Shown: positions 1 to 64,000 of the stretch, piece by piece | How the letters are laid out: every line of letters begins with the position of its first letter | How positions within the stretch are numbered: the first letter of the stretch is position 1 | Assembly: GCF_044704955.1 (NCBI RefSeq) | Contig: NC_091995.1 | Coordinates: forward strand, 53,816,001 to 53,880,000 | DNA from: Pristiophorus japonicus | Taxonomy: Eukaryota | Reading direction: 5' to 3' | Length of the DNA stretch: 64,000 nt | Translations under genes and position numbers: made by a program | The notes under the pieces: generated by a model | The model's input: the letters and a program-made list of their open reading frames with translations, nothing else | Told to the model about the DNA's origin: nothing | Database searches by the model: none

Positions 1-1338
1 CAGTCCTCAGGTTTGCTGCTTTTTCTGGCCAATTTATATGCCTCTTCCTTGGGTTTAACACTTTCCCCAATTTCCCTCGTTAGCCATGGTTGAGCCACTT
101 CCTTTTTTTATTCTTACACCACACAGGGATGTACAATTGTTGTAGGTCATCCATGTGATATTTAAATGTCTGCCATTGCCTATCCACCGTCAAACCTTTA
201 AGTATCATTCTCCAGTCTATCCTAGGCAATTCATGTCTCATACCGTCGAAGTTTCCTTTCTTTAAGTTCAGGACCTTTGTCTCTGAATTAACCGTGTCAC
301 TCTCCATCTTAATGAAGAATTCTACCATATTATGGTCACTCTTCCCCAAAGGGCCCCGCACGACCAAATTGCTAATTAATCCTCTCTCGTTACACAACAC
401 CCAGTTTAGGATGGCCTGCTCTCTAGTTGGTTCCTCAACATATTGGTCTAGAAAACCATCCCTTATACACTCCAGGAAATCCTTCTCCATGGCATTGCTA
501 CCAGTTTGGTTGGCCCAATCAATATGTAGATTAAAGTCAACCATGATAACTACTGTACCCTTATTGCACGCATCCATCATTTCCTGTTTGATGCCATCCC
601 CAACCTCCCTACTACTGTTTGGTGGTCTGTATACAACTCCCACTAACGTTTTCTGTCCTTTGGTGTTTCGCAGCTCTACCCATATAGATTTCACATCATC
701 CACGCTAATGTCCTTCCTTACTATTGCGTTAATCTCCTCTTTAACAAGTAACGCTACCCCACCTCGTTTTCCTTACTGCCTGTCCTTCCTGAATATTGAA
801 TACCCCTGGATGTTGAGTTCCCAGCCTTGGTTACCTTGGAGCGATGTCTCCGTAATCCCAATGACATCATATCCGTTAACAGCTATCTGCGCAGTCAATT
901 CATCCACCTTATTACGAATGCTCCTCGCATTGAGGCACAGAGCCTTCAGGCTTGTTTTTTTTAACACTCTTTGTCCTTTTAGAATTATGTTGTAATGTAG
1001 CTCTTTTTGATTTTTGCCCTTGATTTCTCTGTCCTCCACTCTTGCTTTTCTCCTTCCTACCTTTTGCTTTTTACTTCCCTCTGTCTCCCTGCATAGATTC
1101 CCATCCCCTTGACATTTTAGTTTAAACCCTCCCCAACAGCACGAACAAACACTCTGCCGAGGACATCGGTTCTGGTCCTGCCCAGGTGCAGGCCGTCCGG
1201 TTTGTACTGGTCCCACCTCCCCCAGAACCGGTTGCAATGTCCCAGGAATTTGAATCCCTCCCCCTTGCACCATTCCTCAAGCCATGTATTCATCTGAACT
1301 ATCCTGCAATTCCTACTCTGACTAGCACGTGGCACTGG
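1..1338 (-). mobile_element. CR1 LINE fragment (ORF1 esterase C-terminus + ORF2 APE endonuclease), degenerate
   Basis: ORFs 1117-1335 (FLGHCNRFWG..PDGLHL, SGNH-type ORF1 end), 773-1273 (LNARSIRNK..IGITET) and 80-703 (VGVVYRPP, DFNLHIDW, KSDHNMVEF) carry CR1 motifs; broken by frameshifts. Confidence 0.9.
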
Positions 1339-1339
1339 C

Positions 1340-1827
1340 TAGCAACGTGAATTCTCTACAGTACCTACCTTCTATAAGAGGTGATCTCCGCTGCAGCCAG
1401 AAATAAATCCAGCTTTCGTTTGAAGAAATTCAGTGAGTCTGCATCCGCCACATGAAACTGCAGCTTGTTCCAGAGGTCTACTATTCCCTGGGGAAAAAAC
1501 ACCACTTGACCTAGATTAATTCCATCTAACCTAGATTAATTCCAAGTCTAAAGCTTCTTAGTTATCAAGAAAGGCTAAAAGAGTTGTGACTTATACCTTG
1601 GAGCAGCTCTATACAACTAGCCCCATACAACTTAAATGTGTGACCCCTGGTCCTGCCTAACCTATTTAATTGAAGTAAAATGTCAGCTGGAACACTGTCG
1701 ATTCCCTTCATTATCTTATAAACCTCAACCAAATCCCCCTAAGACTACGATGCTCTAAGGTATAGAGTTCCAACTATGCCTTGATAACTAAGATGCTTTA
1801 GACTTGGAATTAGTCTAGTGGCCCTCT
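1340..1827 (-). mobile_element. Old CR1-like 3' fragment; continues at 4585-5130 after a younger CR1 insertion
   Basis: CR1-type 3' sequence; bases 1725-1827 are repeated at 4585-4696 on the other side of the younger insertion. Confidence 0.6.
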
Positions 1828-4584
1828 AGTGACCAAGGCTGGGAACTCAACATCCAGGGGTATTCAGCATTTCGGAAGGATAGACAGAAAGGAAAAGGAG
1901 GCGGGGTGGCGTTGCTGGTTAAAGAGTAAATCAATGCAATCGTAAGGAAGGATGATGTGGAATCAGTATGGGTGGAGCTGCGGAATTCCAAAGGGCAGAA
2001 AACGCTAGTGGGTGTTGTGTACAGACCACTAAACAGTAATAATGAGGATGGGGACAGCATCAAACAAGAAATAAGGGATGTGTGCAATAAAGGTACAGCA
2101 GTTGTCATGGGTGACTTTAATCTACATATAGATTGGGCTAACCTAACTGGTAGCAATGCGGTGGAGGAGGATTTCCTGGAGTGTATTAGGGATGGTTTTC
2201 TAGACAAATATGTCGAGGAACCAACCAGGGAGCTGGCCATCTTCGACTGGGTGATGTGTAATGAGAAGGGTCCAATTAGCAATCTTGTTGTGCGAGGCCC
2301 TTTGCAGAAAAGTGACCATAACATGGTAGAATTCCTTATTAAGATGGAGAGTGATAAAGTTAATTTGGAAACTAGGGTCCTGAACTTAAGGAAAGGTAAC
2401 TTCGACGGTATAAGGTGTGAATTGGCGAGAATAGACTGGCAGAGGATACTTAAAGGGTTGACGGTGGATAAACATTTAAAGATCACATGGATGAACTTCA
2501 GCAATTGTACATCCATGTCTGGAGTAAAAATAAAACTGGGAAGGTGGCTCAACCGTGGCTAACAACGGAAATTAAGGATCGTGTTAAAACCAAGGAAGAG
2601 GCATATAAATTGGCTAGAAAAAGCAACAAACCTGAGGACTGGGAGAAATTTAGAATTCAACAGAGGAGACTAAGGGTTTAATTAAGAAGGGGAAAATAGA
2701 GTACGAGAGGAAGCTTGCAGGGAACATAAAAACTGACTGCAAAAGCTTCTATAAATATGTGAAGAGAAAAAGATTAGTAAAGACAAATGTAGGTCCCTTG
2801 CAGTCGGATTCAAGTGAATTTATAATGGCGAGAAAAGAAATGGCAGACCAATTGAACCAATACTTTGGTTCTGTCTTCACAAAGGAAGATACAAATAACC
2901 TTCCGAATGTACTAGGGGACAGTGGGTCTAGTGAGAGTGAGGAACTGAAAGATATCATTATTTGGTAGAAAATTGGGTTAGGGAAATTGATGGGATTAAA
3001 GACCGATAAATCCCCGGGTCCTGATAGTCTGCATCCCAGAGTACTTAAGGAAGTGGCCCTAGAAATAGTGGATGCATTGGTGATCATTTTCCAACAATCT
3101 ATCGACTCTGGATCAGTTCCTATGGACTGGAGGGTAGCTAATGTAACGGCACTTTTTAAAAAAGGAGGGAGAGAGAAAGCGGGTAATTATAGACCGGTTA
3201 GCCTGACATCAGTAGTGGGGAAAATGTTGGAATCAATCATTAAGGATGAAATAGCAGCCCATTTGGAAAGCAGTGACAGGATCAGACCGAGTCAGCATGG
3301 ATTTATGAAAGGGAAATCATGCTTGACGAATCTTTTGGAATTTTTTGAGGATGTAACTAGCAGAGTGGACAAGGGAGAACCAGTGGATGTGTATTTGGAC
3401 TTTCAAAAGGCTTTTGACAAGGTCCCGCACAAGAGATTGGTGTACAAAATCAAAGGGTATGGTATTGGGGGTAATGTACTGGCGTGGATGGAGAACTGGT
3501 TGGCAGACAGGAAGCAGAGTCGGGATAAACGGGTTCTTTTCAGAATGGCAGGCAGTGACTAGTGGAGTGCCGCAGGGCTCAGTGCTGGGACCCCAGCTCT
3601 TTACAATATACATTAACAATTTAGATGAAGGAATTGAGTGTAATATTTCCAAGTTTGCGGATGACACTAAACTGGGTGGCGGTGTGAGCTGTGAGGAGGC
3701 GCTAAGAGGCTGCAGGGTGATTTGGACAGGTTAGGTGAGTGGGCCGATACATGGCAGATGCAGTATAATGTGGATAAATGTGAGGTTATCCATTTTGGGG
3801 GCAAAAACATGAAGGTAGAATATTATCTGAACAGCGGCAGACTAGAAAAAGGGGAGGTGCAACGAGATCTGGGTGTCATGGTTTATCAGTCACTGAAAGT
3901 GGGCATACAGGTACAGCAGGCGGTAAAAAAGGCAAATGGTATGTTGGCCTTCATAGCTAGGGGATTTGAGTATAGGAGCAGGGAGTTCTTACTGCAGTTG
4001 TACAGGGCCTTAGTGAGGCCTCACCTGGAATATTGTGTTCAGTTTTGGTCTCCTAGTCTGAGGAAGGATGTTCTTGCTCTTGAGGGAGTCCAGCGAAGGT
4101 TCACCAGATTGATTCCAGGGATGGCTGGGCTGTCATATGAGGAGAGACTGGATCAACTGGGCCTTCATTCACTGGCGTTGAGAAGAATTAGAGGGGACCT
4201 CATAGAAACATATAAGATTCTGACTGGACTGGACAGGTTAGATGCGAGAAGAATGTTCCCGATGTTGGGGAAGTCCAGAACCAGGGGGCATAGTCTTAGG
4301 ATAAGGGGTAGGCCATTTAGGACTGAGATGAGGAGAAACTTCTTCACTCAGAGAGTTATTGACCTGTGGAATTCCCTGCCACGGAGAGTTGTTGATGCCA
4401 GTTCATTGGATATATTCAAAAGGGAGTTAGAGATGGCCCTTACGGCTAAGGGGATCAAGGGGTATGGAGAGAAAGCAGGAAAGGGGTCCTGAGGGAATGA
4501 TCAGCCATGATCTTATCGAATGGTGGTGCAGACTCGAAGGGCCGAATGGCCTACTCCTGCACCTATTTTCTATCTTTCTATGTT
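1828..4584 (+). mobile_element. 5'-truncated CR1 LINE (ORF2 endonuclease + RT, frameshifted) with 3' tail
   Basis: ORFs 1957-4492 give [56 protein letters not shown] and YCVQFWSP; ends in a (TTTCTATG)-type tail near 4584. Confidence 0.95.
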
Positions 4585-5130
4585 TCAACCAAATCCCCCT
4601 AAGACTACGCTGCTCTAAGGTATCGAGTCCCAACTCTTTTTAGCCCATCTTGATAACTAAGATACTTTAGACTTGGAATTAGTCGAATGGCCCTCTTCTG
4701 CACCCTTTCCAGAGTATCAATATCATCCACCATGGACACAGTATTCCAAGTGCAGCCTGACTAAGGTCTTGTACAAGGACAAAACGTCTTATACTCAATT
4801 GTCCTATGGCTACACCCCAACATCCTATTTGCTCTAGCTATCGCTGCACAGCATTGCTCATGTACCTTTAAGGATGTATGCAATAGAATGCCCAAATCTC
4901 TTTCTATCTCCAGCATCTTTAATACCTTTTCCCTGGAGGGTGAATGAGTGTTGAGTATTTGCCCTGCCCACATGCATAACACTGCACTTATCTAAGTTAT
5001 ACATCATTTTCCAGTTTCGAGCCCAATCTCCCAACACATTAAGATCTGCCTGAAGCAGACCAGCATCTTCTACAGTTCTAACACTCACATAGATCTTGGC
5101 TTCATCTGCAAATTTACAAATTGTGCCCCC
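4585..5130 (-). mobile_element. Old CR1-like RT fragment
   Basis: ICKFADEAKIY..LQADLNVLGDWARNWKMMYNLDKCSVMH and ERDLGILLH motifs. Confidence 0.75.
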
Positions 5131-6822
5131 AACAGAGAAGCAGTCAGTGCCTGCTGGAAGGAGCACTTCGAAGATCTCCTTAACCGAGACTCTGTCTTCG
5201 ACGTGAGTGTCCTTGACTCCATCCCGCAGCATGCTACCCGCCATCATCTCAGCACAATCCCAGCCCAGCATGGGGTAGAAAAGGCCATCCGCCAGCTGAA
5301 AAACAAGGCATCAGGAGCAGATTGAATCCCACCGAAGCACCAAAACATGGTGGAGAATACATGATCTAATTTATCTCTCTGGAAGGAGGAGAGCATGCCA
5401 GGGGATCTCAGAGATGCTGTAATAGTGACCAGCTTAACGAAAGGCGACAAGTCCGATTACGGTAATTACAGAGGAGTTTCCTTGCTGTCTGCCACAGGGA
5501 CGGTCTTCGAAAGAATCTTCAATGGCCTTCTCTCTGAGCCTGAAGAGCTCCTCCCCGAGCCACAATGCGGATTCCACCCACTAAGGGGCACAATGGACAT
5601 GATGTTCACCGCGCAGCAAATCCAAGAGAAATGCAGGGAACAGCACCAACCCCTGTACATGGCCTTCTTTGACCTCACAAAAGCCTTCAACACTGTCAAC
5701 CATGAGGGATTATGGAGCATCCTCCCTAAATTTGCCTGTCCTCAAAAGTTTGTCACCATTCTTCGCCTGCTTCACGATGACATGCAAGCCGTGATCCAGA
5801 CCAACGGATCCACCACAGACCCAATTCACGTTTGGACCAGGGTCATGCAAGGCTGCGTCATCGCACAAACGCTCTTCCCAGTCTGCCTTGCTGCAATGCT
5901 CCATCTCACCCTCAGTAAGCTCCCCGCTGGACTGGAGCTAATCTACAGACCAAACGGGAAACTGTTCAACCTCAGCCGTTTTCAGGCCAGATCCAAGGTC
6001 ATTGAATTACATTATGCAGACTGCGTACAATTGGAGGCCGAATGCCAAGCCACCTTCAACATCCTCACCGAAGCCTATGAGAGCATGGGCCTTACACTCA
6101 ACATCCATAAGACAAAGGTCCTCTACCAACCTGCCCCCTGATTATCAAAATCCATGACGTGCCTTGGACAATGTGGACCATTTTCCATACCTCATGGTCT
6201 ACAGAGCAGTGATGATACCCGCCCAGACATGGGTTATGTACAGCAGGCTTCTCAAAACCCTGGAGAAGTACCATCAATGCTGCTCCCACAAGATCCTGCA
6301 AATCCATTGGCTGGATAAGTGCACCAACGTCAGTGTTCTCGCTCAGGCCAACATCGAAGTATAGAACCGCTCTATCAGCTCTGCTGGACAGGCCACATCA
6401 TCCACATGCCTGATATGAGACTCCCAAAACAAGCGCTCTACTTGGAGCTTCGACATGGCAAGTGAACCCCAGGTGGGCAGAAGAAACGATTCAAGGATAC
6501 CTTCAAAGCCTCCTTGAAAAAGTGCAACATTCCCACCGACACATGGGAATCCCTGGCTCATGATCGCTCAAAATGGAGGAAAAACATTCGGAGAAACGTC
6601 AAACACTTTGAGTCTCTTCGCCGGGAGCAAGCTGAAGCCAAGTGTAGAGAGCGGAAGGAGCGCACAGCAACCCAAGCGCCCCACCCACCCATTCCTTCAA
6701 TCACCGTCTGTCCCACCTGTGACAGAGAGTGTAGGTCCCACATTGGACTCATTAGTCACCTGAGAACTCATTGTTAGTGTAGAAGCAAGTCATCCTCGAC
6801 TCCGAGGGACTGCCGAAGAAGA
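5131..6822 (+). mobile_element. 5'-truncated RTE-clade LINE (RT + C-terminal C2H2 finger), degenerate
   Basis: GNYRGVSLLS, QCGF, FFDLTKAFNTV, QGCVIA, ELHYAD; C-terminal CPTCDRECRSHIGLISHLRTH; 3' end GAAGCAAGTCATCCTCGACTCCGAGGGACTGCC. Confidence 0.9.
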
Positions 6823-7034
6823 TTATTGTGTTCCTAACACAGATGAGGCTACAACAGGGAGATTAAAGTAACAGTGACCTCAGTCTTTAATAAGACACTC
6901 CAGAGTGAGGAACAGGCCTTAGGGGCCGGCTTTTTTGCCAGTGCTCCCAAGGGATGCTGGGATCCCTTGGGACTTCAGGGGATGAGCTCCCTGGTGGCGG
7001 AACATGGGAGTGCATGCTTTACAGATACACAACA
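6823..7034 (-). repeat. 3' LTR of the Gypsy element
   Basis: Direct repeat of 11466-11677; adjacent polypurine tract (minus strand GGTGGGGGGAATGA) at ~7035-7048. Confidence 0.9.
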
Positions 7035-8247
7035 TCATTCCCCCCACCAAAGTCAAAGTGAAAACTATTTACAAGGTGAGGCGGTCGGGAGCCTTTCTTT
7101 CCCTGGTGGACCGCCTCAGTACAAGTGTCTGTTCTGGTGTGTTGGGCTGTGCCCTCGTTGGGCTGGCGTGTTGTTGTCCCTGCAGGGCTGCTGGGTGAGC
7201 CTAGCCTTGCTGGGCTGTTGGGCGTGATGGGTTCGATTTCCTGGTCTGGCATGGTGTCGTTGATCCTTTGGGTGTGTGTTGTGGGCTCGTAAAAGGTGGT
7301 GTCTGCTGTGGGTTGTTCAGGGCGGTCTGTGAACCGCAGCCTCGTTTGGTCCAGGTGCTTTCTGCAAATTTGTCCATTGTCTAGTTTGACTACAAACACC
7401 CTACTCCCTTCTTTAGCTATCACCGTGCCCGCGATCCACTTGGGACCATGTCCATAGTTTAGCACATACACAGGGTGATTCAGATCAATTTCCCGTGACA
7501 CAGTGACGCGACCATCATTTACATTTTGTTGCTGCCGCCTGCTCGCTACCTGATCATGCAGGTTGGGGTGAACCAGCGAGAGGCTGGTTGTAAGTGTCCT
7601 TTTCGTGAGTAGCTCAGCCGGGGGCACCCCTGTGAGCGAGTGGGGTCTCGTGCGGTAACTGAGCAGTACTCGGGACAGGCGGGTTTGGAGTGAGCCTTCT
7701 GTGACTCATTTAAGGCTCTGTTTGATGGTTTGTACTCCCCGCTCTGCCTGCCCATTGGAGGCTGGTTTAAATGGGGTCGAGGTGACATGTTTGCTCCCAT
7801 TGCGGGTCATGAATTGTTTAAATTCGGCACTGGTGAAACATAGCCCGTTGTCACTGACCAGTCTGTCAGGCAGGCCGTGGATGGCAAACATGGCCCTCAG
7901 GCTTTCAATGGTGGTGGTTGCGGTGCTTCCTGACATTATTTCACATTCAATCCATTTTGAGAAAGTATCCACCACCACCAGGAACATTTTACCGAGAAAC
8001 GGGTCCGCATAGTCGACATGCATCCTCGACCATGGTCTGCAGGGCCAGGACCACAAACTTAGTGATGTCTCTGTGGGCGCATTGCTCAACTGAGCAAATA
8101 CGCTGCATTGCCGTACACAGGACTCTAAGTCAGAGTCGATACCGGGCCACCACACGTTGGATCTGGCTATCGCTTTCATCATTACTATACCCGGGTGTGT
8201 GCTGTGGAGATCCGAGATGAACATCTCCCTGCCCTTTTTTGGTAGCA

Positions 8248-8512
8248 TAGAAACATAGAAACATAGAAAATAGGTGCAGGAGTAGGCCATTCGGCCCTTC
8301 GAGCCTGCACCATCATTCAATGAGTTTATGGCTGAACATGCAACTTCAGTACCCCATTCCTGCTTTCTTGCCATACCCCTTGATCCCCCTAGTAGTAAGG
8401 ACTACATCCAACTCCTTTTTTAATATATTTAGTGAATTGGCCTCAACAACTTTTTGTGCTAGAGAATTCCACAGGCTTACCACTCTCTAGGTGAAGAAGT
8501 TTCTCCTCATCG
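8248..8512 (-). mobile_element. CR1 3'-end fragment inserted in Gypsy pol
   Basis: (TAGAAACA)n tail; 8-bp TSD TGGTAGCA at 8240-8247 and 8513-8520. Confidence 0.9.
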
Positions 8513-11451
8513 TGGTAGCACTACGCGGTTACCCCACAACAGGCAGTCTGCCTGAATGGACAGCTCGTCCTTTCGCCGCTGGAACGGCTTGATTGGCTCT
8601 TGCATTTCAACGGGGATGTTGGCCCAGCTCCCATGCACTCAGTTTTTTACTAGGGACAGCAGAGGATCTTGGCTGGTCCAAGTCCTAATCTGGCAGGCCG
8701 TGACAGGTGATTTATCATTTTCAAACGCTTCCATGACCATCAACAAGTCTGCGGGATGCGCCACCATCAACAAGTTTGCAGGCTGCGCCATTTCCACCCC
8801 CGTGGTGGGCAATGGTAGCCGACTGAGAGCATCCGCACAGTTCTCAGTGCCTGGTCTGTGGTGGATGGTATAGTTATATGCTGATAGCGCGAGTGCCTAC
8901 CTTTGTATGCGGGCTGAGGCATTAGTATTTATCCCCTTGTTTTCAGCGAACAGGGATATGAGGGGCTTGTGATCGGTTTCCAGCTCAAATTTGAGGCCAA
9001 ATAGTGACTGAAGCATTTTCTTTACCCCGAACACCCACGCTAATGCCTCTTTCTCAATCATGCTGTTGGCCCTCTCGGCCTTAGACAAACTCCTGAAGGT
9101 TGCAACTTCACTGCAACGTTAGCTTGTTCTAATCCGCACCCGACACCGCACGACAACGCGTCACATGCTAGCACAAGTCTTTTATACAGGTTATAAAATA
9201 CAAGCATCTTGTTGGAGCATAAAATGTTTCTAGCTTTCTCAAAAGCAATTACTTGTTTTTTTTCCCCATACCCAGTTCTCACCTTTGTGCAATAACACAT
9301 GTTGGGGCTCTAAAAGAGTGCTTAACCCCGGTAGAAAGTTACCAAAATAGTTGAGGAGTCCCAGGAACGACACAGCTCCGTGACGTTCTGTGGCCTGCGT
9401 GCTTTCCTGATGGCCTCTATCTTGGCGTGTGTGGGCTGAATGCCGTCCGCCACAATCTTTCTCCCAAAAACTCCACTTCTGTTGCCATGAAGATGCATTT
9501 CGACCTCTTCAACCGCAGCCCTAGGCGATCCAGTCGCTGGAGGACCTCCTCCAGGTTTTGTAGGTGCTCGGCGGTGTCCCGACCCGTGACCAATATGTCG
9601 TCCTGAAAGACCACCGTGCGTGGTACCGACTTGAGTAGGCTCTCCATGTTTCTCTGGAAGATCGCTGCAGCCGACCGAATTCCAAACGGGCATCTGTTGT
9701 AGGTGAACAGTCCCTTGTGCGTGTTGATGCAGGTGAGGCCGTTCAAAGACTCCTCCAGCTCCTGCGTCATGTAGGCCGAAGTCAGGTAGAGCTTGGTAAA
9801 CGTCTTGCCTCCTGCCAGCGTCGCAAATAGGTCGTCTGCCTTAGGTATTGGTCCTGTAGCAAGAAACGATTAATAGTTACTTTATAATCGCCGCAAATCC
9901 GGACCGTGCCATCACTTTTGAGTACTGGAACAATCGGGCTAGCCCACTCACTGAATTCCACTGGGGAGATGATGCCCTCGCGTTGTAGCCTATCCAGCTC
10001 GATTTCCACTCTCTCCCTCATCATGTGAGGTACCGCTCGCGCCTTGTGGTGAATGGGTCGTGCCTCTGGGACCAAGTGGATCCGCACCTTCGCCCCGGAA
10101 AAGTTTCCAATGCCTGGCTCAAAAAGGGAAGGAAATTTGTTAAGAACCTGGGTACATGAGGCCTCATCGACATGTGATAGCGCTCGGATGTCATCCCAGT
10201 TCCAGCAGATTTTGCCCAGCCAGCTCCTTCCAAGCAGTGTGGGACCATCGCCCAGGACAATCCAGAGTGGCAGTTCGTGCATCGTGCCCTCATAGGTGAC
10301 CTTGACCATGGCACTGCCCAGCACAGTAATGAGCTCTTTGGTGTACGTTCTCAGTTTCTTATGGATGGGGCTCAGGGCTCATCTGAGTGCCTTGTTGCAC
10401 CACAGTCTCTCAAACATCTTTTTACTCATGATGGATTGGTTAGCGCCAGTGTCCAGTTCTATAGCTACGGGTAAGCCATTCAATTTTACATTTAGCATTA
10501 TAGGTGGACATTTCGTCGAAAATGTGTGCACCCCGTGTACTTCAGCATCTGCCTCCTCTCTCTGAGGCTCGAAATTGCTTTGATCTACTATGGACCGACC
10601 TTCCTCTGCCACGTGGTGGTTAGCAGGTTTTGCAGAGCTTGCAGCTTGTTTGCAAGCTCGTTGGAGGTGCCCCATTGTTCCACAGCTCTTGCAAACATAC
10701 CCTTTGAAGCGGCATGAATAGGCTGAATGGAAGCCTCCACAACAAGATGTGAATTGCCTTGCAATCATCCTTTGTTGAGGATTCTGAGTCATCTGGGTCA
10801 CCTGAGACCTCTGGCAGTTGCAGACTCGTGGGTTCTGCCCTGTACATTTCTGCTCGCAAACACAGTTCCAGTTAATTTATGAACATTGCTAGCAGTTGTG
10901 TGCTGAGAGATTTGTTTGGTGTTATCACTGGTGGACATAAGCGCCAGTGCTATCGCAATGGCCTTACTGAGGGTCAGTTCTCTACAGTCAAAAGTTTTCG
11001 TAGGATGGTCTCGTGGCCAATTCCCAGTACAAAAAGCCTCTGCGCATTTGCTCCAGGTAGCCATCAAACTCACATTGTCCTGCAAGTCGCCTTAGCTTGG
11101 CGATGTAGCTTGCCACTTCCTGACCTTCAGATCGCTGGCACGTGTAGAACCGATACCTCGCCATCGGCACGCCCTCCCTCGGGTTAAGATGCTCCCAAAC
11201 CAGTGTACACAGCTCCTCATACAATTTATCTGTGGATTTCACCGGAGCCAGAAGATTCTTCATGAGGCTGTAGGTCAGTGCCCCGCAGACTGTGAGGAGG
11301 ACCGCTCTCCCTTTTGCAGCGCTTCCTTCTCCATCCAGCTCATTGGCTACAAAGTACTGGTCTAGAAGGTTGACATAGGCTTCCCAGTCCTCACCCTCCG
11401 AGAACTTCTCCAGGATGCCCACAGTTTGCTGCATCTTTGCGTTGGATTCGT

Positions 11452-11464
11452 ATTCTCGTCGCCA
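11452..11464 (-). other. Primer-binding site, tRNA-Ser(GCU)-like
   Basis: Minus-strand TGGCGACGAGAAT directly after the 5' LTR, complementary to the ...CUCGUCGCCA 3' end of tRNA-Ser(GCU). Confidence 0.7.
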
Positions 11465-11465
11465 G

Positions 11466-11677
11466 TTATTGTGTTCCGAATACAGATGAGGCTGCACACA
11501 GGGAGCTTAAAGTAACAGTGACCACCGTCTTTATTAAGACACTCCAGAGTGAGGAACAGGCCTTAGGGGCCGGCTTATATACAGTGCTCCCAAGGGATGT
11601 TGGGATCCCTTGGGACTTCAGGGGATGAGCTCTCTGGTGGCGGAACATGGGAATGCATGCTTTGCAGATGCACAACA
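11466..11677 (-). repeat. 5' LTR of the Gypsy element
   Basis: Begins TGTTGTG on the minus strand; contains TATATAAG and AATAAA; followed by the PBS. Confidence 0.9.
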
Positions 11678-14600
11678 CCTGGGGCCCAGACCGGTGGGGA
11701 TTAAAGGAGCAGTGCCCGGGGCCCAGACTGGTGGGGAGTAAAGGAGCAGTGCCCGGGGCCCAGACCAGTGGGGATTAAATGACCAGTGCCCGGGGCACAC
11801 ACCAGTGGGGATTAAATGAGCAGTGCCCGGGGCCCAGACCAGCGAGGATTAAATGAGCAGTGCCCGGGGCCCAGACCGGTGGGGATTAAATGAGCAGTGA
11901 CTGGGGCCCAGACCGGTGGGGATAAAGGAGCAGTGCCTGGGGCCCAGACCGGTGGGGAGTAAAGGAGCAGTGCCCGGGGCCCAGACCAGTGGGGATTAAA
12001 GGAGCAGTGCCCGGGGCCCAGACCAGTGGGGATTAAATGAGCAGTGACTGGGGCCCAGACCGGTGGGGATAAAGGAGCAGTGCCTGGGGCCCAGACCGGT
12101 GGGGAGTAAAGGAGCAGTGCCCGGGGCCCAGACCAGTGGGGATTAAAGGAGCAGTGCCCGGGGCCCAGACCGGTGGGGATTAAAGGAGCAGTGCCCGGGG
12201 CCCAGACTGGTGGAGATTAAAGGAGCAGTGCCCAGGGCCCAGACCGGTGGGGATTAAAGGACCAGTGCCCGGGGCCCAGACCGGTGGGGATTAAAGGAGC
12301 AGTGCCCGGGGCCCAGACCGGTGGGGATTAAAGGAGCAGTGCCCGGGGCCCAGACCGGTGGGGATTAAAGGAGCAGTGCCCGGTGCCCAGGGCCCAGACC
12401 GGTGGGGATTAAATGACCAGTGCTCAGGGCCCAGACCGGTGGAGATTAAAGGACCAGTGCCCGGGGCCCAGACCGGTGGGGATTAAAGGAGCAGTGCCCG
12501 GGGCCCAGACCAGTGGGGATTAAAGGACCAGTGCCCGGGGCCCAGACCAGTGGGGATTAAAGGAGCAGTGCCCGGGGCCCAGACCGGTGGAGATTAAAGG
12601 AGCAGCGCCCGGGGCCCAGACCGGTGGAGATTAAAGGAGCAGTGCCCGGGGCCCAGACCGGTGGAGATTAAAGGAGCAGTGCCCGGGGCCCAGACCGGTG
12701 GGGAGTAAAGGAGCAGCGCCCGGGGCCCAGACCAGTGGGGATTAAAGGAGCAGTGCCCAGGGCCCAGACCGGTGGAGATTAAAGGAGCAGTGCCTGGGGC
12801 CCAGACCAGTGGCGATTAAAGGAGCAGTGCCCGGGGCCCAGACCAGTGGGGATTAAAAGAGCAGTGCCTGGGGCCCAAACCGGTGGGGATTAAAGGACCA
12901 GTGCTCGGGGCCCAGACAGGTGGAGATTAAAGGAGCAATGCCCGGGGCCCAGACCAGTGCGGAGTAAAGGAGCAGTGCCCGGGGCCCAGACCAGTGGGGA
13001 TTAAAAGAGCAGTGCCTGGGGCCCAAACCGGTGGGGATTAAAGGACCAGTGCTCGGGGCCCAGACTGGTGGAGATTAAAGGAGCAGTGCCCGGGGCCCAC
13101 AGCGGAGGGGATTAAAGGAGCAGTGCCCGACGCCCAGACCGGTGGGGATTAAATTACCAGTGCCCGGGGCACAGACCGGTGGGGATTAAAAAAGCAGTGC
13201 CCGGGGCCCAGACCGGCGAGGATTGAATGACCAGTGACTGGGGCCCAGACCTGTGGGGAGTAAAGGAGCAATGCCCGGGGCCCAGACCGGTGGGGAGTAA
13301 ATGACCAGTGCCCGGGGCCCAGACCGGTGGAGATTAAAGGAGCAGTGCCCGGGGCCCAGACCAGTGGGGATTAAAGGACCAGTGCCCAGGGACCAGACCG
13401 GTGGGGATTAAAGGAGCAGCGCCCGGGGACCAGACCAGTAGGGATTAAAGGACCAGTGCCCAGGGACCAGACCGGTGGGGATTAAAGGAGCAATGCCCGG
13501 GGCCCAGACCAGTGGGGATTAAAGGACCAGTGCCCGGGGCCCAGGGCCCAGACCGGTGGGGATTAAATGACCAGTGCCCAGGGCCCAGACCAGTGGAGAT
13601 TAAAGGACCAGTGCCCGGGGCCCAGACCAGTGGGGATTAAAGGACCAGTGCCCGGGGCCCAGACCGGTGGAGATTAAAGGAGCAGCGCCCGGGGCCCAGA
13701 CCAGTGGGGATTAAAGGAGCAGTGCCCGGGGCCCAGACCGGTGGGGATTAAAGGAGCAGTGCCCAGGGCCCAGACCAGTGCGGAGTAAAGGAGCAGTGCC
13801 CGGGGCCCAGACCAGTGGGGATTAAAAGAGCAGTGCCTGGGGCCCAGACTGGTGGGGATTAAAGGACCAGTGCCCGGGGCCCACAGCGGAGGGGATTAAA
13901 GGAGCAGTGCCCGGGGCCCAGACCGGTGGGGATTAAATGACCAGTGCCCGGGGCACAGACCGGTGGGGATTAAATGAGCAATGCCCGGGGCCCAGACCAG
14001 TGGGGATTAAAGGAGCAGTGCCCGGTGCCCAGGGCCCAGACCGGTGGGGATTAAATGACCAGTGCCCAGGGCCCAGACCAGTGGAGATTAAAGGACCAGT
14101 GCCCAGGGCCCAGACCAGTGGAGATTAAAGGACCAGTGCCCGGGGCCCAGACCAGTGGGGATTAAAGGAGCAGTGCCCGGGGCCCAGACCAGTGCGGAGT
14201 AAAGGAGCAGTGCTCGGGGCCCAGACCAGTGGGGATTAAAAGAGCAGTGCCTGGGGCCCAGACTGGTGGAGATTAAAGGAGCAGTGCCCGGGGCCCACAG
14301 CGGAGGGGATTAAAAGAGCAGTGCCCGGGGCCCAGACCGGTGGGGATTAAATGAGCAGTGCCCGGGGCACAGACCGGTGGGGATTAAATGAGCAGTGCCC
14401 GGGGCCCAGACCGGCGAGGATTGAATGACCAGTGACTGGGGCCCAGACCGGTGGGGAGTAAAGGAGCAGTGCCCGGGGCCCAGACCGGTGGGGAGTAAAG
14501 GAGCAGTGCCCGGGGCCCAGACCAGTGGGGATTAAATGACCAGTGCCCGGGGCACACACCAGTGGGGATTAAATGAGCAGTGCCCGGGGCCCAGACCAGC

Positions 14601-17600
14601 GAGGATTAAATGAGCAGTGACTGGGGCCCAGACCGGTGGGGATAAAGGAGCAGTGCCTGGGGCCCAGACCGGTGGGGAGTAAAGGAGCAGTGCCCGGGGC
14701 CCAGACCAGTGGGGATTAAAGGAGCAGTGCCCGGGGCCCAGACCAGTGGGGATTAAATGAGCAGTGACTGGGGCCCAGACCGGTGGGGATAAAGGAGCAG
14801 TGCCTGGGGCCCAGACCGGTGGGGAGTAAAGGAGCAGTGCCCGGGGCCCAGACCGGTGGGGAGTAAAGGAGCAGTGCCCGGGGCCCAGACCAGTGGGGAT
14901 TAAAGGAGCAGTGCCCGGGGCCCAGACCGGTGGGGATTAAAGGAGCAGTGCCCGGGGCCCAGACTGGTGGAGATTAAAGGAGCAGTGCCCAGGGCCCAGA
15001 CCGGTGGGGATTAAAGGACCAGTGCCCGGGGCCCAGACCGGTGGGGATTAAAGGAGCAGTGCCCGGGGCCCAGACCGGTGGGGATTAAAGGAGCAGTGCC
15101 CGGGGCCCAGACCGGTGGGGATTAAAGGAGCAGTGCCCGGTGCCCAGGGCCCAGACCGGTGGGGATTAAATGACCAGTGCTCAGGGCCCAGACCGGTGGA
15201 GATTAAAGGACCAGTGCCCGGGGCCCAGACCGGTGGGGATTAAAGGAGCAGTGCCCGGGGCCCAGACCAGTGGGGATTAAAGGACCAGTGCCCGGGGCCC
15301 AGACCAGTGGGGATTAAAGGAGCAGTGCCCGGGGCCCAGACCGGTGGAGATTAAAGGAGCAGCGCCCGGGGCCCAGACCGGTGGAGATTAAAGGAGCAGT
15401 GCCCGGGGCCCAGACCGGTGGAGATTAAAGGAGCAGTGCCCGGGGCCCAGACCGGTGGGGAGTAAAGGAGCAGCGCCCGGGGCCCAGACCAGTGGGGATT
15501 AAAGGAGCAGTGCCCAGGGCCCAGACCGGTGGAGATTAAAGGAGCAGTGCCTGGGGCCCAGACCAGTGGCGATTAAAGGAGCAGTGCCCGGGGCCCAGAC
15601 CAGTGGGGATTAAAAGAGCAGTGCCTGGGGCCCAAACCGGTGGGGATTAAAGGACCAGTGCTCGGGGCCCAGACAGGTGGAGATTAAAGGAGCAATGCCC
15701 GGGGCCCAGACCAGTGCGGAGTAAAGGAGCAGTGCCCGGGGCCCAGACCAGTGGGGATTAAAAGAGCAGTGCCTGGGGCCCAAACCGGTGGGGATTAAAG
15801 GACCAGTGCTCGGGGCCCAGACTGGTGGAGATTAAAGGAGCAGTGCCCGGGGCCCACAGCGGAGGGGATTAAAGGAGCAGTGCCCGACGCCCAGACCGGT
15901 GGGGATTAAATTACCAGTGCCCGGGGCACAGACCGGTGGGGATTAAAAAAGCAGTGCCCGGGGCCCAGACCGGCGAGGATTGAATGACCAGTGACTGGGG
16001 CCCAGACCTGTGGGGAGTAAAGGAGCAGTGCCCGGGGCCCAGACCGGTGGGGAGTAAATGACCAGTGCCCGGGGCCCAGACCGGTGGAGATTAAAGGAGC
16101 AGTGCCCGGGGCCCAGACCAGTGGGGATTAAAGGACCAGTGCCCAGGGACCAGACCGGTGGGGATTAAAGGAGCAGCGCCCGGGGACCAGACCAGTAGGG
16201 ATTAAAGGACCAGTGCCCAGGGACCAGACCGGTGGGGATTAAAGGAGCAATGCCCGGGGCCCAGACCAGTGGGGATTAAAGGACCAGTGCCCGGGGCCCA
16301 GGGCCCAGACCGGTGGGGATTAAATGACCAGTGCCCAGGGCCCAGACCAGTGGAGATTAAAGGACCAGTGCCCGGGGCCCAGACCAGTGGGGATTAAAGG
16401 ACCAGTGCCCGGGGCCCAGACCGGTGGAGATTAAAGGAGCAGCGCCCGGGGCCCAGACCAGTGGGGATTAAAGGAGCAGTGCCCGGGGCCCAGACCGGTG
16501 GGGATTAAAGGAGCAGTGCCCAGGGCCCAGACCAGTGCGGAGTAAAGGAGCAGTGCCCGGGGCCCAGACCAGTGGGGATTAAAAGAGCAGTGCCTGGGGC
16601 CCAGACTGGTGGGGATTAAAGGACCAGTGCCCGGGGCCCACAGCGGAGGGGATTAAAGGAGCAGTGCCCGGGGCCCAGACCGGTGGGGATTAAATGACCA
16701 GTGCCCGGGGCACAGACCGGTGGGGATTAAATGAGCAATGCCCGGGGCCCAGACCAGTGGGGATTAAAGGAGCAGTGCCCGGTGCCCAGGGCCCAGACCG
16801 GTGGGGATTAAATGACCAGTGCCCAGGGCCCAGACCAGTGGAGATTAAAGGACCAGTGCCCAGGGCCCAGACCAGTGGAGATTAAAGGACCAGTGCCCGG
16901 GGCCCAGACCAGTGGGGATTAAAGGAGCAGTGCCCGGGGCCCAGACCAGTGCGGAGTAAAGGAGCAGTGCTCGGGGCCCAGACCAGTGGGGATTAAAAGA
17001 GCAGTGCCTGGGGCCCAGACTGGTGGAGATTAAAGGAGCAGTGCCCGGGGCCCACAGCGGAGGGGATTAAAAGAGCAGTGCCCGGGGCCCAGACCGGTGG
17101 GGATTAAATGAGCAGTGCCCGGGGCACAGACCGGTGGGGATTAAATGAGCAGTGCCCGGGGCCCAGACCGGCGAGGATTGAATGACCAGTGACTGGGGCC
17201 CAGACCGGTGGGGAGTAAAGGAGCAGTGCCCGGGGCCCAGACCGGTGGGGAGTAAAGGAGCAGTGCCTGGGGCCCAGACCGGTGGGGATTAAAGGAGCAG
17301 TGCCCGGGGCCCAGACCAGTGGGGATTAAAGGAGCAGTGCCCGGGGCCCAGACCGGTGGAGATTCAAGGACCAGTGCCCGAGGCCCAGACCAGTGGGGAT
17401 TAAAGGAGCAGTGCCCGGTGCCCAGGGCCCAGACCGGTGGGGATTAAATGACCAGTGGCCAGGGCCCAGATCGGTGGAGATTAAAGGAGCAGTGCCCGGG
17501 GACCAGACCAGTAGGGATTAAAGGACCAGTGCCCGGGGCCCAGACCGGTGGGGATTAAAGGAGCAGCGCCCGGGGCCCAGACCGGTGGGGATAAAGGAGC

Positions 17601-19345
17601 AGTGCCTGGGGCCTAGACCGGTGGGGATTAAAGGAGCAGTGCCCGGGGCCCAGACTAGTGGAGATTAAAGGACCAGTGCCCGGGGCCCAGACCGGTGGGG
17701 ATTAAAGGAGCAATGCCCGGGGCCCAGACCAGTGGGGATTAAAGGAGCAGTGCCTGGTGCCCAGGGCCCAGACCGGTGGGGATTAAAGGACCAGTGCCCG
17801 GGGCCCAGACCGGTGGAGATTAAAGGAGCAGTGCCCGGGGCTCAGACCAGTGGGGATTAAAGGAGCAGTGCCCGGGGCCCAGACCAGTGGCGATTAAAGG
17901 AGCAGTGCCCGGGGCCCAGACCAGTGCGGAGTAAAGGAGCAGTGCCCGGGGCCCAGACCAGTGGAGATTAAAGGAGCAGTGCCCGGGGCCCAGACCAGTG
18001 GCGATTAAAGGAGCAGTGCCCGGGGCCCAGACCAGTGGGGATTAAAGGAGCAGTGCCCGGGGCCCAGACCAGTGGCGATTAAAGGAGCAGTGCCCAGGGC
18101 CCAGACCAGTGGGGATTAAAAGAGCAGTGCCTGGGGCCCAAACCGGTGGGGATTAAAGGACCAGTGCTCGGGGCCCAGACTGGTGGAGATTAAAGGAGCA
18201 GTGCCCGGGGCCCAGACTGGTGGAGATTAAAGGAGCAGTGCCCGGGGCCCAGACCGGTGGGGATTAAAGGACCAGTGCCCGGGGCCCAGACTGGTGGAGA
18301 TTAAAGGAGCAGTGCCCGGGGCCCACAGCGGAGGGGATTAAAGGAGCAATGCCCGGGGCCCAGACTGGTGGAGATTAAAGGACCAGTGCCCGGGGCCCAG
18401 ACCGGTGGGGATTAAAGGAGCAATGCCCGGGGCCCAGACTGATGGAGATTAAAGGACCAGTGCCCGGGGCCCAGACCGGTGGGGATTAAAGGAGCAGTGC
18501 CCGGGGCCCAGACCAGTGGAGATTAAAGGAGCAGTGCCCAGGGCCCAGACCAGTGGGGATTAAAGGAGCAGTGCCCGGGGCCCAGACCGGTGGGGATTAA
18601 ATGAGCAGTGCCCGGGGCCCAGACCGGTGGGGATTAAAGGAGCAATGCCCGGGGCCCAGACCGGTGGGGATTAAAGGAGCAGTGCCCAGGGCCCAGACCG
18701 GTGGGGATTAAAGGAGCAGTGCCCGGGGCCCAGACCGGTGGGGATTAAAGGAGCAGTGCCCGGGGCCCAGACCGGTGGGGATTAAAGGAGCAGTGCCCGG
18801 GGCCCAGACCGGTGGGGATTAAATGAGCAGTGCCCGGGGCCCAGACTGATGGGGATTAAATGAGCCGTGCCCGGGGCCCAGACCGGTGGGGATTAAATGA
18901 TCAGTGCCCGGGGCCCAGACCGGTGGGGATTAAAGGAGCAGTGCCTGGGGCCCAGACTGATGGGGATTAAAGGAGCAGTGCCCGGGGCCCAGACTGATGG
19001 GGATTAAAGGAGCAGTGCCCGGGGCCCAGACCGGTGGGGATTAAAGGAGCAGTGCCTGGGGCCCGACTGATGGGGATTAAAGGAGCAATGCCCGGGGCCC
19101 AGACCGGTGGGGATTAAAGGAGCAGTGCCTGGGGCCCAGACTGATGGGGATTAAAGGAGCAGTGCCCGGGGCCCAGACTGATGGGGATTAAAGGAGCAGT
19201 GCCCGGGGCCCAGACCGGTGGGGATTAAAGGAGCAGTGCCTTGGGCCCAGACTGATGGGGATTAAAGGAGCAGTGCCCGGGGCCCAGACTGATGGGGATT
19301 AAAGGACCAGTGCCCATAGCCCAGACCGGTGGGGATTAAATGAGC
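11678..19345. repeat. 37-bp GC-rich satellite (GGGGCCCAGACCGGTGGGGATTAAAGGAGCAGTGCCC)n with a 2757-bp higher-order duplication
   Basis: About 7.7 kb of tandem units; rare variants recur at +2757 (11796/14553, 13128/15885, identical ORFs at 13937/16694). Confidence 0.97.
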
Positions 19346-22300
19346 TAGCTGAGAGCAGTGCGAACCGACCTGAGAGTGGGGGTGGGGAGGGGGGTGCGGA
19401 ATCAAAGTGTGACATCACAGGAAAGCAGGGAAGTGATTGGTTGGTGAGTATTTCTCTCTTTTCTCTTTTTTTTCTAAACTTGAGCATTGGTTTAAATTAA
19501 GAGTCGGGATTAAAAACTAAACATAGATAATTGATATTTCCAAACTGGAAAACTGAAGTAAGTAAATAAAACACATTAGAGGTGGCAGGGCAGGCGATGT
19601 GTTGCTGCTGCAGCATGTGGACACCAGTGGGACCCACATCTGCAGTAAGTGTTGGAAGCTCGAGGAACTTCAGCTCGACGTTGATGAGCTGGAGTCCGAC
19701 CTTCAGACACTGCCATACATCAGGGAGGGGGAGAGTTACCTGGATTCAAGTTTGGTCCCTGGTCAGGGACAGGAGGGTGTGTCTACGAGTGAGGAAGGTA
19801 TGGGGACCCAGGATGCAATGATGGAGGAGCCTCGGCCCTTGTTCTTGTCCAACAGGTTCGAGGCTCTTACTCCCTGTGTGGACGAGGGTAGTGACTGCAG
19901 GGAGGATGAGCAAACTGACCACAGCACCGTGGTACAGGGGGCCATTCAAGTGGGGAGTAAAAAGAAATGTTGTAGTGGTAAGGGACAGTATCATTAGGGG
20001 GATAGATAATGTTCTCTGCAGCCGAGAGCCTGTGTCCCGAAGGCTGTGTTGCCTACCCAGTGCCAGGGTTAAGGACATCTCCTCTGGACTGCAGAGGAAC
20101 TTGGAGTGGGAGGGGGAAGATCCAGTTGTCATGACCCACGTAGGTGCCAGCAACATAGATAGCACAAACAAAGAGGTTCTGCTGAGGGAGTATGAGCAGC
20201 TAGGGGCCAAATTAAAAGGCAGAACCACAAAGTTAATAATCTCTGGATTACTACCTGGGCCACGAGCAAGTTTGCATCAGGTAAATAGGATCAGAGAGTT
20301 AAACACGTGGCTCAAAGACTGGTGTGGGAGAAATGGGTTTCAATTCATGGGGCACTGGCACCAGTACTGGGGTAAGAAGGAGCTGTTCTGTTGGGGTGGA
20401 CTTTACTTGAACCAGACAGGGACCAGTGACCTGGTGAATTGAATAATTAGGGCTGTAGGGTAGGACTTTAAACGAAATAGTGGGGGGAGGGATCAGGAGA
20501 GCGGAAATTTAAAAAGTCAAAAAGAAAGGAGATGGCAATAGAATAGGGTAGCGATAGGGGTGATATCCAGAGTGTGACAGGAAGGGACAGTGCATATAAA
20601 CATAACGGTGTATCAGAAAGTGGGGTCAAAGTAGGGAGAATGATAAAAAGACAAAATTGAAAGCTCTTTATCTGAATGCACGCAGATTCGTAACAAGATA
20701 GATGAGTTGACGGCACAAATATAAACAAATGGGTGTGATCTGATAGCCATTACAGAGACATGGTTGCTAGATGACCAAGACTGGGAACTCAATATTCAGC
20801 GGTATTTGACATTTCGGAAGGACAGACAGAAAAGAAAAGGAGTTGGGATAGCTCTGTTAATAAAAGGTGAGATCAGTGTGTGGGTGAGAAATGATATTGG
20901 CTCAGAAGATCAAGATGTAGAATCAGTTTGGGTGGAGATAAGAAATAATAAGGGAAAGAAGTCACTGATGGGAGTAGTTTACAGGCCCCCTAACAGCAGC
21001 TACACAGTCGGACAGAATATAAATCAAGAAATAATGGAGGCTTATAAGAAAGGTATGGCAATAATCATGGGTGGTTTTAATCTTCATATTGGTTGGACAA
21101 ATCAAATGGGCAAAGGTAGCCTTGAGGAAGAGTTCATAGAGTGTACTTGGGATGGTTTATTAGAACAATATGTTGTAGAACCCATCAGGGAGCAGACTAT
21201 TTTAGATCTGGTAATGTGTAATGAGATTGGATTAATCAATGATCTCATAGTAAAAGATCCTCTTGGGAAGAGTGATCATAGCATGGTACATAAGAACATA
21301 AGAAATAGGAGCAGGAGTAGGCCATTTGGCCCCTCAAGCCTGCTCCGCCATTCAATAATATCATGGCTGATCTGATCCTGGCCTCAACTCCACTTCCCTG
21401 CCCGCTCCCCATAACTCTTGACTCCCTTATCATTCAAAAATCTGTCAATCTCCACCTTAAATATATTCAAAGTCCCAGCCTCCACAGCTCTCGGGTAGAG
21501 AATTCCACAGATTCATGACCCTCTGAGAGAAGAAATTCTTCTTCATTTATGTTTTAAATGGGTGACCCCTTATTCTGAAATGATGCCCCTTAGTTCTAGA
21601 TTCCCCAATATGGGGAAACAGCCTCTCTGCATCTACCCTGTCAAGCCCCCTCAGAATCTTATACGTTTCAATAAGATCACTTTTCATTCTTCTAAACTCC
21701 AAGGGGTATAGGCCCAACCTGCTCAACCTTTCTTCATGTGACAACCCCTTCATCTCAGGAATCAACCTCGTGAACCTTCTCTGAACTGCCTCCAATGCAA
21801 GTATATCCTTCCTTAAATAAGGAGACCAAAACTGTACGCAGTACTCCAGGTGTGGTCTTACCAACACCCTGTACAGTTGGAGCAGGACATCCCTACTTTT
21901 ATACTCCATCGCCCTTGCAATAAAGACTAACAGTCCATTTGCCTTCCTGATTACTTGCTGTACCTGCATGCTAACTTTTTGCATTTATGAATAAGAGCCC
22001 CAGATGCCTCTGTACTACAGCATTTTATAATCTCTCCCCACTTAAATAATAATTTGCTTTTTTATTTTTCCTACAAAAGTGAATAACCTCACATTTTCCC
22101 ACATTATAATCCATCTGCCAAATTTTTACCCACTCTCTTAGCCTATCTATATCCCTTTGCAGATTCTTTGCATCCTCCTCACAACTTGTTTTCCCACCTA
22201 TCTTCGTATCATCAGCAAATTTGGCTATATTACACTCAGTCCCTTCATCCAAGTCATTAATATAAATTGTAAATAGTTGAGGAGCCAGCACTGATCCCTG

Positions 22301-23005
22301 TGGCACCCCACTAGTTACAATTTGTCAACCTGAAAATGACCAATTTATCCCAACTCTCTGTTTTCTGTTAGTTAGCCAATCCTCTATCCACGCTAATATA
22401 TTAGCCCCAACCCTGTGAGCTCTTATCTTGTGCAGCAACCATTTTATGGCACCTTAGCGAATGCTTTCTGGAAATCCAAATACACTACACCCACTGGTTC
22501 CCCCTCATCCATCCTGCTTGTTACATCCTCAAAGAACTCCAGCAAATTTGTCAAACGTAATTTCCCTTTCATAAAACCATGCTGACTCTGCTTGACTGCA
22601 TTATGATTTTCTAAATGTCCTGCTACTACTTCCTTCATGATGGACTCCAGCAATTTCCCAATGACAGATGTTAGGCTAACTGGTCTATAGTTTCCTGCTT
22701 TCTGTCTGCCTCCTTTCTTCAATGGAGAACTCATTTTGAGGGTGAGAAAGCTAGGTCTCAAACTAGTGTCCTGAATTTAAATAAAGGCAATTACAAGGGT
22801 ATAAAGGCAGAGCTGGCTAAAGTGGATTGGGACAATAGATTAAAGGCTAAGACAATAGATGAGCAGTGGCAAACATTTAAGGTGATATTTCATAACTCTC
22901 AGCAAAGTTATATTCCAGTGTGAAAGAAAGAGAAGGATGAATCATCGGCGGCTAACTAAGGAAGTAAAGGATGGTATCAAATTGAAAACAAAGGCAGACA
23001 ATGTT
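19346..23005 (+). mobile_element. CR1 LINE 5' half (5'UTR, ORF1 zinc finger/leucine zipper/esterase, ORF2 endonuclease), interrupted and 3'-truncated
   Basis: CCCCSMW..ICSKC..LEELQLDVDELE; VVRDSIIRG, CLPSARVKD, THVGASN; endonuclease VYRPPN..KSDHSMV, resuming at ~22725. Confidence 0.9.
21289..22722 (-). mobile_element. CR1 3' portion (RT + tail) inserted antisense into the CR1 above
   Basis: (CATAAGAA)n tail at 21289; ORFs 21547-22761 carry CR1 RT motifs. Confidence 0.9.
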
Positions 23006-23568
23006 GAATGGCATAGAATGACCAGTGTGGGACGTAGAAGATCTGATATGGAGGATAAGATAGCATCATACATTTTTACAAAGATTAATGTGTCCCAGCA
23101 ATGGGTACTGGACATGATTCATTCTGACAACCCTCAGGATAGAGCTGCAGAGTGGACAGGGAGTGTAAAGCACAAGAAGTCAAAGGAAAAGGCAGTCTGG
23201 CTCTTGTGCCTACAAAGCCAAGTCCGACTGCTCTGGCATCAGGTTGAGTGCCTCAAAGTGGGGCTGAGAGAGTCACAAGAGCAGTCTGTACCAGCGAAAG
23301 CTGAAGGGACATAAAGCCAGTTAAAGGACATTAAGGCCACATACAGGGTAGCTCGGAGTAGGAGCTACGAGGATTGTGACCATGGTCCTGATGAGGAAAG
23401 AATTAAGAACTTGACCCAAGCTTTGTCAGGACCCCGAGGCATGGTCTGACTTATGGTGCCGGGCAAACCGCGGGTTGAATGAGAAGGGCAGGAACCTCCA
23501 CCGGTACAAGAGACAGAAGCTCAGGTTAGGGTAGTCCCAACAGCACCAGAGGTGCAACTGAGACCGAT

Positions 23569-23933
23569 GACTGGACAGGTTAGATGCGGGAAGAATGTTC
23601 CCGATGTTGGGGAAGTCCAGAACCAGGGGACACAGTCTAAGGATAAGGGGTAGGCCATTTAGGATTGAGATGAGGAGAAACTTCTTCACTCAGAGAGTTG
23701 TTAATCTGTGGAATTCACTGCCGCAGAGAGTTGTTGATGCCAGTTTATTGGATATATTCAAGAGGGAGTTAGATATGGCCCTTACGGTTAGGGGGGATCA
23801 AGGGGTATGGAGAGAAAGCAGGAAAGGGGTACTGAAAGAATGATCAGCCATGATCTTATTGAATGGCGGTGCAGGCTCGAAGGGCCGAATGGCCTACTCC
23901 TGCACCTATTTTTCTATGTTTCTATGTTTCTAT
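23569..23933 (+). mobile_element. CR1 3' fragment inserted in ERV gag
   Basis: MFPMLGKSRTRGHSLR..; (TTTCTATG)n tail. Confidence 0.9.
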
Positions 23934-24221
23934 GTGTCCTCTGTGGCAGCAGAGATACGGCCCATCCACACCAAACCGCGACCAGGGACCGTGACAGAAT
24001 GATTACGTGGTCCCATTCACCACCCCTCAGTTACAGGCCATGGTTGCTGGTCTACCAAAGTTAAAACAGGATGGGGATCCCTCGGTTCACTTCATGGAAG
24101 TTGAGCAAGTAGTGGGGATTAATGGGTGTAATGATGACCAGACCCACAGGCTGATACTGTGTTCCCTGGATACAAAACTGTATCAGAACTTGTCCGCAGA
24201 CATGAAAGCGGGGTGAGGCAC

Positions 24222-25139
24222 CATCATCATAGGCAGTCCCTCGGAATCGAGGCAGACTTGCTTCCACTCCCAAAGTGAGTTAATTGATTGCTGAACAGTC
24301 CGATACGAGAGCCACAGACCCTGTTACAGGTGGGACAGACATTCATCGAGGGAAGGGGTCGGTGGGGCTGGTTAGCTGCGCGCTCCTTCCACTGCCTGCG
24401 CCTGGCCTCTTCACGCTCTTTGCGTTGAGACTCTAAGAGCTCAACGCCTTCCCGGATGCACTTTCTCCACCTCGGGCGGTCTGCGGCCAGGGTCTCCCAG
24501 GTGTCAGTGGTGATGTCGCACTTTACCAGGGAGGCTTTGAGGGTGTCCTTATAACGTTTCCGCTGTCCCCCTTTGGCTCGTTTACCACGAAGGAGCTCCG
24601 CATAAAGCATTTGCTTAGGGAGTCTCGTATCTGGCATGCGAACTATGTGAAGCTGATCGAGTGTGGTCAGTGCTTCAATACTGGGGATGTTAGCCTGGTC
24701 GAGGACACTAATGTTGGTGTGCCTGTCCTCCCAGGGGATTTGCAGGATCTTGTGGTGACATCGTTGGTGATATGTCTCCAGTGACTTGAGGTGCCTTCTA
24801 TACATCGTCCATGCCTCAGATTCATACAGGAGGGCGGGTATTACTACAGCCCTGTCGACCATGAGCTTGGTGGTAGATTTGAGGGCCTGGTCTTCAAACA
24901 CTCTTTTCCTCAGATGGCCGAAGGCTGCACTAGCACACTGGAGGCGATGTTGAATCTCCGCATCAATGTCGACCTTTGTTGATCAGAGGCTCCCGAGATA
25001 TAGGAAATGGTCCGCGTTGTCGAGGGCCGCGTCAAGGATCTTGATGATTGGAGGGCAGTACTGTGTGGTGGTGACAGGCTGGTGGAGCACCTTTGTCTTA
25101 CGGATGTTAAGCATAAGTCCCATGCTTTCATCTGCCTCA
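24222..25139 (-). mobile_element. RTE LINE 3' fragment inserted in ERV gag
   Basis: RTE C-terminal ORF 24227-24901 with CPTC finger, (ATG)n tail; 9-bp TSD GTGAGGCAC at 24213-24221 and 25140-25148. Confidence 0.92.
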
Positions 25140-25811
25140 GTGAGGCACAATAGAGGGGTTAAAGGAGGAAATCCTGAGAGTGATGGGGCAATACCCAGGG
25201 TAGTCTGTTCTCACAGGTAGAGCAGACCCTACAGTTGTCCGGCGAGGCGCCAGTTGCCTTTGCGGACAGGCTATGGCCAGTGTACGCGAGGGCAACTGGA
25301 GGGGTGTCAAACCATGCACAACTGATCGGGGCCCCCAGAAATCACTGGCTCAGGACCCTAATCGCGAACAGCTTGCCACGTGTTAAAGCCAAGGCTGAAG
25401 CATGGTTCGATGCCGACGACCCCACCAACACGGAGGCAGGCGTGCTCCGTAAGTTAGGACTGGCCTTTAAGACCAGCTGTGGGGAAGAGACCAAAAGTAA
25501 GAGTAGGATCTGCGCGATCAAGGTCAGTAAAGGGGATAGGAGGGAATGGTGTCAGGAGGGGCCCCACACTGATGTGTCTAAGACTTATTTTAGATGTGGA
25601 GAAACGGGGCACTGGAGACGGGACGGCCCGCTCCAGAAAACGGGACCCGGGAGGAAACCCCAGCCAACCGAGGCGAAAAGGGCGACCGAGGAAACCTTCG
25701 AGGTCCTGGTGGCAGCCCTCCGTACATGTGCTGGGGAAGGACAGAGGGAGGCTAGATGCTGTCGTGAGTAGCGTTGTGCCGACTGAGCCCGTATGCCCTC
25801 CTTCATCCTGA

Positions 25812-28800
25812 CTAGAATGTGCCCAGCCTCAGTACCTGTGTCCACTCCTCTATGATGAGTGGGGCAGGCCCTGTGTGAAGGTGGGGGTCGAGACGGTTCA
25901 GGGGAAGTATTTGGTGGACACCGGAGCTTCAAGCACGGTGGTCCACTCAAAGCACCCAACCAACTAGCCCCGGTCTAACAAGGTCCCATTGAGTTTAATG
26001 GGATTCACAGGGAGTGAGCAGGCAGGAGCGATGTCTAAACCCCTGAAAATACAGTCAGGGTCTCTCACCACCACGTAGGAGTGTGTGTTAATGAAATGGG
26101 AACAACCCGGGTGGGGAGTCTTCGGGTACGATTTTATGTTAGCACACAGGATCATTGTAGACATGAGGAATCACTGCCTATGGGGGGGCAGTCGGATCAG
26201 ACAAGGTGGAAGAGGTGGTAGTTATTCCCAGGGACAAGGGGGACAGGGATAGTGTCTGCACCATGAAACCCAAGGGGAGTTACAACCTGGAACAGTTGGT
26301 CAGTAACACCCCAGCCCAGTACCAGGTGGATGTGAGGAATAACCTCGCTGCATTCACCACCCACAAACAGATTGTGGACGGGTGACTGAAGTAGAGGTTT
26401 GGGTGGACGGGGGCCCTGTGTCACGGCCTCAGAAACAGTACAGTTTTCCCCGGGAAGCAGAGGCAGACCTGGAAACAGCGCTGGGATCCCTAGTACAACA
26501 GGGAGTGTTGAGAACGATTGCCACGCATGTGAACTCCCCACTCTGGCCGGTCAATAAACACGAACAGTTGTGGAGGGCCACTGTGGGCTATCGGGTCCTC
26601 AACAGCAACATCCCAGCTTGTGCGCCCAGAGTCGCGGCTGTCGCTGACCTGATCGGAAATATCCCAGCGACCGCGATATTTCCAACGGTTTCTGGTCCAT
26701 CCCACTCTGCTGGGAAGACCAGTATAAGTTTGCATTTACATTTAAAAACAACAGTATACTTGGATGTGTCTTCCCCAGGGTTTTCACAACAGCCCCTCCA
26801 TTTTCCACCAGAACATGGCCAATGCTCTGAAACAATTTAGCCAGCCCCAGCAGCTCATTCAGTATGTGGAAGACATTCTCCTTTTCTCTTCGGATAGAGA
26901 GGAGCACGGGCCACTGCTGGATGAGCTGCTCAAACTATTAAGGGAGGCGGGTTTTAAAGTTAACCCGAAGAAAGCACAGGTTGATCAGAAGGAGGTGAAA
27001 TTCCTCGGGCTGACTGTCAGAGCGGGTGAGAGGGCCATTGATGAAGCCAGGCGTAAGGCAATACAAGAGCTCCCAAAAACATATCGGGGGTCAGGTCTTT
27101 CCTGGGACTCACTGGTTGCTGCAGAGACTTCATTGAAGGGTATACAGCCACGGCAGCCCCTCTACTTCGGCTCCTCCGCAAGGGAGTCGAATGGGAGTGG
27201 GACCTCAATTGCCAAGAGGCATTCACTCGCCTAAAAAGGGATTTGCAGACAGCACCTGCGTTGGGTGTGATTAATCAAGGGGAAGAGTTCTCCCTGGAGG
27301 TAGTGGCCAGCGGGGATAGTTTGAGCATGGTGTTGCTCCAGGAGTGACAAGGCAGACTGAGACCCGTGGTCTACTCCTCCAGGGTTCTCATGGATGTCGA
27401 ACGGGGATATTCCAACTGCGAGAGGCATTTGCTAGCCACGCATTGGGCCTTAAAGCGCTCCCAGCTCTTTACAGGTTCATCCACTCTTACACTCCTCACC
27501 CGTCACACGCCCACGCAGATGCTGCTGGACGGCAGGATTAAGGATGGACAGTGAGCAGTTCTTGCATTGCTCACTGGTCCCTGCTGCTCTCACAGACAAA
27601 TCTGAGAATGCAGGGGTTGACCGAACCCAAGTTAGCAGCTAATATGATCTCCCCAGGGACAGCCCACACATGCACGGTGGAAGGGGTATGGGATGTGGAG
27701 GAGCGACTCAGGGCTGGGATACACCCGATGGGCCGGGACATCTATGTGGATGGGTCCAGCACCGCATCTGATGGGGAGCGTCCCACCGAGTGTGGGATCT
27801 ATGACCCAACAGCTAAAGTTGAGAAGGCCATAAAGCTCCCCAACACCATGAGCGCTCAGCACACCGAACTGGAAGCAGTGGCCTATGTGGTGACCCATCC
27901 CATCGGGTTCCCTACTCCATACATCATTTGCTCAGATTCAATGTTCACATGCAACTCCTGCACAGAATATTTGGCAATCTGGGCAAGGCGAGGTTTTAAG
28001 TCCACCGATGCACAAGGTTTTAGAGGCCACTGGCACTCGAGGGGATTACTAGATCCACAAGGTGAAACCTTACTCCAAAACGGAGCCGAGAGGGGAAAGG
28101 AACCAAAAGGCCGACGAGCTAGCCAAAAGGGGAGCTAGGGAGGGCATTTTATGGGATCCAGGTGGAGCAGGTCCAATAGCAGCGATCCGGGACAGGGGAG
28201 GCATGCAGGGGATAGCTCTGGCCCCAGATCTCAAACAGACACAGGCCCAGGACCCTGTTCTTAAAGCTGTCCTACTAGACAGAGAGAAAGGGGAAAATGT
28301 AGAGGGTGCTGCAGACATTTGCGTCCGGGACGGAATGCTTCAAGGGGGACCGGTGGGTGGTCCCAGCACAGCACCGAGAGGAATTCCTCCAGCTGGCCCA
28401 CAGGGGCCCAGGGGCGGGACACCTGGGGCCAGAAACGACTTGGCAGAGAGTAGAGGAGGCAGGGTGGCGGCCACAGCTGAGGGAGGATGTCCGGGACTTC
28501 TGTGCACATTTTCTGGTGTGCGCAGCAAACAATCCCGACCCCCAGCGCAGGAAGGCTCCCCTGGGACACACCAGGAGGATGGAGGGGCTGTGGTGATCAT
28601 TGCAGATCGATTTCATCGGGCCCCTACCCACCACTAAATCAGGTAATAAATACTGTTTATTTGGTGGACGTTTTTTTAAAGTGGGTTGAAGCCTTCCCTT
28701 GCCGAGCGGCCACAGCCCTGGCCACTGCTCGGATCCTGGTAAAGGAGGCATTCTCCAGGTGGGGGCTGTCCCAGGTCATGGAGTCCAACCAGGGAAGCCA

Positions 28801-29609
28801 CTTTACGGGTCAAGTGATGCAACCATCCTGAAACTCCTGGGGATAGAGGGGAAATGGCATGTGGCTCACAACCCTCAGTCATCAGGGATAGTGGAGCGCA
28901 TGAACCGGACCCTGAAGGAACAGTTGAGGAAGGAGGTGGGCCAGTTCCCAAAAACCCGGACGAGGTTTTGCCTCTGATTCTCATGGGGGTCCGACCCAGC
29001 CCCTCCAGGAGCACAGAGTACTCCCCTGATGAGCTGATGACCGGGAGGACCATGCGCACTCCAACCCATGTGTTGGTGCCGGTCCTCACCGAGACACAGC
29101 TCCGGGAGGTAGACCGGGATAAGTTTGTACAGCAGCTGTACAGTACTTTAAAACAAGTCCACATCCAGGCAGCCAACAGCCTGGGGAGGCAGCACCAACA
29201 CAATCGGCTGTTGCTAGAGTCTCAGTACACACATGAATGGGAGGTGGGGGACCAGGTAATGGTCTGTAATTATACCCGAGTGGGGGTGTTTGAGCCACTG
29301 TACATGGGGCCGTACATCATCGTTGACAAGGCGAGCCCCATGGTCTACGCAGTGAAGCTCCCCATATGCACGAAATGGTTCCACATCAACCAGTGCAAGC
29401 TGGTCAAGCCCGATGATGGAAGGACCAGGGCTAAAAGGCACCAGGGCACCACCATGAGCCTGGTGGAGGTGGGTCTCCCTCCCCTGATATGGGACAACGA
29501 TGACCCGGTAAAAGGGGCGGTAAGGAGGAGCAGTCTGATCCCACGGCCGAGGGTGCCGTGGTCACCTCCCTACTCGCCCACCACGAGCCGCAAGAGGCCC
29601 CGAGTGTAG
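25812..29609 (+). pseudogene. pol: ERV pol: protease, RT, tether (degenerate RNase H), RNase H, integrase with GPY/F
   Basis: LVDTGAS (DTG 25917-25925); NSPLWPVNK, LPQGFHNSPSIF, QYVED (26863-26874); RPVVYSSR..YSNCERHLLA; IYVDGS..SAQHTEL..SDS..NQKADELAK; [37 protein letters not shown]. Confidence 0.92.
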
Positions 29610-30676
29610 AGTCATGGGGCTCTCGAGCCCTGCGACTACCGGACCCACAGTCTATATAGTTTGTTTTACATTTTGTTTCGTTGTCAGTCTGTGTGTGTCC
29701 TGCTGCTTGTGTATAACCTGATGGAACTGTGGAGGAGAAAACTCTCTCACAGAACGGATTTTTGCTTGTGTTTTATGTTATAGGAAAGTAAGGAAGTCCA
29801 AGAACACCAAGGGAATGCCAGGAACGTTCGTTGTGGTCCTGTTCCTGAACTGGTTTGGGATCGGCAGCTTGGAGAGGGGAGACACTGAGGAGTCCGTCCT
29901 GTACGGCTGCACTGGGGGGAAAGGACCCAGCATGGTACGGGGGGGTAGGACTGGGGACACCGACGGTGTGGCAGCCTACTTCCATGAGGGAAGCTGGTCG
30001 GGGTGGCTGGGATCCAATTCCTCGCGGTATTCCAGCAGCAAGGCTTTCACGTATGGCGAAGCTTCCATCCCGTGCCCCGGGCTACAAGTCACGGCCACAC
30101 GGGTTAGGGTGACCGAGGGGAGGCGCGTATACTTGCAGTGTGAGGGACACATACCCCTGGGACGGTGGTGGTGGCTCAGGAAATTGAGCCAAGATAAAGG
30201 CAATCGATCCGTGGACTGGGAACAGCTGGGGAACGATGTGTACCGTCAGATTATGGGGACGAAGGGGAGCGTTGAAGTGTACTGGCACAAATGGTGGAAA
30301 GAAGAGGTCGGAATTTACGTGTGTATGTGGGGGTCTGAATGGGTCTGCCCTGTCGGTCGCGTTTTCACCACGGTGACAAGACTCCAGGACCGAGATCGGT
30401 TGGGGACGGAGTATGAACTCCTGTGTGATCCCAGACTCTCCAGATACCGTAAATTCCATGGAGTTGCTAGCACGCGAGGTAGAGCCCCTTCCCACAACCC
30501 ACCAGTACAGGACAGAGGTTAAATGCCCCACCACCACCCCGAAGCCAAGGAATGGGTTGGTGCTAGGCCCGACCGGCAAGATACTTTACCATGATGTGCA
30601 CTACTCGGTCACCTCGGTTATCTTAACCTGACCCAGGTTCACTGCCACGGTGGTGTCCTGCATAGACCGAAAGGCT

Positions 30677-31213
30677 TAGAAACATAGAAACATAGAAAAT
30701 AGGAGCAGTAGTAGGTCATTCGGCCCTTCGAGTCTGCACCGCCATTCAATATGATCATGGCTGATCCTCTCTCAACACCATATTCCCGCTTTTTCCCCAT
30801 ACCCCTTGATATCTTTTGTTTCTAGAAATCTATCTATCTCCCTCTTAAATATATTCAGTGACTTAGCCTCCACAGCCTTGTGTGGTAGAGAATTCCACAG
30901 GTTCATCACCCTCTGAGTGAAAACATTTCTCCTCATTTTGGTCCTAAATTTCTGAGATTGCGACCCCTTGTTCTAGACATCCCAGCCAGGGGAAACATCC
31001 TCCCCGCATCCAGTCTATCCAACCCAGTCATAATTTTATACGTTTCAATGAGATCCCCTCTCATTCTTCTAAACTCTAGTGAATACAGGCCTAGTCGACC
31101 CAATCTCTCCTCATACGACAGTCCTGCCATCCCAGGAATCAGTCTGGTGAACCTTTGCTGCACTCTCTCTATGGCAAGTATATCCTTTCTTAGGTAAGGA
31201 GAGCAAAACTGCA
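30677..31213 (-). mobile_element. CR1 3' fragment inserted in ERV env
   Basis: (TAGAAACA)n tail; ORF 30933-31214 matches the CR1 RT C-terminus; removing it rejoins ..TER-LYEALLKEMF. Confidence 0.9.
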
Positions 31214-32046
31214 CTACGAGGCTCTGCTTAAAGAAATGTTTAGGAAGTTCTATGAGTTAAGTTACGGTGGCGTGGATCAGAACAGTGTGTATGATCTGAC
31301 CTCAGGTCAGTGCGGGCGGTTGGGAAAGGTACAAACAGGGGCTGTTTAACGACGCAGCCACAGCATTTAGCACTGGCATGTCCATTGTTTACAGTATGGG
31401 CGATGCTCAGTTGCAAATGCAGGTAAATACCTTGAGGGATCGGTTGCACAAGATACTGCGAGAAGGTAACGTGATAGAGGGGTCAGAGTTACGGAAGGAT
31501 CAGGCTATGACCATCCATTTGAAGGAGATCATAGCCGAGCTGGAGGCACACGCTCAAACGATTAACAGTTGGATCCGAGAAGATCGGAATGCCTCAGCTC
31601 AGGTGGCAAGCTGTGTGTTGTACGGTGCTTGGCTGCTGAATGAAGGATGCAGTAATTGGGAGGACCTTCAACAAGGTCGCATTCCTTCATGGATCAGCAA
31701 CTGACACCTCACCGCGCTCAGCCCGTACAAAGGTTCCATGAGCCCTGTGCCAACTCCGACTCGCCTCAGAGGCTTACCCAGTCCCGGTAGATTGTGTCCG
31801 GTCCAACGCTACGGTAATGGGGGTTGTACTTCGGATGCCGGTGATGAGCGGGTCACCACGATTGGCACTGGTATACCGAGTACAGAACATCGGCGTTCTG
31901 AGGGACATCATGGGGTGCCACCGTTTGTTGTAAAGTGGGGATCCACCATGCCCGGCACTGACCTTACTGGGTGCCAGAGCAGGGGAGCACACGTGGTACT
32001 ATGTCCTCAGCATTTGTATTCTTTTGATCAACCGATGTGTGGGTTT

Positions 32047-32419
32047 GTGTGTGTGTGTGTAGAGACGTGATCGGGGCCCAGGGGAGGCGTGAGGTCGGGG
32101 CCAGGCCCAGGGGCAGCACGGGCCAGCCCACACTGCGATATGTGTGCACAGAGGTCCGTGCAGCAGAGCAGGTCTCCAGTCATCTTGGTTAACTCTTGCC
32201 ACTGGACCAAGACCTAGCTCTGTCAAGCCCATGTGGTGGCTGGTGTGCAACAGCCACCACACGTTACAAAAATCCACGCACAGGCATCTTCCACCCCTCA
32301 GGATGTAGTTCGTGACCTGGAATATTAGGTCCTGCATTGAAACACCTGTGAACTCATCCTTTTTTGGCGTGGAAGCAAGTCATCCTTGCTTCGAGGGACC
32401 GCCTATGAAGATGATGATG
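32047..32419 (+). mobile_element. Short non-autonomous RTE-tailed element (SINE-like) inserted in env
   Basis: 3' end GGAAGCAAGTCATCCTTGCTTCGAGGGACCGCCTATG..(ATG)n is shared with the local RTEs; 10-bp TSD GTGTGGGTTT at 32037-32046 and 32420-32429. Confidence 0.85.
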
Positions 32420-33371
32420 GTGTGGGTTTACATCAGAGGGTGCGGAGCCCATTAATTGCACCATGGAGGTGATGGCCCAGAGCCACGTTCCACCCCAGGT
32501 AGCTTACACAGGCGGAGGGACATACTGTATCACGACCAGCGTGACTCAGTACCGAGTGTGTAACCACACTTGGTGTCCAGTTACAGATCAGATCTTCTGT
32601 TTCAAACCCTACACCGAGGTCCAGATAGCCCAAGAACGTATTATCCCCATCGCGGAACCCGGTACTGATCACATCACGGTAAACGACACCATCCGCGATT
32701 TGTAGCGGTATGTAACTCAGTTTGGTAACGAGTTTCCACCTCTGCCCGAACACCTCACAAAACTACTCAAAGAGGTTGAACTATCCCAAAAACACTTTTA
32801 CATCCTGGTACAGCAGAACCGGGAAAGGGAAAGGAGATAAAACTGCTTGTATCTCCACCATGGTGGGACATTGGCGTTGACATCGAGGTCCCTCCATGGA
32901 TTTGGGTCATTTCTCATGTGTTGGTGTTAGCTCAATGTGTGATAACCGTGTACCTGATTCATTTATGCTGCAGAAAGCGTGGAAAGGTACTCAGAAATCA
33001 GCAGTTAGCGTTGATCGACAACCAGCCCGGAATTTGAAACGTCTCTTGCCTGTTCCCGCGGGATGTGTGTAAATACCTATATATTTCGTCTGGAGAATGT
33101 ATTTATGTATTTTCTGTCACTGTTTGTAAGGGCACTCAAACCCTGGCTGCTGACAGTTGATTAAAGTTTTGGCCATGGCGGTGAGTTGCCTGGTTTTAAA
33201 GGAACGTTGGTAATACCCTTTGTAAAGTGTGTTATAAACGTTATATGCTGTAACCGCAGAGGGGGACCCATGGGGAATAGGTAACTTCGGTTTGGGAGGG
33301 CTATCACGAGGCATTCTCCTCGGAAGGATGATATTTTCCCCGTGGAGGACAGTGTTAATATCAAAGGGGAG

Positions 33372-34195
33372 TCGACAAAGTCAACTCTGGACTGTTGTGT
33401 TTATATCCCTGTTGGCTGTACACCCTGAAAAGGACTTTTGAAATACTGTGACACAAGATGGCTGGTCTGGATTAGGAAGAAACCTGTTGCTGGGAGAAAC
33501 ATGTGGGGTGGGTCTCTCCCACAGAAACTGGTGAGAGAAGCTAGGTCTGTTCAAATGTTAATTTGAACACTGGCCTGGCAGCAGCCAATGGGTACTCTTA
33601 GGGAGGGCAAGGGACTCTTGTGTGTGGAACCAGGTTGTCTCGGGAAGATAGCAAGGAGCTAGGACAAGACCAACACCTGCATTATCTCCACAATGGTCCA
33701 GCAATCAGGACTGATGGGTCATTTAAAACCCACTCGGGAAGCCTTCGGACATCGATCGGCTGGCTTTGTTCTGACCCCACCACATCTCAGATAGCGCGGA
33801 ATAAGACCTGAAGGAGCCAGAGAGGTTCCCCGGAGGGAACAGAACCAGCCAAACCCAGCCAGAATTGTGGATTACAGGAGTATAACTGTTGAGCGTTTTG
33901 GAAGCTCTCTCTTCGTTCTATCGCATCCTACATGAAGGCACGTTTGTCCACCTCTCGAGGATAAGGACCGAGAGCCAAGCCTCTGCAACCCGACAGACTT
34001 CAACTTTAACCTGGATCTCGCATACTTCAGCCAAGCACGAGGCCATGGAGTCGAACCACTGAGGAAGGACCAGCGAGCAAGGAAGAGTGGATTGGGTGAG
34101 TACTCAATAGTTGCACGCTCAGCAACCGATCCACGAAAGTGCATGATGGGGTGTCAGTGTGCCCTAACCAAACCAGAGGGGTGTTTAGAGTTAAC
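33372..34195 (+). repeat. Putative 3' LTR of the ERV
   Basis: Follows the purine tract AAAGGGGAG (33363-33371); non-coding; ends ..TTAACA. There is no partner LTR in the window to confirm it. Confidence 0.4.
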
Positions 34196-37100
34196 ATAGA
34201 AACATAGAAACATAGAAAATAGGTGCAGGAGTAGGTCACTCAGCCCTTCTAGCCTGCACCGCCATTCAATGAGTTCATGGCTGAACATGAAACTTCAGTA
34301 CCCCCTTCCTGCTTTCTCGCCATACCCCTTGATCCCCCGAGTAGTAAGGACTTCATCTAACTCCCTTTTGAATATATTTAGTGAATTGGCCTCAACTACT
34401 TTCTGTGGTAGAGAATTCCACAGGTTCACCACTCTCTGGGTGAAGAAGTTTCTCCTCATCTCGGTCCTAAATGGCTTACCCCGTGTCCTCAGACTGTGAC
34501 CCCTGGTTCTGGACTTCCCCAACATTGGGAATATTCTTCCTGCATCTAACCTGTCTAAACCCGTCAGAATTTTAAACGTTTCTATGAGGTCCCCTCTCAT
34601 TCTTCTGAACCCCAGTGAATACAAGCCCAGTTGATCCAGTCTTTCTTGATAGGTCAGTCCCACCATCCCGGGAATCAGTCTGGTGAATCTTCGCTGCACT
34701 CCCTCAATAGCAAGAATGTCCTTCCTCAAGTTAGGAGACCAAAACTGTACACAATCCTCCAGGTGTGGCCTCACCAAGGCCCTGTACAACTGTAGCAACA
34801 CCTCCCTGCCCCTGTACTCAAATCCCCTCGCTATGAAGGCCAACATGCCATTTGCTTTCTTAACCGCCTGCTGTACCTGCATGCCAACCTTCAATGACTG
34901 ATGTACCATGACACCCAGGTCTCGTTGCACCTTCCCTTTTCCTAATCTGTCACCATTCAGATAATAGTCTGTCTCTCTGTTTTTACCACCAAAGTGGATA
35001 ACCTCACATTTATCCACATTATACTTCATCTGCCATGCATTTGCCCACTCACCTAACCTATCCAAGTCACTCTGTAGCCTAATAGCATCCTCCTCACAGC
35101 TCACACTGCCACCCAACTTAGTGTCATTCGCAAATTTGGAGATACTGCATTTAATCCCCTCGTCTAAATCATTAATGTACAATGTAAACAGCTGGGGCCC
35201 CAGCACAGAACCTTGCGGTACCCCACTAGTCACTGCCTGCCATTCTGAAAAGTACCCATTTACTCCTACTCTTTGCTTCCTGTCTGACAACCAGTTCTCA
35301 ATCCACGTCAGCACACTACCCCCAATCCCATGTGCTTTAACTTTGCACATTAATCTCTTGAGTGGGACCTTGTCGAAAGCCTTCTGAAAGTCCAAATATA
35401 CCACATCAACTGGTTCTCCTTTGTCCACTTTACTGGAAACATCCTCAAAAAATTCCAGAAGATTTGTCAAGCATGATTTCCCTTTCACAAATCCATGCTG
35501 ACTTGGACCTATCATGTCACCATTTTCCAAATGCGCTGCTATGACATCCTTAATAATTGATTCCATCATTTTACCCACTACTGAGGTCAGGCTGACCGGT
35601 CTATAATTCCCTGTTTTCTCTCTCCCTCCTTTTTTAAAAAGTGGGGTTACATTGGCTACCCTCCACTCGATAGGAACTGATCCAGAGTCAATGGAATACT
35701 CCAGGTGTGGCCTCACCAAGGCCCTGTACAACTGTAGTAACACCTCCCTGCCCCTGTACTCAAATCCCCTCGCTATGAAGGCCAACATGTCATTTGCTTT
35801 CTTAACCACCTGCTGTACCTGCATGCCAATCTTCAATGACTGATGTACCATGACACCCAGGTCTTGTTGCACCTCCCCTTTTCCTAATCTATCACCATTC
35901 AGATAATAGTCTGTCTCTCTGTTTTTACCACCAAAGTGGATAACCTCACATTTATTCACATTATACTTCATCTACCATGCATTTGCCCACTCACCTAATC
36001 TATCTAAGTCACTCTGCAGCCTCATAGCATCCTCCTCGCAGCTCACACTGCCACCCAACTTAGTGTCATCCACAAATTTGGATTATTATCTTTGAGGTCC
36101 TACTTTTTAATTTAACTCCTAGCTCACTAAATTCAGCTTGTAGGACCTCATCCCATTTTTTACCTATATCGGTACCTATATGCACCACGACAACTGGCTG
36201 TTCACCCTCGTCTAAATCATTAATGTACAATGTAAACAGCTGGGGCTCCAGCACAGAACCTTGCGGTACTCCACTAGTCACTGCCTGCCATTCTGAAAAG
36301 TACCCATTTAATCCTACTCTTTTCTTCTTGTCTGCCAACCAGTTCTCAATCCACGTCAGCACACTACCCCCAATCCCATGTGCTTTAACTTTGCACATTA
36401 ATCTCTTGTGTGGGACCTTGTCGAAAGACTTCTGAAAGTCCAAATACACCACATCAACTGGTTCTTCCTTGTCCACTCTACTGGAAAGATCCTCAAAAAA
36501 TTCCAGAAGATTTGTCAAGCATGATTTCCCTTTCACAAATCCATGCTGACTTGGACCTATCATGTCACCTCTTTCCAAATGCGCTGCGATGACATCCTTA
36601 ATAATTGATTCCATCATTTTACCCACTACTGAGGTCAGGCTGACCGGTCTATAATTCCCTGTTTTCTCTCTCCCTCCTTTTTTAAAAAGTGGGGTTACAT
36701 TGGCTACCCGCCACTCCATAGGAACTGATCCAGAGTCTATGGAATGTTGGAAAATGCTACTATAGCTCTCCCACTCTTTTTCCTGCCCTCCTGTGCAGCA
36801 TAACCACCCATGGTGCCATGAACTTGGCTGCTGCTGCCTTCCCCTGATGAGCCATCTCCCCCAACAGTATCCAAAGTAGTATATCTGTTTTGAGGGAGAT
36901 GACCGCAGGGGACCCTTGCACTACCTTCCTACTCCTGCCCTGCCTGATGGTCACCCATTCCCTATCTGACTGTGTAACCTTTACCTGCGGTGTGACCAAC
37001 TCACTAAACGTGCTATTCACGACATCCTCAGCATCGCGGATGCTCCAGAGTCAATCCATGCGCAGCTCCAGCTCCGCAATGCGGTCTGACAGGAGCTGCA

Positions 37101-37330
37101 GCTGGATACACTTCCCGCACACAATAATAGTCACACTGAAGTGTCCCTGATTTCCCACATAGCACAGGAGGAGCATGACATGGGTCTGGGCTCTCCTGCC
37201 ATGACTTAACCCTTAAATTAACTTAATTTGGCAACAATGCCAAAGGTTTCCTACCGAAAGGAAAAAGAAAAATACTCACCAATCCACCAGCCAATCACTT
37301 ACATCATACTTCAATTTTGATTTCTTTTTA
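34196..37330 (-). mobile_element. Rearranged CR1 cluster (duplicated RT segments, ORF1 pieces, 5'UTR)
   Basis: The 558-aa ORF 34295-35971 contains the MKYNV.KCEVIH..RPHLE segment twice; ORF 36066-36719 fuses RT to the ORF1 VVVVHIGT motif; ORF1 zinc-finger region at ~36760-37200. Confidence 0.9.
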
Positions 37331-37336
37331 AACTTT

Positions 37337-37680
37337 TTGTCCCTGCTCCTATGGCTCCTCCAACTCTCGGGCCCCTTTTATGGGCCTCTCGATCCTCCCG
37401 CTCCTGCTCCTATGGCTCCTTCGACTCTCAGGCCCCTTTTATGGGCCTCTCGATCCTCCCGCTCCTGCTCCTGTGCCTCCTCTGACTCTCGGGGCCCCTT
37501 TTCTGGGCCTCTCAATCCTCCCGCTTCTGCTCCTGTGGCTCCTCCGACTCTCGGGCCCCTTTTATGGGCCTCTCAATCCTCCCGCTCCTACTTCTGTGGC
37601 TCCTCCGACTCTTGGGCCCCTTTTCTGAGCTTCTCGATCCTCCTGCTCCTGCTCCTACGGTCCAAACTCCTACGGGCCCC
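37337..37680. repeat. ~61-bp pyrimidine-rich minisatellite
   Basis: TGGGCCTCTC recurs at 37381, 37442, 37504 and 37565. Confidence 0.85.
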
Positions 37681-39581
37681 ACCCCACTCATGGCAAAGAA
37701 CGGAGAAACACTCATCAAGGACAACGAGGCTGTCAAGGCCTGCTGGAATGAGCACTTTGAAGATCCCCTTAATCGAGACTCTGCCTTTGACTCGAGTGTT
37801 CTCAACTCCATCCTGCAGCATGCAACCTGCCACCACCTCAGTGAGACCCCAACATTGCACGAGGTAGGCAAAGCCATAAAACAGCTCAAGAATAACAAGG
37901 CTACGGTGTGGATGGAATTCCTGCTGAGGCGCTAAAATATGGTGGAGAGATGCAGTTGGCATGGATACATGACCTTATCTCTCTCATTTGGAGGGAGGAG
38001 AACATGTAGGGTGATCTCAGAGATGCAGTGATCGTGTCCATTTTTAAAAAGAGAAACAAGTCTGACTGCAGCAACTGCAAGAGAATCTCCCTGCTATCAA
38101 CCACTGGGAAGGTTGTCTCTAGAGTCCTCCTCAACCGTCTTCTTCCTGTGGCCGAGGAGCTCCTCCCGGAGTCGGTGCGGATTTCATCCCCTATGGGGAA
38201 CAACGGACATGATCTTTGCAGCACGACAACTGCAGGAAAAATGCAGGGAGCAGCGCTAGCCCTTATACATGGCCTTTTTTGATCTTACAAAGGCCTTTGA
38301 CACTGTCGACCGTGAGGGTCTATGGAGCTTCCTCCTCTGTTTTGGGTGCCCCCAAAAGTTTGTCAATATCCTTCATCTGCTCCACGATGACATGCAGGCC
38401 GTGATCCTTACCAGCGGATCCATTACAGGCCCATTCCACATCCGAACCGGGTTCAAACAAGGCTGCGTCATCGCTCCAACCCTTTTCTCAATCTTCCTCG
38501 CTGCCATGCTCCACCTCACTGTCAACAAGCTCCCCGCTGGAGTGGAACTAAACTGCAGAACCAGTGGGAAGTTGTTTAACCTGTGCTGTCTCCAGACGAG
38601 GTCCAAGACCACACAAACCTCTGTGGTTGAACTGCAGTACGCGGACGACGCCTGCATCTGTGCACATTCTGAGGCTGAACTCCAGGATATAGTCGATGTA
38701 TTCACCGAGGCATATGAAAGCATGGGCCTTGTGCTTAACATCCATAAGACAAAGGTCCTCCACCAGCCTGTCCTCGCCGCACAGCCCACCAGTCATCAAG
38801 ATCCACAGCGCGGCCCTGGAGCCTCCTGTCAAGAAAGGCAGACGTTGATGCGGAGATTTAACATCGCCTCCAGTGCAGCCTTCGGCCGCCTGAGGAAAAG
38901 AGTGTTCGAAGACCAGTCCCTCAAACCTACCACCAAGCTCATGGTCTATAGGGCTGTAGTAATACCCGCCCTCCTTTATGGATTAAAGGCATGGACGATG
39001 TATAGAAGGCACCTCAAGTCGCTGGAGATATATCACCAACGATGTCTCCGCAAGATCCTGCAAATCTTCTGGGAGGGCAGGTGCACCAATATCAGTGTCC
39101 TCGCCCAGGCTAACATCCCCATCATTGAAGCACTGACCACACTCGATCAGCTTCACTGAGCAGTCCGCATGCCAGACACGAGACTCCCTAAGCAACTGCT
39201 CTATGCGGAGTGCCTTCATGGCAAAACAGCCAAAGGTGGCCAGCAGAAACATTACAAGGACACCCTCAAAGCCTCCCTGATAAAGTGTGACATCACCACT
39301 GATGCCTGGGAGACTCTGGCCAAAGACCCTCCTAAGTGGAGGAAGTGCATCCAGGAGGGCGTTGAGCTTTTTGAATCTCAATGCTGTGAGCGTGAAGAGA
39401 TCAGGCGCAGGCAGTGGAAGGAGCATGTGGTAAATCAGTCCCACTCCCCCCTTCCCCCGACGAATATCTGTCCCACCTGTGACGGGGTCTGTGGCTCTCG
39501 TGTTGGACTGTTCAGCAACCAAAGAACTCACTTTAGGAGTGGAAGCAAGTCTTCCTTGATTCCGAGGGTCTGCCTATGATG
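37681..39581 (+). mobile_element. 5'-truncated RTE LINE, degenerate
   Basis: FFDLTKAFDTV, KQGCVIAPTLF, LQYADD, C-terminal CPTC; tail GCCTATGATG. Confidence 0.92.
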
Positions 39582-39965
39582 TCCTGAACCTTAGAATAGT
39601 CGGTGGGACAGCTCAGCTTAAACCCACAATTTAAACAGTGCAGGGAGTCAGCCCGAACCCACAATTTAAACAGGCAAAAGCCCCCCTTTTAAACCGCTGA
39701 TTGGTGTTGACCAGTATCCCAGAGTAGTTTTGGGACTAAATAAGTGGAGAGGCTGAGAGGGAGAGAGAGAGAGAACACCTGAGTAATCAGCTACTCAAAG
39801 TGTCCACAGCGCTGAGGGCTCGGGGTTAAAACTCGAACAACGCAGGGGTGAATTGAAGAAATTCTTCACACACAGGTTTAGTTTCAAGTTGCTATTGAGA
39901 CAGAAAGGCAAGGATTAGGTGTCGTACCGTACCTGCCCACACATCTCCTGACACTGGCCCAGGTG

Positions 39966-40125
39966 AGAACTTTCAAGAGGAAATTGGATATATACTTGGA
40001 AAGGAGACATTTTCAGGGCTAAGGGGAAAGAGCAGGGGAGTGAGACTAATTAGATAGCTCGTTCAAAGAGCCAGCACAGGCACGATGGGCTGAATGGTCT
40101 CTCTGTGCTGTCTGACTCTGATTCC
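39966..40125 (+). mobile_element. Short CR1-type 3'-end fragment; similar copy at ~48612-48768
   Basis: TTCAAGAGGAAATTGGATA..GGGGAAAGAGCAGGGGAGTG..GCACAGGCACGATGGGCTGAATGG. Confidence 0.65.
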
Positions 40126-40375
40126 AGGTGGGATTTTCCTCATTTGGGTAATTTAAATATGTGAGGTAGCGAAATATTGTACCTGAAACATGTTGTTCTG
40201 GAAATGTATCTGTTTATTTCTTATTTGAGCTCAGTGCATTGCCGCTGTTAATTAACAATATAAAAACTCTGGAGCTTATGCTTGGCCTCAGACAGCGATA
40301 CTGAAGGAGTTGGGGAGAAACTCTAGACCCAGGTGTTACTGGTGTCGTCTGGTCTTGCCCGCCCAGCGGGTCGTT

Positions 40376-40930
40376 GCCACCCCCCACCCCCTGGTCCTTG
40401 CTCCACCCCTGGCTCCTTGCCCCCCCCCCCCTCCCCGGTCCTTGCCCACTCCCTGGCTCCTTGTCTACCCCTGGCTCCTTGCCCCCCCCCCCTGGGGTCC
40501 TTTCCCCCCCCCCCCGGGTCCTTGCCCACTCCCTGGCTCCTTGTCCACTCCTGGCTCCTTGCACCTCCCCCCCCAGGTCCTTGCCAACACCCAAACATCC
40601 CCCTCCCGGGTCCTTGCCCCCCTCCACCCCCGGGTCCTTGCCCACACCCCCCAGGTCCTTGCCCCGCCCCCCCCCGGGTACTTGCCCACTTCCTGACTCC
40701 TTGTCCACCCCTGGCTCCGTGTCCACCCCCAGACCCACCCCCCCCGGGTCCTTGCTCCACCCCTGGCTCCTTGCCCCCCCCCCCCCGGCTCCTTGCCCAC
40801 CCCTGGCTCCTTGCCCCCCCCTGGGTCCTTGCCCACCCCTGGCTCCTTGCACCCCCCCCCAGGTCCTTTCCCCCCCTCCTCCCCCCCCGGCTACTTGCCC
40901 CCCCCCCCCCCCCCCCCGGGTCCTTGCCAA
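40376..40930. repeat. C-rich minisatellite (CCTGGCTCCTTGCCCn / CCGGGTCCTTG)
   Basis: Tandem degenerate units with long C runs. Confidence 0.85.
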
Positions 40931-42221
40931 GGACCTCCAAGATCAGCTGGTTCAGGTACTGCCATCTAAAGCACTCCGATAGTATCAGACAGCTCCTCGT
41001 GTGCCAATGATCTTGGTTCACCTGATGGCAGTGCAGCCATTCTGGATCTTCTCTCTGATTCTGGTGTCAATTGTCCAACTCCAGAACCGGTGAAATTTTC
41101 TGTCTTTAATACTCGGGTAGCATCAGGACCTGTCGCCAGTAATGTCACAAGAAAAGGAACAAGAAAATCTGCATGAAGCATTTACAGGGTAAATGTTGCA
41201 GGGGTTTAGATGGTAGGATAAAGCTTCATCTATACTACCCCAACAGTGTCCCAGAATACTAACTGAGGAAGAACAGTAATAAGGAGAAAGGTGGGAGAGA
41301 AAACATCCGGGACAAGTTAGAAATGTTGCACTATTGGGAAAGTGCTGTTGGGTTTATCAGTGTTGATGCAAGTGTGACCCTGAGCAGTGCACAAAATACT
41401 GATGGAACCTCATGACACTTTGCAATATCTGAGGGAATAACTGGATCAGATCAGCAACTATCACAGAGCCATTACCACAACCTTTGCTTGCCAGAAAATT
41501 GACTTCAAGGTCCTGGTCTGGTATTTAGATGATCCCTCCATAGACTTGCTCCATCCCATCTGAATCAACATCTCTGGCTATTTGTCCCAAGTGTGCAACC
41601 TCTGCTCTCCTGACTCTGTATTTACTGGTCACTCCCACCCTCTCCCATCCACCAGTTCCACCACCTTTCAGTCACTAAACCACTGCTGATTGGAATTCAC
41701 CTTAAGACACGGTGTTATCCCCTTTCTCTCTCCACCCTGTGTTGGTATCGCAGCCCTCCCCTTAATCTTTCCCATCTTCACCCGGTGGCCTCCTCTCCCC
41801 ATTGTTAAATGGTTTATTATATGAGAGAGTCATGAAAGGCCCTCGCTAGCCCCCAGCACTGTGGGGCCACCTTCAGCCTCTCCCTACAACTCCTGTGGAG
41901 TATCCAGGTTCCAAGGGCTCTCACTCCCAGGGAGGCTACATGTGCCTCAGTGGCACCTCCTCCGAGTGGCACCGGGCTCATGTCTCAAGGGTTTAACTCC
42001 ATCAGCGCTTGTAATAATCAGCTCTTGGCTGATACAGCCGCCCTCGTCCATGTTCCCAGAGCTCCCTCTTAACCTTCCCTGTTGGTTCGGCCCGAGGAAG
42101 CTGCCCGGAGGCTTCCCACCTTCGGAAGCCAAGTTAGGAGCCTGTGTCGGGCCATTTCAATGCTTTCGCGGGACGCCAATCTGCTTATCAGCCTGTCAAT
42201 TTAGATTAGGACCTCGAATGT

Positions 42222-42803
42222 AAGGTATTGGTGAGGCCACACCTGGAATACTGCGTATAGTTTTGGTATCCATATTTACGAAAGGATTTACTTGCTTTGG
42301 AGGCAGTTCAGAGAAGGTTCACTAGGTTGATTCTGGAGATGAGGGGGTTGACTTATGAGGAAAGGTTGAATAGGTTGGGCCTCTACTCATTAGAATTCAG
42401 AAGAATGAGAGGTGATCTTATCGATACGTATAAGATTATGAGGGGACTTGACAAGGTGGATGCAGAATGGATGTTTCCACTGATGGGGGAGACTAGAACT
42501 AGAGGGCATGATCTTAGAATAAGGGGCTGCCCATTTAAAACAGAGACGAGGAGAAATTTATTCTCAGAGGGTTGTAAATCTATGGAATTTGCTGCCTCAG
42601 AGAGCTGTGAAAGCTGAGACATTGAATAAATTTAAGATAGAAATAGACAGTTTCTTAAAAGATAAGGGGATAAGGGGTTACGGGGAACGAGCGGGAAAGT
42701 GGAGCTGAGTCCATGATCGGATCAGCCATGATCTTATTGAATGGCAGAGCAGGCTCGAGGGGCCGTATGGCCTACTCCTGTTCCTATTTCTTATGTTCTT
42801 ATG
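42222..42803 (+). mobile_element. CR1 3' fragment
   Basis: EAVQRRFTRLI..RGHDLRIRG; (TTCTTATG)n tail. Confidence 0.9.
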
Positions 42804-43616
42804 AATGTAGGGAGCTCACAACAAGTAACCTTCGAGACCCTGTCCTCCTCCACAGGCAGTGATTCCTGCCTTTGATAGCCCACCACAGATCTGGGCAGAT
42901 GGACCACTTCCAGGACTTCCCTGTGGAAGTGGATTACCCTGGATGCTTAGGTTCAGGAGACCAGATGTAGTGAGTATCCTCTGCAGTCGCACCTTGAGCC
43001 TCCATTTTTTCACAACATAGTTTGGTTTGAGCATCAGAGGAACCATCAACCAGTGGGTATACTGGCAGGTGACATCATCATCTACCATTCACGCAGTGAG
43101 TGAGCGAGTGATAGTCAGTCAGCTTCGTCATCCAGAAGGCTCAACTGCTGGGGATATGTCTCCAGTTGAGCCTTGCACTGCCAGTAATGTTTCCACAGGT
43201 CTCCTTTGTCACAGATCTGAACTAGAGCTGGTGGTTCTGGGAGCACAGTGTTCTCCTGGGGTTGGTGCTACAGCCATCAGTCTCTTCAGCTAATGCTTCA
43301 ACATATGGGTGGGAGGGACACGTTCAGGATGAATGGGCTTCTAGGCCAGTGGACATGGATGAGACCACTTACATTTCAACAGGTTCGAGGTGTGAACGGT
43401 CTACTAGAACATTATCCACTTACAGACTGGGTGCAGGGTGTGTCAGTGCATCACCAGCGAGACAATATGACGGTATGTGTACAAACCGGGTAAGACCCAC
43501 TCCCGAGTTCCTCTGTCAAGATGACATGTTGCTTCCTATTGGGCACTTAAACCACGAGGTGACACTCTTGGTGTCACATTTGTCCGGGGTTGGCAACACA
43601 ACCATCAGCACATCAG

Positions 43617-43747
43617 CTGCTCTGTAATCCACCCTGACTAGTGGATGATCTACATTGAGACTGCTCTGTAATCCACCCTGACTAGTGGATGATTCACATT
43701 GAGACTGCTCTGTAATCCACCCTGACTAGTGGATGATCCACATTGAG
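43617..43747. repeat. 44-bp tandem repeat x3
   Basis: CTGCTCTGTAATCCACCCTGACTAGTGGATGAT..ACATTGAG at 43617, 43661 and 43705. Confidence 0.9.
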
Positions 43748-45118
43748 GTAAGTCAGACTATCTTCAGGACTTAAGGTGGGATGGTGGAGGGAGGTGGGCG
43801 GGGGTGGGGGTGGGGTGCGGTTACCAGATCGATCGACTTGCTCACATCACAGGACAATCATCAATCAGGTCGAGGACCTCAGGCAGGCAACACGGAGGCT
43901 GGACTGTGTTTTGTTTCTAGATTCTGTTGCTCAGGGTTGCCTGATCTCCAGGATTCTACAGAATATTGCAGGAGAATGTGGTTCTGACCTCACAAACCAT
44001 GTTTCTCAGACACCCCGGTGTGTAATACTGCCTGTCTGACTCCAGGAGCCCACGGGAAAACACCAAGTCATTTGAAGAGTAAAGACAACCCGACATTTTT
44101 AAAGGAATCTTAATCCTTCATTCCGACATCTTCCACACACTGGACACTGTCGAACTGGTACTTGGGGTGAGAAGAGCAGATCCTATAAGGGAACAGACTC
44201 CAGCTCCCAGGACAAATAGATCAAAGTGAGTGTTATTCACAGGTGCTAGATCCAAACATTAAGCTACGCTGTCAGGATCTGGATCCTGCCGGCTTCTGAT
44301 TGATGGCCTGGCTGTTGAGAAGGAATGTCTATCAGATTAGAGTTTACCAGCAGTGTGATAACGATCGTGATGGACATACTTTGTTCCAACAACAACTGCA
44401 AAATGGAGCCATGTTCATATCCCCACCTGACATAACTCTTCAGACTGGCATTCTTGGGTCATGCTCATTTTATCATGTCTGTCCTGTGCATTTAAGGCTC
44501 TGTTCCCACACAAGTCCCTCCATCCCCCTTGTTCTCAGTATTTGGTTAGTCACTAGCAGTGTGTGCAGAGTGTTTGAATAAAGATCGGCTCCCTTGTAAA
44601 CTGCCCTTCATTCTTCAAGTAACACAGCAATTTCCACCCACCTGGTTATCTCTGGTACTTGTGAGGAGAGTTCAGTATGTTTCTTTTTCTTGTTCTAGGT
44701 TGCATTTGGATGTCAACGAACTGAGTTCTGTGGAGTGAAGGGTTATGGGGAGCAGGCAAGGAAGTGGAGTTGAGCCCAAGATCAGATCAGCCATGATCTT
44801 ATTAAATGGTGGAGCAGGCTCGAGGGGCCAAATGGCCTACTCCTACTTCGATTTCTTATGTTTTTAACACAGCACAGGAGCCGGGGAGAGAGAGAAAATC
44901 ATATGATGGACCTCCAAAGTTAGGGTGTCTAATAAATGCCTGAGGAGGTTGTGCCATCAGAGATTTTCCCAAGACAAATTGTGCCGATGCATCTCAATGA
45001 TTAGGTCCACATTCAGATCTCAGTGAATTAAAGGAATAGGATCAGGTCCCAGTGAATTAAAAGAATGGGATCAGGTCCCAGTGAATTAAAGGAAAGGGGT
45101 CAGCTCCCAGTGAATTAC

Positions 45119-46975
45119 AACAACAACAACTTGCATTTATGTAGTGCCTTTAATGTAGTGAAATGTCCCAAGATGCCTCACAGGTGTATTTTGGGATTAA
45201 AAAATTGACACAGAGCTGCATAGGAGAAATTAGGGCAGCTGACCAAAAGCTTGGTCAAAGAGGTAGGTTTTAAGGAGCGTCTTGAAGGAAGAAAGAGAGG
45301 TAGAGACACGGAGAGGTTTAAGGAGGGAGTTCCAGAGCTTGGGGCCCAGGCAACAGAACGCACGGCCACCAATGGTTGAGTGATTATAATCAGGGATGCT
45401 GAAGAAGACAGAATTAGACGAGCGCAGACATCTTTGGGGCTGGAGGAGATTACAGAAGTAGGGAGGGGCGAGCGGCCTTGGAGGGGTTTGTGAACAAGAA
45501 TGAGAATTTTGAAATCGAGGCGTTGCTTAACAGGAAATTAATGTAGGTCAGCGAGCACAGGGGTGATGGGTGAACGGGAATTGGTGCGAGTTACGACATG
45601 GGGCAGTCGGGTTTCAGATCACCTCTAGTTTACTTTGAGTGGAATGTGGGAGGCCAGCCAGGAGTGCACAGTCAAGTCTAGAAATAACAAAAGCATGGAT
45701 GAGGCCTTCAGCAGCAGATGAGCTGAGGCAAAGGCGGAGACGGGCGATGTTACGGAGGTGGAAATATTGGTCTTAGTTATTCTGCGGATATGTGATTGAA
45801 AGCTCATTTCAGGGCAAACTATGATCCCAAGCTTGTGAACAGTCTGGTTCAGCCTCAGACAGAAGTTGGGGCGAGGGAAGGAGTTAGTGCCTAGGGAACG
45901 GCATTTGTGGCAGAGACTGAAAACAATGGCTTGAGTCTTCTCAATATTTAATTGGAGAAAATTTCAGCTCATCCAGAACTGGATGTCAGACAAGCAATCT
46001 GACAATTTAGAAACCTGTGAATAACACTCATTTTGATCTATTTGTCCTGGGAGCTGGAGTCTGTTCCCTTGTAGGATCTGCTCTTCTCACCACAAGTACC
46101 AGTTAGACAGTGTCCAGCAGTGTGTGGAGGATGTCGGAATGAAGGATAAAGATTCCTTTAAAAATGTCGGGTTTTCTTTACTCTTCAAATTATTTGGTGT
46201 TTTTCCGTGGGCTCCTGGAGTCAGACTGGCAGTATTACACACCAGGGTGTCTGAGAAGCATGGTTTGTGAGGCCAGTAAAGGGTTAACCAGAACCACATT
46301 CTCCTGCAATACTCAATTGGAGAAAATTTCAGCTTATCCAGCACAAGCAGTTTGACAATTTAGAGACCATAGAGGGGTCGAGAGAAGTGGTAGTGAGGTA
46401 GAGCTGAGTGTCATCAGCGTACATGTGGAAACTGTCGCCTTGTTTTTAAATGATATCGCCAAGGGGCAACATGTAGATGAGAAATAGGACGGGGCCAAGG
46501 AAAGATCCTTAGGGGCACACCAGAGGTAATGATGCGGGTATGGGAAGAGAAGTCATTGCAGGTGATTCTTTGGCTACGCTTAGATAGGAAAGAATGGAAC
46601 CAGGTGAGTGCAGTTCCACCCAGCTGGATGACGGTGGAGAAGCGTTGGAGGAGGATGGAGTGGTCAACCATGTCAAAGGCTGCAGACAGGTTGAGAAGGA
46701 CGAGGAGGGATAGTTTACCATGGTCACAGTCACAAAAGATGACATTTGTGACTCTGACGAGAGCCGTTTCGGTACTGTGGCAGGGGCAGAAACCGGATTG
46801 GGAATTACGAGAAAGACGGGCACGGATTTGGAAGGCGACAGCACATTCAAGGACTTGAGAGGAAAGGGAGGTTGCAGATGGGGTGGTCTTGGAAGCACAG
46901 TGGGGTTGAGGATTGTTTTTTGAGGAGAGGGGTGATGACGGCAGATTTGAGGGAAAGAATCGTTAACAATTATAG
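45119..46975 (-). mobile_element. L2 LINE 3' portion, degenerate, inserted within a ~29-bp tandem array
   Basis: SAAFDMVDHSILLQR..GGTALTWFHSFLSKRSQ..SGVP; (CAA)n tail; CAGTGAATTAAAGGAATGGGATCAG units lie on both sides (45021-45116, ~46985-47050). Confidence 0.85.
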
Positions 46976-48780
46976 GAAAGCAATCAGGTCAGAGTGAATT
47001 AAAGGAATGGGATCAGCTCCCAGTGAATTAAAGGAATGTGATCAGATCCCAGGTCCTTTGTCTTTCATTACTCCCGGTGAAACACCTTGGGGATTTTCCA
47101 GATTAAAGGCTCGATATCGAATGACATAGAATTTACACACAGAGACAGGCCATTCGGCCCAACGGGTCTCTGCTGGTGTTTATGACCCACACGAGCCTCC
47201 TCCGCCCCTCTTCATCTCACCCTCATATCTTTCTGTTCCTGCTTCCTCATGTACTCTAGCCTGAAATGCATCTGTACTATTCATCTTGACTACTCCTTGT
47301 GGTATCGATTTCCATATTCTCACCACTCTCTGGGTAAAGAGATTTCTCCTGAATTCCCAATTGGGTTTATCAGTGACTCTCTTATATTCATGGCCCCTAG
47401 TTTTGGATCCCCATGTTCCAGTTTTATGATGTCACAAAGCAATGGAAAGTGACACAGCCCCTCTCTGCCACCGGATAAAATATTAATAACTTTTATTTAT
47501 ATAACAACTTTAATATAGTAAACCGTCCCAAGGTGCTTCACAACAGATAAATTTGACACGGAGCCACAGAAGAAATTAAGGCAGATGATCAAAAGCTGTT
47601 TAAAGAAGTAGGTTTTAACACGCATCTTAAAGTAGGAAAGAGGGATAGAGATAATAAGGGGCTCTATTCAGTATCTGGGCCACGCTACATTACCAGATAT
47701 TATAGATTTACAGTCACACTCTGGTTTGTAGGGATTGGGGGGTCACTAATGGAGTTGTCTTTGGTACTGAACACGAGGAAAGTATCAGAGTAAAAACATA
47801 TCAAGCACTTTATACTAAAATAATATTACTCGATGAGGTTAGACACCCATCCTCCAGTCACTTAGTCTGTATACAGCTTTGTCTGGGTATGCAATAGTTA
47901 TTAAAAATGGCACTGAGCTGGATTAAATAATTTGTTTTATTGACATGCAGTTATAGCTGATCAAAGTTTATACAGTTTCAAAACAAATTACTGGATAAAG
48001 TAAAGTTGACTAATGGAATATAGAAACACTTGTTACAACCTTATATAAAATGAAATTAAATTCAAATGCAATGGAACAGAATTCAAGCATTTGTTCACTG
48101 TAGAATTAAAATTCCAAACTATGGCAATCAGAATTTCAGAATAAAAATTTAACAGTAATGGTTTAAGTTCTGATTGTAAAATTCAACAAACTGGGTAACA
48201 TTGACAGGAATCACATTATCCAATCATTGAGCACAAGCATAAATTGTAATCTGCTATTTAATTATTTAAAGAAAGCATGAGAAACAATAAAATGACAACA
48301 CATAATTCTCGGACCAGCGACTACAAATGTTCATGTAATGTTTAGCCTCTCTGTATTACAGCATTAGAAGCCTGTTCCATTTACTACATGCTTCTGAAGT
48401 CAGTTACTGATTTCCGTTTGATAAACAGAGAAAATACAGTTTAACATTTCGGATTGAGATCCCAAGTCAAAAACAAAGGTTCACCCTATTGTTTCTATTT
48501 ATAGATCCCGACGGGCCTGTTGTGTATTTACATTTTATTATTTGGGATTTTCAGCATTATTTCTTTGTATCCAAGAGCTCCTGAGCAGTTATTCCTCCTC
48601 ACCACCGTACAGAACTTTCAAAAGGGAATTGGATAAACAGTTGAAGAGGAAAAGTTGCAGGGCTATGGGGAAAGAGCAGGGGAGTGGGACTAATTGGATA
48701 GATCTTTCATAGAGCCAGCACAGGCACAATGGGCTGAATGGCCTCTCTGTGCTGTATCATTCTATGATCCTCGGAGCCAT

Positions 48781-49095
48781 TCCCACTCCATAACCTAGCG
48801 GGAAGGGCAGGGTCTCCGGCCTCTCCCACTCCCACTCCATAACCTAGCGGGAAGGGCAGGGTCTCCGGCCTCTCCCACTCCCACTCCATAACCTAGTGGG
48901 AAGGGCAGGGTCTCTGGCCTCTCCCACTCCATAACCTAGTGGGAAGGGCAGTGTTTCCAGCCTCTCCCACTCCCACTCCATAACCTAGTGGGAAGGGCAG
49001 GGTCTCCGGCCTCTCCCACTCCATAACCTAGTGGGAAGGGCAGGGTCTCCGGCCTCTCCCACTCTATAACCTAGCGGGAAGGGCAGGGTTTCCGG
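48781..49095. repeat. 43/49-bp minisatellite
   Basis: CCCACTCCATAACCTAG(C/T)GGGAAGGGCAGGGTCTCCGGCCTCT tandem units. Confidence 0.9.
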
Positions 49096-49532
49096 CAGAG
49101 TTACGGGAACAGAGCAGGAGTGGCGAAGAGGCCGCTGCGATACTGAGGTGAGCTGTCGATGTCAAACATCCAACAGCGGTTGACCATTCTGCCATTCCCA
49201 TTTACACCTCTACTGGACCCATCGTTTGTTTCTTTACTTGTCCCGTTACCATCTCCTTTTGTCATTTAATCACTCCTGCCTCCCACCCTATCACAGGCCT
49301 TCCCTTTTGTTCTATCCTCCCCTCCCCCCTTTCCATGCCCCTATATTGCTTAAAATCTGTTACATCTCTAACTTTTTCCAGTTTTGACGAAGGGTCATCG
49401 ACCTGAAACGTTAACTCTGTTTCTCTCCACAGCTGACGTCTGGTTTGCTGAGTGTTTCTAGCATTTTCTGTATTTACATTGAACAGGGAAGCTGATGCAG
49501 CTCGCCGCTCTTCGACCGGTTTTGACACCGGC

Positions 49533-50505
49533 AGAGCCCCGCGGGTAGGTGCTCGGAGTGTGAGGGGGAGAGAGAGGACTGGCAGTGCGCTGTGGGTAGG
49601 TGCTCGGAGTGTGAGTGTGAGGGGGAGGACTGTCAGGGCCCCGCGGGTAGGTGCTCGGAGTGTGAGGGGGAGAGAGAGGACTGTCAGGGCCCTGTGGGTA
49701 GGTGCTCGGAGTGTGAGTGTGAGGGGGAGGACTGTCAGGGCCCTGTGGGGAGGTGCTCGGAGTGTGAGTGTGAGGGGGGGCTGGCAGGGCCTTGTGGGTA
49801 GATGCTCGGAGTGTAAGGGGAAGGGGGAGGACTGTCAGGGCCCTGTGGGTAGGTGCTCGGAGTGTAAGGGGAAGGGGGAGGGGCTGGCAGGGCCCTGTGG
49901 GTAGGTGCTCGGAGTGTGAGTGTGAGGGGAGGACTGTCAGGGCCCTGTGGGTAGGTGCTCGGAGTGTGAGTGTGAGGGGAGGACTGTCAGGGCCCTGTGG
50001 GTAGGTGCTCGGAGTGTGAGTGTGAGGGGAGGACTGTCAGGGCCCTGTGGGTAGGTGCTCGGAGTGTAAGGGGAAGGGGGAGGACTGGCAGGGCCCTGTG
50101 GGTAGGTGCTCGGAGTGTGAGTGTGAGGGGAGGACTGTCAGGGCCCTGTGGGTAGGTGCTGTGAGTGTGAGGGGGAGGACTGTCAGGGCCTTGTGGGTAG
50201 ATGCTCGGAGTGTGAGTGTGAGGGGGAGGACTGTCAGGGCCCTGTGGGTAGGTGCTCGGAGTGTAAGGGGAAGGGGGAGGACTGGCAGGGCCCTGTGGGT
50301 AGGTGCTTGGAGTGTGAGTGTGAGGGGGGGCTGGCAGGGCCCCGCGGTGCTCGGAGTGTGAGTGTGAGGGGAGGCTTGCAGGGCGCTGTGGGTAGGTGCT
50401 TGGAGTGTGAGGGGGAGAGGGAAGACTGTCAGGGCCCTGTGGGTAGGTGCTCGGAGTGTGAGTGTGAGTGGGGGCTGGCAGGGCCCCGTGGTGCTCGGAG
50501 GGGGG
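49533..50505. repeat. ~50-bp G-rich minisatellite
   Basis: GGTAGGTGCTCGGAGTGTGAGTGTGAGGGGGAGGACTGTCAGGGCCCTGTG tandem units. Confidence 0.92.
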
Positions 50506-50519
50506 TGGGTAATTTATCA

Positions 50520-51995
50520 AGTGATGCCTTTGAAACGAACAAGTTATTTGAACTCGCCAATCTTCACATTGTATTTTTCTTCAATATCTTTTTGAACCTG
50601 ATCCCAAGGTAATTCCCAACTGGAAATGTCGTCTGTTGGTATTATGGTATCTGTTCAGCCCTGAGCTCCGGTGATATTCAGCACTGTGCTGTGTGTACTT
50701 CCTCTGCGTACAGTCACACAGGACGCCACAGAAGGGACACTGCTCCCCACAGCCACTTAACATTGTGTACAATTCCCTGGATGGATCTGTGGGAAGAGCA
50801 GTGATTTTCCCAGCAATATCCTTTCCCCAATCTCTAACCCTTTCTGTCAGATCATTTGTACTGATAAAACTTCCAATTTCTTGATTAAAGTTCTGCGGGT
50901 TAATCTTTTCAGACTGGAAAGAAACAGTTCCCACCTTCTCCTGTGGAATCTGTCTGTCATCGCCCAATTTCTCTTTAAACGCCCAAATAATACCGGTCAC
51001 TGAATTCTCATTATTTGGAGGTGTTGTATCCTGGATAGCTTCCCTCACCCGCCTGATAAACCCGTGCAGAATATCCAGTGCGAGGCAGCACAGCAGAGGA
51101 GCTTGTTCTTAAAGGCAATCTTTTTCAGGATGACACGGTGTGGTTTATATATCGGTAATACTCAGCAAAACTCTCTCTCTCCTTCAAATGTAGCATCAGA
51201 GCCACCTGGAAATATTTCCGGGAATCTCCCACCTTTGCAGTGATATCTCATGTGCTGCACAATTTCTGATCCCAATGTTACATCAACAGCCTTTCCTCTT
51301 GCTGCTTTGAGCGACACTGTTCCTTCAGTTTTTGTCAAATTTTTTGTCATAACACTCATGTGAAATGCTTTGGGATGTTTTACTATGTTAAAGTGCTATA
51401 TAAATAGAAGTTGTTGTTGTTTGAAATCCTGCAAGGACACATTTTCCGATTTTATATTTGAGAATGGCCTCCCTTTGATACAATTTTCAATGTTTTCCGA
51501 ACTGGCTTTGCCTTGTGAACAAATCTTGTCAGCCTCATGTGTTACAATTAACAACCTCGCAATTGTCGACAATTCCTCCAAACTCTCGGGGCCCTGGCGA
51601 GTCTTTGTTCATGGGTTATTTCCAGGGTGTAGTTTAATATGGTTTGCAGGGTCTCAGTGAACTCTGCGCTGTTTCTTGTTCCTCGTAGTCAGTTAAGAGT
51701 TCTGTGATATCATTGCCTGGAGTAGGTTTTACTGTATTTGCATCAGAAGCGTTGTTGCAGGAATTGAAGTGTCTGTCTGTACTGAACTCTGTGCTGGTGC
51801 AGTTGTGGTTTTGTGAGCTCCCACTGGGTCACGTGGACTGTGACCTCCCACTGGGTCACGTGGACTTGCTCCGGGCTGTGACCCGCTCCCAAATGGCTCT
51901 GTCTGGAGCTGCGAATCAGATTTAATCAGCTCCAGTTCCTCATTATTATCCGTGGATTCCGGGTGATGGAGATTGAGCTCGGTCTCCAGAAATGG
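50520..51995 (-). pseudogene. Interferon-induced very large GTPase (GVIN1/VLIG)/URGCP-like pseudogene remnant
   Basis: GCGEQCPFCGVLCDC..QHSAEYHRSSGL resembles the C-terminal Cys/His motif of the VLIG/URGCP family; broken ORFs upstream; splice-acceptor-like TTTCCCCACAG at ~51996-52006. Confidence 0.7.
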
Positions 51996-52680
51996 CTGTG
52001 GGGAAACCAATGAAAATATTAAACATGTAAACTACACAGAGAATAGTGTAACTGTGAACATTAATAGGCAGCAATTTCAACAGTATTTTGTAAAACTTAG
52101 AATCTCACCAGTTTGATGTCCTTTTCCAACATTGATATGGAATGCTTGCTGTGGGTTTCCTGCTTCATATGTTTCTATGGACAAGAGTAAGGAGCTATAA
52201 TTGTGAACCCTGTTACATACAGAGATGTGACAACTCTGGTCTTTACTGTGGGCCATTCCCATGTTTCAGGCTTGGGACGTTCCAATTATTCTCCCAGCCC
52301 TGAGACCCCCGACACCCGATCTCCCTCTCGGCCCTAAGAACAAGCAACCCCCAACCTCCGCCCAATTCGCGTCCTCCAGGTTCCCCGGCTACGACCACGA
52401 TCTCCCACCCTCCCTGGCCACGAGACCCCTGACCTCCACCCTGCAGGATTCCCAGCCACAGCCCCCGATCTCCAGGCTGTCTGTCCCCATTGTCCCTCCC
52501 ACCCTGGCCCTGAGACCCCTAACCACTAGTCTCTATGGACCCGACCCCGGCCCCAATCACCCTCCCCGCTTCCCCAACCTCCAGGCTCCAAGAACTGGAG
52601 ATTCTCTCACACCCACTAAACTCCCCACAGTGACACATGGGGACCAGTGAGGGGGGTAAAGGGAGGGGTAACCTCACCAA

Positions 52681-54209
52681 TGTAGAATTTACCAATATCT
52701 CGCAAAGATTCCAGTTACCTTTCCCCTACAGAGGAGAAAAATCCCTTTCTGGGCTTTTAAAATGAGTTTAAAGGGGCAGACGAAGCCAGCGGGGGATAAA
52801 AGGGGATGCATTCATGGAGAACCCTCCCCCCCAGTGTATGGACTCATAAAAAAGGAAATTCAAAATGGGCCTAAATTACAGAAGCTTGAGATACCCTAAA
52901 CATCTATGGGAAGGAGCATATCAATTTTAAGATTCTACAACATTTTGGCTGCGGAAAAGAGTTACCAAATACAGGAGGTGGGGCCAAACTCGTACATTAA
53001 GGACCCCAGGCTATTCACCCTCGAAGAGATAATCGAATTACCCAATCAAGCACAATAGAAATCATGGTGAAGAAACTGGACAATCCTAAAACAATGCAAA
53101 ACCAGTGATAGCACATTCTCACACCCTAATCGAGTTACTGCTGACAAAGGAGACATTTGAAAATCAATGGACAGAACAGTTTAAACAGAGCCCAAGAGAT
53201 TTGATGGGAGATAACGGAGCCTTTTTGTTGGGATATATCTATCCCCCAGTTTTACAAGGAAAGGCTAGCAGAACACAGAAGTGGCAGAACACAGAAGTGG
53301 CAGAACTAGCAGAACACAGAACGAAGCAGAACACAGACTCGAAAGGAACTCAGACAGACACAAGCAGCCTGCTTGCTCTACAGTGAAGAAATGGAATAGT
53401 GAAGGAAACTACCAGAACTCATCAGGAACCGACCGAGCACGAGGCCCACGAAATGGAAGGTTGTCAGCAACCAAATTGACAAACCCGGGCCACCACAACC
53501 AGCGAAACGACCAACCAAAACCAACTCCGCAAAAACCGAAGAATCGACATTTATTTCCACTCTACAATCTACTTCTGAACGCCAAACGGTGAGAAATTAC
53601 CTCAAAAGACTAACTAAAACCAAAGAAAGTGGGTACTCATCCCATACATCCGAAACGCAACTTAGCGCATCAAAGGACGCACCCCAACCGGAGACTACAC
53701 AGTCCGAAGTCCTCTCCTCCGTCCGGGGTACGGCTCGACTCGAAAGCCAAGTGCAGCGAACCCCGAAACCGTGATTCACCGGCAACTGTCTAAAGGGATT
53801 GGTGAGCATAGCCCCTGAACCCTCAGAGCTATAACTTAGTTAGTTAGGGGAATTGGGAGGGAGGGGGAGGCTGGGATAACTTGTGTAAATGTATCTGCAT
53901 TCTCCTCTTTACCCCATTTAGAGTTTAAGCTGTATTCTTTTCCCCACAGATTGTAATTTGACATTTTATTCAATGTGTTGTACCCTTCAGTGTGTATTGG
54001 TCTGTGTGTGTTATTAAAGGTGTGCCTTTTACTTCTTTTTAAACACAATAAAGCCATACCTGTTTCCTACCTTGAAACCGATTGTCTGTCCAAGTCTGTC
54101 ACAGTCCCTTCATAATTCCAGTGTCTGGAACCAAGGGTGTGGGAGCGATTCGGAACCGCTCATATAAGGTCAGAAGGGAAAGCTGACCCCCTGCAAACCA
54201 CCCCTTACA
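52681..54209 (+). mobile_element. Solo LTR (1529 bp)
   Basis: TGTA...TACA termini; 4-bp TSD CCAA (52677-52680, 54210-54213); AATAAA at 54047-54052; internal AGAACACAGAA repeats. Confidence 0.75.
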
Positions 54210-54221
54210 CCAATTCCACAG

Positions 54222-56605
54222 GAACAGGAGTAGGTCATTCAGACCCTCGAGCCTGTTCTGACATTCAGTTAGATCATGGCTCATCTGTATCTACCCACCT
54301 TGGTTCTGTAACCCTTAATAGTCTTGCCTATCAAAAATCTATCAATCTCAGTTAATAAGTATTTAATTGCCCCCAGCCTCAACAGCTTTTTAGGGAAGAG
54401 AATTACAGATTTGCACTCCCCATTGTGTGAAGAAGTGTTTCCTGACATCACACCTGAACAGCCTAGCTCTAATTTTAAGACTATGCCCTATTGTTCTGAA
54501 CTCCCCACCAGAGGAAACCGTTTCTCCCTATCTACTTGATCTTAAACTCCTCATTTAGATCACCACTTAATCTTCTATATTCAAGGGAATACAAACCCAG
54601 TCTATGCATCTAATTTAACCATTTTATCTCCGGTATCATTCTGGTGAATCTGTGCTGCACCCTCTCCAAGGTCAACATCATGGGCCCAAGTTTCCACAGG
54701 ATAAAAAACGGGCGCCCCTCCGAGCTGGGCGCCCGTTTTTCGCGCCTAAAACGGCGGCAGAATAAAAACGCGCTATTCTCGAGCGCTTTGCAGCTCCTTG
54801 TCTGTTTGGCGCGGCGCCCAGGGGGGCGGAGCCTACACTCGCGCCGATTTTGTAAGTGGGAGGGGGCGGGTACTATTTAAATTAGTTTTTTTCCTGCCGG
54901 CAAGGCTGCGCGTGCGCGTTGGAGCGTTCGCGCACGCGCAGTGTGAAAAAAACATTGGCACTCCACCATTTCTGTAGTTCTTTGTAGCTGTTTAATTTTT
55001 GAACATTTTTTAATAAAAGCACATTGCCATCAGCACTGAGGCTACCCTTCTCACTGTCTCCTTCCCCTCCCCACCCTCCGCGGCAACAAACCGCTGTCTC
55101 CTTCCCCTCCCCACCCTCCGCGGCAACAAACGGCTGTCTCCTTTCCCAACCCCCCCCCCGCAGGAATGAACGATGGCTGAAGCACTTTCACACAGGTAGG
55201 AAGATGGTTTATTTAATCTTTTCTTTGCTTATAAATGTTTATTCAGGTTGGATTTATTTGTATAATATTTGTAGAAGTATAAATAAGGATTTATTGTAGA
55301 ATTTAATGACTTCCCATTCCCCCCCCCCACCTCGTTCTGGACGCCTAATTTGTAACCTGCGCCTGATTTTTTAATGTGTAGAACAGGCTTTTTCAGTTCG
55401 ACAAAAATCTTCACTTGCTCCATTCTACTTTAGTTTGGAGTACATTTTCACTGTGGAAACTTTCAAATCAGGTGTCAGTGGCCGGACACGCTCCCTTTTG
55501 AAGAAAAAATTCTGTTCCAAAGTAGAACTGTTCTACCTGACCAGAACTGCAGAAAAAAAAATGTGGAGAATTGCGATTTCTAAGATAGTCCGTTCTCCAC
55601 CAGTTGCTCCTAAAAATCAGGCGCAAATCATGTGGAAACTTGGGCCCATTGTTCCTGAGGTGCGGTGCCCAGAACTGAACACATTGCTCTCGATGGGGTC
55701 TAACCAGAGCTCTATACAGCTGTAACGTAACTTCCACCCATCTGTATTCCAGCCCTCGAGATAAAGGCCAACATTCAATGAGCTTTTAAAATTATTTTTG
55801 TACCTGTCCACTCGATGTCTGTACCTGGACCCCTAAATCGCTCTGTTCATCCACAGTTCCCAGCTTTTCACCATTTGGAAATTACTCTGATCGATCTTTC
55901 CTGTGTGCAAAGTGGATGACCTCACACTTTCCCAGAGTTTTGCCCACTCACTTAATCAATGTCCCGTTGCAACTTTCTGCTCCCATCTACACTATTTACT
56001 GTGTCGCCTAACTTGGTGTTGTCAATAAACCTGGACAAAGGCTCCCTATTCCTTCATCCAAGTCATTTACAAATACAGTGAAAAGCTGAGGCCCCAGTAC
56101 AGATCCCTTGGGGACAGCACTAGTCACATTCTGTCAATTGGAGAATATAATCATTATCCCTACTCTCTGTCTCCTACCTCCTAACCAATTCCCTATCCAA
56201 CCTAGTAGGTTGCCTCAAATTCCATGCCCTCTCATTTTTGTTAACAGTATCTTACGTGCAACCTTATTGAACCTTCTGAAATTCCATACAAATAACATTC
56301 ACAGACATTCCTTTATCTACCATGTTAGTTATCTCCTCAAAAAATTCAACTAACTTCGTTCGACATGACTTACCCTTTACAAATCCATGCTGGCTCTCTC
56401 TGATCAGTTAATATTTGTCCAAGTGCTCAGTCACTCAGTCCCTAATATCAGATTCAAGTAACTTCCCCACAACTGACGTTAGACTAATAGGCCTATCATT
56501 TCTAGTTCATCTCTCCTACCGTTCTTAAATAATGGTGTGACATTGGCAGGCTTAAAATCCATGGGGACAATTCCTGAATCGAGAGAGTTTTGGAAAATCA
56601 TGACT
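54222..56605 (-). mobile_element. Old CR1 3'/RT fragment, interrupted by a TIR element
   Basis: LQLYRALVRPHREQCVQFWAPHL; decayed RT motifs to ~56600. Confidence 0.8.
54680..55649. mobile_element. Non-autonomous DNA transposon (MITE-like) with 19-bp TIRs
   Basis: ATGGGCCCAAGTTTCCACA (54680-54698) is the exact reverse complement of TGTGGAAACTTGGGCCCAT (55631-55649); it interrupts a CR1. Confidence 0.85.
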
Positions 56606-56687
56606 ATATTTGTAATGTTTTATATATTAATCTAGTTAGTTCCTTCACTTTCAACTTTGTTATCGCATATACTCCCGTGAAGCGCCT

Positions 56688-57390
56688 TAGAAACATAGAA
56701 ACATAGAAAATAGGTGCAGGAGTAGGCCATTCGGCCCTTCGAGCCTGCACCGCCATTCAACAAGATCATGGCTGATCACCCAGCACCTCCCCCCCACGCA
56801 CCCCCGACCCCCCCAGCCGCAAGGACCATATCCAACTCCCTCCCGAACACATCCAATGAACTGGCATCAACAACTCTCCGCCACAGGGATCCCCACAGGC
56901 CAACAACTCCCCGAGTGAAGAAGTCTCTCCCCATCCCAGCCTCAAACAGCCCACCCCCCATCCCCAGAGCGTGACCCCGCCCCCCCACCCCCCGGCTCCG
57001 GACCCACCCAACACGGGGAACACCCCCCCGAACCCAACCCGCCCTGTCCCGTCAGAATCCTTCCCAAATGCCGACCACCCCCGGATGTCGAGCCCCCAGC
57101 CCAGGCCACCCCGGAGCCACGCCCCCGCGACGTCAAGCACACCACATCCACCAACCGCCATCTACGCAGTCAACCCGTCCACCCCACTCCGAACATCCCC
57201 GCACCGAGGCACAGAGCCCCCAGGCCCGTCCCTCCAACACACTTTGCCCCCCCCCCAGACCTCCGCTGCAATGTGGCCGCTCCTGTCCCCCGCCCTGGGT
57301 TTCTCCGGTCCCCACCTCCACGACTCTCCCCTCCATCCCCTGCCCCCGTCTCCCCTCAACTTCCCTCTGCCTCCCTGCACAGGCTCCCAC
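56688..57390 (-). mobile_element. Internally deleted CR1 copy with strand-biased hypermutation
   Basis: CR1 tail and 3' end joined to the ORF1/ORF2 junction (compare 800-1105); many plus-strand T are C. Confidence 0.8.
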
Positions 57391-57552
57391 CTCGGGGGTG
57401 GTAACCTTCTGGGGCAGGGAATTTCAGCCCCCAGCGTGGAAGTCCTGCTCCCGCCGCAGAATTGGCCTTACCACCCGTCAATGGAAGCAGAGTGCAATTT
57501 CCCACACTCCACTTCCCTTGGAGGCAGTGACCAGGGCATGACTGGATGCTCA

Positions 57553-60500
57553 TGTGACAGTTTGAACTGGTGCTCTCCACTCTCTGTCCTGTGACAGTTT
57601 GAACTGGTGCTCTCCACTCTCTGTCCTGTGACAGTTTGAACTGGTGCTCTCCACTCTCTGTCCTGTGACAGTTTGAACTGGTGCTCTCCACTCTCCCGTC
57701 CTGTGACAGTTTGAACTGGTGCTCTCCACTCTCTGTCCTGTGACAGTTTGAACTGGTGCTCTCCACTCTCCCGTCCTGTGACAGTTTGAACTGGTGCTCT
57801 CCACTCTCTGTCCTGTGACAGTTTGAACTGGTGCTCTCCACTCTCTGTCCTGTGACAGTTTGAACTGGTGCTCTCCACTCTCCCGTCCTGTGACAGTTTG
57901 AACTGGTGCTCTCCACTCTCTGTCCTGTGACAGTTTGAACTGGTGCTCTCCACTCTCCCGTCCTGTGACAGTTTGAACTGGTGCTCTCCACTCTCTGTCC
58001 TGTGACAGTTGGAACTGGTGCTCTCCACTCTCTGTCCTGTGACAGTTTGAACTGGTGCTCTCCACTCTCTGTCCTGTGACAGTTTGAACTGGTGCTCTCC
58101 ACTCTCTCTCCTGTGACAGTTGGAACTGGTGCTCTCCATCTCTCTGTCCTGTGACAGTTTGAACTGGTGCTCTCCACTCTCTGTCCTGTGACAGTTTGAA
58201 CTGGTGCTCTCCACTCTCTCTCCTGTGACAGTTTGAACTGGTGCTCTCCACTCTCTCTCCTGTGATAGTTTGAACTGGTGCTCTCCACTCTCCGTCCTGT
58301 GACAGTTTGAACTGGTGCTCTCCACTCTCTCTCCTGTGATAGTTTGAACTGGTGCTCTCCACTCTCCGTCCTGTGACAGTTTGAACTGGTGCTCTCCACT
58401 CTCTGTCCTGTGACAGTTGGAACTGGTGCTCTCCACTCTCTGTCCTGTGACAGTTTGAACTGGTGCTCTCCACTCTCTGTCCTGTGACAGTTTGAACTGG
58501 TGCTCTCCACTCTCTGTCCTGTGACAGTTAGAACTGGTGCTCTCCACTCTCTGTCCTGTGACAGTTGGAACTGGTGCTCTCCACTCTCTGTCCTGTGACA
58601 GTTTGAACTGGTGCTCTCCACTCTCTGTCCTGTGACAGTTAGAACTGCTGCTCTCCACTCTCTGTCCTGTGACAGTTTGAACTGGTGCTCTCCACTGTCT
58701 GTCCTGTGACAGTTGGAACTGGTGCTCTCCACTCTCTGTCCTGAGACAGTTGGAACTGGTGCTCTCCACTCTCCCGTCCTGTGACAGTTTGAACTGGTGC
58801 TCTCCATTCTCCCATCCTGTGACAGTTGGAACTGGTGCTCTCCACTCTCCCGTCCTGTGACAGTTTGAACTGGTGCTCTCCACTCTCTGTCCTGTGACAG
58901 TTTGAACTGGTGCTCTCCACTCTCTGTCCTGTGACAATTTGAACTGGTGCTCTCCACTCTCTCTCCTGTGACAGTTTGAACTGGTGCTCTCCACTCTCTG
59001 TCCTGTGACAGTGTGAACTGGTGCTCTCCACTCTCTGTCCTGTGACAGTGTGAACTGGTGCTCTCCACTCTCCCGTCCTGTGACAGTTTGAACTGGTGCT
59101 CCCCACTCTCCCGTCCTGTGACAGTTTGAACTGGTGCTCTCCACTCTCCCGTCCTGTGACAGTTTGAACTGGTGCTCTCCACTCTCTGTCCTGTGACAGT
59201 TTGAACTGGTGCTCTCCACTCTCTGTCCTGTGACAATTTGAACTGGTGCTCTCCACTCTCTCTCCTGTGACAGTTTGAACTGGTGCTCTCCACTCTCTGT
59301 CCTGTGACAGTGTGAACTGGTGCTCTCCACTCTCTGTCCTGTGACAGTGTGAACTGGTGCTCTCCACTCTCCCGTCCTGTGACAGTTTGAACTGGTGCTC
59401 CCCACTCTCCCGTCCTGTGACAGTTTGAACTGGTGCTCTCCACTCTCTGTCCTGTGACAGTTTGAACTGGTGCTCTCCACTCTCTGTCCTGTGACAGTTG
59501 GAACTGGTGCTCTCCATCTCTCTCCTGTGACAGTTTGAACTGGTGCTCTCCACTCTCTGTCCTGTGACAGTTTGAACTGGTGCTCTCCACTCTCTGTCCT
59601 GTGACAGTTTGAACTGGTGCTCTTCACTCTCCCGTCCTGTGACAGTTTGAACTGATGCTCTCCACTCTCGGTCCTGTGACAGTTTGAACTGGTGCTCTCC
59701 ACTCTCCCGTCCTGTGACAGTTTGAACTGGTGCTCTCCACTCTCCCGTCCTGTGACAGTTTGAACTGGTGCTCTCCACTCTCTGTCCTGTGACAGTTTGA
59801 ACTGGTGCTCTCCACGCTCTGTCCTGTGACAGTTGGAACTGGTGCTCTCCACTCTCCCGTCCTGTGACAGTGTGAACTGGTGCTCTCCACTCTCTGTCCT
59901 GTGACAGTTTGAACTGGTGCTCTCCACTCTCTGTCCTGTGACAGTGTGAACTGGTGCTCTCCACTCTCTGACATGCGACAGTGTGAACTGGTGCTCTCCA
60001 CTCTCTGTACTGTGACAGTTTGAACTGGTGCTCTCCACTCTCTGTCCTGTGACAGTTTGAACTGGTGCTCTCCACTCTCTGTCCTGTGACAGTTTGAACT
60101 GGTGCTCTCCACTCTCCCGTCCTGTGACAGTTTGAACTGGTGCTCTCCACTCTCTGTCCTGTGACAGTTGGAACTGGTGCTCTCCACTCTCTGTCCTGTG
60201 ACAGTTGGAACTGGTGCTCTCCATCTCTCTCCTGTGACAGTTTGAACTGGTGCTCTCCACTCTCTGTCCTGCGACAGTTTGAACTGGTGCTCTCCACTCT
60301 CCCGTCCTGTGACAGTTTGAACTGGTGCTCTCCACTCTCTGTCCTGTGACAGTTAGAACTGGTGCTCTCCACTCTCTGTCCTGTGACAGTTTGAACTGGT
60401 GCTCTCCACTCTCTGTCCTGTGACAGTTTGAACTGGTGCTCTCCACTCTCTGTCCTGTGACAGTTGGAACTGGTGCTCTCCATCTCTCTCCTGTGACAGT

Positions 60501-63500
60501 TTGAACTGGTGCTCCCCACTCTCTGTCCTGTGACAGTTAGAACTGGTGCTCTCCACTCTCTGTCCTGTGACAGTTTGAACTGGTGCTCTCCACTCTCTGT
60601 CCTGTGACAGTTTGAACTGGTGTTCTCCACTCTATGTCCTTTGACAGTTTGAACTGGTGCTCTCCACTCTCTGTCCTGTGACAGTTTGAACTGGTGCTCC
60701 CCACTCTCCCGTCCTGTGACAGTTTGAACTGGTGCTCTCCACTCTCTGTCCTGTGACAGTTTGAACTGGTGCTCTCCACTCTCTGTCCTGTGACAGTTGG
60801 AACTGGTGCTCTCCATCTCTCTCCTGTGACAGTTTGAACTGGTGCTCTCCACTCTCTGTCCTGTGACAGTTTGAACTGGTGCTCTCCACTCTCTGTCCTG
60901 TGACTGTTTGAACTGGTGCTCTCCACTCTCCCGTCCTGTGACAGTTTGAACTGATGCTCTCCACTCTCGGTCCTGTGACAGTTTGAACTGGTGCTCTCCA
61001 CTCTCCCGTCCTGTGACAGTTTGAACTGGTGCTCTCCACTCTCTGTCCTGTGACAGTTTGAACTGGTGTTCCCCACTCTCTGTCCTGTGACAGTTTGAAC
61101 TGATGCTCTCCACTCTCTGTCCTGTGACAGTGTGAACTGGTGCTCTCCACTCTCTGTCCTGTGACAGTGGGAACTGGTGCTCTCCACTCTCTGTCCTGTG
61201 ACAGTTTGAACTGGTGCTCTCCACTCTCTGTCCTGTGACAGTTGGAACTGGTGCTCTCCACTCTCTGTCCTGTGACAGTTGGAACTGGTGCTCTCCATCT
61301 CTCTCCTGTGACAGTTTGAACTGGTGCTCTCCACTCTCTGTCCTGCGACAGTTTGAACTGGTGCTCTCCACTCTCCCGTCCTGTGACAGTTTGAACTGGT
61401 GCTCTCCACTCTCTGTCCTGTGACAGTTAGAACTGGTGCTCTCCACTCTCTGTCCTGTGACAGTTTGAACTGGTGCTCTCCACTCTCTGTCCTGTGACAG
61501 TTTGAACTGGTGCTCTCCACTCTCTGTCCTGTGACAGTTGGAACTGGTGCTCTCCATCTCTCTCCTGTGACAGTTTGAACTGGTGCTCCCCACTCTCTGT
61601 CCTGTGACAGTTTGAACTGGTGCTCTCCACTCTCTGTCCTGTGACAGTTTGAACTGGTGCTCTCCACTCTCTGTCCTGTGACAGTTTGAACTGGTGTTCT
61701 CCACTCTATGTCCTTTGACAGTTTGAACTGGTGCTCTCCACTCTCTGTCCTGTGATAGTTTGAACTGGTGCTCTCCACTCTCTGTCCTGTGACAGTTTGA
61801 ACTGGTGTTCTCCACTCTATGTCCTGTGACAGTTTGAACTGGTGCTCTCCACTCTCTGTCCTGTGACAGTGTGAACTGGTGCTCTCCACTCTCTGTCCTG
61901 TGACAGTGTGAACTGGTGCTCTCCACTCTCCCGTCCTGTGACAGTTTGAACTGGTGCTCCCCACTCTCCCGTCCTGTGACAGTTTGAACTGGTGCTCTCC
62001 ACTCTCTGTCCTGTGACAGTTTGAACTGGTGCTCTCCACTCTCTGTCCTGTGACAGTTGGAACTGGTGCTCTCCATCTCTCTCCTGTGACAGTTTGAACT
62101 GGTGCTCTCCACTCTCTGTCCTGTGACAGTTTGAACTGGTGCTCTCCACTCTCTGTCCTGTGACTGTTTGAACTGGTGCTCTCCACTCTCCCGTCCTGTG
62201 ACAGTTTGAACTGATGCTCTCCACTCTCGGTCCTGTGACAGTTTGAACTGGTGCTCTCCACTCTCCCGTCCTGTGACAGTTTGAACTGGTGCTCTCCACT
62301 CTCTGTCCTGTGACAGTTTGAACTGGTGTTCCCCACTCTCTGTCCTGTGACAGTTTGAACTGATGCTCTCCACTCTCTGTCCTGTGACAGTGTGAACTGG
62401 TGCTCTCCACTCTCTGTCCTGTGACAGTGGGAACTGGTGCTCTCCACTCTCTGTCCTGTGACAGTGTGAACTGGTGCTCTCCACTCTCTGTCCTGTGACA
62501 GTTTGAACTGGTGCTCTCCACTCTCTGTCCTGTGACAGTTTGAACTGGTGCTGTCCACTCTCTGTCCTGTGACAGTTTGAACTGGTGCTCTCCACTCTCC
62601 CGTCCTGTGACAGTTTGAACTGGTGCTCTCCACTCTCTGTCCTGTGACAGTGGGAACTGGTGCTCTCCACTCTCTGTCCTGTGACAGTTGGAACTGGTGC
62701 TCTCCACTCTCTGTCCTGTGACAGTTTGAACTGGTGCTCTCCACTCTCTGTCCTGTGACAGTTGGAACTGGTGCTCTCCACTCTCCCGTCCTGTGACAGT
62801 GTGAACTGGTGCTCTCACTCTCTGTCCTGTGACAGTTTGAACTGGTGCTCTCCACTCTCTGTCCTGTGACAGTTTGAACTGGTGCTCTCCACTCTCTGTC
62901 CTGTGACAGTGTGAACTGGTGCTCTCCACTCTCTGTCCTGTGACAGTTTGAACTGGTGCTCTCCACTCTCCCGTCCTGTGACAGTTTGAACTGGTGCTCT
63001 CCACTCTCCCGTCCTGTGACAGTTTGAACTGGTGCTCTCCACTCTCTGTCCTGTGACAGTTGGAACTGGTGCTCTCCACTCTCTGTCCTGTGACAGTTGG
63101 AACTGGTGCGCTCCATCTCTCTCCTGTGACAGTTTGAACTGGTGCTCTCCACTCTCTGTCCTGTGACAGTTTGAACTGGTGCTCTCCACTCTCTCTCCTG
63201 TGATAGTTTGAACTGGTGTTCTCCACTCTCCCGTCCTGTGACAGTTTGAACTGGTGCTCTCCACTCTCTGTCCTGTGACAGTTTGAACTGGTGCTCTCCA
63301 CTCTCTGTCCTGTGACAGTTTGAACTGGTGCTCTCCACTCTCTCTCCTGTGATAGTTTGAACTGGTGCTCTCCACTCTCTGTCCTGTGACAGTTTGAACT
63401 GGTGCTCTCCACTCTCTCTCCTGTGACAGTTGGAACTGGTGCTCTCCACTCTCTGTCCTGTGACAGTGTGAACTGGTGCTCTCCACTCTCTGTCCTGTGA

Positions 63501-64000
63501 CAGTGTGAACTGGTGCTCTCCACTCTCCCGTCCTGTGACAGTTTGAACTGGTGCTCCCCACTCTCCCGTCCTGTGACAGTTTGAACTGGTGCTCTCCACT
63601 CTCTGTCCTGTGACAGTTTGAACTGGTGCTCTCCACTCTCTGTCCTGTGACAGTTGGAACTGGTGCTCTCCATCTCTCTCCTGTGACAGTTTGAACTGGT
63701 GCTCTCCACTCTCTGTCCTGTGACAGTTTGAACTGGTGCTCTCCACTCTCTGTCCTGTGACTGTTTGAACTGGTGCTCTCCACTCTCCCGTCCTGTGACA
63801 GTTTGAACTGATGCTCTCCACTCTCGGTCCTGTGACAGTTTGAACTGGTGCTCTCCACTCTCCCGTCCTGTGACAGTTTGAACTGGTGCTCTCCACTCTC
63901 TGTCCTGTGACAGTTTGAACTGGTGTTCCCCACTCTCTGTCCTGTGACAGTTTGAACTGATGCTCTCCACTCTCTGTCCTGTGACAGTGTGAACTGGTGC
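57553..64000. repeat. 37-bp satellite (TGTGACAGTTTGAACTGGTGCTCTCCACTCTCTGTCC)n, running off the window end
   Basis: More than 6.4 kb of tandem units; blocks of variant units recur (60140/61214, period 1074). Confidence 0.97.

Follow-up and report, generated by a model that had tools for sequence, protein, structure and literature searches.

The window, a stretch of 64,000 nucleotides of Pristiophorus japonicus DNA, holds an old provirus copy broken by frameshifts and four insertions, in the order gag, in-frame stop, PR-RT-tether-RH-IN, env and part of a 3' LTR (Table 1). With proteins of sibling copies as tblastn queries, gag, pol and env were recovered colinearly between 23033 and 33025, in 3, 10 and 6 pieces, respectively, with stops and frame changes. 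This bears out the gene order given in an earlier, sequence-only reading of the locus, and the four insertions noticed there all map within 23569-32419. The cartilaginous fish host which that reading assumed is likely. Upstream of the gag remnant lies LINE sequence; the leader is missing and so is the 5' LTR, no second match to the 3' LTR being present in the window. A CR1-type LINE truncates the 3' LTR at 34194. Insertion 1 and the RT element at 34295-35971 are presumably of CR1 type, and insertion 2, for which the Pfam search gave no match, we take to be an RTE-like LINE.

Table 1. Remnants of the provirus and its insertions, in positions of the window.
Feature	Position	Strand	Basis
gag N-terminal part (coiled-coil region), broken	23015..23568	+	85-89% to old-subfamily siblings; 31% aa to sibling Gag, 2 stops
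Insertion 1: LINE 3' fragment, short tandem tail	23569..23931	+	85% to RT element at 34295-35971 (Pfam RVT_1)
gag capsid-region piece	23932..24224	+	47% aa to sibling Gag
Insertion 2: LINE 3' fragment with target-site duplication	24225..25141	-	Comparison with siblings
gag C-terminal part, CCHC remnant ~25589-25624	25142..25808	+	zf-CCHC E 0.0055; sibling-protein tblastn
gag-pol junction: single in-frame TGA, then CTAG	25809..25815	+	Putative readthrough signal
pol, broken	25812..29609	+	Pfam; sibling-protein tblastn
Protease	~25824-26150	+	Within broken pol
RT	26343-27099	+	Within broken pol
Tether	27072-27548	+	Within broken pol
RNase H	~27740-28015	+	Within broken pol
Integrase	28339-29480	+	Within broken pol
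env 5' part: hydrophobic leader, weakly Ig-like N-terminal domain, start of F-like core	29815..30677	+	Ig_3 E 0.042 (Pfam); env family profile; sibling tblastn
Insertion 3: CR1-type LINE 3' fragment	30678..31214	-	Comparison with siblings
env middle: eroded cleavage site, fusion peptide/heptad region, beta-rich F-like domains	31215..32046	+	env family profile; sibling tblastn
Insertion 4: short interspersed repeat, 10-bp target-site duplication	32047..32419	.	Comparison with siblings
env 3' part: second heptad, transmembrane helix, short tail	32420..33037	+	env family profile; sibling tblastn
3' LTR, incomplete	33125..34193	+	33351-34181 has 84% identity to the stretch preceding gag in sibling L045; putative TGT start

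The RT motifs of the earlier reading were all found, NSPLWPV in the 26343 frame and LPQGFHNSP and YVED in the 26746 frame, which matches RVT_1 (E 3e-21); siblings carry YVDD where the window copy has YVED. Its two RNase H-type domains correspond to RT_RNaseH_2 in the tether (E 5e-8) and RNase_H (E 4e-9), and Integrase_H2C2 is matched as well (E 3e-13). In the window frames zf-CCHC and rve (E 0.014) stay under the Pfam cut-off. The CCHC finger passes the cut-off in a sibling Gag, and weak Pfam coiled-coil matches in one sibling Gag agree with the coiled-coil N-region suggested before. The same TGA-CTA junction is present in all three young siblings (3/3). TG...CA LTRs and a primer site complementary to a host tRNA-Arg(CCG) gene were both read from siblings and not from the window copy. 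In the ancestral virus, reverse transcription would have been primed by tRNA-Arg, and Gag-Pol was presumably produced by UGA-CUA readthrough.

SnRV resembles this family in its coiled-coil Gag with a single CCHC, in a gag and pol that share a frame with one stop between them, and in the tether plus RNase H and the RT motifs. The Gag similarity is confined to the finger, and the junction stop is TGA in the family versus an in-frame TAG in SnRV. No accessory ORFs were recognised in the family, whereas SnRV has a complex genome with spliced accessory ORFs and a long Env tail (136 aa in a 1134-codon frame); the family Env is 777 aa from the first Met and short-tailed. SnRV and related ERVs form the SnRV clade, or clade Huo (PMC12193657, PMC6001957), and such ERVs are already known from cartilaginous fish, among them the elephant-shark CmiERV lineage I (PMC4422223). 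The latter shares with the family the chondrichthyan host, one CCHC, a gag ending in TGA and, judged by eye from supplement DNA and not by a tree, the RT motifs THKHDCG, NSP.WPVRKPD, ACAP.V, LDISNGFWSIP and LPQGFHNSP. It differs in its gamma-type Env (ISD + CX6CC), primer site and A+T-rich composition (PMC4422223).

On the sequences of RT and IN, the polymerase groups with ordinary retroviruses, nearest to the kin of the snakehead virus, and not with the lokiretroviruses, to which the earlier reading had assigned it. The RT was placed inside the canonical retroviruses in three trees (FastTree, IQ-TREE LG+G4 and LG+C20), with the canonical clade at 100/98 and the Loki clade at 100/99 under LG+G4, and the canonical clade at 100/97 under LG+C20. 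Nesting in Metaviridae, named beforehand as an outcome that would speak against a retroviral lineage of this kind, did not occur, the RT lying outside Gypsy in both IQ-TREE trees (100/99). Family and Loki as one clade were rejected (AU p=0.006), and the IN tree agrees: from it the IN pieces of the window, which are too short, were excluded, and the family lies within a 95/87 clade of canonical rows with Loki outside, CGIN1 being absent from the rows. Near-duplicates and surplus outgroups were left out of the trees (FastTree 87, LG+G4 55, LG+C20 42, IN 46/69), as were fish foamy-like ERVs, CmiERV-I, Odin and amphibian Loki; Loki rows, and SnRV likewise, were recognised by match to published RT rows (Wang & Han dataset S3). 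The family is closest to SnRV and to ERVs from frog, coelacanth and turtle, with RT identities of 51-53% to frog and coelacanth pols, 44% to SnRV, 36-39% to Loki and 35-36% to foamy viruses. An RT search of viral contigs found no relative.

It is therefore on the polymerase that the possibility of a true lokiretrovirus, the first from a cartilaginous fish, becomes extremely remote. It would indeed be new, as Loki was found in 0 of 6 chondrichthyan genomes (PMC7947760), and no report of it from chondrichthyans was found in the literature outside figures and bioRxiv supplements, which may bear on it. Lokiretroviruses also have gag-pol-env, tether plus RNase H, a coiled coil, a transmembrane segment and an F-like Env with an R-X-K/R-R site (PMC7947760), their Env is the best-scoring named relative, and the IN is similar. 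However, the coiled-coil Gag, the CCHC and the tether plus RNase H are not specific to Loki, since SnRV has them all; nor is a single gag-pol frame with one stop diagnostic of the SnRV clade, since gag and pol are likewise in frame in Loki L087. The signatures seen in the Loki rows of dataset S3 are absent from the family RT, which starts near Pol residue 208 versus 638 in Loki, the region before it being much shorter; no smc-like gene was seen; and about 235 extra, weakly Ig-like residues precede the F core of Env. The exact Loki RT motif, searched as one pattern, which by itself does not show absence of Loki, had 0 matches in the host genome. On the defining RT criterion, membership is refuted unless added taxa overturn the tree. 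Of what the earlier reading proposed, an endogenous retrovirus with two RNase H domains and an F-like, non-orthoretroviral Env in a probable chondrichthyan stands and the lokiretrovirus membership does not; the closest described kin, CmiERV-I, is already chondrichthyan (PMC4422223).

The position within the canonical retroviruses is less sharply drawn. Family and SnRV were joined in FastTree, whereas both IQ-TREE RT trees give a basal grade or polytomy in which SnRV is not sister. With this placement, the long stem (0.5) and an IN that is 40-45% identical to Loki versus only 37% to SnRV, the family and its frog, coelacanth and turtle relatives might lie outside the SnRV clade, as a lineage or grade of their own that branched off early, basal within the canonical retroviruses. 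We regard this as unlikely: the alignment behind the basal placement has only 254 columns, the best BLAST neighbours of SnRV are these very rows and the layout is common to both, CmiERV-I was grouped with SnRV (Han 2015), and an SnRV-related clade Huo was recovered across vertebrates (Xu 2018).

Foamy viruses are not known to have a CCHC in Gag or to produce Pol as a Gag-Pol fusion. The finger above cut-off in a sibling Gag and the in-frame junction thus do not fit the foamy type, and a fish foamy-like ERV (FLERV) is a very unlikely identity for the element. An F-type Env is common to the family and foamy viruses, shark FLERVs exist (PMC5512871) and a family-foamy grouping is compatible with the RT data (AU p=0.09), although the two came together in no tree, the RT identity is low, and the AciFLERV, ZFERV-2 and CoEFV rows, which do not include CmiFLERV, differ by eye.

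The Env is predicted to fold like a measles-type (paramyxovirus) fusion protein, in line with the non-orthoretroviral env of the earlier reading. The prediction derives from a sibling Env and not from the window copy. Its AlphaFold model (pLDDT 73.9) matched paramyxovirus F best in Foldseek against the PDB (E 1.6e-10), with pneumovirus F and foamy Env also matched, at TM-scores of only ~0.4 and large rmsd. VIA structural ranks 1-13 were all paramyxo/pneumovirus F or foamy Env (Z 12.3-7.1; 12.3 to NDV F, 8.1 to 8rm0), a predicted common core with class Ib proteins (PMC11468914) at 10-15% identity. In the ESM Atlas the sibling Env falls in the PF00523 cluster (0.93), and the weakly similar SnRV Env (BLAST E 4e-5) reaches the Fusion_gly cluster at rank 4 (0.91). 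Pfam PF00523 itself had no match in the sibling Env or in 34 aligned members, phmmer of the sibling Env against the PDB gave chance matches only, and its single-sequence fold was unusable (pLDDT 33). The env family profile scored Loki Env at 50-58 bits, walleye at 23-27, foamy at 4-20 and SnRV at 11 or undetected, with decoys at 5 or below, and matched foamy Env in the PDB (E 0.001).

The Ig-like call at the N-terminus is under the Pfam cut-off in every protein, and with the profile of this domain SnRV, Loki, walleye and foamy Env scored no better than decoys. This extra domain is N-terminal, versus inserted in the class Ib relatives, and the signal-peptide topology is probably ordinary. A furin-type site, RQRR/RQKR, is present in siblings and eroded in the window copy. 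The protein would be a type I membrane Env cleaved at R-X-R/K-R into two parts. The F2-like one would bear the N-terminal module, which is probably Ig-like and a putative receptor binder, and the F1-like one would refold to drive membrane fusion. Taken together, the window very probably holds a defunct copy, riddled with LINEs, from a high-copy ERV family, with RT and IN inside the canonical retroviruses, likely in or adjoining the SnRV group, and with a predicted paramyxovirus-F-type (class Ib) fusogen. It belongs to a known kind of ERV, likely SnRV-like, of which cartilaginous fish examples have been described, and it bears on which Env type is ancestral.

Wang & Han considered an F-like Env a hallmark of Loki in which no similarity to canonical retroviral Env could be detected, and favoured or left open independent env acquisitions (PMC7947760, PMC9040795). 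An F-like nature was subsequently demonstrated for foamy Env, orthoretroviral Env being kept as a separate subclass (PMC11468914). Outside figures and bioRxiv supplements, which may bear on the matter, F-like Env was not found reported in SnRV-like ERVs or walleye viruses. We propose tentatively, at somewhat under an even chance, that the F-type fusogen is the ancestral retroviral envelope, that the shark, skate and frog Env form a sequence-level bridge from Loki Env to those of foamy, walleye epsilonretrovirus and snakehead viruses, and that gamma/beta-type Env is a later replacement, also inside the SnRV-like group. A quite possible, if less than probable, alternative is a chimera in which an SnRV-like gag-pol acquired the env of a lokiretrovirus or of some other virus with an F-type Env; the F-type would then not be ancestral in canonical retroviruses. 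Loki Env is the top-scoring named Env, Odin, sister to Loki, has no env (PMC9040795), and Env is swapped within the group, CmiERV-I pairing a similar RT, by eye, with its gamma-type Env. Yet the identity to Loki Env is only ~24% over 148 aa, and Env of this type is present in sharks, a skate, three frog genera (Xenopus, Mantella and Pelodytes), walleye and foamy viruses and a second host env family, a spread for which the chimera needs several captures. In that second family a similar retroviral RT lies upstream at 1 of the 7 loci examined; five others have no RT within 10 kb and one has a Gypsy RT. Capture is a question of where env came from, and the anatomy described above fits it as well.

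The host genome contains an old subfamily, whose member in the window differs by ~10% from its siblings, besides copies that lack env and at least 101 env copies that are nearly identical. Among env variants of 30/30 copies, pN/pS is 0.17 for shared versus 0.50 for singleton variants (Fisher p=0.007), values lowered by the choice of these 30 as best protein matches. The shared env variants show purifying selection, which is consistent with spread by reinfection a few million years ago. Several waves of germ-line invasion are likely, the window copy representing an old one; env-less copies would spread by intracellular retrotransposition and the recent env-carrying burst likely through reinfection. 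Under the tentative scenario of an ancestral F-type Env, the family would still have been spreading by Env-dependent reinfection a few million years ago, and an exogenous shark relative may therefore still circulate.

In this element a canonical RT and IN thus go together with an Env whose match to Loki Env is detectable and whose profile and model also catch walleye-virus and foamy Env. An F-like env alone is insufficient to identify a lokiretrovirus, and envelopes of this type likely occur more widely in retroviruses than has been reported. Through this linkage the origin of retroviral env becomes testable with a far denser sequence set, and the host genome archives the waves of a single family, an old one, one without env and a recent one with env.

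The window copy, a member of the old subfamily of a high-copy endogenous retrovirus (ERV) family, is dead: its matches to the proteins of sibling copies fall into 19 pieces interrupted by stops and frame changes, two insertions lie inside gag and two inside env, no 5' LTR was found in this copy and the 3' LTR is cut short by a LINE. Its frames gave RT, tether (the first of two RNase H-type domains), RNase H and integrase zinc-finger matches above the Pfam cut-off, and CCHC, rve and Ig_3 matches below it. These domains, the colinear sibling matches and the four insertions bear out the anatomy described in the sequence-only reading. In the window and in three of three young copies, gag and pol share a frame across TGA-CTAG, a stop context known for readthrough, by which Gag-Pol would be produced.

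Coordinates of the element, its neighbours in the window and a second F-like env
Feature	Location	Strand	Observation
Element under study	window 23006..34195		Old-subfamily copy
Colinear with sibling-copy proteins	window 23033-33025		gag, pol and env pieces
End of 3' LTR	window 34194		Truncated by LINE
Another LTR-element pol	window 7559-10108	-	Remnants; IN 30%, weak RT matches
Tandem array	window 11550 to about 19200		37-bp unit, ~205 copies
Second repetitive tract	window 58000-64000		Strongly skewed, at window end
Second F-like env family	L119:1462-3819 (contig C18 of G000, the genome searched, near 30.17 Mb)	-	One open 786-codon frame, RNKR site

The window sits on contig C19 of a 5.92 Gb genome, in which a 110-aa RT piece had at least 150 scored matches (78-100% identity) and a sibling Env piece at least 101 (96-100%), the query included in each case. 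This genome is likely that of a shark; two exons taken from a horn-shark host gene found matches of 80-85%. Ten copies were fetched, three belonging to the old subfamily of the window copy, three to a young env-carrying subfamily (pol ~68% identical) and four lacking env (L035-L038, L047-L050; paired LTRs and long pol frames); none of the ten had all three genes open. The three old-subfamily siblings differ from the window copy by a K2P distance of 0.096-0.104, and LTR pairs by 0.0015-0.0023 in two young copies and by 0.012-0.044 in the four env-less ones. At substitution rates of 2.2e-10 and 5e-10 per site each year, as assumed in PMC4422223 and PMC10699275, the young copies would be roughly 1.5-5 Myr old, the env-less copies roughly 12-100 Myr, and the old wave very approximately 100-230 Myr at most. 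The LTRs of young copies are ~1.3 kb long and run TG...CA. A 4-bp target duplication was exact in one of six LTR pairs inspected, carried one mismatch in another and was not evident in the rest; at L031/L032, where the two LTRs of a young copy are 99.8% identical, its absence possibly reflects recombination between copies. In 4/6 of these copies the primer site is the complement of a host tRNA-Arg(CCG) gene with at most one mismatch; one copy has a variant and one was unreadable.

The sequence-only reading had assigned the element to the lokiretroviruses or their relatives. The lokiretrovirus RT rows of Wang and Han (PMC7947760) carry VPLSRWPM and CPFGY.NSP.(E/D)FNIFL where they come from fish, lamprey or coelacanth; the frog rows have motifs that are related to these yet distinct. 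The family has ACAPTV and LPQGFHNSP, and the row of snakehead retrovirus (SnRV, L089) is alike. Trees were built with natural reference sequences: lokiretrovirus-type loci and proteins that agree with the published rows, SnRV, foamy, walleye and class II viruses, unnamed rows being labelled by motif match. Over 254 RT columns, the family fell within canonical retroviruses under both LG+G4 (55 rows, 100/98) and LG+C20 (42 rows, 100/97), lokiretrovirus RTs formed a separate clade (100/99), and a family-lokiretrovirus clade was rejected (p=0.006); a clade with foamy viruses was not (p=0.09). The integrase tree likewise set the family apart from lokiretroviruses (95/87), although integrase identity was higher to lokiretroviruses than to SnRV. 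Since RT placement is the defining character, lokiretrovirus identity was rejected for the window element. Closest to the family among the RT rows are pols of frogs, coelacanth and turtle, several of which bear the annotation 'NYNRIN-like'. FastTree grouped them and the family with SnRV, but IQ-TREE left all three as a basal grade or polytomy, so that 'SnRV clade' serves here as the most fitting name rather than as a proven grouping. Proteins P0005-P0009, P0069, P0070, P0188 and P0221 comprise 'NYNRIN-like' frog and coelacanth proteins, which are ERV pols of this group, and env pieces within shark gene models (Niban, cadherin, fbxo15 and an unnamed zinc-finger protein), the latter fusions probably being annotation chimeras.

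The sibling env is a natural 796-codon frame. Its product starts with a hydrophobic leader and a region that is weakly Ig-like (Ig_3, E 0.003); RQRR comes next, directly ahead of a hydrophobic, glycine-rich segment, and then heptads and a TM helix. Ig matches below threshold occurred in two of eight further Env proteins, and one relative is labelled Ig-like in UniRef. The N-terminal domain may bind the receptor, and cleavage would be of furin type. Among 1.84 billion representatives, phmmer returned 47 matches; eight of the ten looked up had names, with sharks accounting for five (Mustelus, Chiloscyllium, Heterodontus twice, Pristiophorus) and frogs for the other three (Pelodytes, Mantella, Xenopus). 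A skate protein (54%) and several shark gene models (60-71%) are the closest named Env relatives. Against decoy maxima of 4-5 bits, family profiles scored 48-58 bits with lokiretrovirus Env, 23-27 with that of the walleye virus WDSV and 4-20 with foamy Env; SnRV Env reached 11 bits (best domain, first profile) and nothing with the second. For the window's own env pieces the first profile gave 8-125 bits, and the profile restricted to distant members gave 10-58.

An AlphaFold2 model of the sibling Env (34-row alignment; pLDDT 73.9, pTM 0.54) predicts an F-type fold. All PDB matches listed by Foldseek were paramyxo- or pneumovirus F proteins (top E 1.6e-10, TM ~0.4), VIA ranks 1-13 were F proteins and foamy Env, and among the BFVD matches were F proteins of insect mononegaviruses and baculoviruses as well as the Envs of WEHV-1 (E 8e-10), WDSV (2e-6) and feline foamy virus (7e-5). 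The model matches and profile scores uphold the earlier proposal of an F-like, non-orthoretroviral Env; SnRV Env appears F-like too, on weaker evidence. The second F-like env, at L119, is 42% identical to Chiloscyllium protein P0191 and 28% to the window family, has 45 other DNA matches (80-93% identical) and no retroviral RT within 10 kb upstream; an open frame within an old family could represent a co-opted env. In 30 of 30 young env copies of the window family, pN/pS was 0.17 for variants in at least two copies versus 0.50 for singletons (p=0.007), both values being biased down because the copies were picked as best protein matches; the contrast is consistent with selection acting on Env while the copies multiplied. 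The env-carrying subfamily would have spread via reinfection, and the env-less copies via intracellular retrotransposition.

The family shares with SnRV a coiled-coil and CCHC Gag, an in-frame stop and tether plus RNase H, and its gag-pol works like that of SnRV; its Env works like that of a lokiretrovirus or foamy virus. The family itself is not a lokiretrovirus. The elephant-shark CmiERV lineage I has the same RT motifs (DNA read by eye), with a gamma-type Env unlike that of the family. As this lineage is grouped with SnRV in Han 2015 (PMC4422223), SnRV-like ERVs were already known in cartilaginous fish; lokiretroviruses occurred in 0/6 cartilaginous-fish genomes surveyed in PMC7947760. Our literature search, mostly outside subscription papers, turned up no description of an F-like Env for either SnRV-like ERVs or walleye viruses. 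PMC13524379 still contrasts canonical Env with the F-like Env of lokiretroviruses, PMC11468914 assigns orthoretroviral Env to class Ia, and Viro3D expects more retroviral F-like cases. The Envs of WDSV (L108) and WEHV match the F-like profile and model of the family, which suggests that epsilonretrovirus Env is class Ib (paramyxovirus-F-like) and not gamma-type. That the F-type fusogen may be the ancestral retroviral envelope is a tentative proposal, to which we give slightly less than an even chance.

What the first reader, a model, noticed from the sequence alone, without database searches (positions are those of the whole stretch)
25809..25925. Gag stop in the canonical UGA-CUAG readthrough context, in frame with protease
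Seen: TGA (25809-25811) is followed by CTA G, and the same frame continues without a stop through LECAQPQYLCPLLYDEWGRP..YLVDTGAS. Established: UGA-CUA(G) is the leaky-stop motif of alphaviruses and several vertebrate readthrough genes, whereas gamma/epsilonretroviruses read through UAG. Inference: Gag-Pol was made by UGA readthrough. Caveat: one indel near 25725 must be repaired to link this frame to the upstream Gag.
Basis: partly seen in the sequence, partly recalled or inferred. Interest (0 to 1): 0.7.

Follow-up and report, generated by a model that had tools for sequence, protein, structure and literature searches.

The report
Leaky UGA stop in shark retrovirus
A decayed endogenous retrovirus, probably from a shark, separates its coat gene from its enzyme gene with a UGA stop followed by CUAG, the leaky-stop signal known from alphaviruses; other copies and related fish elements keep the same kind of stop there, so it probably made its enzymes by reading through it.

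Summary
Observation confirmed: TGA-CTAG at 25809-15 lies in the protease frame, 36 codons before the catalytic Asp. It belongs to a decayed snakehead-retrovirus-like (class III) ERV. Alone, this copy proves little: it has nine other stops in pol-aligned stretches and a broken Gag frame. Other sequences carry the case. Contigs of other copies differ from this one at its other stops and at the Gag break, but no difference at 25809-15 is among the 40 best-supported of 351. A sister subfamily has in-frame TGA-CGT there. The elephant-shark relative CmiERV ends Gag at TGA-CAT in frame with protease. Six of seven published lokiretrovirus consensuses with a separate gag end in TGA-CTA, which that paper's text does not mention. 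Readthrough is therefore likely (0.8) but inferred, not measured; no stimulatory structure beats shuffles. What I did not find in print is the type II UGA-CUA context in retroviruses, and its recurrence in two deep lineages. New variant of a known kind.

The parts
23048..23568 (+). Probable gag 5' part (weak; no family hit)
   Evidence: Position between CR1-like DNA and the capsid-like piece; translation, 0 Pfam hits; inference
23569..23935 (.). Repeat insertion in gag (CR1-like LINE 3' end; label recalled)
   Evidence: Matches other places of the window at 69-93%
23938..24219 (+). Probable capsid piece of gag (weak)
   Evidence: no Pfam hit; inference from position
24219..25145 (-). LINE insertion in gag (RTE-like; label recalled)
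   Evidence: 83% match to 38702-39581; minus-strand ORF 24227-24982
25184..25771 (+). Gag C-terminal ORF with decayed zinc knuckle (about 25586-25627)
   Evidence: Pfam zf-CCHC E=0.0055, under cut-off; frame differs from protease
25721..25733 (+). Frame break of this copy's gag
   Evidence: Most depth of other copies differs in length here (table 4)
25809..25811 (+). TGA: inferred gag stop, in frame with protease
   Evidence: not among majority differences; same place in sister subfamily and CmiERV
25812..25815 (+). CTAG: type II readthrough context
   Evidence: Sequence; definition in PMC13517186
25830..25873 (+). Predicted hairpin about 20 nt after the stop; not better than shuffles
   Evidence: z from +0.54 to -1.4 over 50-100 nt; -0.96 over 152 nt
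25812..26200 (+). Protease, with two premature stops (25965, 26076)
   Evidence: 56% identity over 97 aa to intact relative P0048
26343..27075 (+). Reverse transcriptase (frameshifted)
   Evidence: RVT_1 E=1e-21; tblastn
27057..28110 (+). Tether (RT_RNaseH_2) and RNase H
   Evidence: Pfam E=5e-8 and 3e-9
28300..29410 (+). Integrase (H2C2, core, C-terminal SH3-like)
29815..33037 (+). Env-like gene in pieces: signal-like start, weak Ig domain, LINE insertion 30677-31214, heptad region, transmembrane-like end
   Evidence: Ig_3 E=0.04; otherwise no library hit; by-eye likeness to lokiretrovirus Env

Best explanation
The TGA at 25809 is the genuine gag stop of an SnRV-like (class III, clade Huo) endogenous retrovirus family. 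Gag and pro-pol lay in one frame. Most ribosomes stopped at UGA and released Gag; a few percent, helped by the CUAG context that weakens termination, put in an amino acid from a near-cognate tRNA and went on to make Gag-Pro-Pol, which sets the Gag:Pol ratio. Shown: sequence, frame, element class, recurrence of a UGA-C at this junction. Inferred: readthrough itself, its rate, and reliance on context rather than on a downstream structure. This copy is dead.
For: Frame and position match the retroviral readthrough layout, stop between knuckle and DTG motif (PMC13517186 sec. 4.1). Other copies: majority differences are listed inside this copy's stops at 25769, 25965 and 26076 and at the Gag break (about 84 of 98 depth in X1, 91 of 104 in X3, 4.2 of 4.2 in X5; my pairing of rows), none at 25809-15. 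A CpG site at 25818 that decayed in this copy keeps its C in 254 of 288 depth, so a CGA origin would have shown. Sister subfamily: in-frame TGA-CGT (loose ends, 7 contigs in X1, 1 in X6). CmiERV scaffold 2: knuckle frame ends at TGA-CAT in frame with protease (read by eye). 11 of 11 clade relatives that include the protease motif start inside the protease, none fused to Gag. UGACUAG supports at least about 1.3% readthrough without a required structure. No -1 slippery heptamer at 25501-25950.
Against: No translation evidence of any kind. One search shows 40 of 351 difference rows, X1 and X3 are one sample and may be the window's own source, and contig depth is not copy number. One loose-end group (X5, 3 contigs, agreement 0.56) shows no clear TGA at this place. 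CUAG itself is not kept in the sister subfamily or CmiERV (only UGA-C). No structure beats shuffles next to the stop. The protein searches had length limits that could miss Gag-Pol fusions, and the Gag search found nothing. SnRV itself uses UAG.
Confidence: 0.8

Rival explanations
1. The TGA is decay: a sense codon mutated in this copy, or in a defective master copy that was then amplified; the live virus had one open gag-pol frame.
For: The copy has 9 other stops in pol-aligned stretches and several frameshifts. Ten of 24 lokiretrovirus consensuses are annotated as fused gag-pol; the two I read have a sense codon before CTA.
Against: Not a majority difference in other copies while this copy's other stops are. 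A second subfamily and a chimaera ERV have TGA-C at the same junction. Only 9 of 4497 stop triplets carry this context.
Confidence: 0.08
2. The UGA is the real gag stop but is tight; Pol came from a separate spliced mRNA or its own start, as in foamy viruses.
For: Class III relatives include foamy viruses, which use a separate pol start. A tight stop would also explain Pol ORFs without Gag.
Against: Pol is in the gag frame, there is no ATG in that frame between the stop and the catalytic motif, and the context is a known leaky one. SnRV, Ovex1 and XtERV-S are described as same-frame suppression elements.
Confidence: 0.08
3. Gag and pol are joined by a programmed frameshift, and the frame change near 25725 is the real junction.
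For: In this copy the knuckle and protease frames differ.
Against: Most depth of other copies does not share the break; no slippery heptamer; a ribosome shifted there would still meet the TGA; CmiERV has no frame change.
Confidence: 0.04

Closest known systems
CmiERV lineage I (elephant shark, SnRV-like; PMC4422223)
   Same: RT motifs LDISNGFWS and LPQGFHNSP; one zinc knuckle; Gag ends ...CP.* at an in-frame TGA-C shortly before the protease motif (by eye)
   Different: TGA-CAT, not TGA-CTAG; its Env carries a gamma-type LQNRMALD motif, this element's does not
Snakehead retrovirus (SnRV)
   Same: Closest named RT by motif; same-frame gag-pol with a stop; no pseudoknot found after its stop
   Different: UAG-GGC junction
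SSSV, ZFERV, RMEV, XtERV-S
   Same: UGA between gag and pro, readthrough presumed
   Different: Contexts UGAAGA, UGACGA, UGAAGU (XtERV-S context not seen); none listed as UGACUA
Lokiretroviruses (PMC7947760)
   Same: Dual RNase H; gag ends in TGA-CTA(G/A) in 6 of 7 consensuses with a separate gag, plus Loki-Cne; Env looks alike by eye
   Different: RT motif CPFGY(S/A)NSP, not LPQGFHNSP; no knuckle in the Gag ends I saw; no chondrichthyan host in the paper's text
Alphavirus and cellular type II readthrough (UGA-CUA/CGG; UGACUAG in human genes)
   Same: Identical stop context; sense-codon variants occur in both
   Different: Unrelated viruses; some need an extended stem-loop, none found here

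Membership tests
Type II readthrough signal (Beier-Grimm) | UGA followed by CUA or CGG | tested here: met
Type II readthrough signal (Beier-Grimm) | Stop separates two in-frame coding regions | tested here: met
   Downstream frame shown; upstream frame broken in this copy but not in most depth of other copies
Type II readthrough signal (Beier-Grimm) | Stop kept across relatives | tested here: met
   UGA-C kept in other copies, a sister subfamily and CmiERV; CUAG only in this subfamily
Type II readthrough signal (Beier-Grimm) | Downstream stem-loop (conditional for UGACUA) | tested here: inconclusive
   z not below -1.4 next to the stop, on one decayed copy; no covariation test
Type II readthrough signal (Beier-Grimm) | Measured readthrough | not testable with these tools
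   Needs a reporter or ribosome profiling
SnRV-like / clade Huo retroviruses | RT groups with SnRV and CmiERV-I | tested here: inconclusive
   Motifs match by eye. The tree puts the RT piece with Heptranchias, near frog and coelacanth relatives, apart from gypsy and p30-Gag elements, but held no SnRV or loki sequence
SnRV-like / clade Huo retroviruses | Order PR-RT-tether-RNase H-IN-env; zinc knuckle | tested here: met
SnRV-like / clade Huo retroviruses | LTR pair and tRNA primer site | tested here: inconclusive
   No second copy of the 3' region in the window; CmiERV's primer site not found; the 5' end is overlaid by LINE DNA
Lokiretrovirus | RT in the loki clade | tested here: not met
   QGFHNSP has 0 hits in the loki supplement, GYSNSP 39; motif comparison, not a tree
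Lokiretrovirus | Env like Mononegavirales F | tested here: inconclusive
   By-eye likeness only; no Pfam, PDB or Atlas support
Gammaretroviral type III readthrough | UAG-G plus pseudoknot | tested here: not met
   Stop is UGA; pseudoknots not searched

The most novel reading that the evidence does not exclude
Context-driven UGA-C(UA) readthrough is the ancestral way of making Gag-Pol in the common ancestor of retroviruses and lokiretroviruses. It survives in lokiretroviruses, SnRV-like and epsilon-like ERVs of sharks, bony fish and frogs; the UAG-pseudoknot, frameshift and spliced-pol strategies of familiar retroviruses would be derived. This family may also pair an SnRV-like Pol with a loki-type F-like Env.
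Probability: 0.2. Interest if true: 0.8.

Novelty: new variant of a known kind. Interest (0 to 1): 0.52.

Why it matters
Readthrough in retroviruses has been measured only for gammaretroviral UAG plus pseudoknot; the 2026 review calls the signals of aquatic retroviruses unclear and lists none with UGACUA. This family, and the TGA-CTA ends in published lokiretrovirus sequences, point to the alphavirus-type signal in two deep retroviral lineages. That gives short, harmless cassettes for a reporter test and a character to map on the retroviral tree when asking which Gag-Pol strategy came first. It also means annotators should not treat this stop as decay.

Tried and rejected
No whole genome held. 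Locus searches with intact relatives found nothing: metagenome contigs, viral contigs. Gag homologue search: none of 1268 candidates (long proteins only, weak evidence). No RNA holder listed. First idea, a shark lokiretrovirus: dropped on RT motifs. Stimulator: not significant next to the stop; a 60-nt window at 25900 folds well (z=-3.99, second of 65 windows) but starts about 90 nt away. 13 of the 17 TGACTAG hits in the loki supplement are not at a gag end; four guessed search strings missed; Aro, Lch and Ape consensuses begin after the junction. Odin supplements gave 0 hits; the passages shown were protein alignments and a table. Env searches blank. No tRNA genes. Earlier findings: nothing by sequence or place.

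Full report
Observation. TGA stands at 25809-25811, followed by CTAG, and the frame stays open to the protease motif, whose Asp codon is at 25917, 36 codons later. The Gag ORF with the decayed zinc knuckle (25184-25771) is in another frame and ends at TAG 25769. The heptamer is not enriched in the window (9 seen, 7.8 expected), but it follows only 9 of 4497 stop triplets outside the satellite, and 1 of 174 on the + strand of 25150-30600.

The element. From about 23050 to 33040 on the + strand lie gag (split by two repeat insertions), protease, RT, tether, RNase H, integrase and an env-like gene in pieces. No LTR pair or primer site was found. The closest named proteins come from a shark (Heptranchias, 71% over part of RT), coelacanth, frogs and turtles, so the host is probably a cartilaginous fish (inference). 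RT motifs match snakehead retrovirus and the elephant-shark CmiERV lineage I, and not lokiretroviruses (by eye). The copy is dead: tblastn with an intact relative shows several frameshifts and 9 further stops, none followed by CTAG.

Other copies. One copy so decayed cannot prove a functional stop, so I laid 4 of the 7 listed runs (contigs; X1 and X3 one sample, X5 and X6 another study) on 25150-26350. Most laid contigs were under 95% alike, so they are mostly other copies. Of 351 difference rows the 40 best supported were shown. They include sites inside this copy's stops at 25769, 25965 and 26076, and the flanking sites 25802 and 25818, but none at 25809-15. At 25818, a CpG decayed in this copy, 254 of 288 depth in X1 keeps the C, so a CGA origin of the TGA should have been listed. 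Length differences at 25721-25733 make up about 84 of 98 depth in X1, 91 of 104 in X3 and 4.2 of 4.2 in X5 (my pairing of table rows); in those copies the knuckle frame runs on to the TGA. Loose ends show a sister subfamily with TGA-CGT in the protease frame (7 contigs in X1, agreement 0.67; 1 contig in X6). Against: a loose-end group in X5 (3 contigs, agreement 0.56) shows no clear TGA; minority variants at the stop cannot be counted; depth is not copy number; X1/X3 may be the window's own source.

Relatives. In the published CmiERV scaffold 2 the knuckle frame runs to TGA-CAT, in frame with the protease motif (PMC4422223 supplement part 1 of 3, read by eye); an epsilon-like CmiERV has in-frame TGA-CTC. 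All 11 clade proteins that include the protease motif (P0002, P0009, P0010, P0012-14, P0031-33, P0048, P0050) begin within about 25 residues before it and none carries Gag; search length limits could hide fusions, and this does not say which codon lies upstream. In the lokiretrovirus supplement (PMC7947760; file cut when stored, line breaks can hide hits) 24 elements have a pol entry, 7 have a separate gag and 10 are annotated as fused. Six of the 7 end in TGA-CTA: G follows in Ofa, Pyo and Sau, A in Bsp, Dcl and Lro; Tfu was not read at DNA level. Cne, with no gag entry, also has TGA-CTA-G. The stop is in frame with pol in Ofa, Pyo, Sau, Cne, Dcl and Lro; in Bsp the published sequence shifts frame further on. 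Of the 10 fused ones I read 2 (probably Str and Pfl); both have a sense codon before CTA, as some alphaviruses do. The paper's main text has no hit for readthrough, frameshift or stop codon.

Mechanism. Same-frame gag and pro split by a stop between knuckle and DTG motif is the readthrough layout (PMC13517186 section 4.1). UGACUA defines type II readthrough, UGACUAG supports at least about 1.3%, and a downstream structure is only conditionally needed. A hairpin is predicted about 20 nt after the stop but does not beat shuffles (z -0.96 over 152 nt; +0.54 to -1.4 over 50-100 nt). No -1 slippery heptamer lies at 25501-25950. Most likely a near-cognate tRNA decoded the UGA a few percent of the time (Trp, Arg or Cys; recalled), giving Gag-Pro-Pol: 0.8. 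Rivals: decay 0.08, tight stop with separate pol mRNA 0.08, frameshift 0.04. Nothing here measures translation.

What is known. UGA at gag-pro is reported for SSSV, ZFERV and RMEV (UGAAGA, UGACGA, UGAAGU) and XtERV-S; SnRV and Ovex1 use UAG. So UGA readthrough by a fish retrovirus is not new. I found no paper noting UGA-CUA in a retrovirus or lokiretrovirus in nine library searches or in the review, which does not mention lokiretroviruses; the library lacks most subscription papers and Repbase. What I saw: PMC7947760 text parts 1-2 of 4, term search and supplement passages; PMC13517186 abstract, outline, section 4.1 part 1, tables and passages; PMC4422223 text part 1 of 2 and supplement; passages only of PMC8278194, PMC4977317, PMC12440569, PMC9040795 (plus supplement passages), PMC5512871, PMC8922424, PMC2717909, PMC3835772 and bioRxiv 10.1101/2023.10.26.564294 (its supplements not seen).

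Verdict. A real, conserved feature and a likely readthrough signal; a new variant of a known kind. Its interest lies less in this copy than in the recurrence of UGA-C(UA) in SnRV-like, epsilon-like and loki lineages, which could be ancestry or convergence on the leakiest eukaryotic stop context. A copy-resolved count from an assembly is still missing.

Noticed in passing
window 29815-33037: The env-like gene has a weak Ig domain and, by eye, stretches like lokiretrovirus F-type Env (GRIP motif, Cys pattern), although Pol is SnRV-like and CmiERV-I has a gamma-type Env: a possible env swap. No library support.
   Followed up: partly
PMC7947760 supplement: Lokiretrovirus gag genes end in TGA-CTA(G/A) in 6 of 7 separate-gag consensuses plus Cne; not mentioned in the paper's text.
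   Followed up: partly
window 25900-25959: Strong predicted hairpin over the protease active-site codons (z=-3.99); another at 26320 (z=-4.43).
   Followed up: no
window 29755-29785: Pyrimidine-rich tract ending in AG just before the env-like start: candidate splice acceptor.
   Followed up: no
window 33100-34190: Non-repeated stretch after env, candidate 3' LTR; no second copy in the window.
   Followed up: partly
window 7520-9950, minus strand: A second, more distant LTR-element pol remnant (about 27% to P0002).
   Followed up: no
window about 11550-19500: Satellite of about 205 copies of a 37-nt unit.
   Followed up: no
window 43635-43729: Three TGACTAG at 44-nt spacing, likely a tandem repeat.
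   Followed up: no
P0048: An uninterrupted 1392-aa Pol of a close relative on an 8.5-kb contig suggests recently active members of the family; its DNA could not be fetched.
   Followed up: partly

Follow-up and report, generated by a model that had tools for sequence, protein, structure and literature searches.

The broken envelope gene in the 64-kb stretch of DNA analysed here (the window) raises two questions: what kind of fusion protein its family encodes, and which retroviruses that family belongs to. The locus is an env copy of a high-copy endogenous retrovirus (ERV). It is a dead copy, from which the protein cannot be made, because two insertions, several frame changes and in-frame stops interrupt it. 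The explanation that best accounts for the whole, and which we hold with considerable confidence, is that this ERV is likely related to snakehead retrovirus (SnRV) and likely of a shark, and that the family's Env joins a predicted paramyxovirus-F-type core to a likely immunoglobulin (Ig)-fold head.

The env copy and the element around it

The first-pass annotation of this DNA had assembled an F-type class I fusion protein from a series of peptide motifs. Translation in three frames places all of them on the forward strand, in the order that it gave:

30551-30628, + strand: F2-like piece
near 30650, + strand: WCP
from 31215, + strand: YEALLKEMF
31327-31410, + strand: cleavage site and fusion peptide
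up to about 31600, + strand: heptads
near 31670, + strand: DLQQGRIPSWIS
31820-31895, + strand: GVVLRMPV/VYRVQNIG
31960-32046 and 32420-32610, + strand: Cys-rich block
about 32700-32830, + strand: second helix
32903-32959, + strand: transmembrane segment (TM; mean hydropathy 2.1 over 19 residues)

Relative to the natural frames of other copies, the reading frame changes near 30350, 30630, 31310, 31735, 31890, 32815 and 33010, and in-frame stops lie near 30630, 31700 and 32700. The two insertions that had been proposed within env, one CR1 and one SINE-like, are borne out by repeat matches, a direct repeat and the continuity of other copies. Among 36 loci compared, the first site (30678-31214) is uninterrupted in all eight copies for which both flanks were found, and the second (32047-32419) in all 29 such copies. 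We take the first insert to be CR1 from its ORF2 end and repeat tail. The second has only its 3' tail in common with RTE-like LINEs and is flanked by a 10-bp direct repeat.

The gene had been thought to begin at 30540. We place its start approximately 730 bases upstream, at 29815, where a signal peptide leads into a likely Ig-fold domain, because a single natural frame runs from the head region into the F2-like part in 9/16 other copies and the same order is found in one skate protein. Other copies also have a single open frame that extends from the head as far as the TM. The 266-codon frame at 29722-30522 is part of env and not a separate gene. Cleavage had also been described as early, in a layout unlike the SU/TM arrangement of orthoretroviruses. 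Instead, the cleavage position comes after approximately 330 codons, which encode the signal peptide, the likely Ig-fold domain, the Pro/Thr-rich linker and the F2-like part and make up a real surface subunit on the predicted F core; about 400 codons lie between that position and the TM, and the whole precursor has approximately 780 residues. The window copy's own cleavage site has no furin motif match. Across the family, a basic cleavage site precedes the fusion peptide and heptad, with an R-X-K/R-R furin-type motif in 20/28 frames matched by pattern (26 loci; two spurious double matches are counted as misses).

The env copy sits in an LTR retrovirus with gag, a pol encoding a tether plus RNase H, and a 3' LTR:

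23015-25771, + strand: gag, broken; collinear with a near copy and with a natural Gag frame
about 23570-23931: CR1 piece splitting gag
24213-25143: RTE-like LINE piece splitting gag
25772-29609, + strand: pol, frameshifted; reverse transcriptase (RT), tether, RNase H, integrase with GPY-type motif and SH3-like end
29815-29880, + strand: env start and predicted signal peptide; ATG, then a hydrophobic run (mean 2.15 over 13 residues)
30031-30381, + strand: likely Ig-fold domain at the Env front; Pfam Ig_3, CRTAM alignment, same frame as the F core elsewhere
30382-30540, + strand: Pro/Thr-rich linker from head to fusion core; 3' of a frameshift in this copy
30541-31338, + strand: F2-like part (long strand, helix) to the cleavage position; split by the CR1 piece
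30678-31214, - strand: CR1-type LINE 3' fragment in env; eight CR1-like relatives in the window, 71-93% identity
31339-31660, + strand: fusion peptide (moderately hydrophobic, 1.0 over 15 residues) and heptad helices (HR1 region)
31661-32700, + strand: beta-rich, Cys-rich F1 domains; broken by stops, frameshifts and the second insert
32047-32419, strand not given: SINE-like insert in env; RTE-like 3' tail, CA/GT run at one end, 10-bp target duplication
32701-33037, + strand: second helix (HR2/stalk), Trp-rich stretch, TM and short tail
33370-34193, + strand: 3' LTR, first part; cut by a CR1 insertion

A CCHC zinc knuckle lies near the gag end (zf-CCHC, E 0.0055 here and 4.5e-5 in another copy). 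Pfam matches in pol were RVT_1 (3e-21), RT_RNaseH_2 (5e-8), RNase_H (4e-9) and rve (0.014), with stronger matches in other copies, and from position we infer a protease in the pol region. The LTR part at 33370-34193 was recognised through a near copy, L025/L050, whose 5' LTR it matches at 83-94%; no second match, for the 5' LTR or for the remainder of the 3' LTR, was found within the 64-kb window. That near copy (C19:55.676-55.686 Mb) lies 1.8 Mb away, is 92-97% identical, and is without the env inserts and the second gag insert; identity between its own two LTRs is 84% over one part and 98% over the other. Elsewhere in the window, a long tandem array (37-bp unit, about 205 copies) occupies 11550-19000, and a second strongly skewed stretch lies at the window end, at about 57000-64000.

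The family is a very large one, its candidate relatives in this genome numbering in the thousands. The fusion-peptide piece gave 12,231 candidate places and the head piece 8,432, both being first-look candidates rather than copy numbers. All 150 head candidates scored were strong. The env observation is not due to chance, because each of the 150 scored fusion-peptide candidates (of the 12,231) reached E <= 3e-43. LTR pairs, 84-98% identical and ending in TG...CA, were found in 7/9 copies examined and not in the other two; a target duplication, of 4 bp, was seen in one copy. Subfamilies (L054, L060, L058, L062, L052) vary in LTR length (approximately 1.0-1.6 kb) and primer-binding sequence, which in one of them is presumably of Arg type (by tRNA assignment), as in SnRV. 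Family copies also occur on several contigs in arrays with a spacing of approximately 40-70 kb (C1:402.7-403.1 Mb; C3:13.9-14.3, 20.5-22.1, 26.8-27.1 and 86.4-86.6 Mb; C5:36.2 Mb). Six sampled array copies (L113-L118) are 92-99% identical, and four of the six have a head frame of 263-264 codons with an identical ending. The likely source is a single defective copy that was amplified as part of a large unit.

Predicted fold of the Env core and its head

The structural models were built on relatives, and the window gene itself was not mended. The sequence folded came from another copy (L015), whose natural frame shares 52-62% identity with the F1 pieces of the window. A first model, from 28 close copies, had a pLDDT of 32 and was discarded. 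With 44 rows that included distant relatives, the model reached a pLDDT of 71 and a pTM of 0.65, with the HR2 end and the cleavage loop below a pLDDT of 50. On these models, the F-type fold suggested by the first-pass annotation was supported by three routes: Foldseek, exhaustive structural alignment and ESM Atlas.

All 36 matches listed by Foldseek against the PDB were paramyxovirus or pneumovirus F (E 1e-10 to 6e-9), although TM-scores to solved F were only 0.29-0.44 and rmsd was high. Residues 6-75 of the model align with the F2 portion of these proteins. Exhaustive alignment with VIA-align against 48,161 chains placed PIV5 F at the top (Z 12.4, 356 aligned, rmsd 9.0), followed by GhV F, hMPV F (Z 12.0) and RSV F (11.9). 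Foamy Env scored Z 10.0 over 289 aligned positions with an rmsd of 4.7, the lowest among full-length structural matches. The top 16 rows were all F or foamy Env, and the first unrelated row scored Z 5.0. Matches in BFVD included lispi/arli-type glycoproteins, baculovirus F, and the Envs of walleye epidermal hyperplasia virus 1 (1e-10) and walleye dermal sarcoma virus (2e-7). The third route used ESM Atlas's own model of a sawshark relative, for which the PF00523 cluster came first (0.92, 201/256 features), with a TM of 0.58 to the Baculo_F cluster.

A gamma-type Env was also looked for: neither CX6CC nor ISD occurs in any of five reference frames, and no gamma-, beta- or lentiviral Env appears among the fold matches listed, although that is a weak absence. 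F ranks first, ahead of foamy Env. The earlier opposition of F to foamy Env was a false choice, since foamy Env is itself built on an F core (PMC11468914). Pfam PF00523 and PF12259 gave no match in 14 window pieces, 9 natural frames or 20 relatives; four profiles of the Env core or head, run against PDB sequences, found no F chain. A protein search with the window's 134-aa piece yielded no match among 104 candidates. Taken as a structural prediction, the family's Env core has the F2/F1 fold of paramyxovirus and pneumovirus F.

The front domain is likely an Ig fold, judged from sequence comparison. The window domain matches Pfam Ig_3 at E 0.0076, which is below the cut-off, and 4/19 members match, over a range of E 0.008-0.04. 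It aligns over the whole domain with the V domain of CRTAM, weakly (E 0.64), with its two Cys, Trp and G-x-Y-x-C in Ig register; all of these scores are sub-threshold. Heads that look Ig-like, though not necessarily homologous to one another, are also seen in the Env of sharks, frogs and SnRV. The head profile reached the SnRV head at E 0.004 and gave no alignment with the head of a frog protein (P0141), and V-set matches were 0.045 for the head of P0148 and 0.064 for the front of SnRV Env. The head of a bamboo-shark relative received an Ig result of 0.93 in ESM Atlas. A frog Pol of the same RT group (see below) runs into a signal peptide and Ig domain, and a matching Ig domain heads the F-type Env of P0148. 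Long uninterrupted proteins combining Ig and F-type Env are present in databases: P0129 (bamboo shark, 739 aa), P0141 (frog, 723 aa) and P0148 (749 aa).

One alternative accepts the F likeness but gives the front domain a fold other than Ig, or no part in receptor binding, so that it serves, for example, as a shield or spacer. The sub-threshold Ig scores of the window domain and the wide divergence of heads between subfamilies speak for that reading; the Cys, Trp and G-x-Y-x-C residues in Ig register and the Ig-like heads of shark, frog and SnRV Env speak against it, and we consider it unlikely.

On this arrangement, a working model can be drawn from class I fusion biology. The precursor would enter the secretory route through its signal peptide and, given the fold, trimerise. 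Furin would recognise the family's R-X-K/R-R site and cut after approximately 330 residues. Receptor binding at the cell surface would fall to the front subunit (Ig-like head, Pro/Thr linker and F2-like part), and insertion of the N-terminal fusion peptide and refolding into a six-helix bundle to the F1-like subunit. F has been described as a minimal scaffold that takes binding modules N-terminally, as in coronaviruses, or between subunits, as in foamy viruses (PMC11468914); by analogy, the family would be a retroviral case of an N-terminal module on the F scaffold.

Retroviral lineage and hosts

Forty Env relatives were found among 1.84 billion proteins, of which 25 were examined and 20 carried an organism name. 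The host of the Env family is likely cartilaginous fish, because 15 of these 20 are from sharks or skates; three are from frogs, two from coelacanth and none from teleosts.

Among viral contigs, the best RT match was SnRV (E 3e-80, 38% identity), the next being 5e-67. The tree of the RT-tether region used 43 rows, a chosen subset of 120 Pol matches plus 13 viral contigs, with delta as the sole representative of class II and with neither fish foamy-like elements nor the published Loki sequences among them. The element fell inside canonical retroviruses (100/99), grouped with frog and coelacanth elements (93/95), and lay outside the loki, foamy and class I clades. A clade of SnRV, ERV-L-like rows and this group is absent from the best tree, and a constraint to it was not rejected (p 0.085); basal branches are without firm support, and the constraint groups were chosen once a first tree had been built. 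In Env, a deep profile aligned with SnRV at HHalign E 1.5e-5 over 292 collinear columns, with a profile score of 7.9 against at most 1.9 in 300 shuffles; a shallow profile was not significant (E 0.29). Across 59 viral frames, the deep profile reached walleye virus Env at 3.5e-6 and foamy Env at 1.5e-5, and gamma Env at 0.08 or worse, through helices and TM. The Pol and Env comparisons suggest that the element is likely related to SnRV. The walleye epsilonretrovirus Env matches (L106:5962-9650) suggest that an F-type Env is present in a class I lineage as well.

ERV3/ERV4 are characterized by absence of a Gag zinc finger, absence of a GPY/F motif and a 5-bp target duplication (PMC4299795 table 1), whereas this family has a CCHC knuckle, a GPY motif after integrase and, in one copy, a 4-bp duplication. 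SnRV-related ERVs were left unclassified in PMC4299795.

A lokiretrovirus newly found in cartilaginous fish was the first guess for this element, and was dropped after mapping of the loki RT motif, by which the loki rows in the trees were picked, and after the RT tree. An F-like Env with an R-X-K/R-R site and a tether plus RNase H are loki features present here, neither of them exclusive to loki, and the top Pol matches carry the name NYNRIN-like and come from frogs, coelacanth and turtle, groups that also host loki elements. However, the NYNRIN-like name is also given to gamma-type Pol matches, no named Env relative is from a teleost, and the loki RT motif (50 occurrences in the PMC7947760 supplement) marks a separate teleost clade in the trees. 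Five motifs of the frog/coelacanth set occur 0 times in the 300 accessible pages of that 318-page supplement, and constraining the element to group with lokiretroviruses was rejected (p-AU 0.00023). We regard a loki identity as very improbable.

Somewhat less remote, but still improbable, is that the element is foamy-like (clade Tu), or a recombinant with a loki or foamy env on an SnRV-like pol. The low rmsd to foamy Env, its recovery by profile and the 4-bp target duplication are in keeping with this. Against it, the RT lies outside the mammalian foamy clade (five mammalian-type foamy genomes, one with confirmed identity) and is approximately 30% identical to foamy RT as against 38% to SnRV. 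Gag carries a CCHC knuckle, Env has no large domain between F2 and F1, unlike foamy Env, and the pairing of this Env with this Pol recurs across sharks, frogs and coelacanth (in sets without fish foamy-like elements and Loki Env).

Implications and comparison with known systems

An F-like retroviral Env is not in itself new. It has been published for lokiretroviruses, whose Env resembles PF00523 (PMC7947760), for foamy viruses (PMC11468914, PMC12390576, PMC12583693) and for errantiviruses (bioRxiv 2023.10.26.564294); the RT of the present family lies outside the loki and foamy clades. In the literature searched, whose scope did not take in Calcraft et al. 2024 (possibly on fish retroviral Envs), no F fold was stated for the Env of SnRV-like, walleye or shark ERVs, nor an Ig head on one. 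The accessible parts of PMC12193657, PMC8922424, PMC6001957, PMC9040795, PMC11521997, PMC12440569, PMC13709493 and bioRxiv 2024.03.17.585361 contain no such statement.

On the origin of retroviral env, Wang and Han (PMC7947760) set out four scenarios that compare loki with canonical Env. That an F-type Env lies within canonical retroviruses but outside foamy viruses, and reaches SnRV and walleye Env, favours its presence early in the family. We tentatively propose, as a possibility that we rate at somewhat under even, that an F core with swappable N-terminal heads was the ancestral retroviral Env, retained in the shark/amphibian/coelacanth lineage, SnRV, walleye epsilonretroviruses, foamy viruses and lokiretroviruses. 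Gamma- and beta-type Envs would then be later replacements, and Ig heads captured from host adhesion genes would have made a one-protein spike for attachment plus fusion. Coronaviruses equip the F scaffold for receptor binding with an N-terminal subunit and foamy viruses with an insertion; an N-terminal Ig-like head would be a third solution. The structural claim is directly testable because SnRV is an extant, culturable virus.

Among known systems, SnRV and SnRV-like ERVs (clade Huo, Xu et al. 2018, PMC6001957) share with the family an Env that is collinear over the F core and a V-set-like Env front. SnRV Env differs in its length (1134 residues versus approximately 780 here) and in having several cleavage motifs rather than one; the family has a short tail and no accessory frame seen between env and LTR, and its grouping with SnRV is absent from the best tree, though not rejected. 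Lokiretrovirus Env (PMC7947760) is alike in its signal peptide, R-X-K-R site, fusion peptide, coiled coil, TM and PF00523 likeness, and its element in dual RNase H. The family differs from it in an RT outside the loki clade, in having no smc gene seen here and in its likely Ig head, none being described in the accessible part of that paper, whose supplement scored 0 of 3 chondrichthyan genomes positive for lokiretroviruses. Foamy Env (8rm0; PMC11468914) is likewise a retroviral Env on an F core (class Ib) with an added binding module, but the module lies between the subunits, whereas here it is N-terminal; foamy Env has a leader peptide, and the family has a type I signal peptide and an RT that is not foamy. 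Paramyxovirus and pneumovirus F (PF00523; 2b9b, 7sem, 8wsq) share the predicted F2/F1 fold, a fusion peptide at the new N-terminus, Cys-rich beta domains and an HR2 before the TM. Compared with them, the family has approximately 240 extra N-terminal residues and 8-14% identity, and is an LTR retrovirus without a separate attachment gene. Finally, the errantivirus/baculovirus F-type Env (bioRxiv 2023.10.26.564294) is also an F-type fusogen on an LTR element, but the errantivirus Env is carried with an invertebrate Ty3/gypsy pol, whereas the pol of this family is retroviral, with tether plus RNase H.

Follow-up and report, generated by a model that had tools for sequence, protein, structure and literature searches.

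The 64,000-nucleotide stretch of Pristiophorus japonicus DNA analysed here (the window) contains one member of a composite, non-coding retroposon family of more than 900 copies. This family was very probably founded by a single CR1 RNA that had been hyper-edited and then reverse-transcribed into germline DNA, with ADAR as the enzyme suggested by the trace left in the sequence. An earlier note on this DNA had proposed one CR1 copy at 56780..57390 with changes made by editing of its RNA before reverse transcription, and this proposal is partly supported. The cause that it named has strong support from the kinds of substitution seen, from the preference for certain neighbouring bases, from nine independently edited insertions, and from a fold-back locus whose loop is spared. 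The edited molecule, however, was not the window copy's own RNA, and the changes are not private but common to a family of at least 900 copies. The window copy inherited its changes: they were already present in the founder of a family of approximately 1,600 dispersed copies, and the finding is thus larger than first noted.

The window copy is an antisense LINE on the plus strand, and the repeat at position 56688 is the LINE 3′ tail. Read 5′ to 3′ on the RNA strand, the element consists of a 37-bp tandem array, a MITE-like piece of ~160 bp, a CR1 5′ piece, a deletion of ~2.35 kb, a CR1 3′ piece, and the tail. The region is CR1-derived as first described, but it is made of two pieces across the deletion and the element extends beyond 57390. 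The features are the following.

56688..56775, minus strand: CR1 3′ tail, terminal 8-nt repeats and ~75 nt of 3′ UTR, almost unedited (1/15 A changed in the window copy, 1/16 in the family consensus)
56776..57059, minus strand: hyper-edited CR1 3′ piece, made of the ~95 final ORF2 codons plus the beginning of the 3′ UTR (consensus compared with parent piece)
57057..57062, minus strand: deletion junction, ~2,350 bp of ORF2 removed, 3-nt microhomology (from tail-to-anchor spacing)
57060..57391, minus strand: hyper-edited CR1 5′ piece, made of the spacer that follows ORF1 plus the first part of the endonuclease domain (consensus compared with parent piece; parent frame with Pfam Exo_endo_phos)
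57392..57552, minus strand: ~160 bp from a diverged MITE-like repeat, containing an internal hairpin and free of hyper-editing (free-standing relatives at ~64-80% identity)
57553..64000, minus strand: 37-bp tandem array, the variable 5′ part of the element (TRF period 37, 173.6 copies inside the window)

The two CR1 pieces, of 330 bp (spacer after ORF1 and endonuclease start) and 370 bp (ORF2 end, 3′ UTR, and tail), match one single CR1 subfamily. Twelve parent copies have 2,858 bp between tail and anchor, and the family has 507 bp. In an alignment of 358 positions between family consensus and parent, the 3′ piece including the tail shows 58 plus-strand T-to-C changes and 11 of other kinds; for the 5′ piece the figures are 82 and 12 in 333 aligned positions. 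The plus strand from 56801 to 57400 is ~51% C. The MITE-like piece shows one T-to-C change among 29 T and one A-to-G change among 21 A relative to the consensus of 13 free-standing relatives, and it has no match in Rfam. The array of the window copy contains ~806 units in full (~30 kb) and extends ~23.7 kb beyond the window end, while the array of a duplicated locus (L002/L033) contains 165 units; the array length has therefore changed after insertion. The flanks of the window copy rejoin to one target site, so that it is a daughter insertion and not the source. A segmental duplicate of the window (L002, L033, L035, L065) lies at G000:C19:52876000-52930000, ~0.95 Mb away, and is partly inverted. 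The family may seed minisatellite arrays across the genome.

For the parent consensus, near-full-length copies were taken from the nearest CR1 subfamily without editing, at the 12 of 20 loci that passed a spacing filter; the subfamily is itself only 3.2% diverged. One parent copy (L212) encodes an APE endonuclease and a reverse transcriptase (Pfam Exo_endo_phos, E 2.6e-11; RVT_1, E 3.3e-23). The ORF1 frames at 6 of 24 loci contain GDS and GTND motifs, which we take to be those of an esterase. The 8-nt tail repeat was read directly in the sequence; the CR1 label itself is presumed from this anatomy. A sister copy in the window at ~700-1300 was considered as the closest parent and set aside, as it leaves 34 other differences versus 12 with the better subfamily.

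The changes are almost entirely of one kind. Both base changes quoted in the earlier note are present in the sequence, and the dense sense-strand A-to-G change that it described was recovered against the consensus of the 12 parent copies, at 127 of 211 A in the window copy. The reciprocal change is as rare as was claimed, only 3 of 139 T being changed to C (Fisher p 1e-33), and every other kind of change is counted at most 9 times. The family consensus gives the same spectrum on the sense strand, with A-to-G at 138/218 and T-to-C at 2/140 (p 3e-38) and no other change above 6. The terminal tail is nearly unchanged, again as first observed, with one change among 15 A in the last 74 nt of the window copy and one edit among 16 A in the last 74 nt of the family consensus. 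An APOBEC-edited retroelement was rejected as a description of the family, G-to-A being found at 6/218 versus A-to-G at 138/218.

Editing also depends on the neighbouring base. The neighbour-context check proposed with the original observation gives, for the window copy, edited fractions of 30/35 after U, 45/62 after A, 23/42 after C, and 29/67 after G (p 6e-5), and the corresponding fractions for the family are 31/35, 50/67, 28/44, and 29/69 (p 6e-6). This 5′ order of U, A, C, and G agrees with the preference of ADAR, for which one report describes a preference for 5′ U or A and a depletion of upstream G (PMC5663115). As the 5′-G class makes no CpG, CpG decay cannot account for the neighbour order. 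Of 73 A followed by G in the family, 51 are edited, which is no significant preference (p 0.39). Editing raised the CpG count of the core (56776-57391) from 13 to 40 and gave the core consensus a 217-codon, Gly-rich, stop-free frame and four G-quadruplex-type motifs, none of which occur in the parent pieces; function is not claimed for either.

The scan for similar copies that the earlier note had recommended revealed both a dispersed family and independently edited CR1 insertions. A genome search with 56600-57500 returned 40 scored matches, namely the window and 39 others; these 39 have 89-92% identity, nearly all over ~810 bp, and hold the C bases in common. An internal 24-mer has 909 exact matches in the genome and a junction motif has 915 with at most one mismatch, whereas the reversed control of each has none. 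On contig C1 the two motifs have 79 and 87 matches, of which 45 overlap, and mark-recapture from these counts gives ~1,600 copies, a rough and likely low estimate. For scoring, forty copies were picked along C1 by order of position; they lie on average 3.4% from their consensus, with CpG decay, and retain 0-9 T each at the 140 edited sites. The tail is present in 40/40 copies picked by the internal motif and is rearranged in one. Of these copies 25 extend to the array and 15 end earlier, and their 5′ ends are variable. Behind 31 array ends (the L094 array end being left out) there was no source locus and no common 5′ head, which means that every copy seen is 5′-truncated. Pre-insertion targets rejoin at several family loci as well as at the window site. 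Several family copies (L003, L004, L006, L014, L030, and others) are nested in other CR1 copies, and one (L113) has its tail region repeated in inverted orientation.

All 48 scored copies hold nearly all of the edits, which points to one founder, and no intermediates occur among them. The junction motif matches exactly at 8 of its 915 loci; these eight copies have T at that one site and are fully edited everywhere else. A precursor carrying the junction in an unedited or half-edited state was not found. The transposition proteins are not intact, with 2.35 kb of ORF2 gone and the remaining codons Gly-rich. No Pol III head of tRNA or 5S type was seen in Rfam searches and at the 31 array ends, among copies that all lack a complete 5′ end. 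A second sample of the same organism, from another study (X5), has contigs over 29 of 30 bins of the stretch. In runs from six other organisms, coverage was largely limited to the tail or to short fragments, and contigs cannot show absence.

Ordinary CR1 insertions carry the same kind of change independently of the family. A motif with three forced edits, placed outside the span of the family, identified nine loci (L186-L194), all ordinary CR1 insertions, with 29-166 plus-strand T-to-C changes versus 1-11 A-to-G changes each, differing tract limits, and discordant site patterns. Their context was pooled with motif sites excluded and with only sites inside edited tracts counted. By 5′ neighbour, the edited share is 182/211 after U (0.86), 186/240 after A (0.78), 142/269 after C (0.53), and 200/475 after G (0.42); by 3′ neighbour, it is 306/463 for G (0.66) and 0.65 for A versus 0.49 for U and 0.52 for C (p 3e-6). 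A site that is edited in the family has a raised chance of being edited in the nine copies as well (odds ratio 3.0, p 2e-5). In one of them (L191) 166 of 274 sites are edited, and because a single insertion thereby reaches the edit density of the family, one round of editing is enough. The last 75 nt contain at most two edits in eight of the nine copies; in the ninth (L188) 7 of 13 tail sites are edited, which shows that a single insertion does not strictly require a tail free of edits. In most of the nine copies editing sets in 200-300 nt away from the 3′ end, deeper inside the element than it does in the family.

A tenth edited locus is of the fold-back type. The reciprocal motif has one match in the genome, an inverted pair of CR1 pieces (L195-L197, G000:C22:17897300-17901800). 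Its two arms are changed from A to G on the same strand, at 133/253 and 138/297, and the unpaired loop is changed at 0/67. The first edit lies 2 nt inside the paired region, counted from the end of the partner arm, and the 5′ neighbour order is U and A, then C, then G. Such a pattern would be expected from a fold-back RNA acted on by a duplex-specific deaminase, and it is a double-stranded-RNA signature. Weaker A-to-G change continues for another ~1 kb along the left element, past the paired range, and is not explained by retained sequence. A SINE-like piece follows the pair, and its tail may have primed reverse transcription.

A mechanism for the origin of the family can be proposed from these observations. 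A CR1 transcript would have paired with antisense CR1 sequence, and ~63% of its adenosines would have been deaminated, the last ~75 nt being spared; the element does not include the antisense partner of the founder RNA. The CR1 reverse transcriptase would then have read inosine as G. The core, lacking 2.35 kb of ORF2, was joined to the MITE-like piece and the 37-bp array, as is seen in the structure; the deletion and the joining may have come before or after the editing. The chimera would have been transcribed through the array from an upstream promoter, none of which was found. The CR1 ORF2 protein, acting in trans, would have recognized the intact tail, which judging from sequence is likely to be its recognition site, and target-primed reverse transcription would have produced copies with a common 3′ end and variable 5′ cut points, as the anatomy of the copies suggests. 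The copies have since drifted ~3.4% from consensus with CpG decay, and some arrays have grown in place.

Three other explanations can be weighed against this origin. The strongest of them, although improbable, is a single burst of change on the founder by other chemistry, either an error burst of the reverse transcriptase or the action of an unknown adenine deaminase on sense DNA during integration. The analysis saw DNA only, none of the listed runs that contain the stretch being recorded as RNA, and one study reports that ADAR can edit DNA in the DNA:RNA hybrids of model substrates (PMC12925331). Edited first-strand cDNA, however, would read as sense T-to-C, which is seen at only 2/140 positions, and the fold-back locus, altered in its paired arms with the loop spared, needs a fold-back duplex. 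The ADAR-like 5′ order moreover recurs in three separate data sets. It is less probable still that the core became G-rich gradually, by GC-biased gene conversion, slippage in G-runs, or selection for G-rich RNA over many source generations. The gain of four G-quadruplex-type motifs, a motif count only, and a further A-to-G excess among copies (59/4981 versus T-to-C 38/9072) would fit such a course. Against it stand the absence of intermediates in 48 copies, the 3.2% divergence of the parent subfamily, which leaves little time, and the single insertion that reaches the same density in one step. Gene conversion is strand-symmetric, and the strand asymmetry thus speaks against it, as was argued from the start.

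The least probable explanation, with a negligible share of our confidence, is that the window copy's own RNA was edited or that sequencing or assembly produced the C calls as an artefact, the latter having originally been named as the main alternative. None of the listed contig pieces runs from one end of the stretch to the other, and the second sample supports the bases shared by the family and not the private bases of the window copy. The same C bases nevertheless occur at more than 900 loci, on many contigs and both strands; copy number and the contigs of the second sample together show that the family is not an assembly artefact, and editing of the window copy's own RNA is refuted by the state common to the copies. 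The feature is real, a retroposon family of this genome that was likely founded by a hyper-edited RNA.

Editing of the family may have continued during its spread. At one array end (L121/L183) the terminal array unit of L121 is separately edited, with eight T-to-C changes and no other change, and a genome-wide search with the edited-unit motif returned L121 and two more partly edited units (L184, L185). Low-frequency changes were scored in 67 copies, three of 70 having been dropped. They amount to 59/4981 for A-to-G versus 38/9072 for T-to-C in the core, and to 26/2010 versus 7/1535 in the MITE-like piece; ordinary CR1 copies have no such low-frequency A-to-G bias. The excess in the core is without ADAR context, and G-runs may be its cause. 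The edited array units suggest later editing of family RNA; the low-frequency excess is only suggestive.

Deaminase scars in mobile elements are known from several systems. APOBEC editing of LTR elements reads as G-to-A on the sense strand. The APOBEC-edited LTR retroelements of vertebrates (Knisbacher and Levanon, PMC4866542) resemble the present family in carrying clustered, strand-specific deaminase scars in germline copies, whereas the change here is A-to-G, the element is non-LTR, and the edited molecule founded a family; ADAR is not mentioned in that text. Avian retroviruses with A-to-G hypermutation (PMC12925331) had about half of their adenosines converted to G in RNA that was then reverse-transcribed, with a link to inverted repeats. 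Those viruses are exogenous, in contrast to the heritable LINE derivative of more than 900 copies found here. The hyper-editing of Alu inverted repeats involves long duplexes, dense editing, and depletion of 5′ G (PMC5663115, PMC3820591). It normally occurs in RNA only, whereas here it is written in DNA.

In organization, the family recalls the SVA and LAVA elements of apes, non-autonomous composites of a tandem-repeat region and repeat pieces that are moved by a LINE in trans. This likeness implies no sequence relation, and the family differs in having CR1 as its partner, an 8-nt repeat tail in place of poly(A), and a core that is a hyper-edited LINE deletion derivative. The HE1 and HER1 SINEs of sharks and rays have a LINE-derived 3′ end, as expected under stringent recognition (PMC3747384); in contrast to them, no tRNA-derived head was seen in the family (Rfam; 31 array ends).

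The roles of editing by ADAR in how retroposon subfamilies evolve were described as not determined in a 2016 review (PMC4982230), and in the openly accessible literature, judged by listings and abstract starts, no ADAR-edited founder of a retroposon family was found. The present family is a direct candidate for such a role, in which one event would have fixed 138 changes, ~20% of the core, that were copied ~1,600 times. RNA editing would thus become heritable through retrotransposition, and the 'age' of a repeat estimated from divergence can be badly inflated. Edited CR1 fossils would record which germline RNAs were double-stranded, and the edit boundary maps the part of the CR1 tail (~75 nt) that was likely needed intact for amplification. 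We tentatively favour a wider interpretation, in which CR1 reverse transcription routinely carries ADAR edits into the germline genome of this lineage and an SVA-like family of ~1,600 copies arose from one hyper-edited RNA. The family would then be the one-step product of an anti-duplex defence; its 20% divergence from CR1 may have favoured it by weakening its pairing with small RNAs and with antisense CR1 RNA, and editing would have gone on during its spread.
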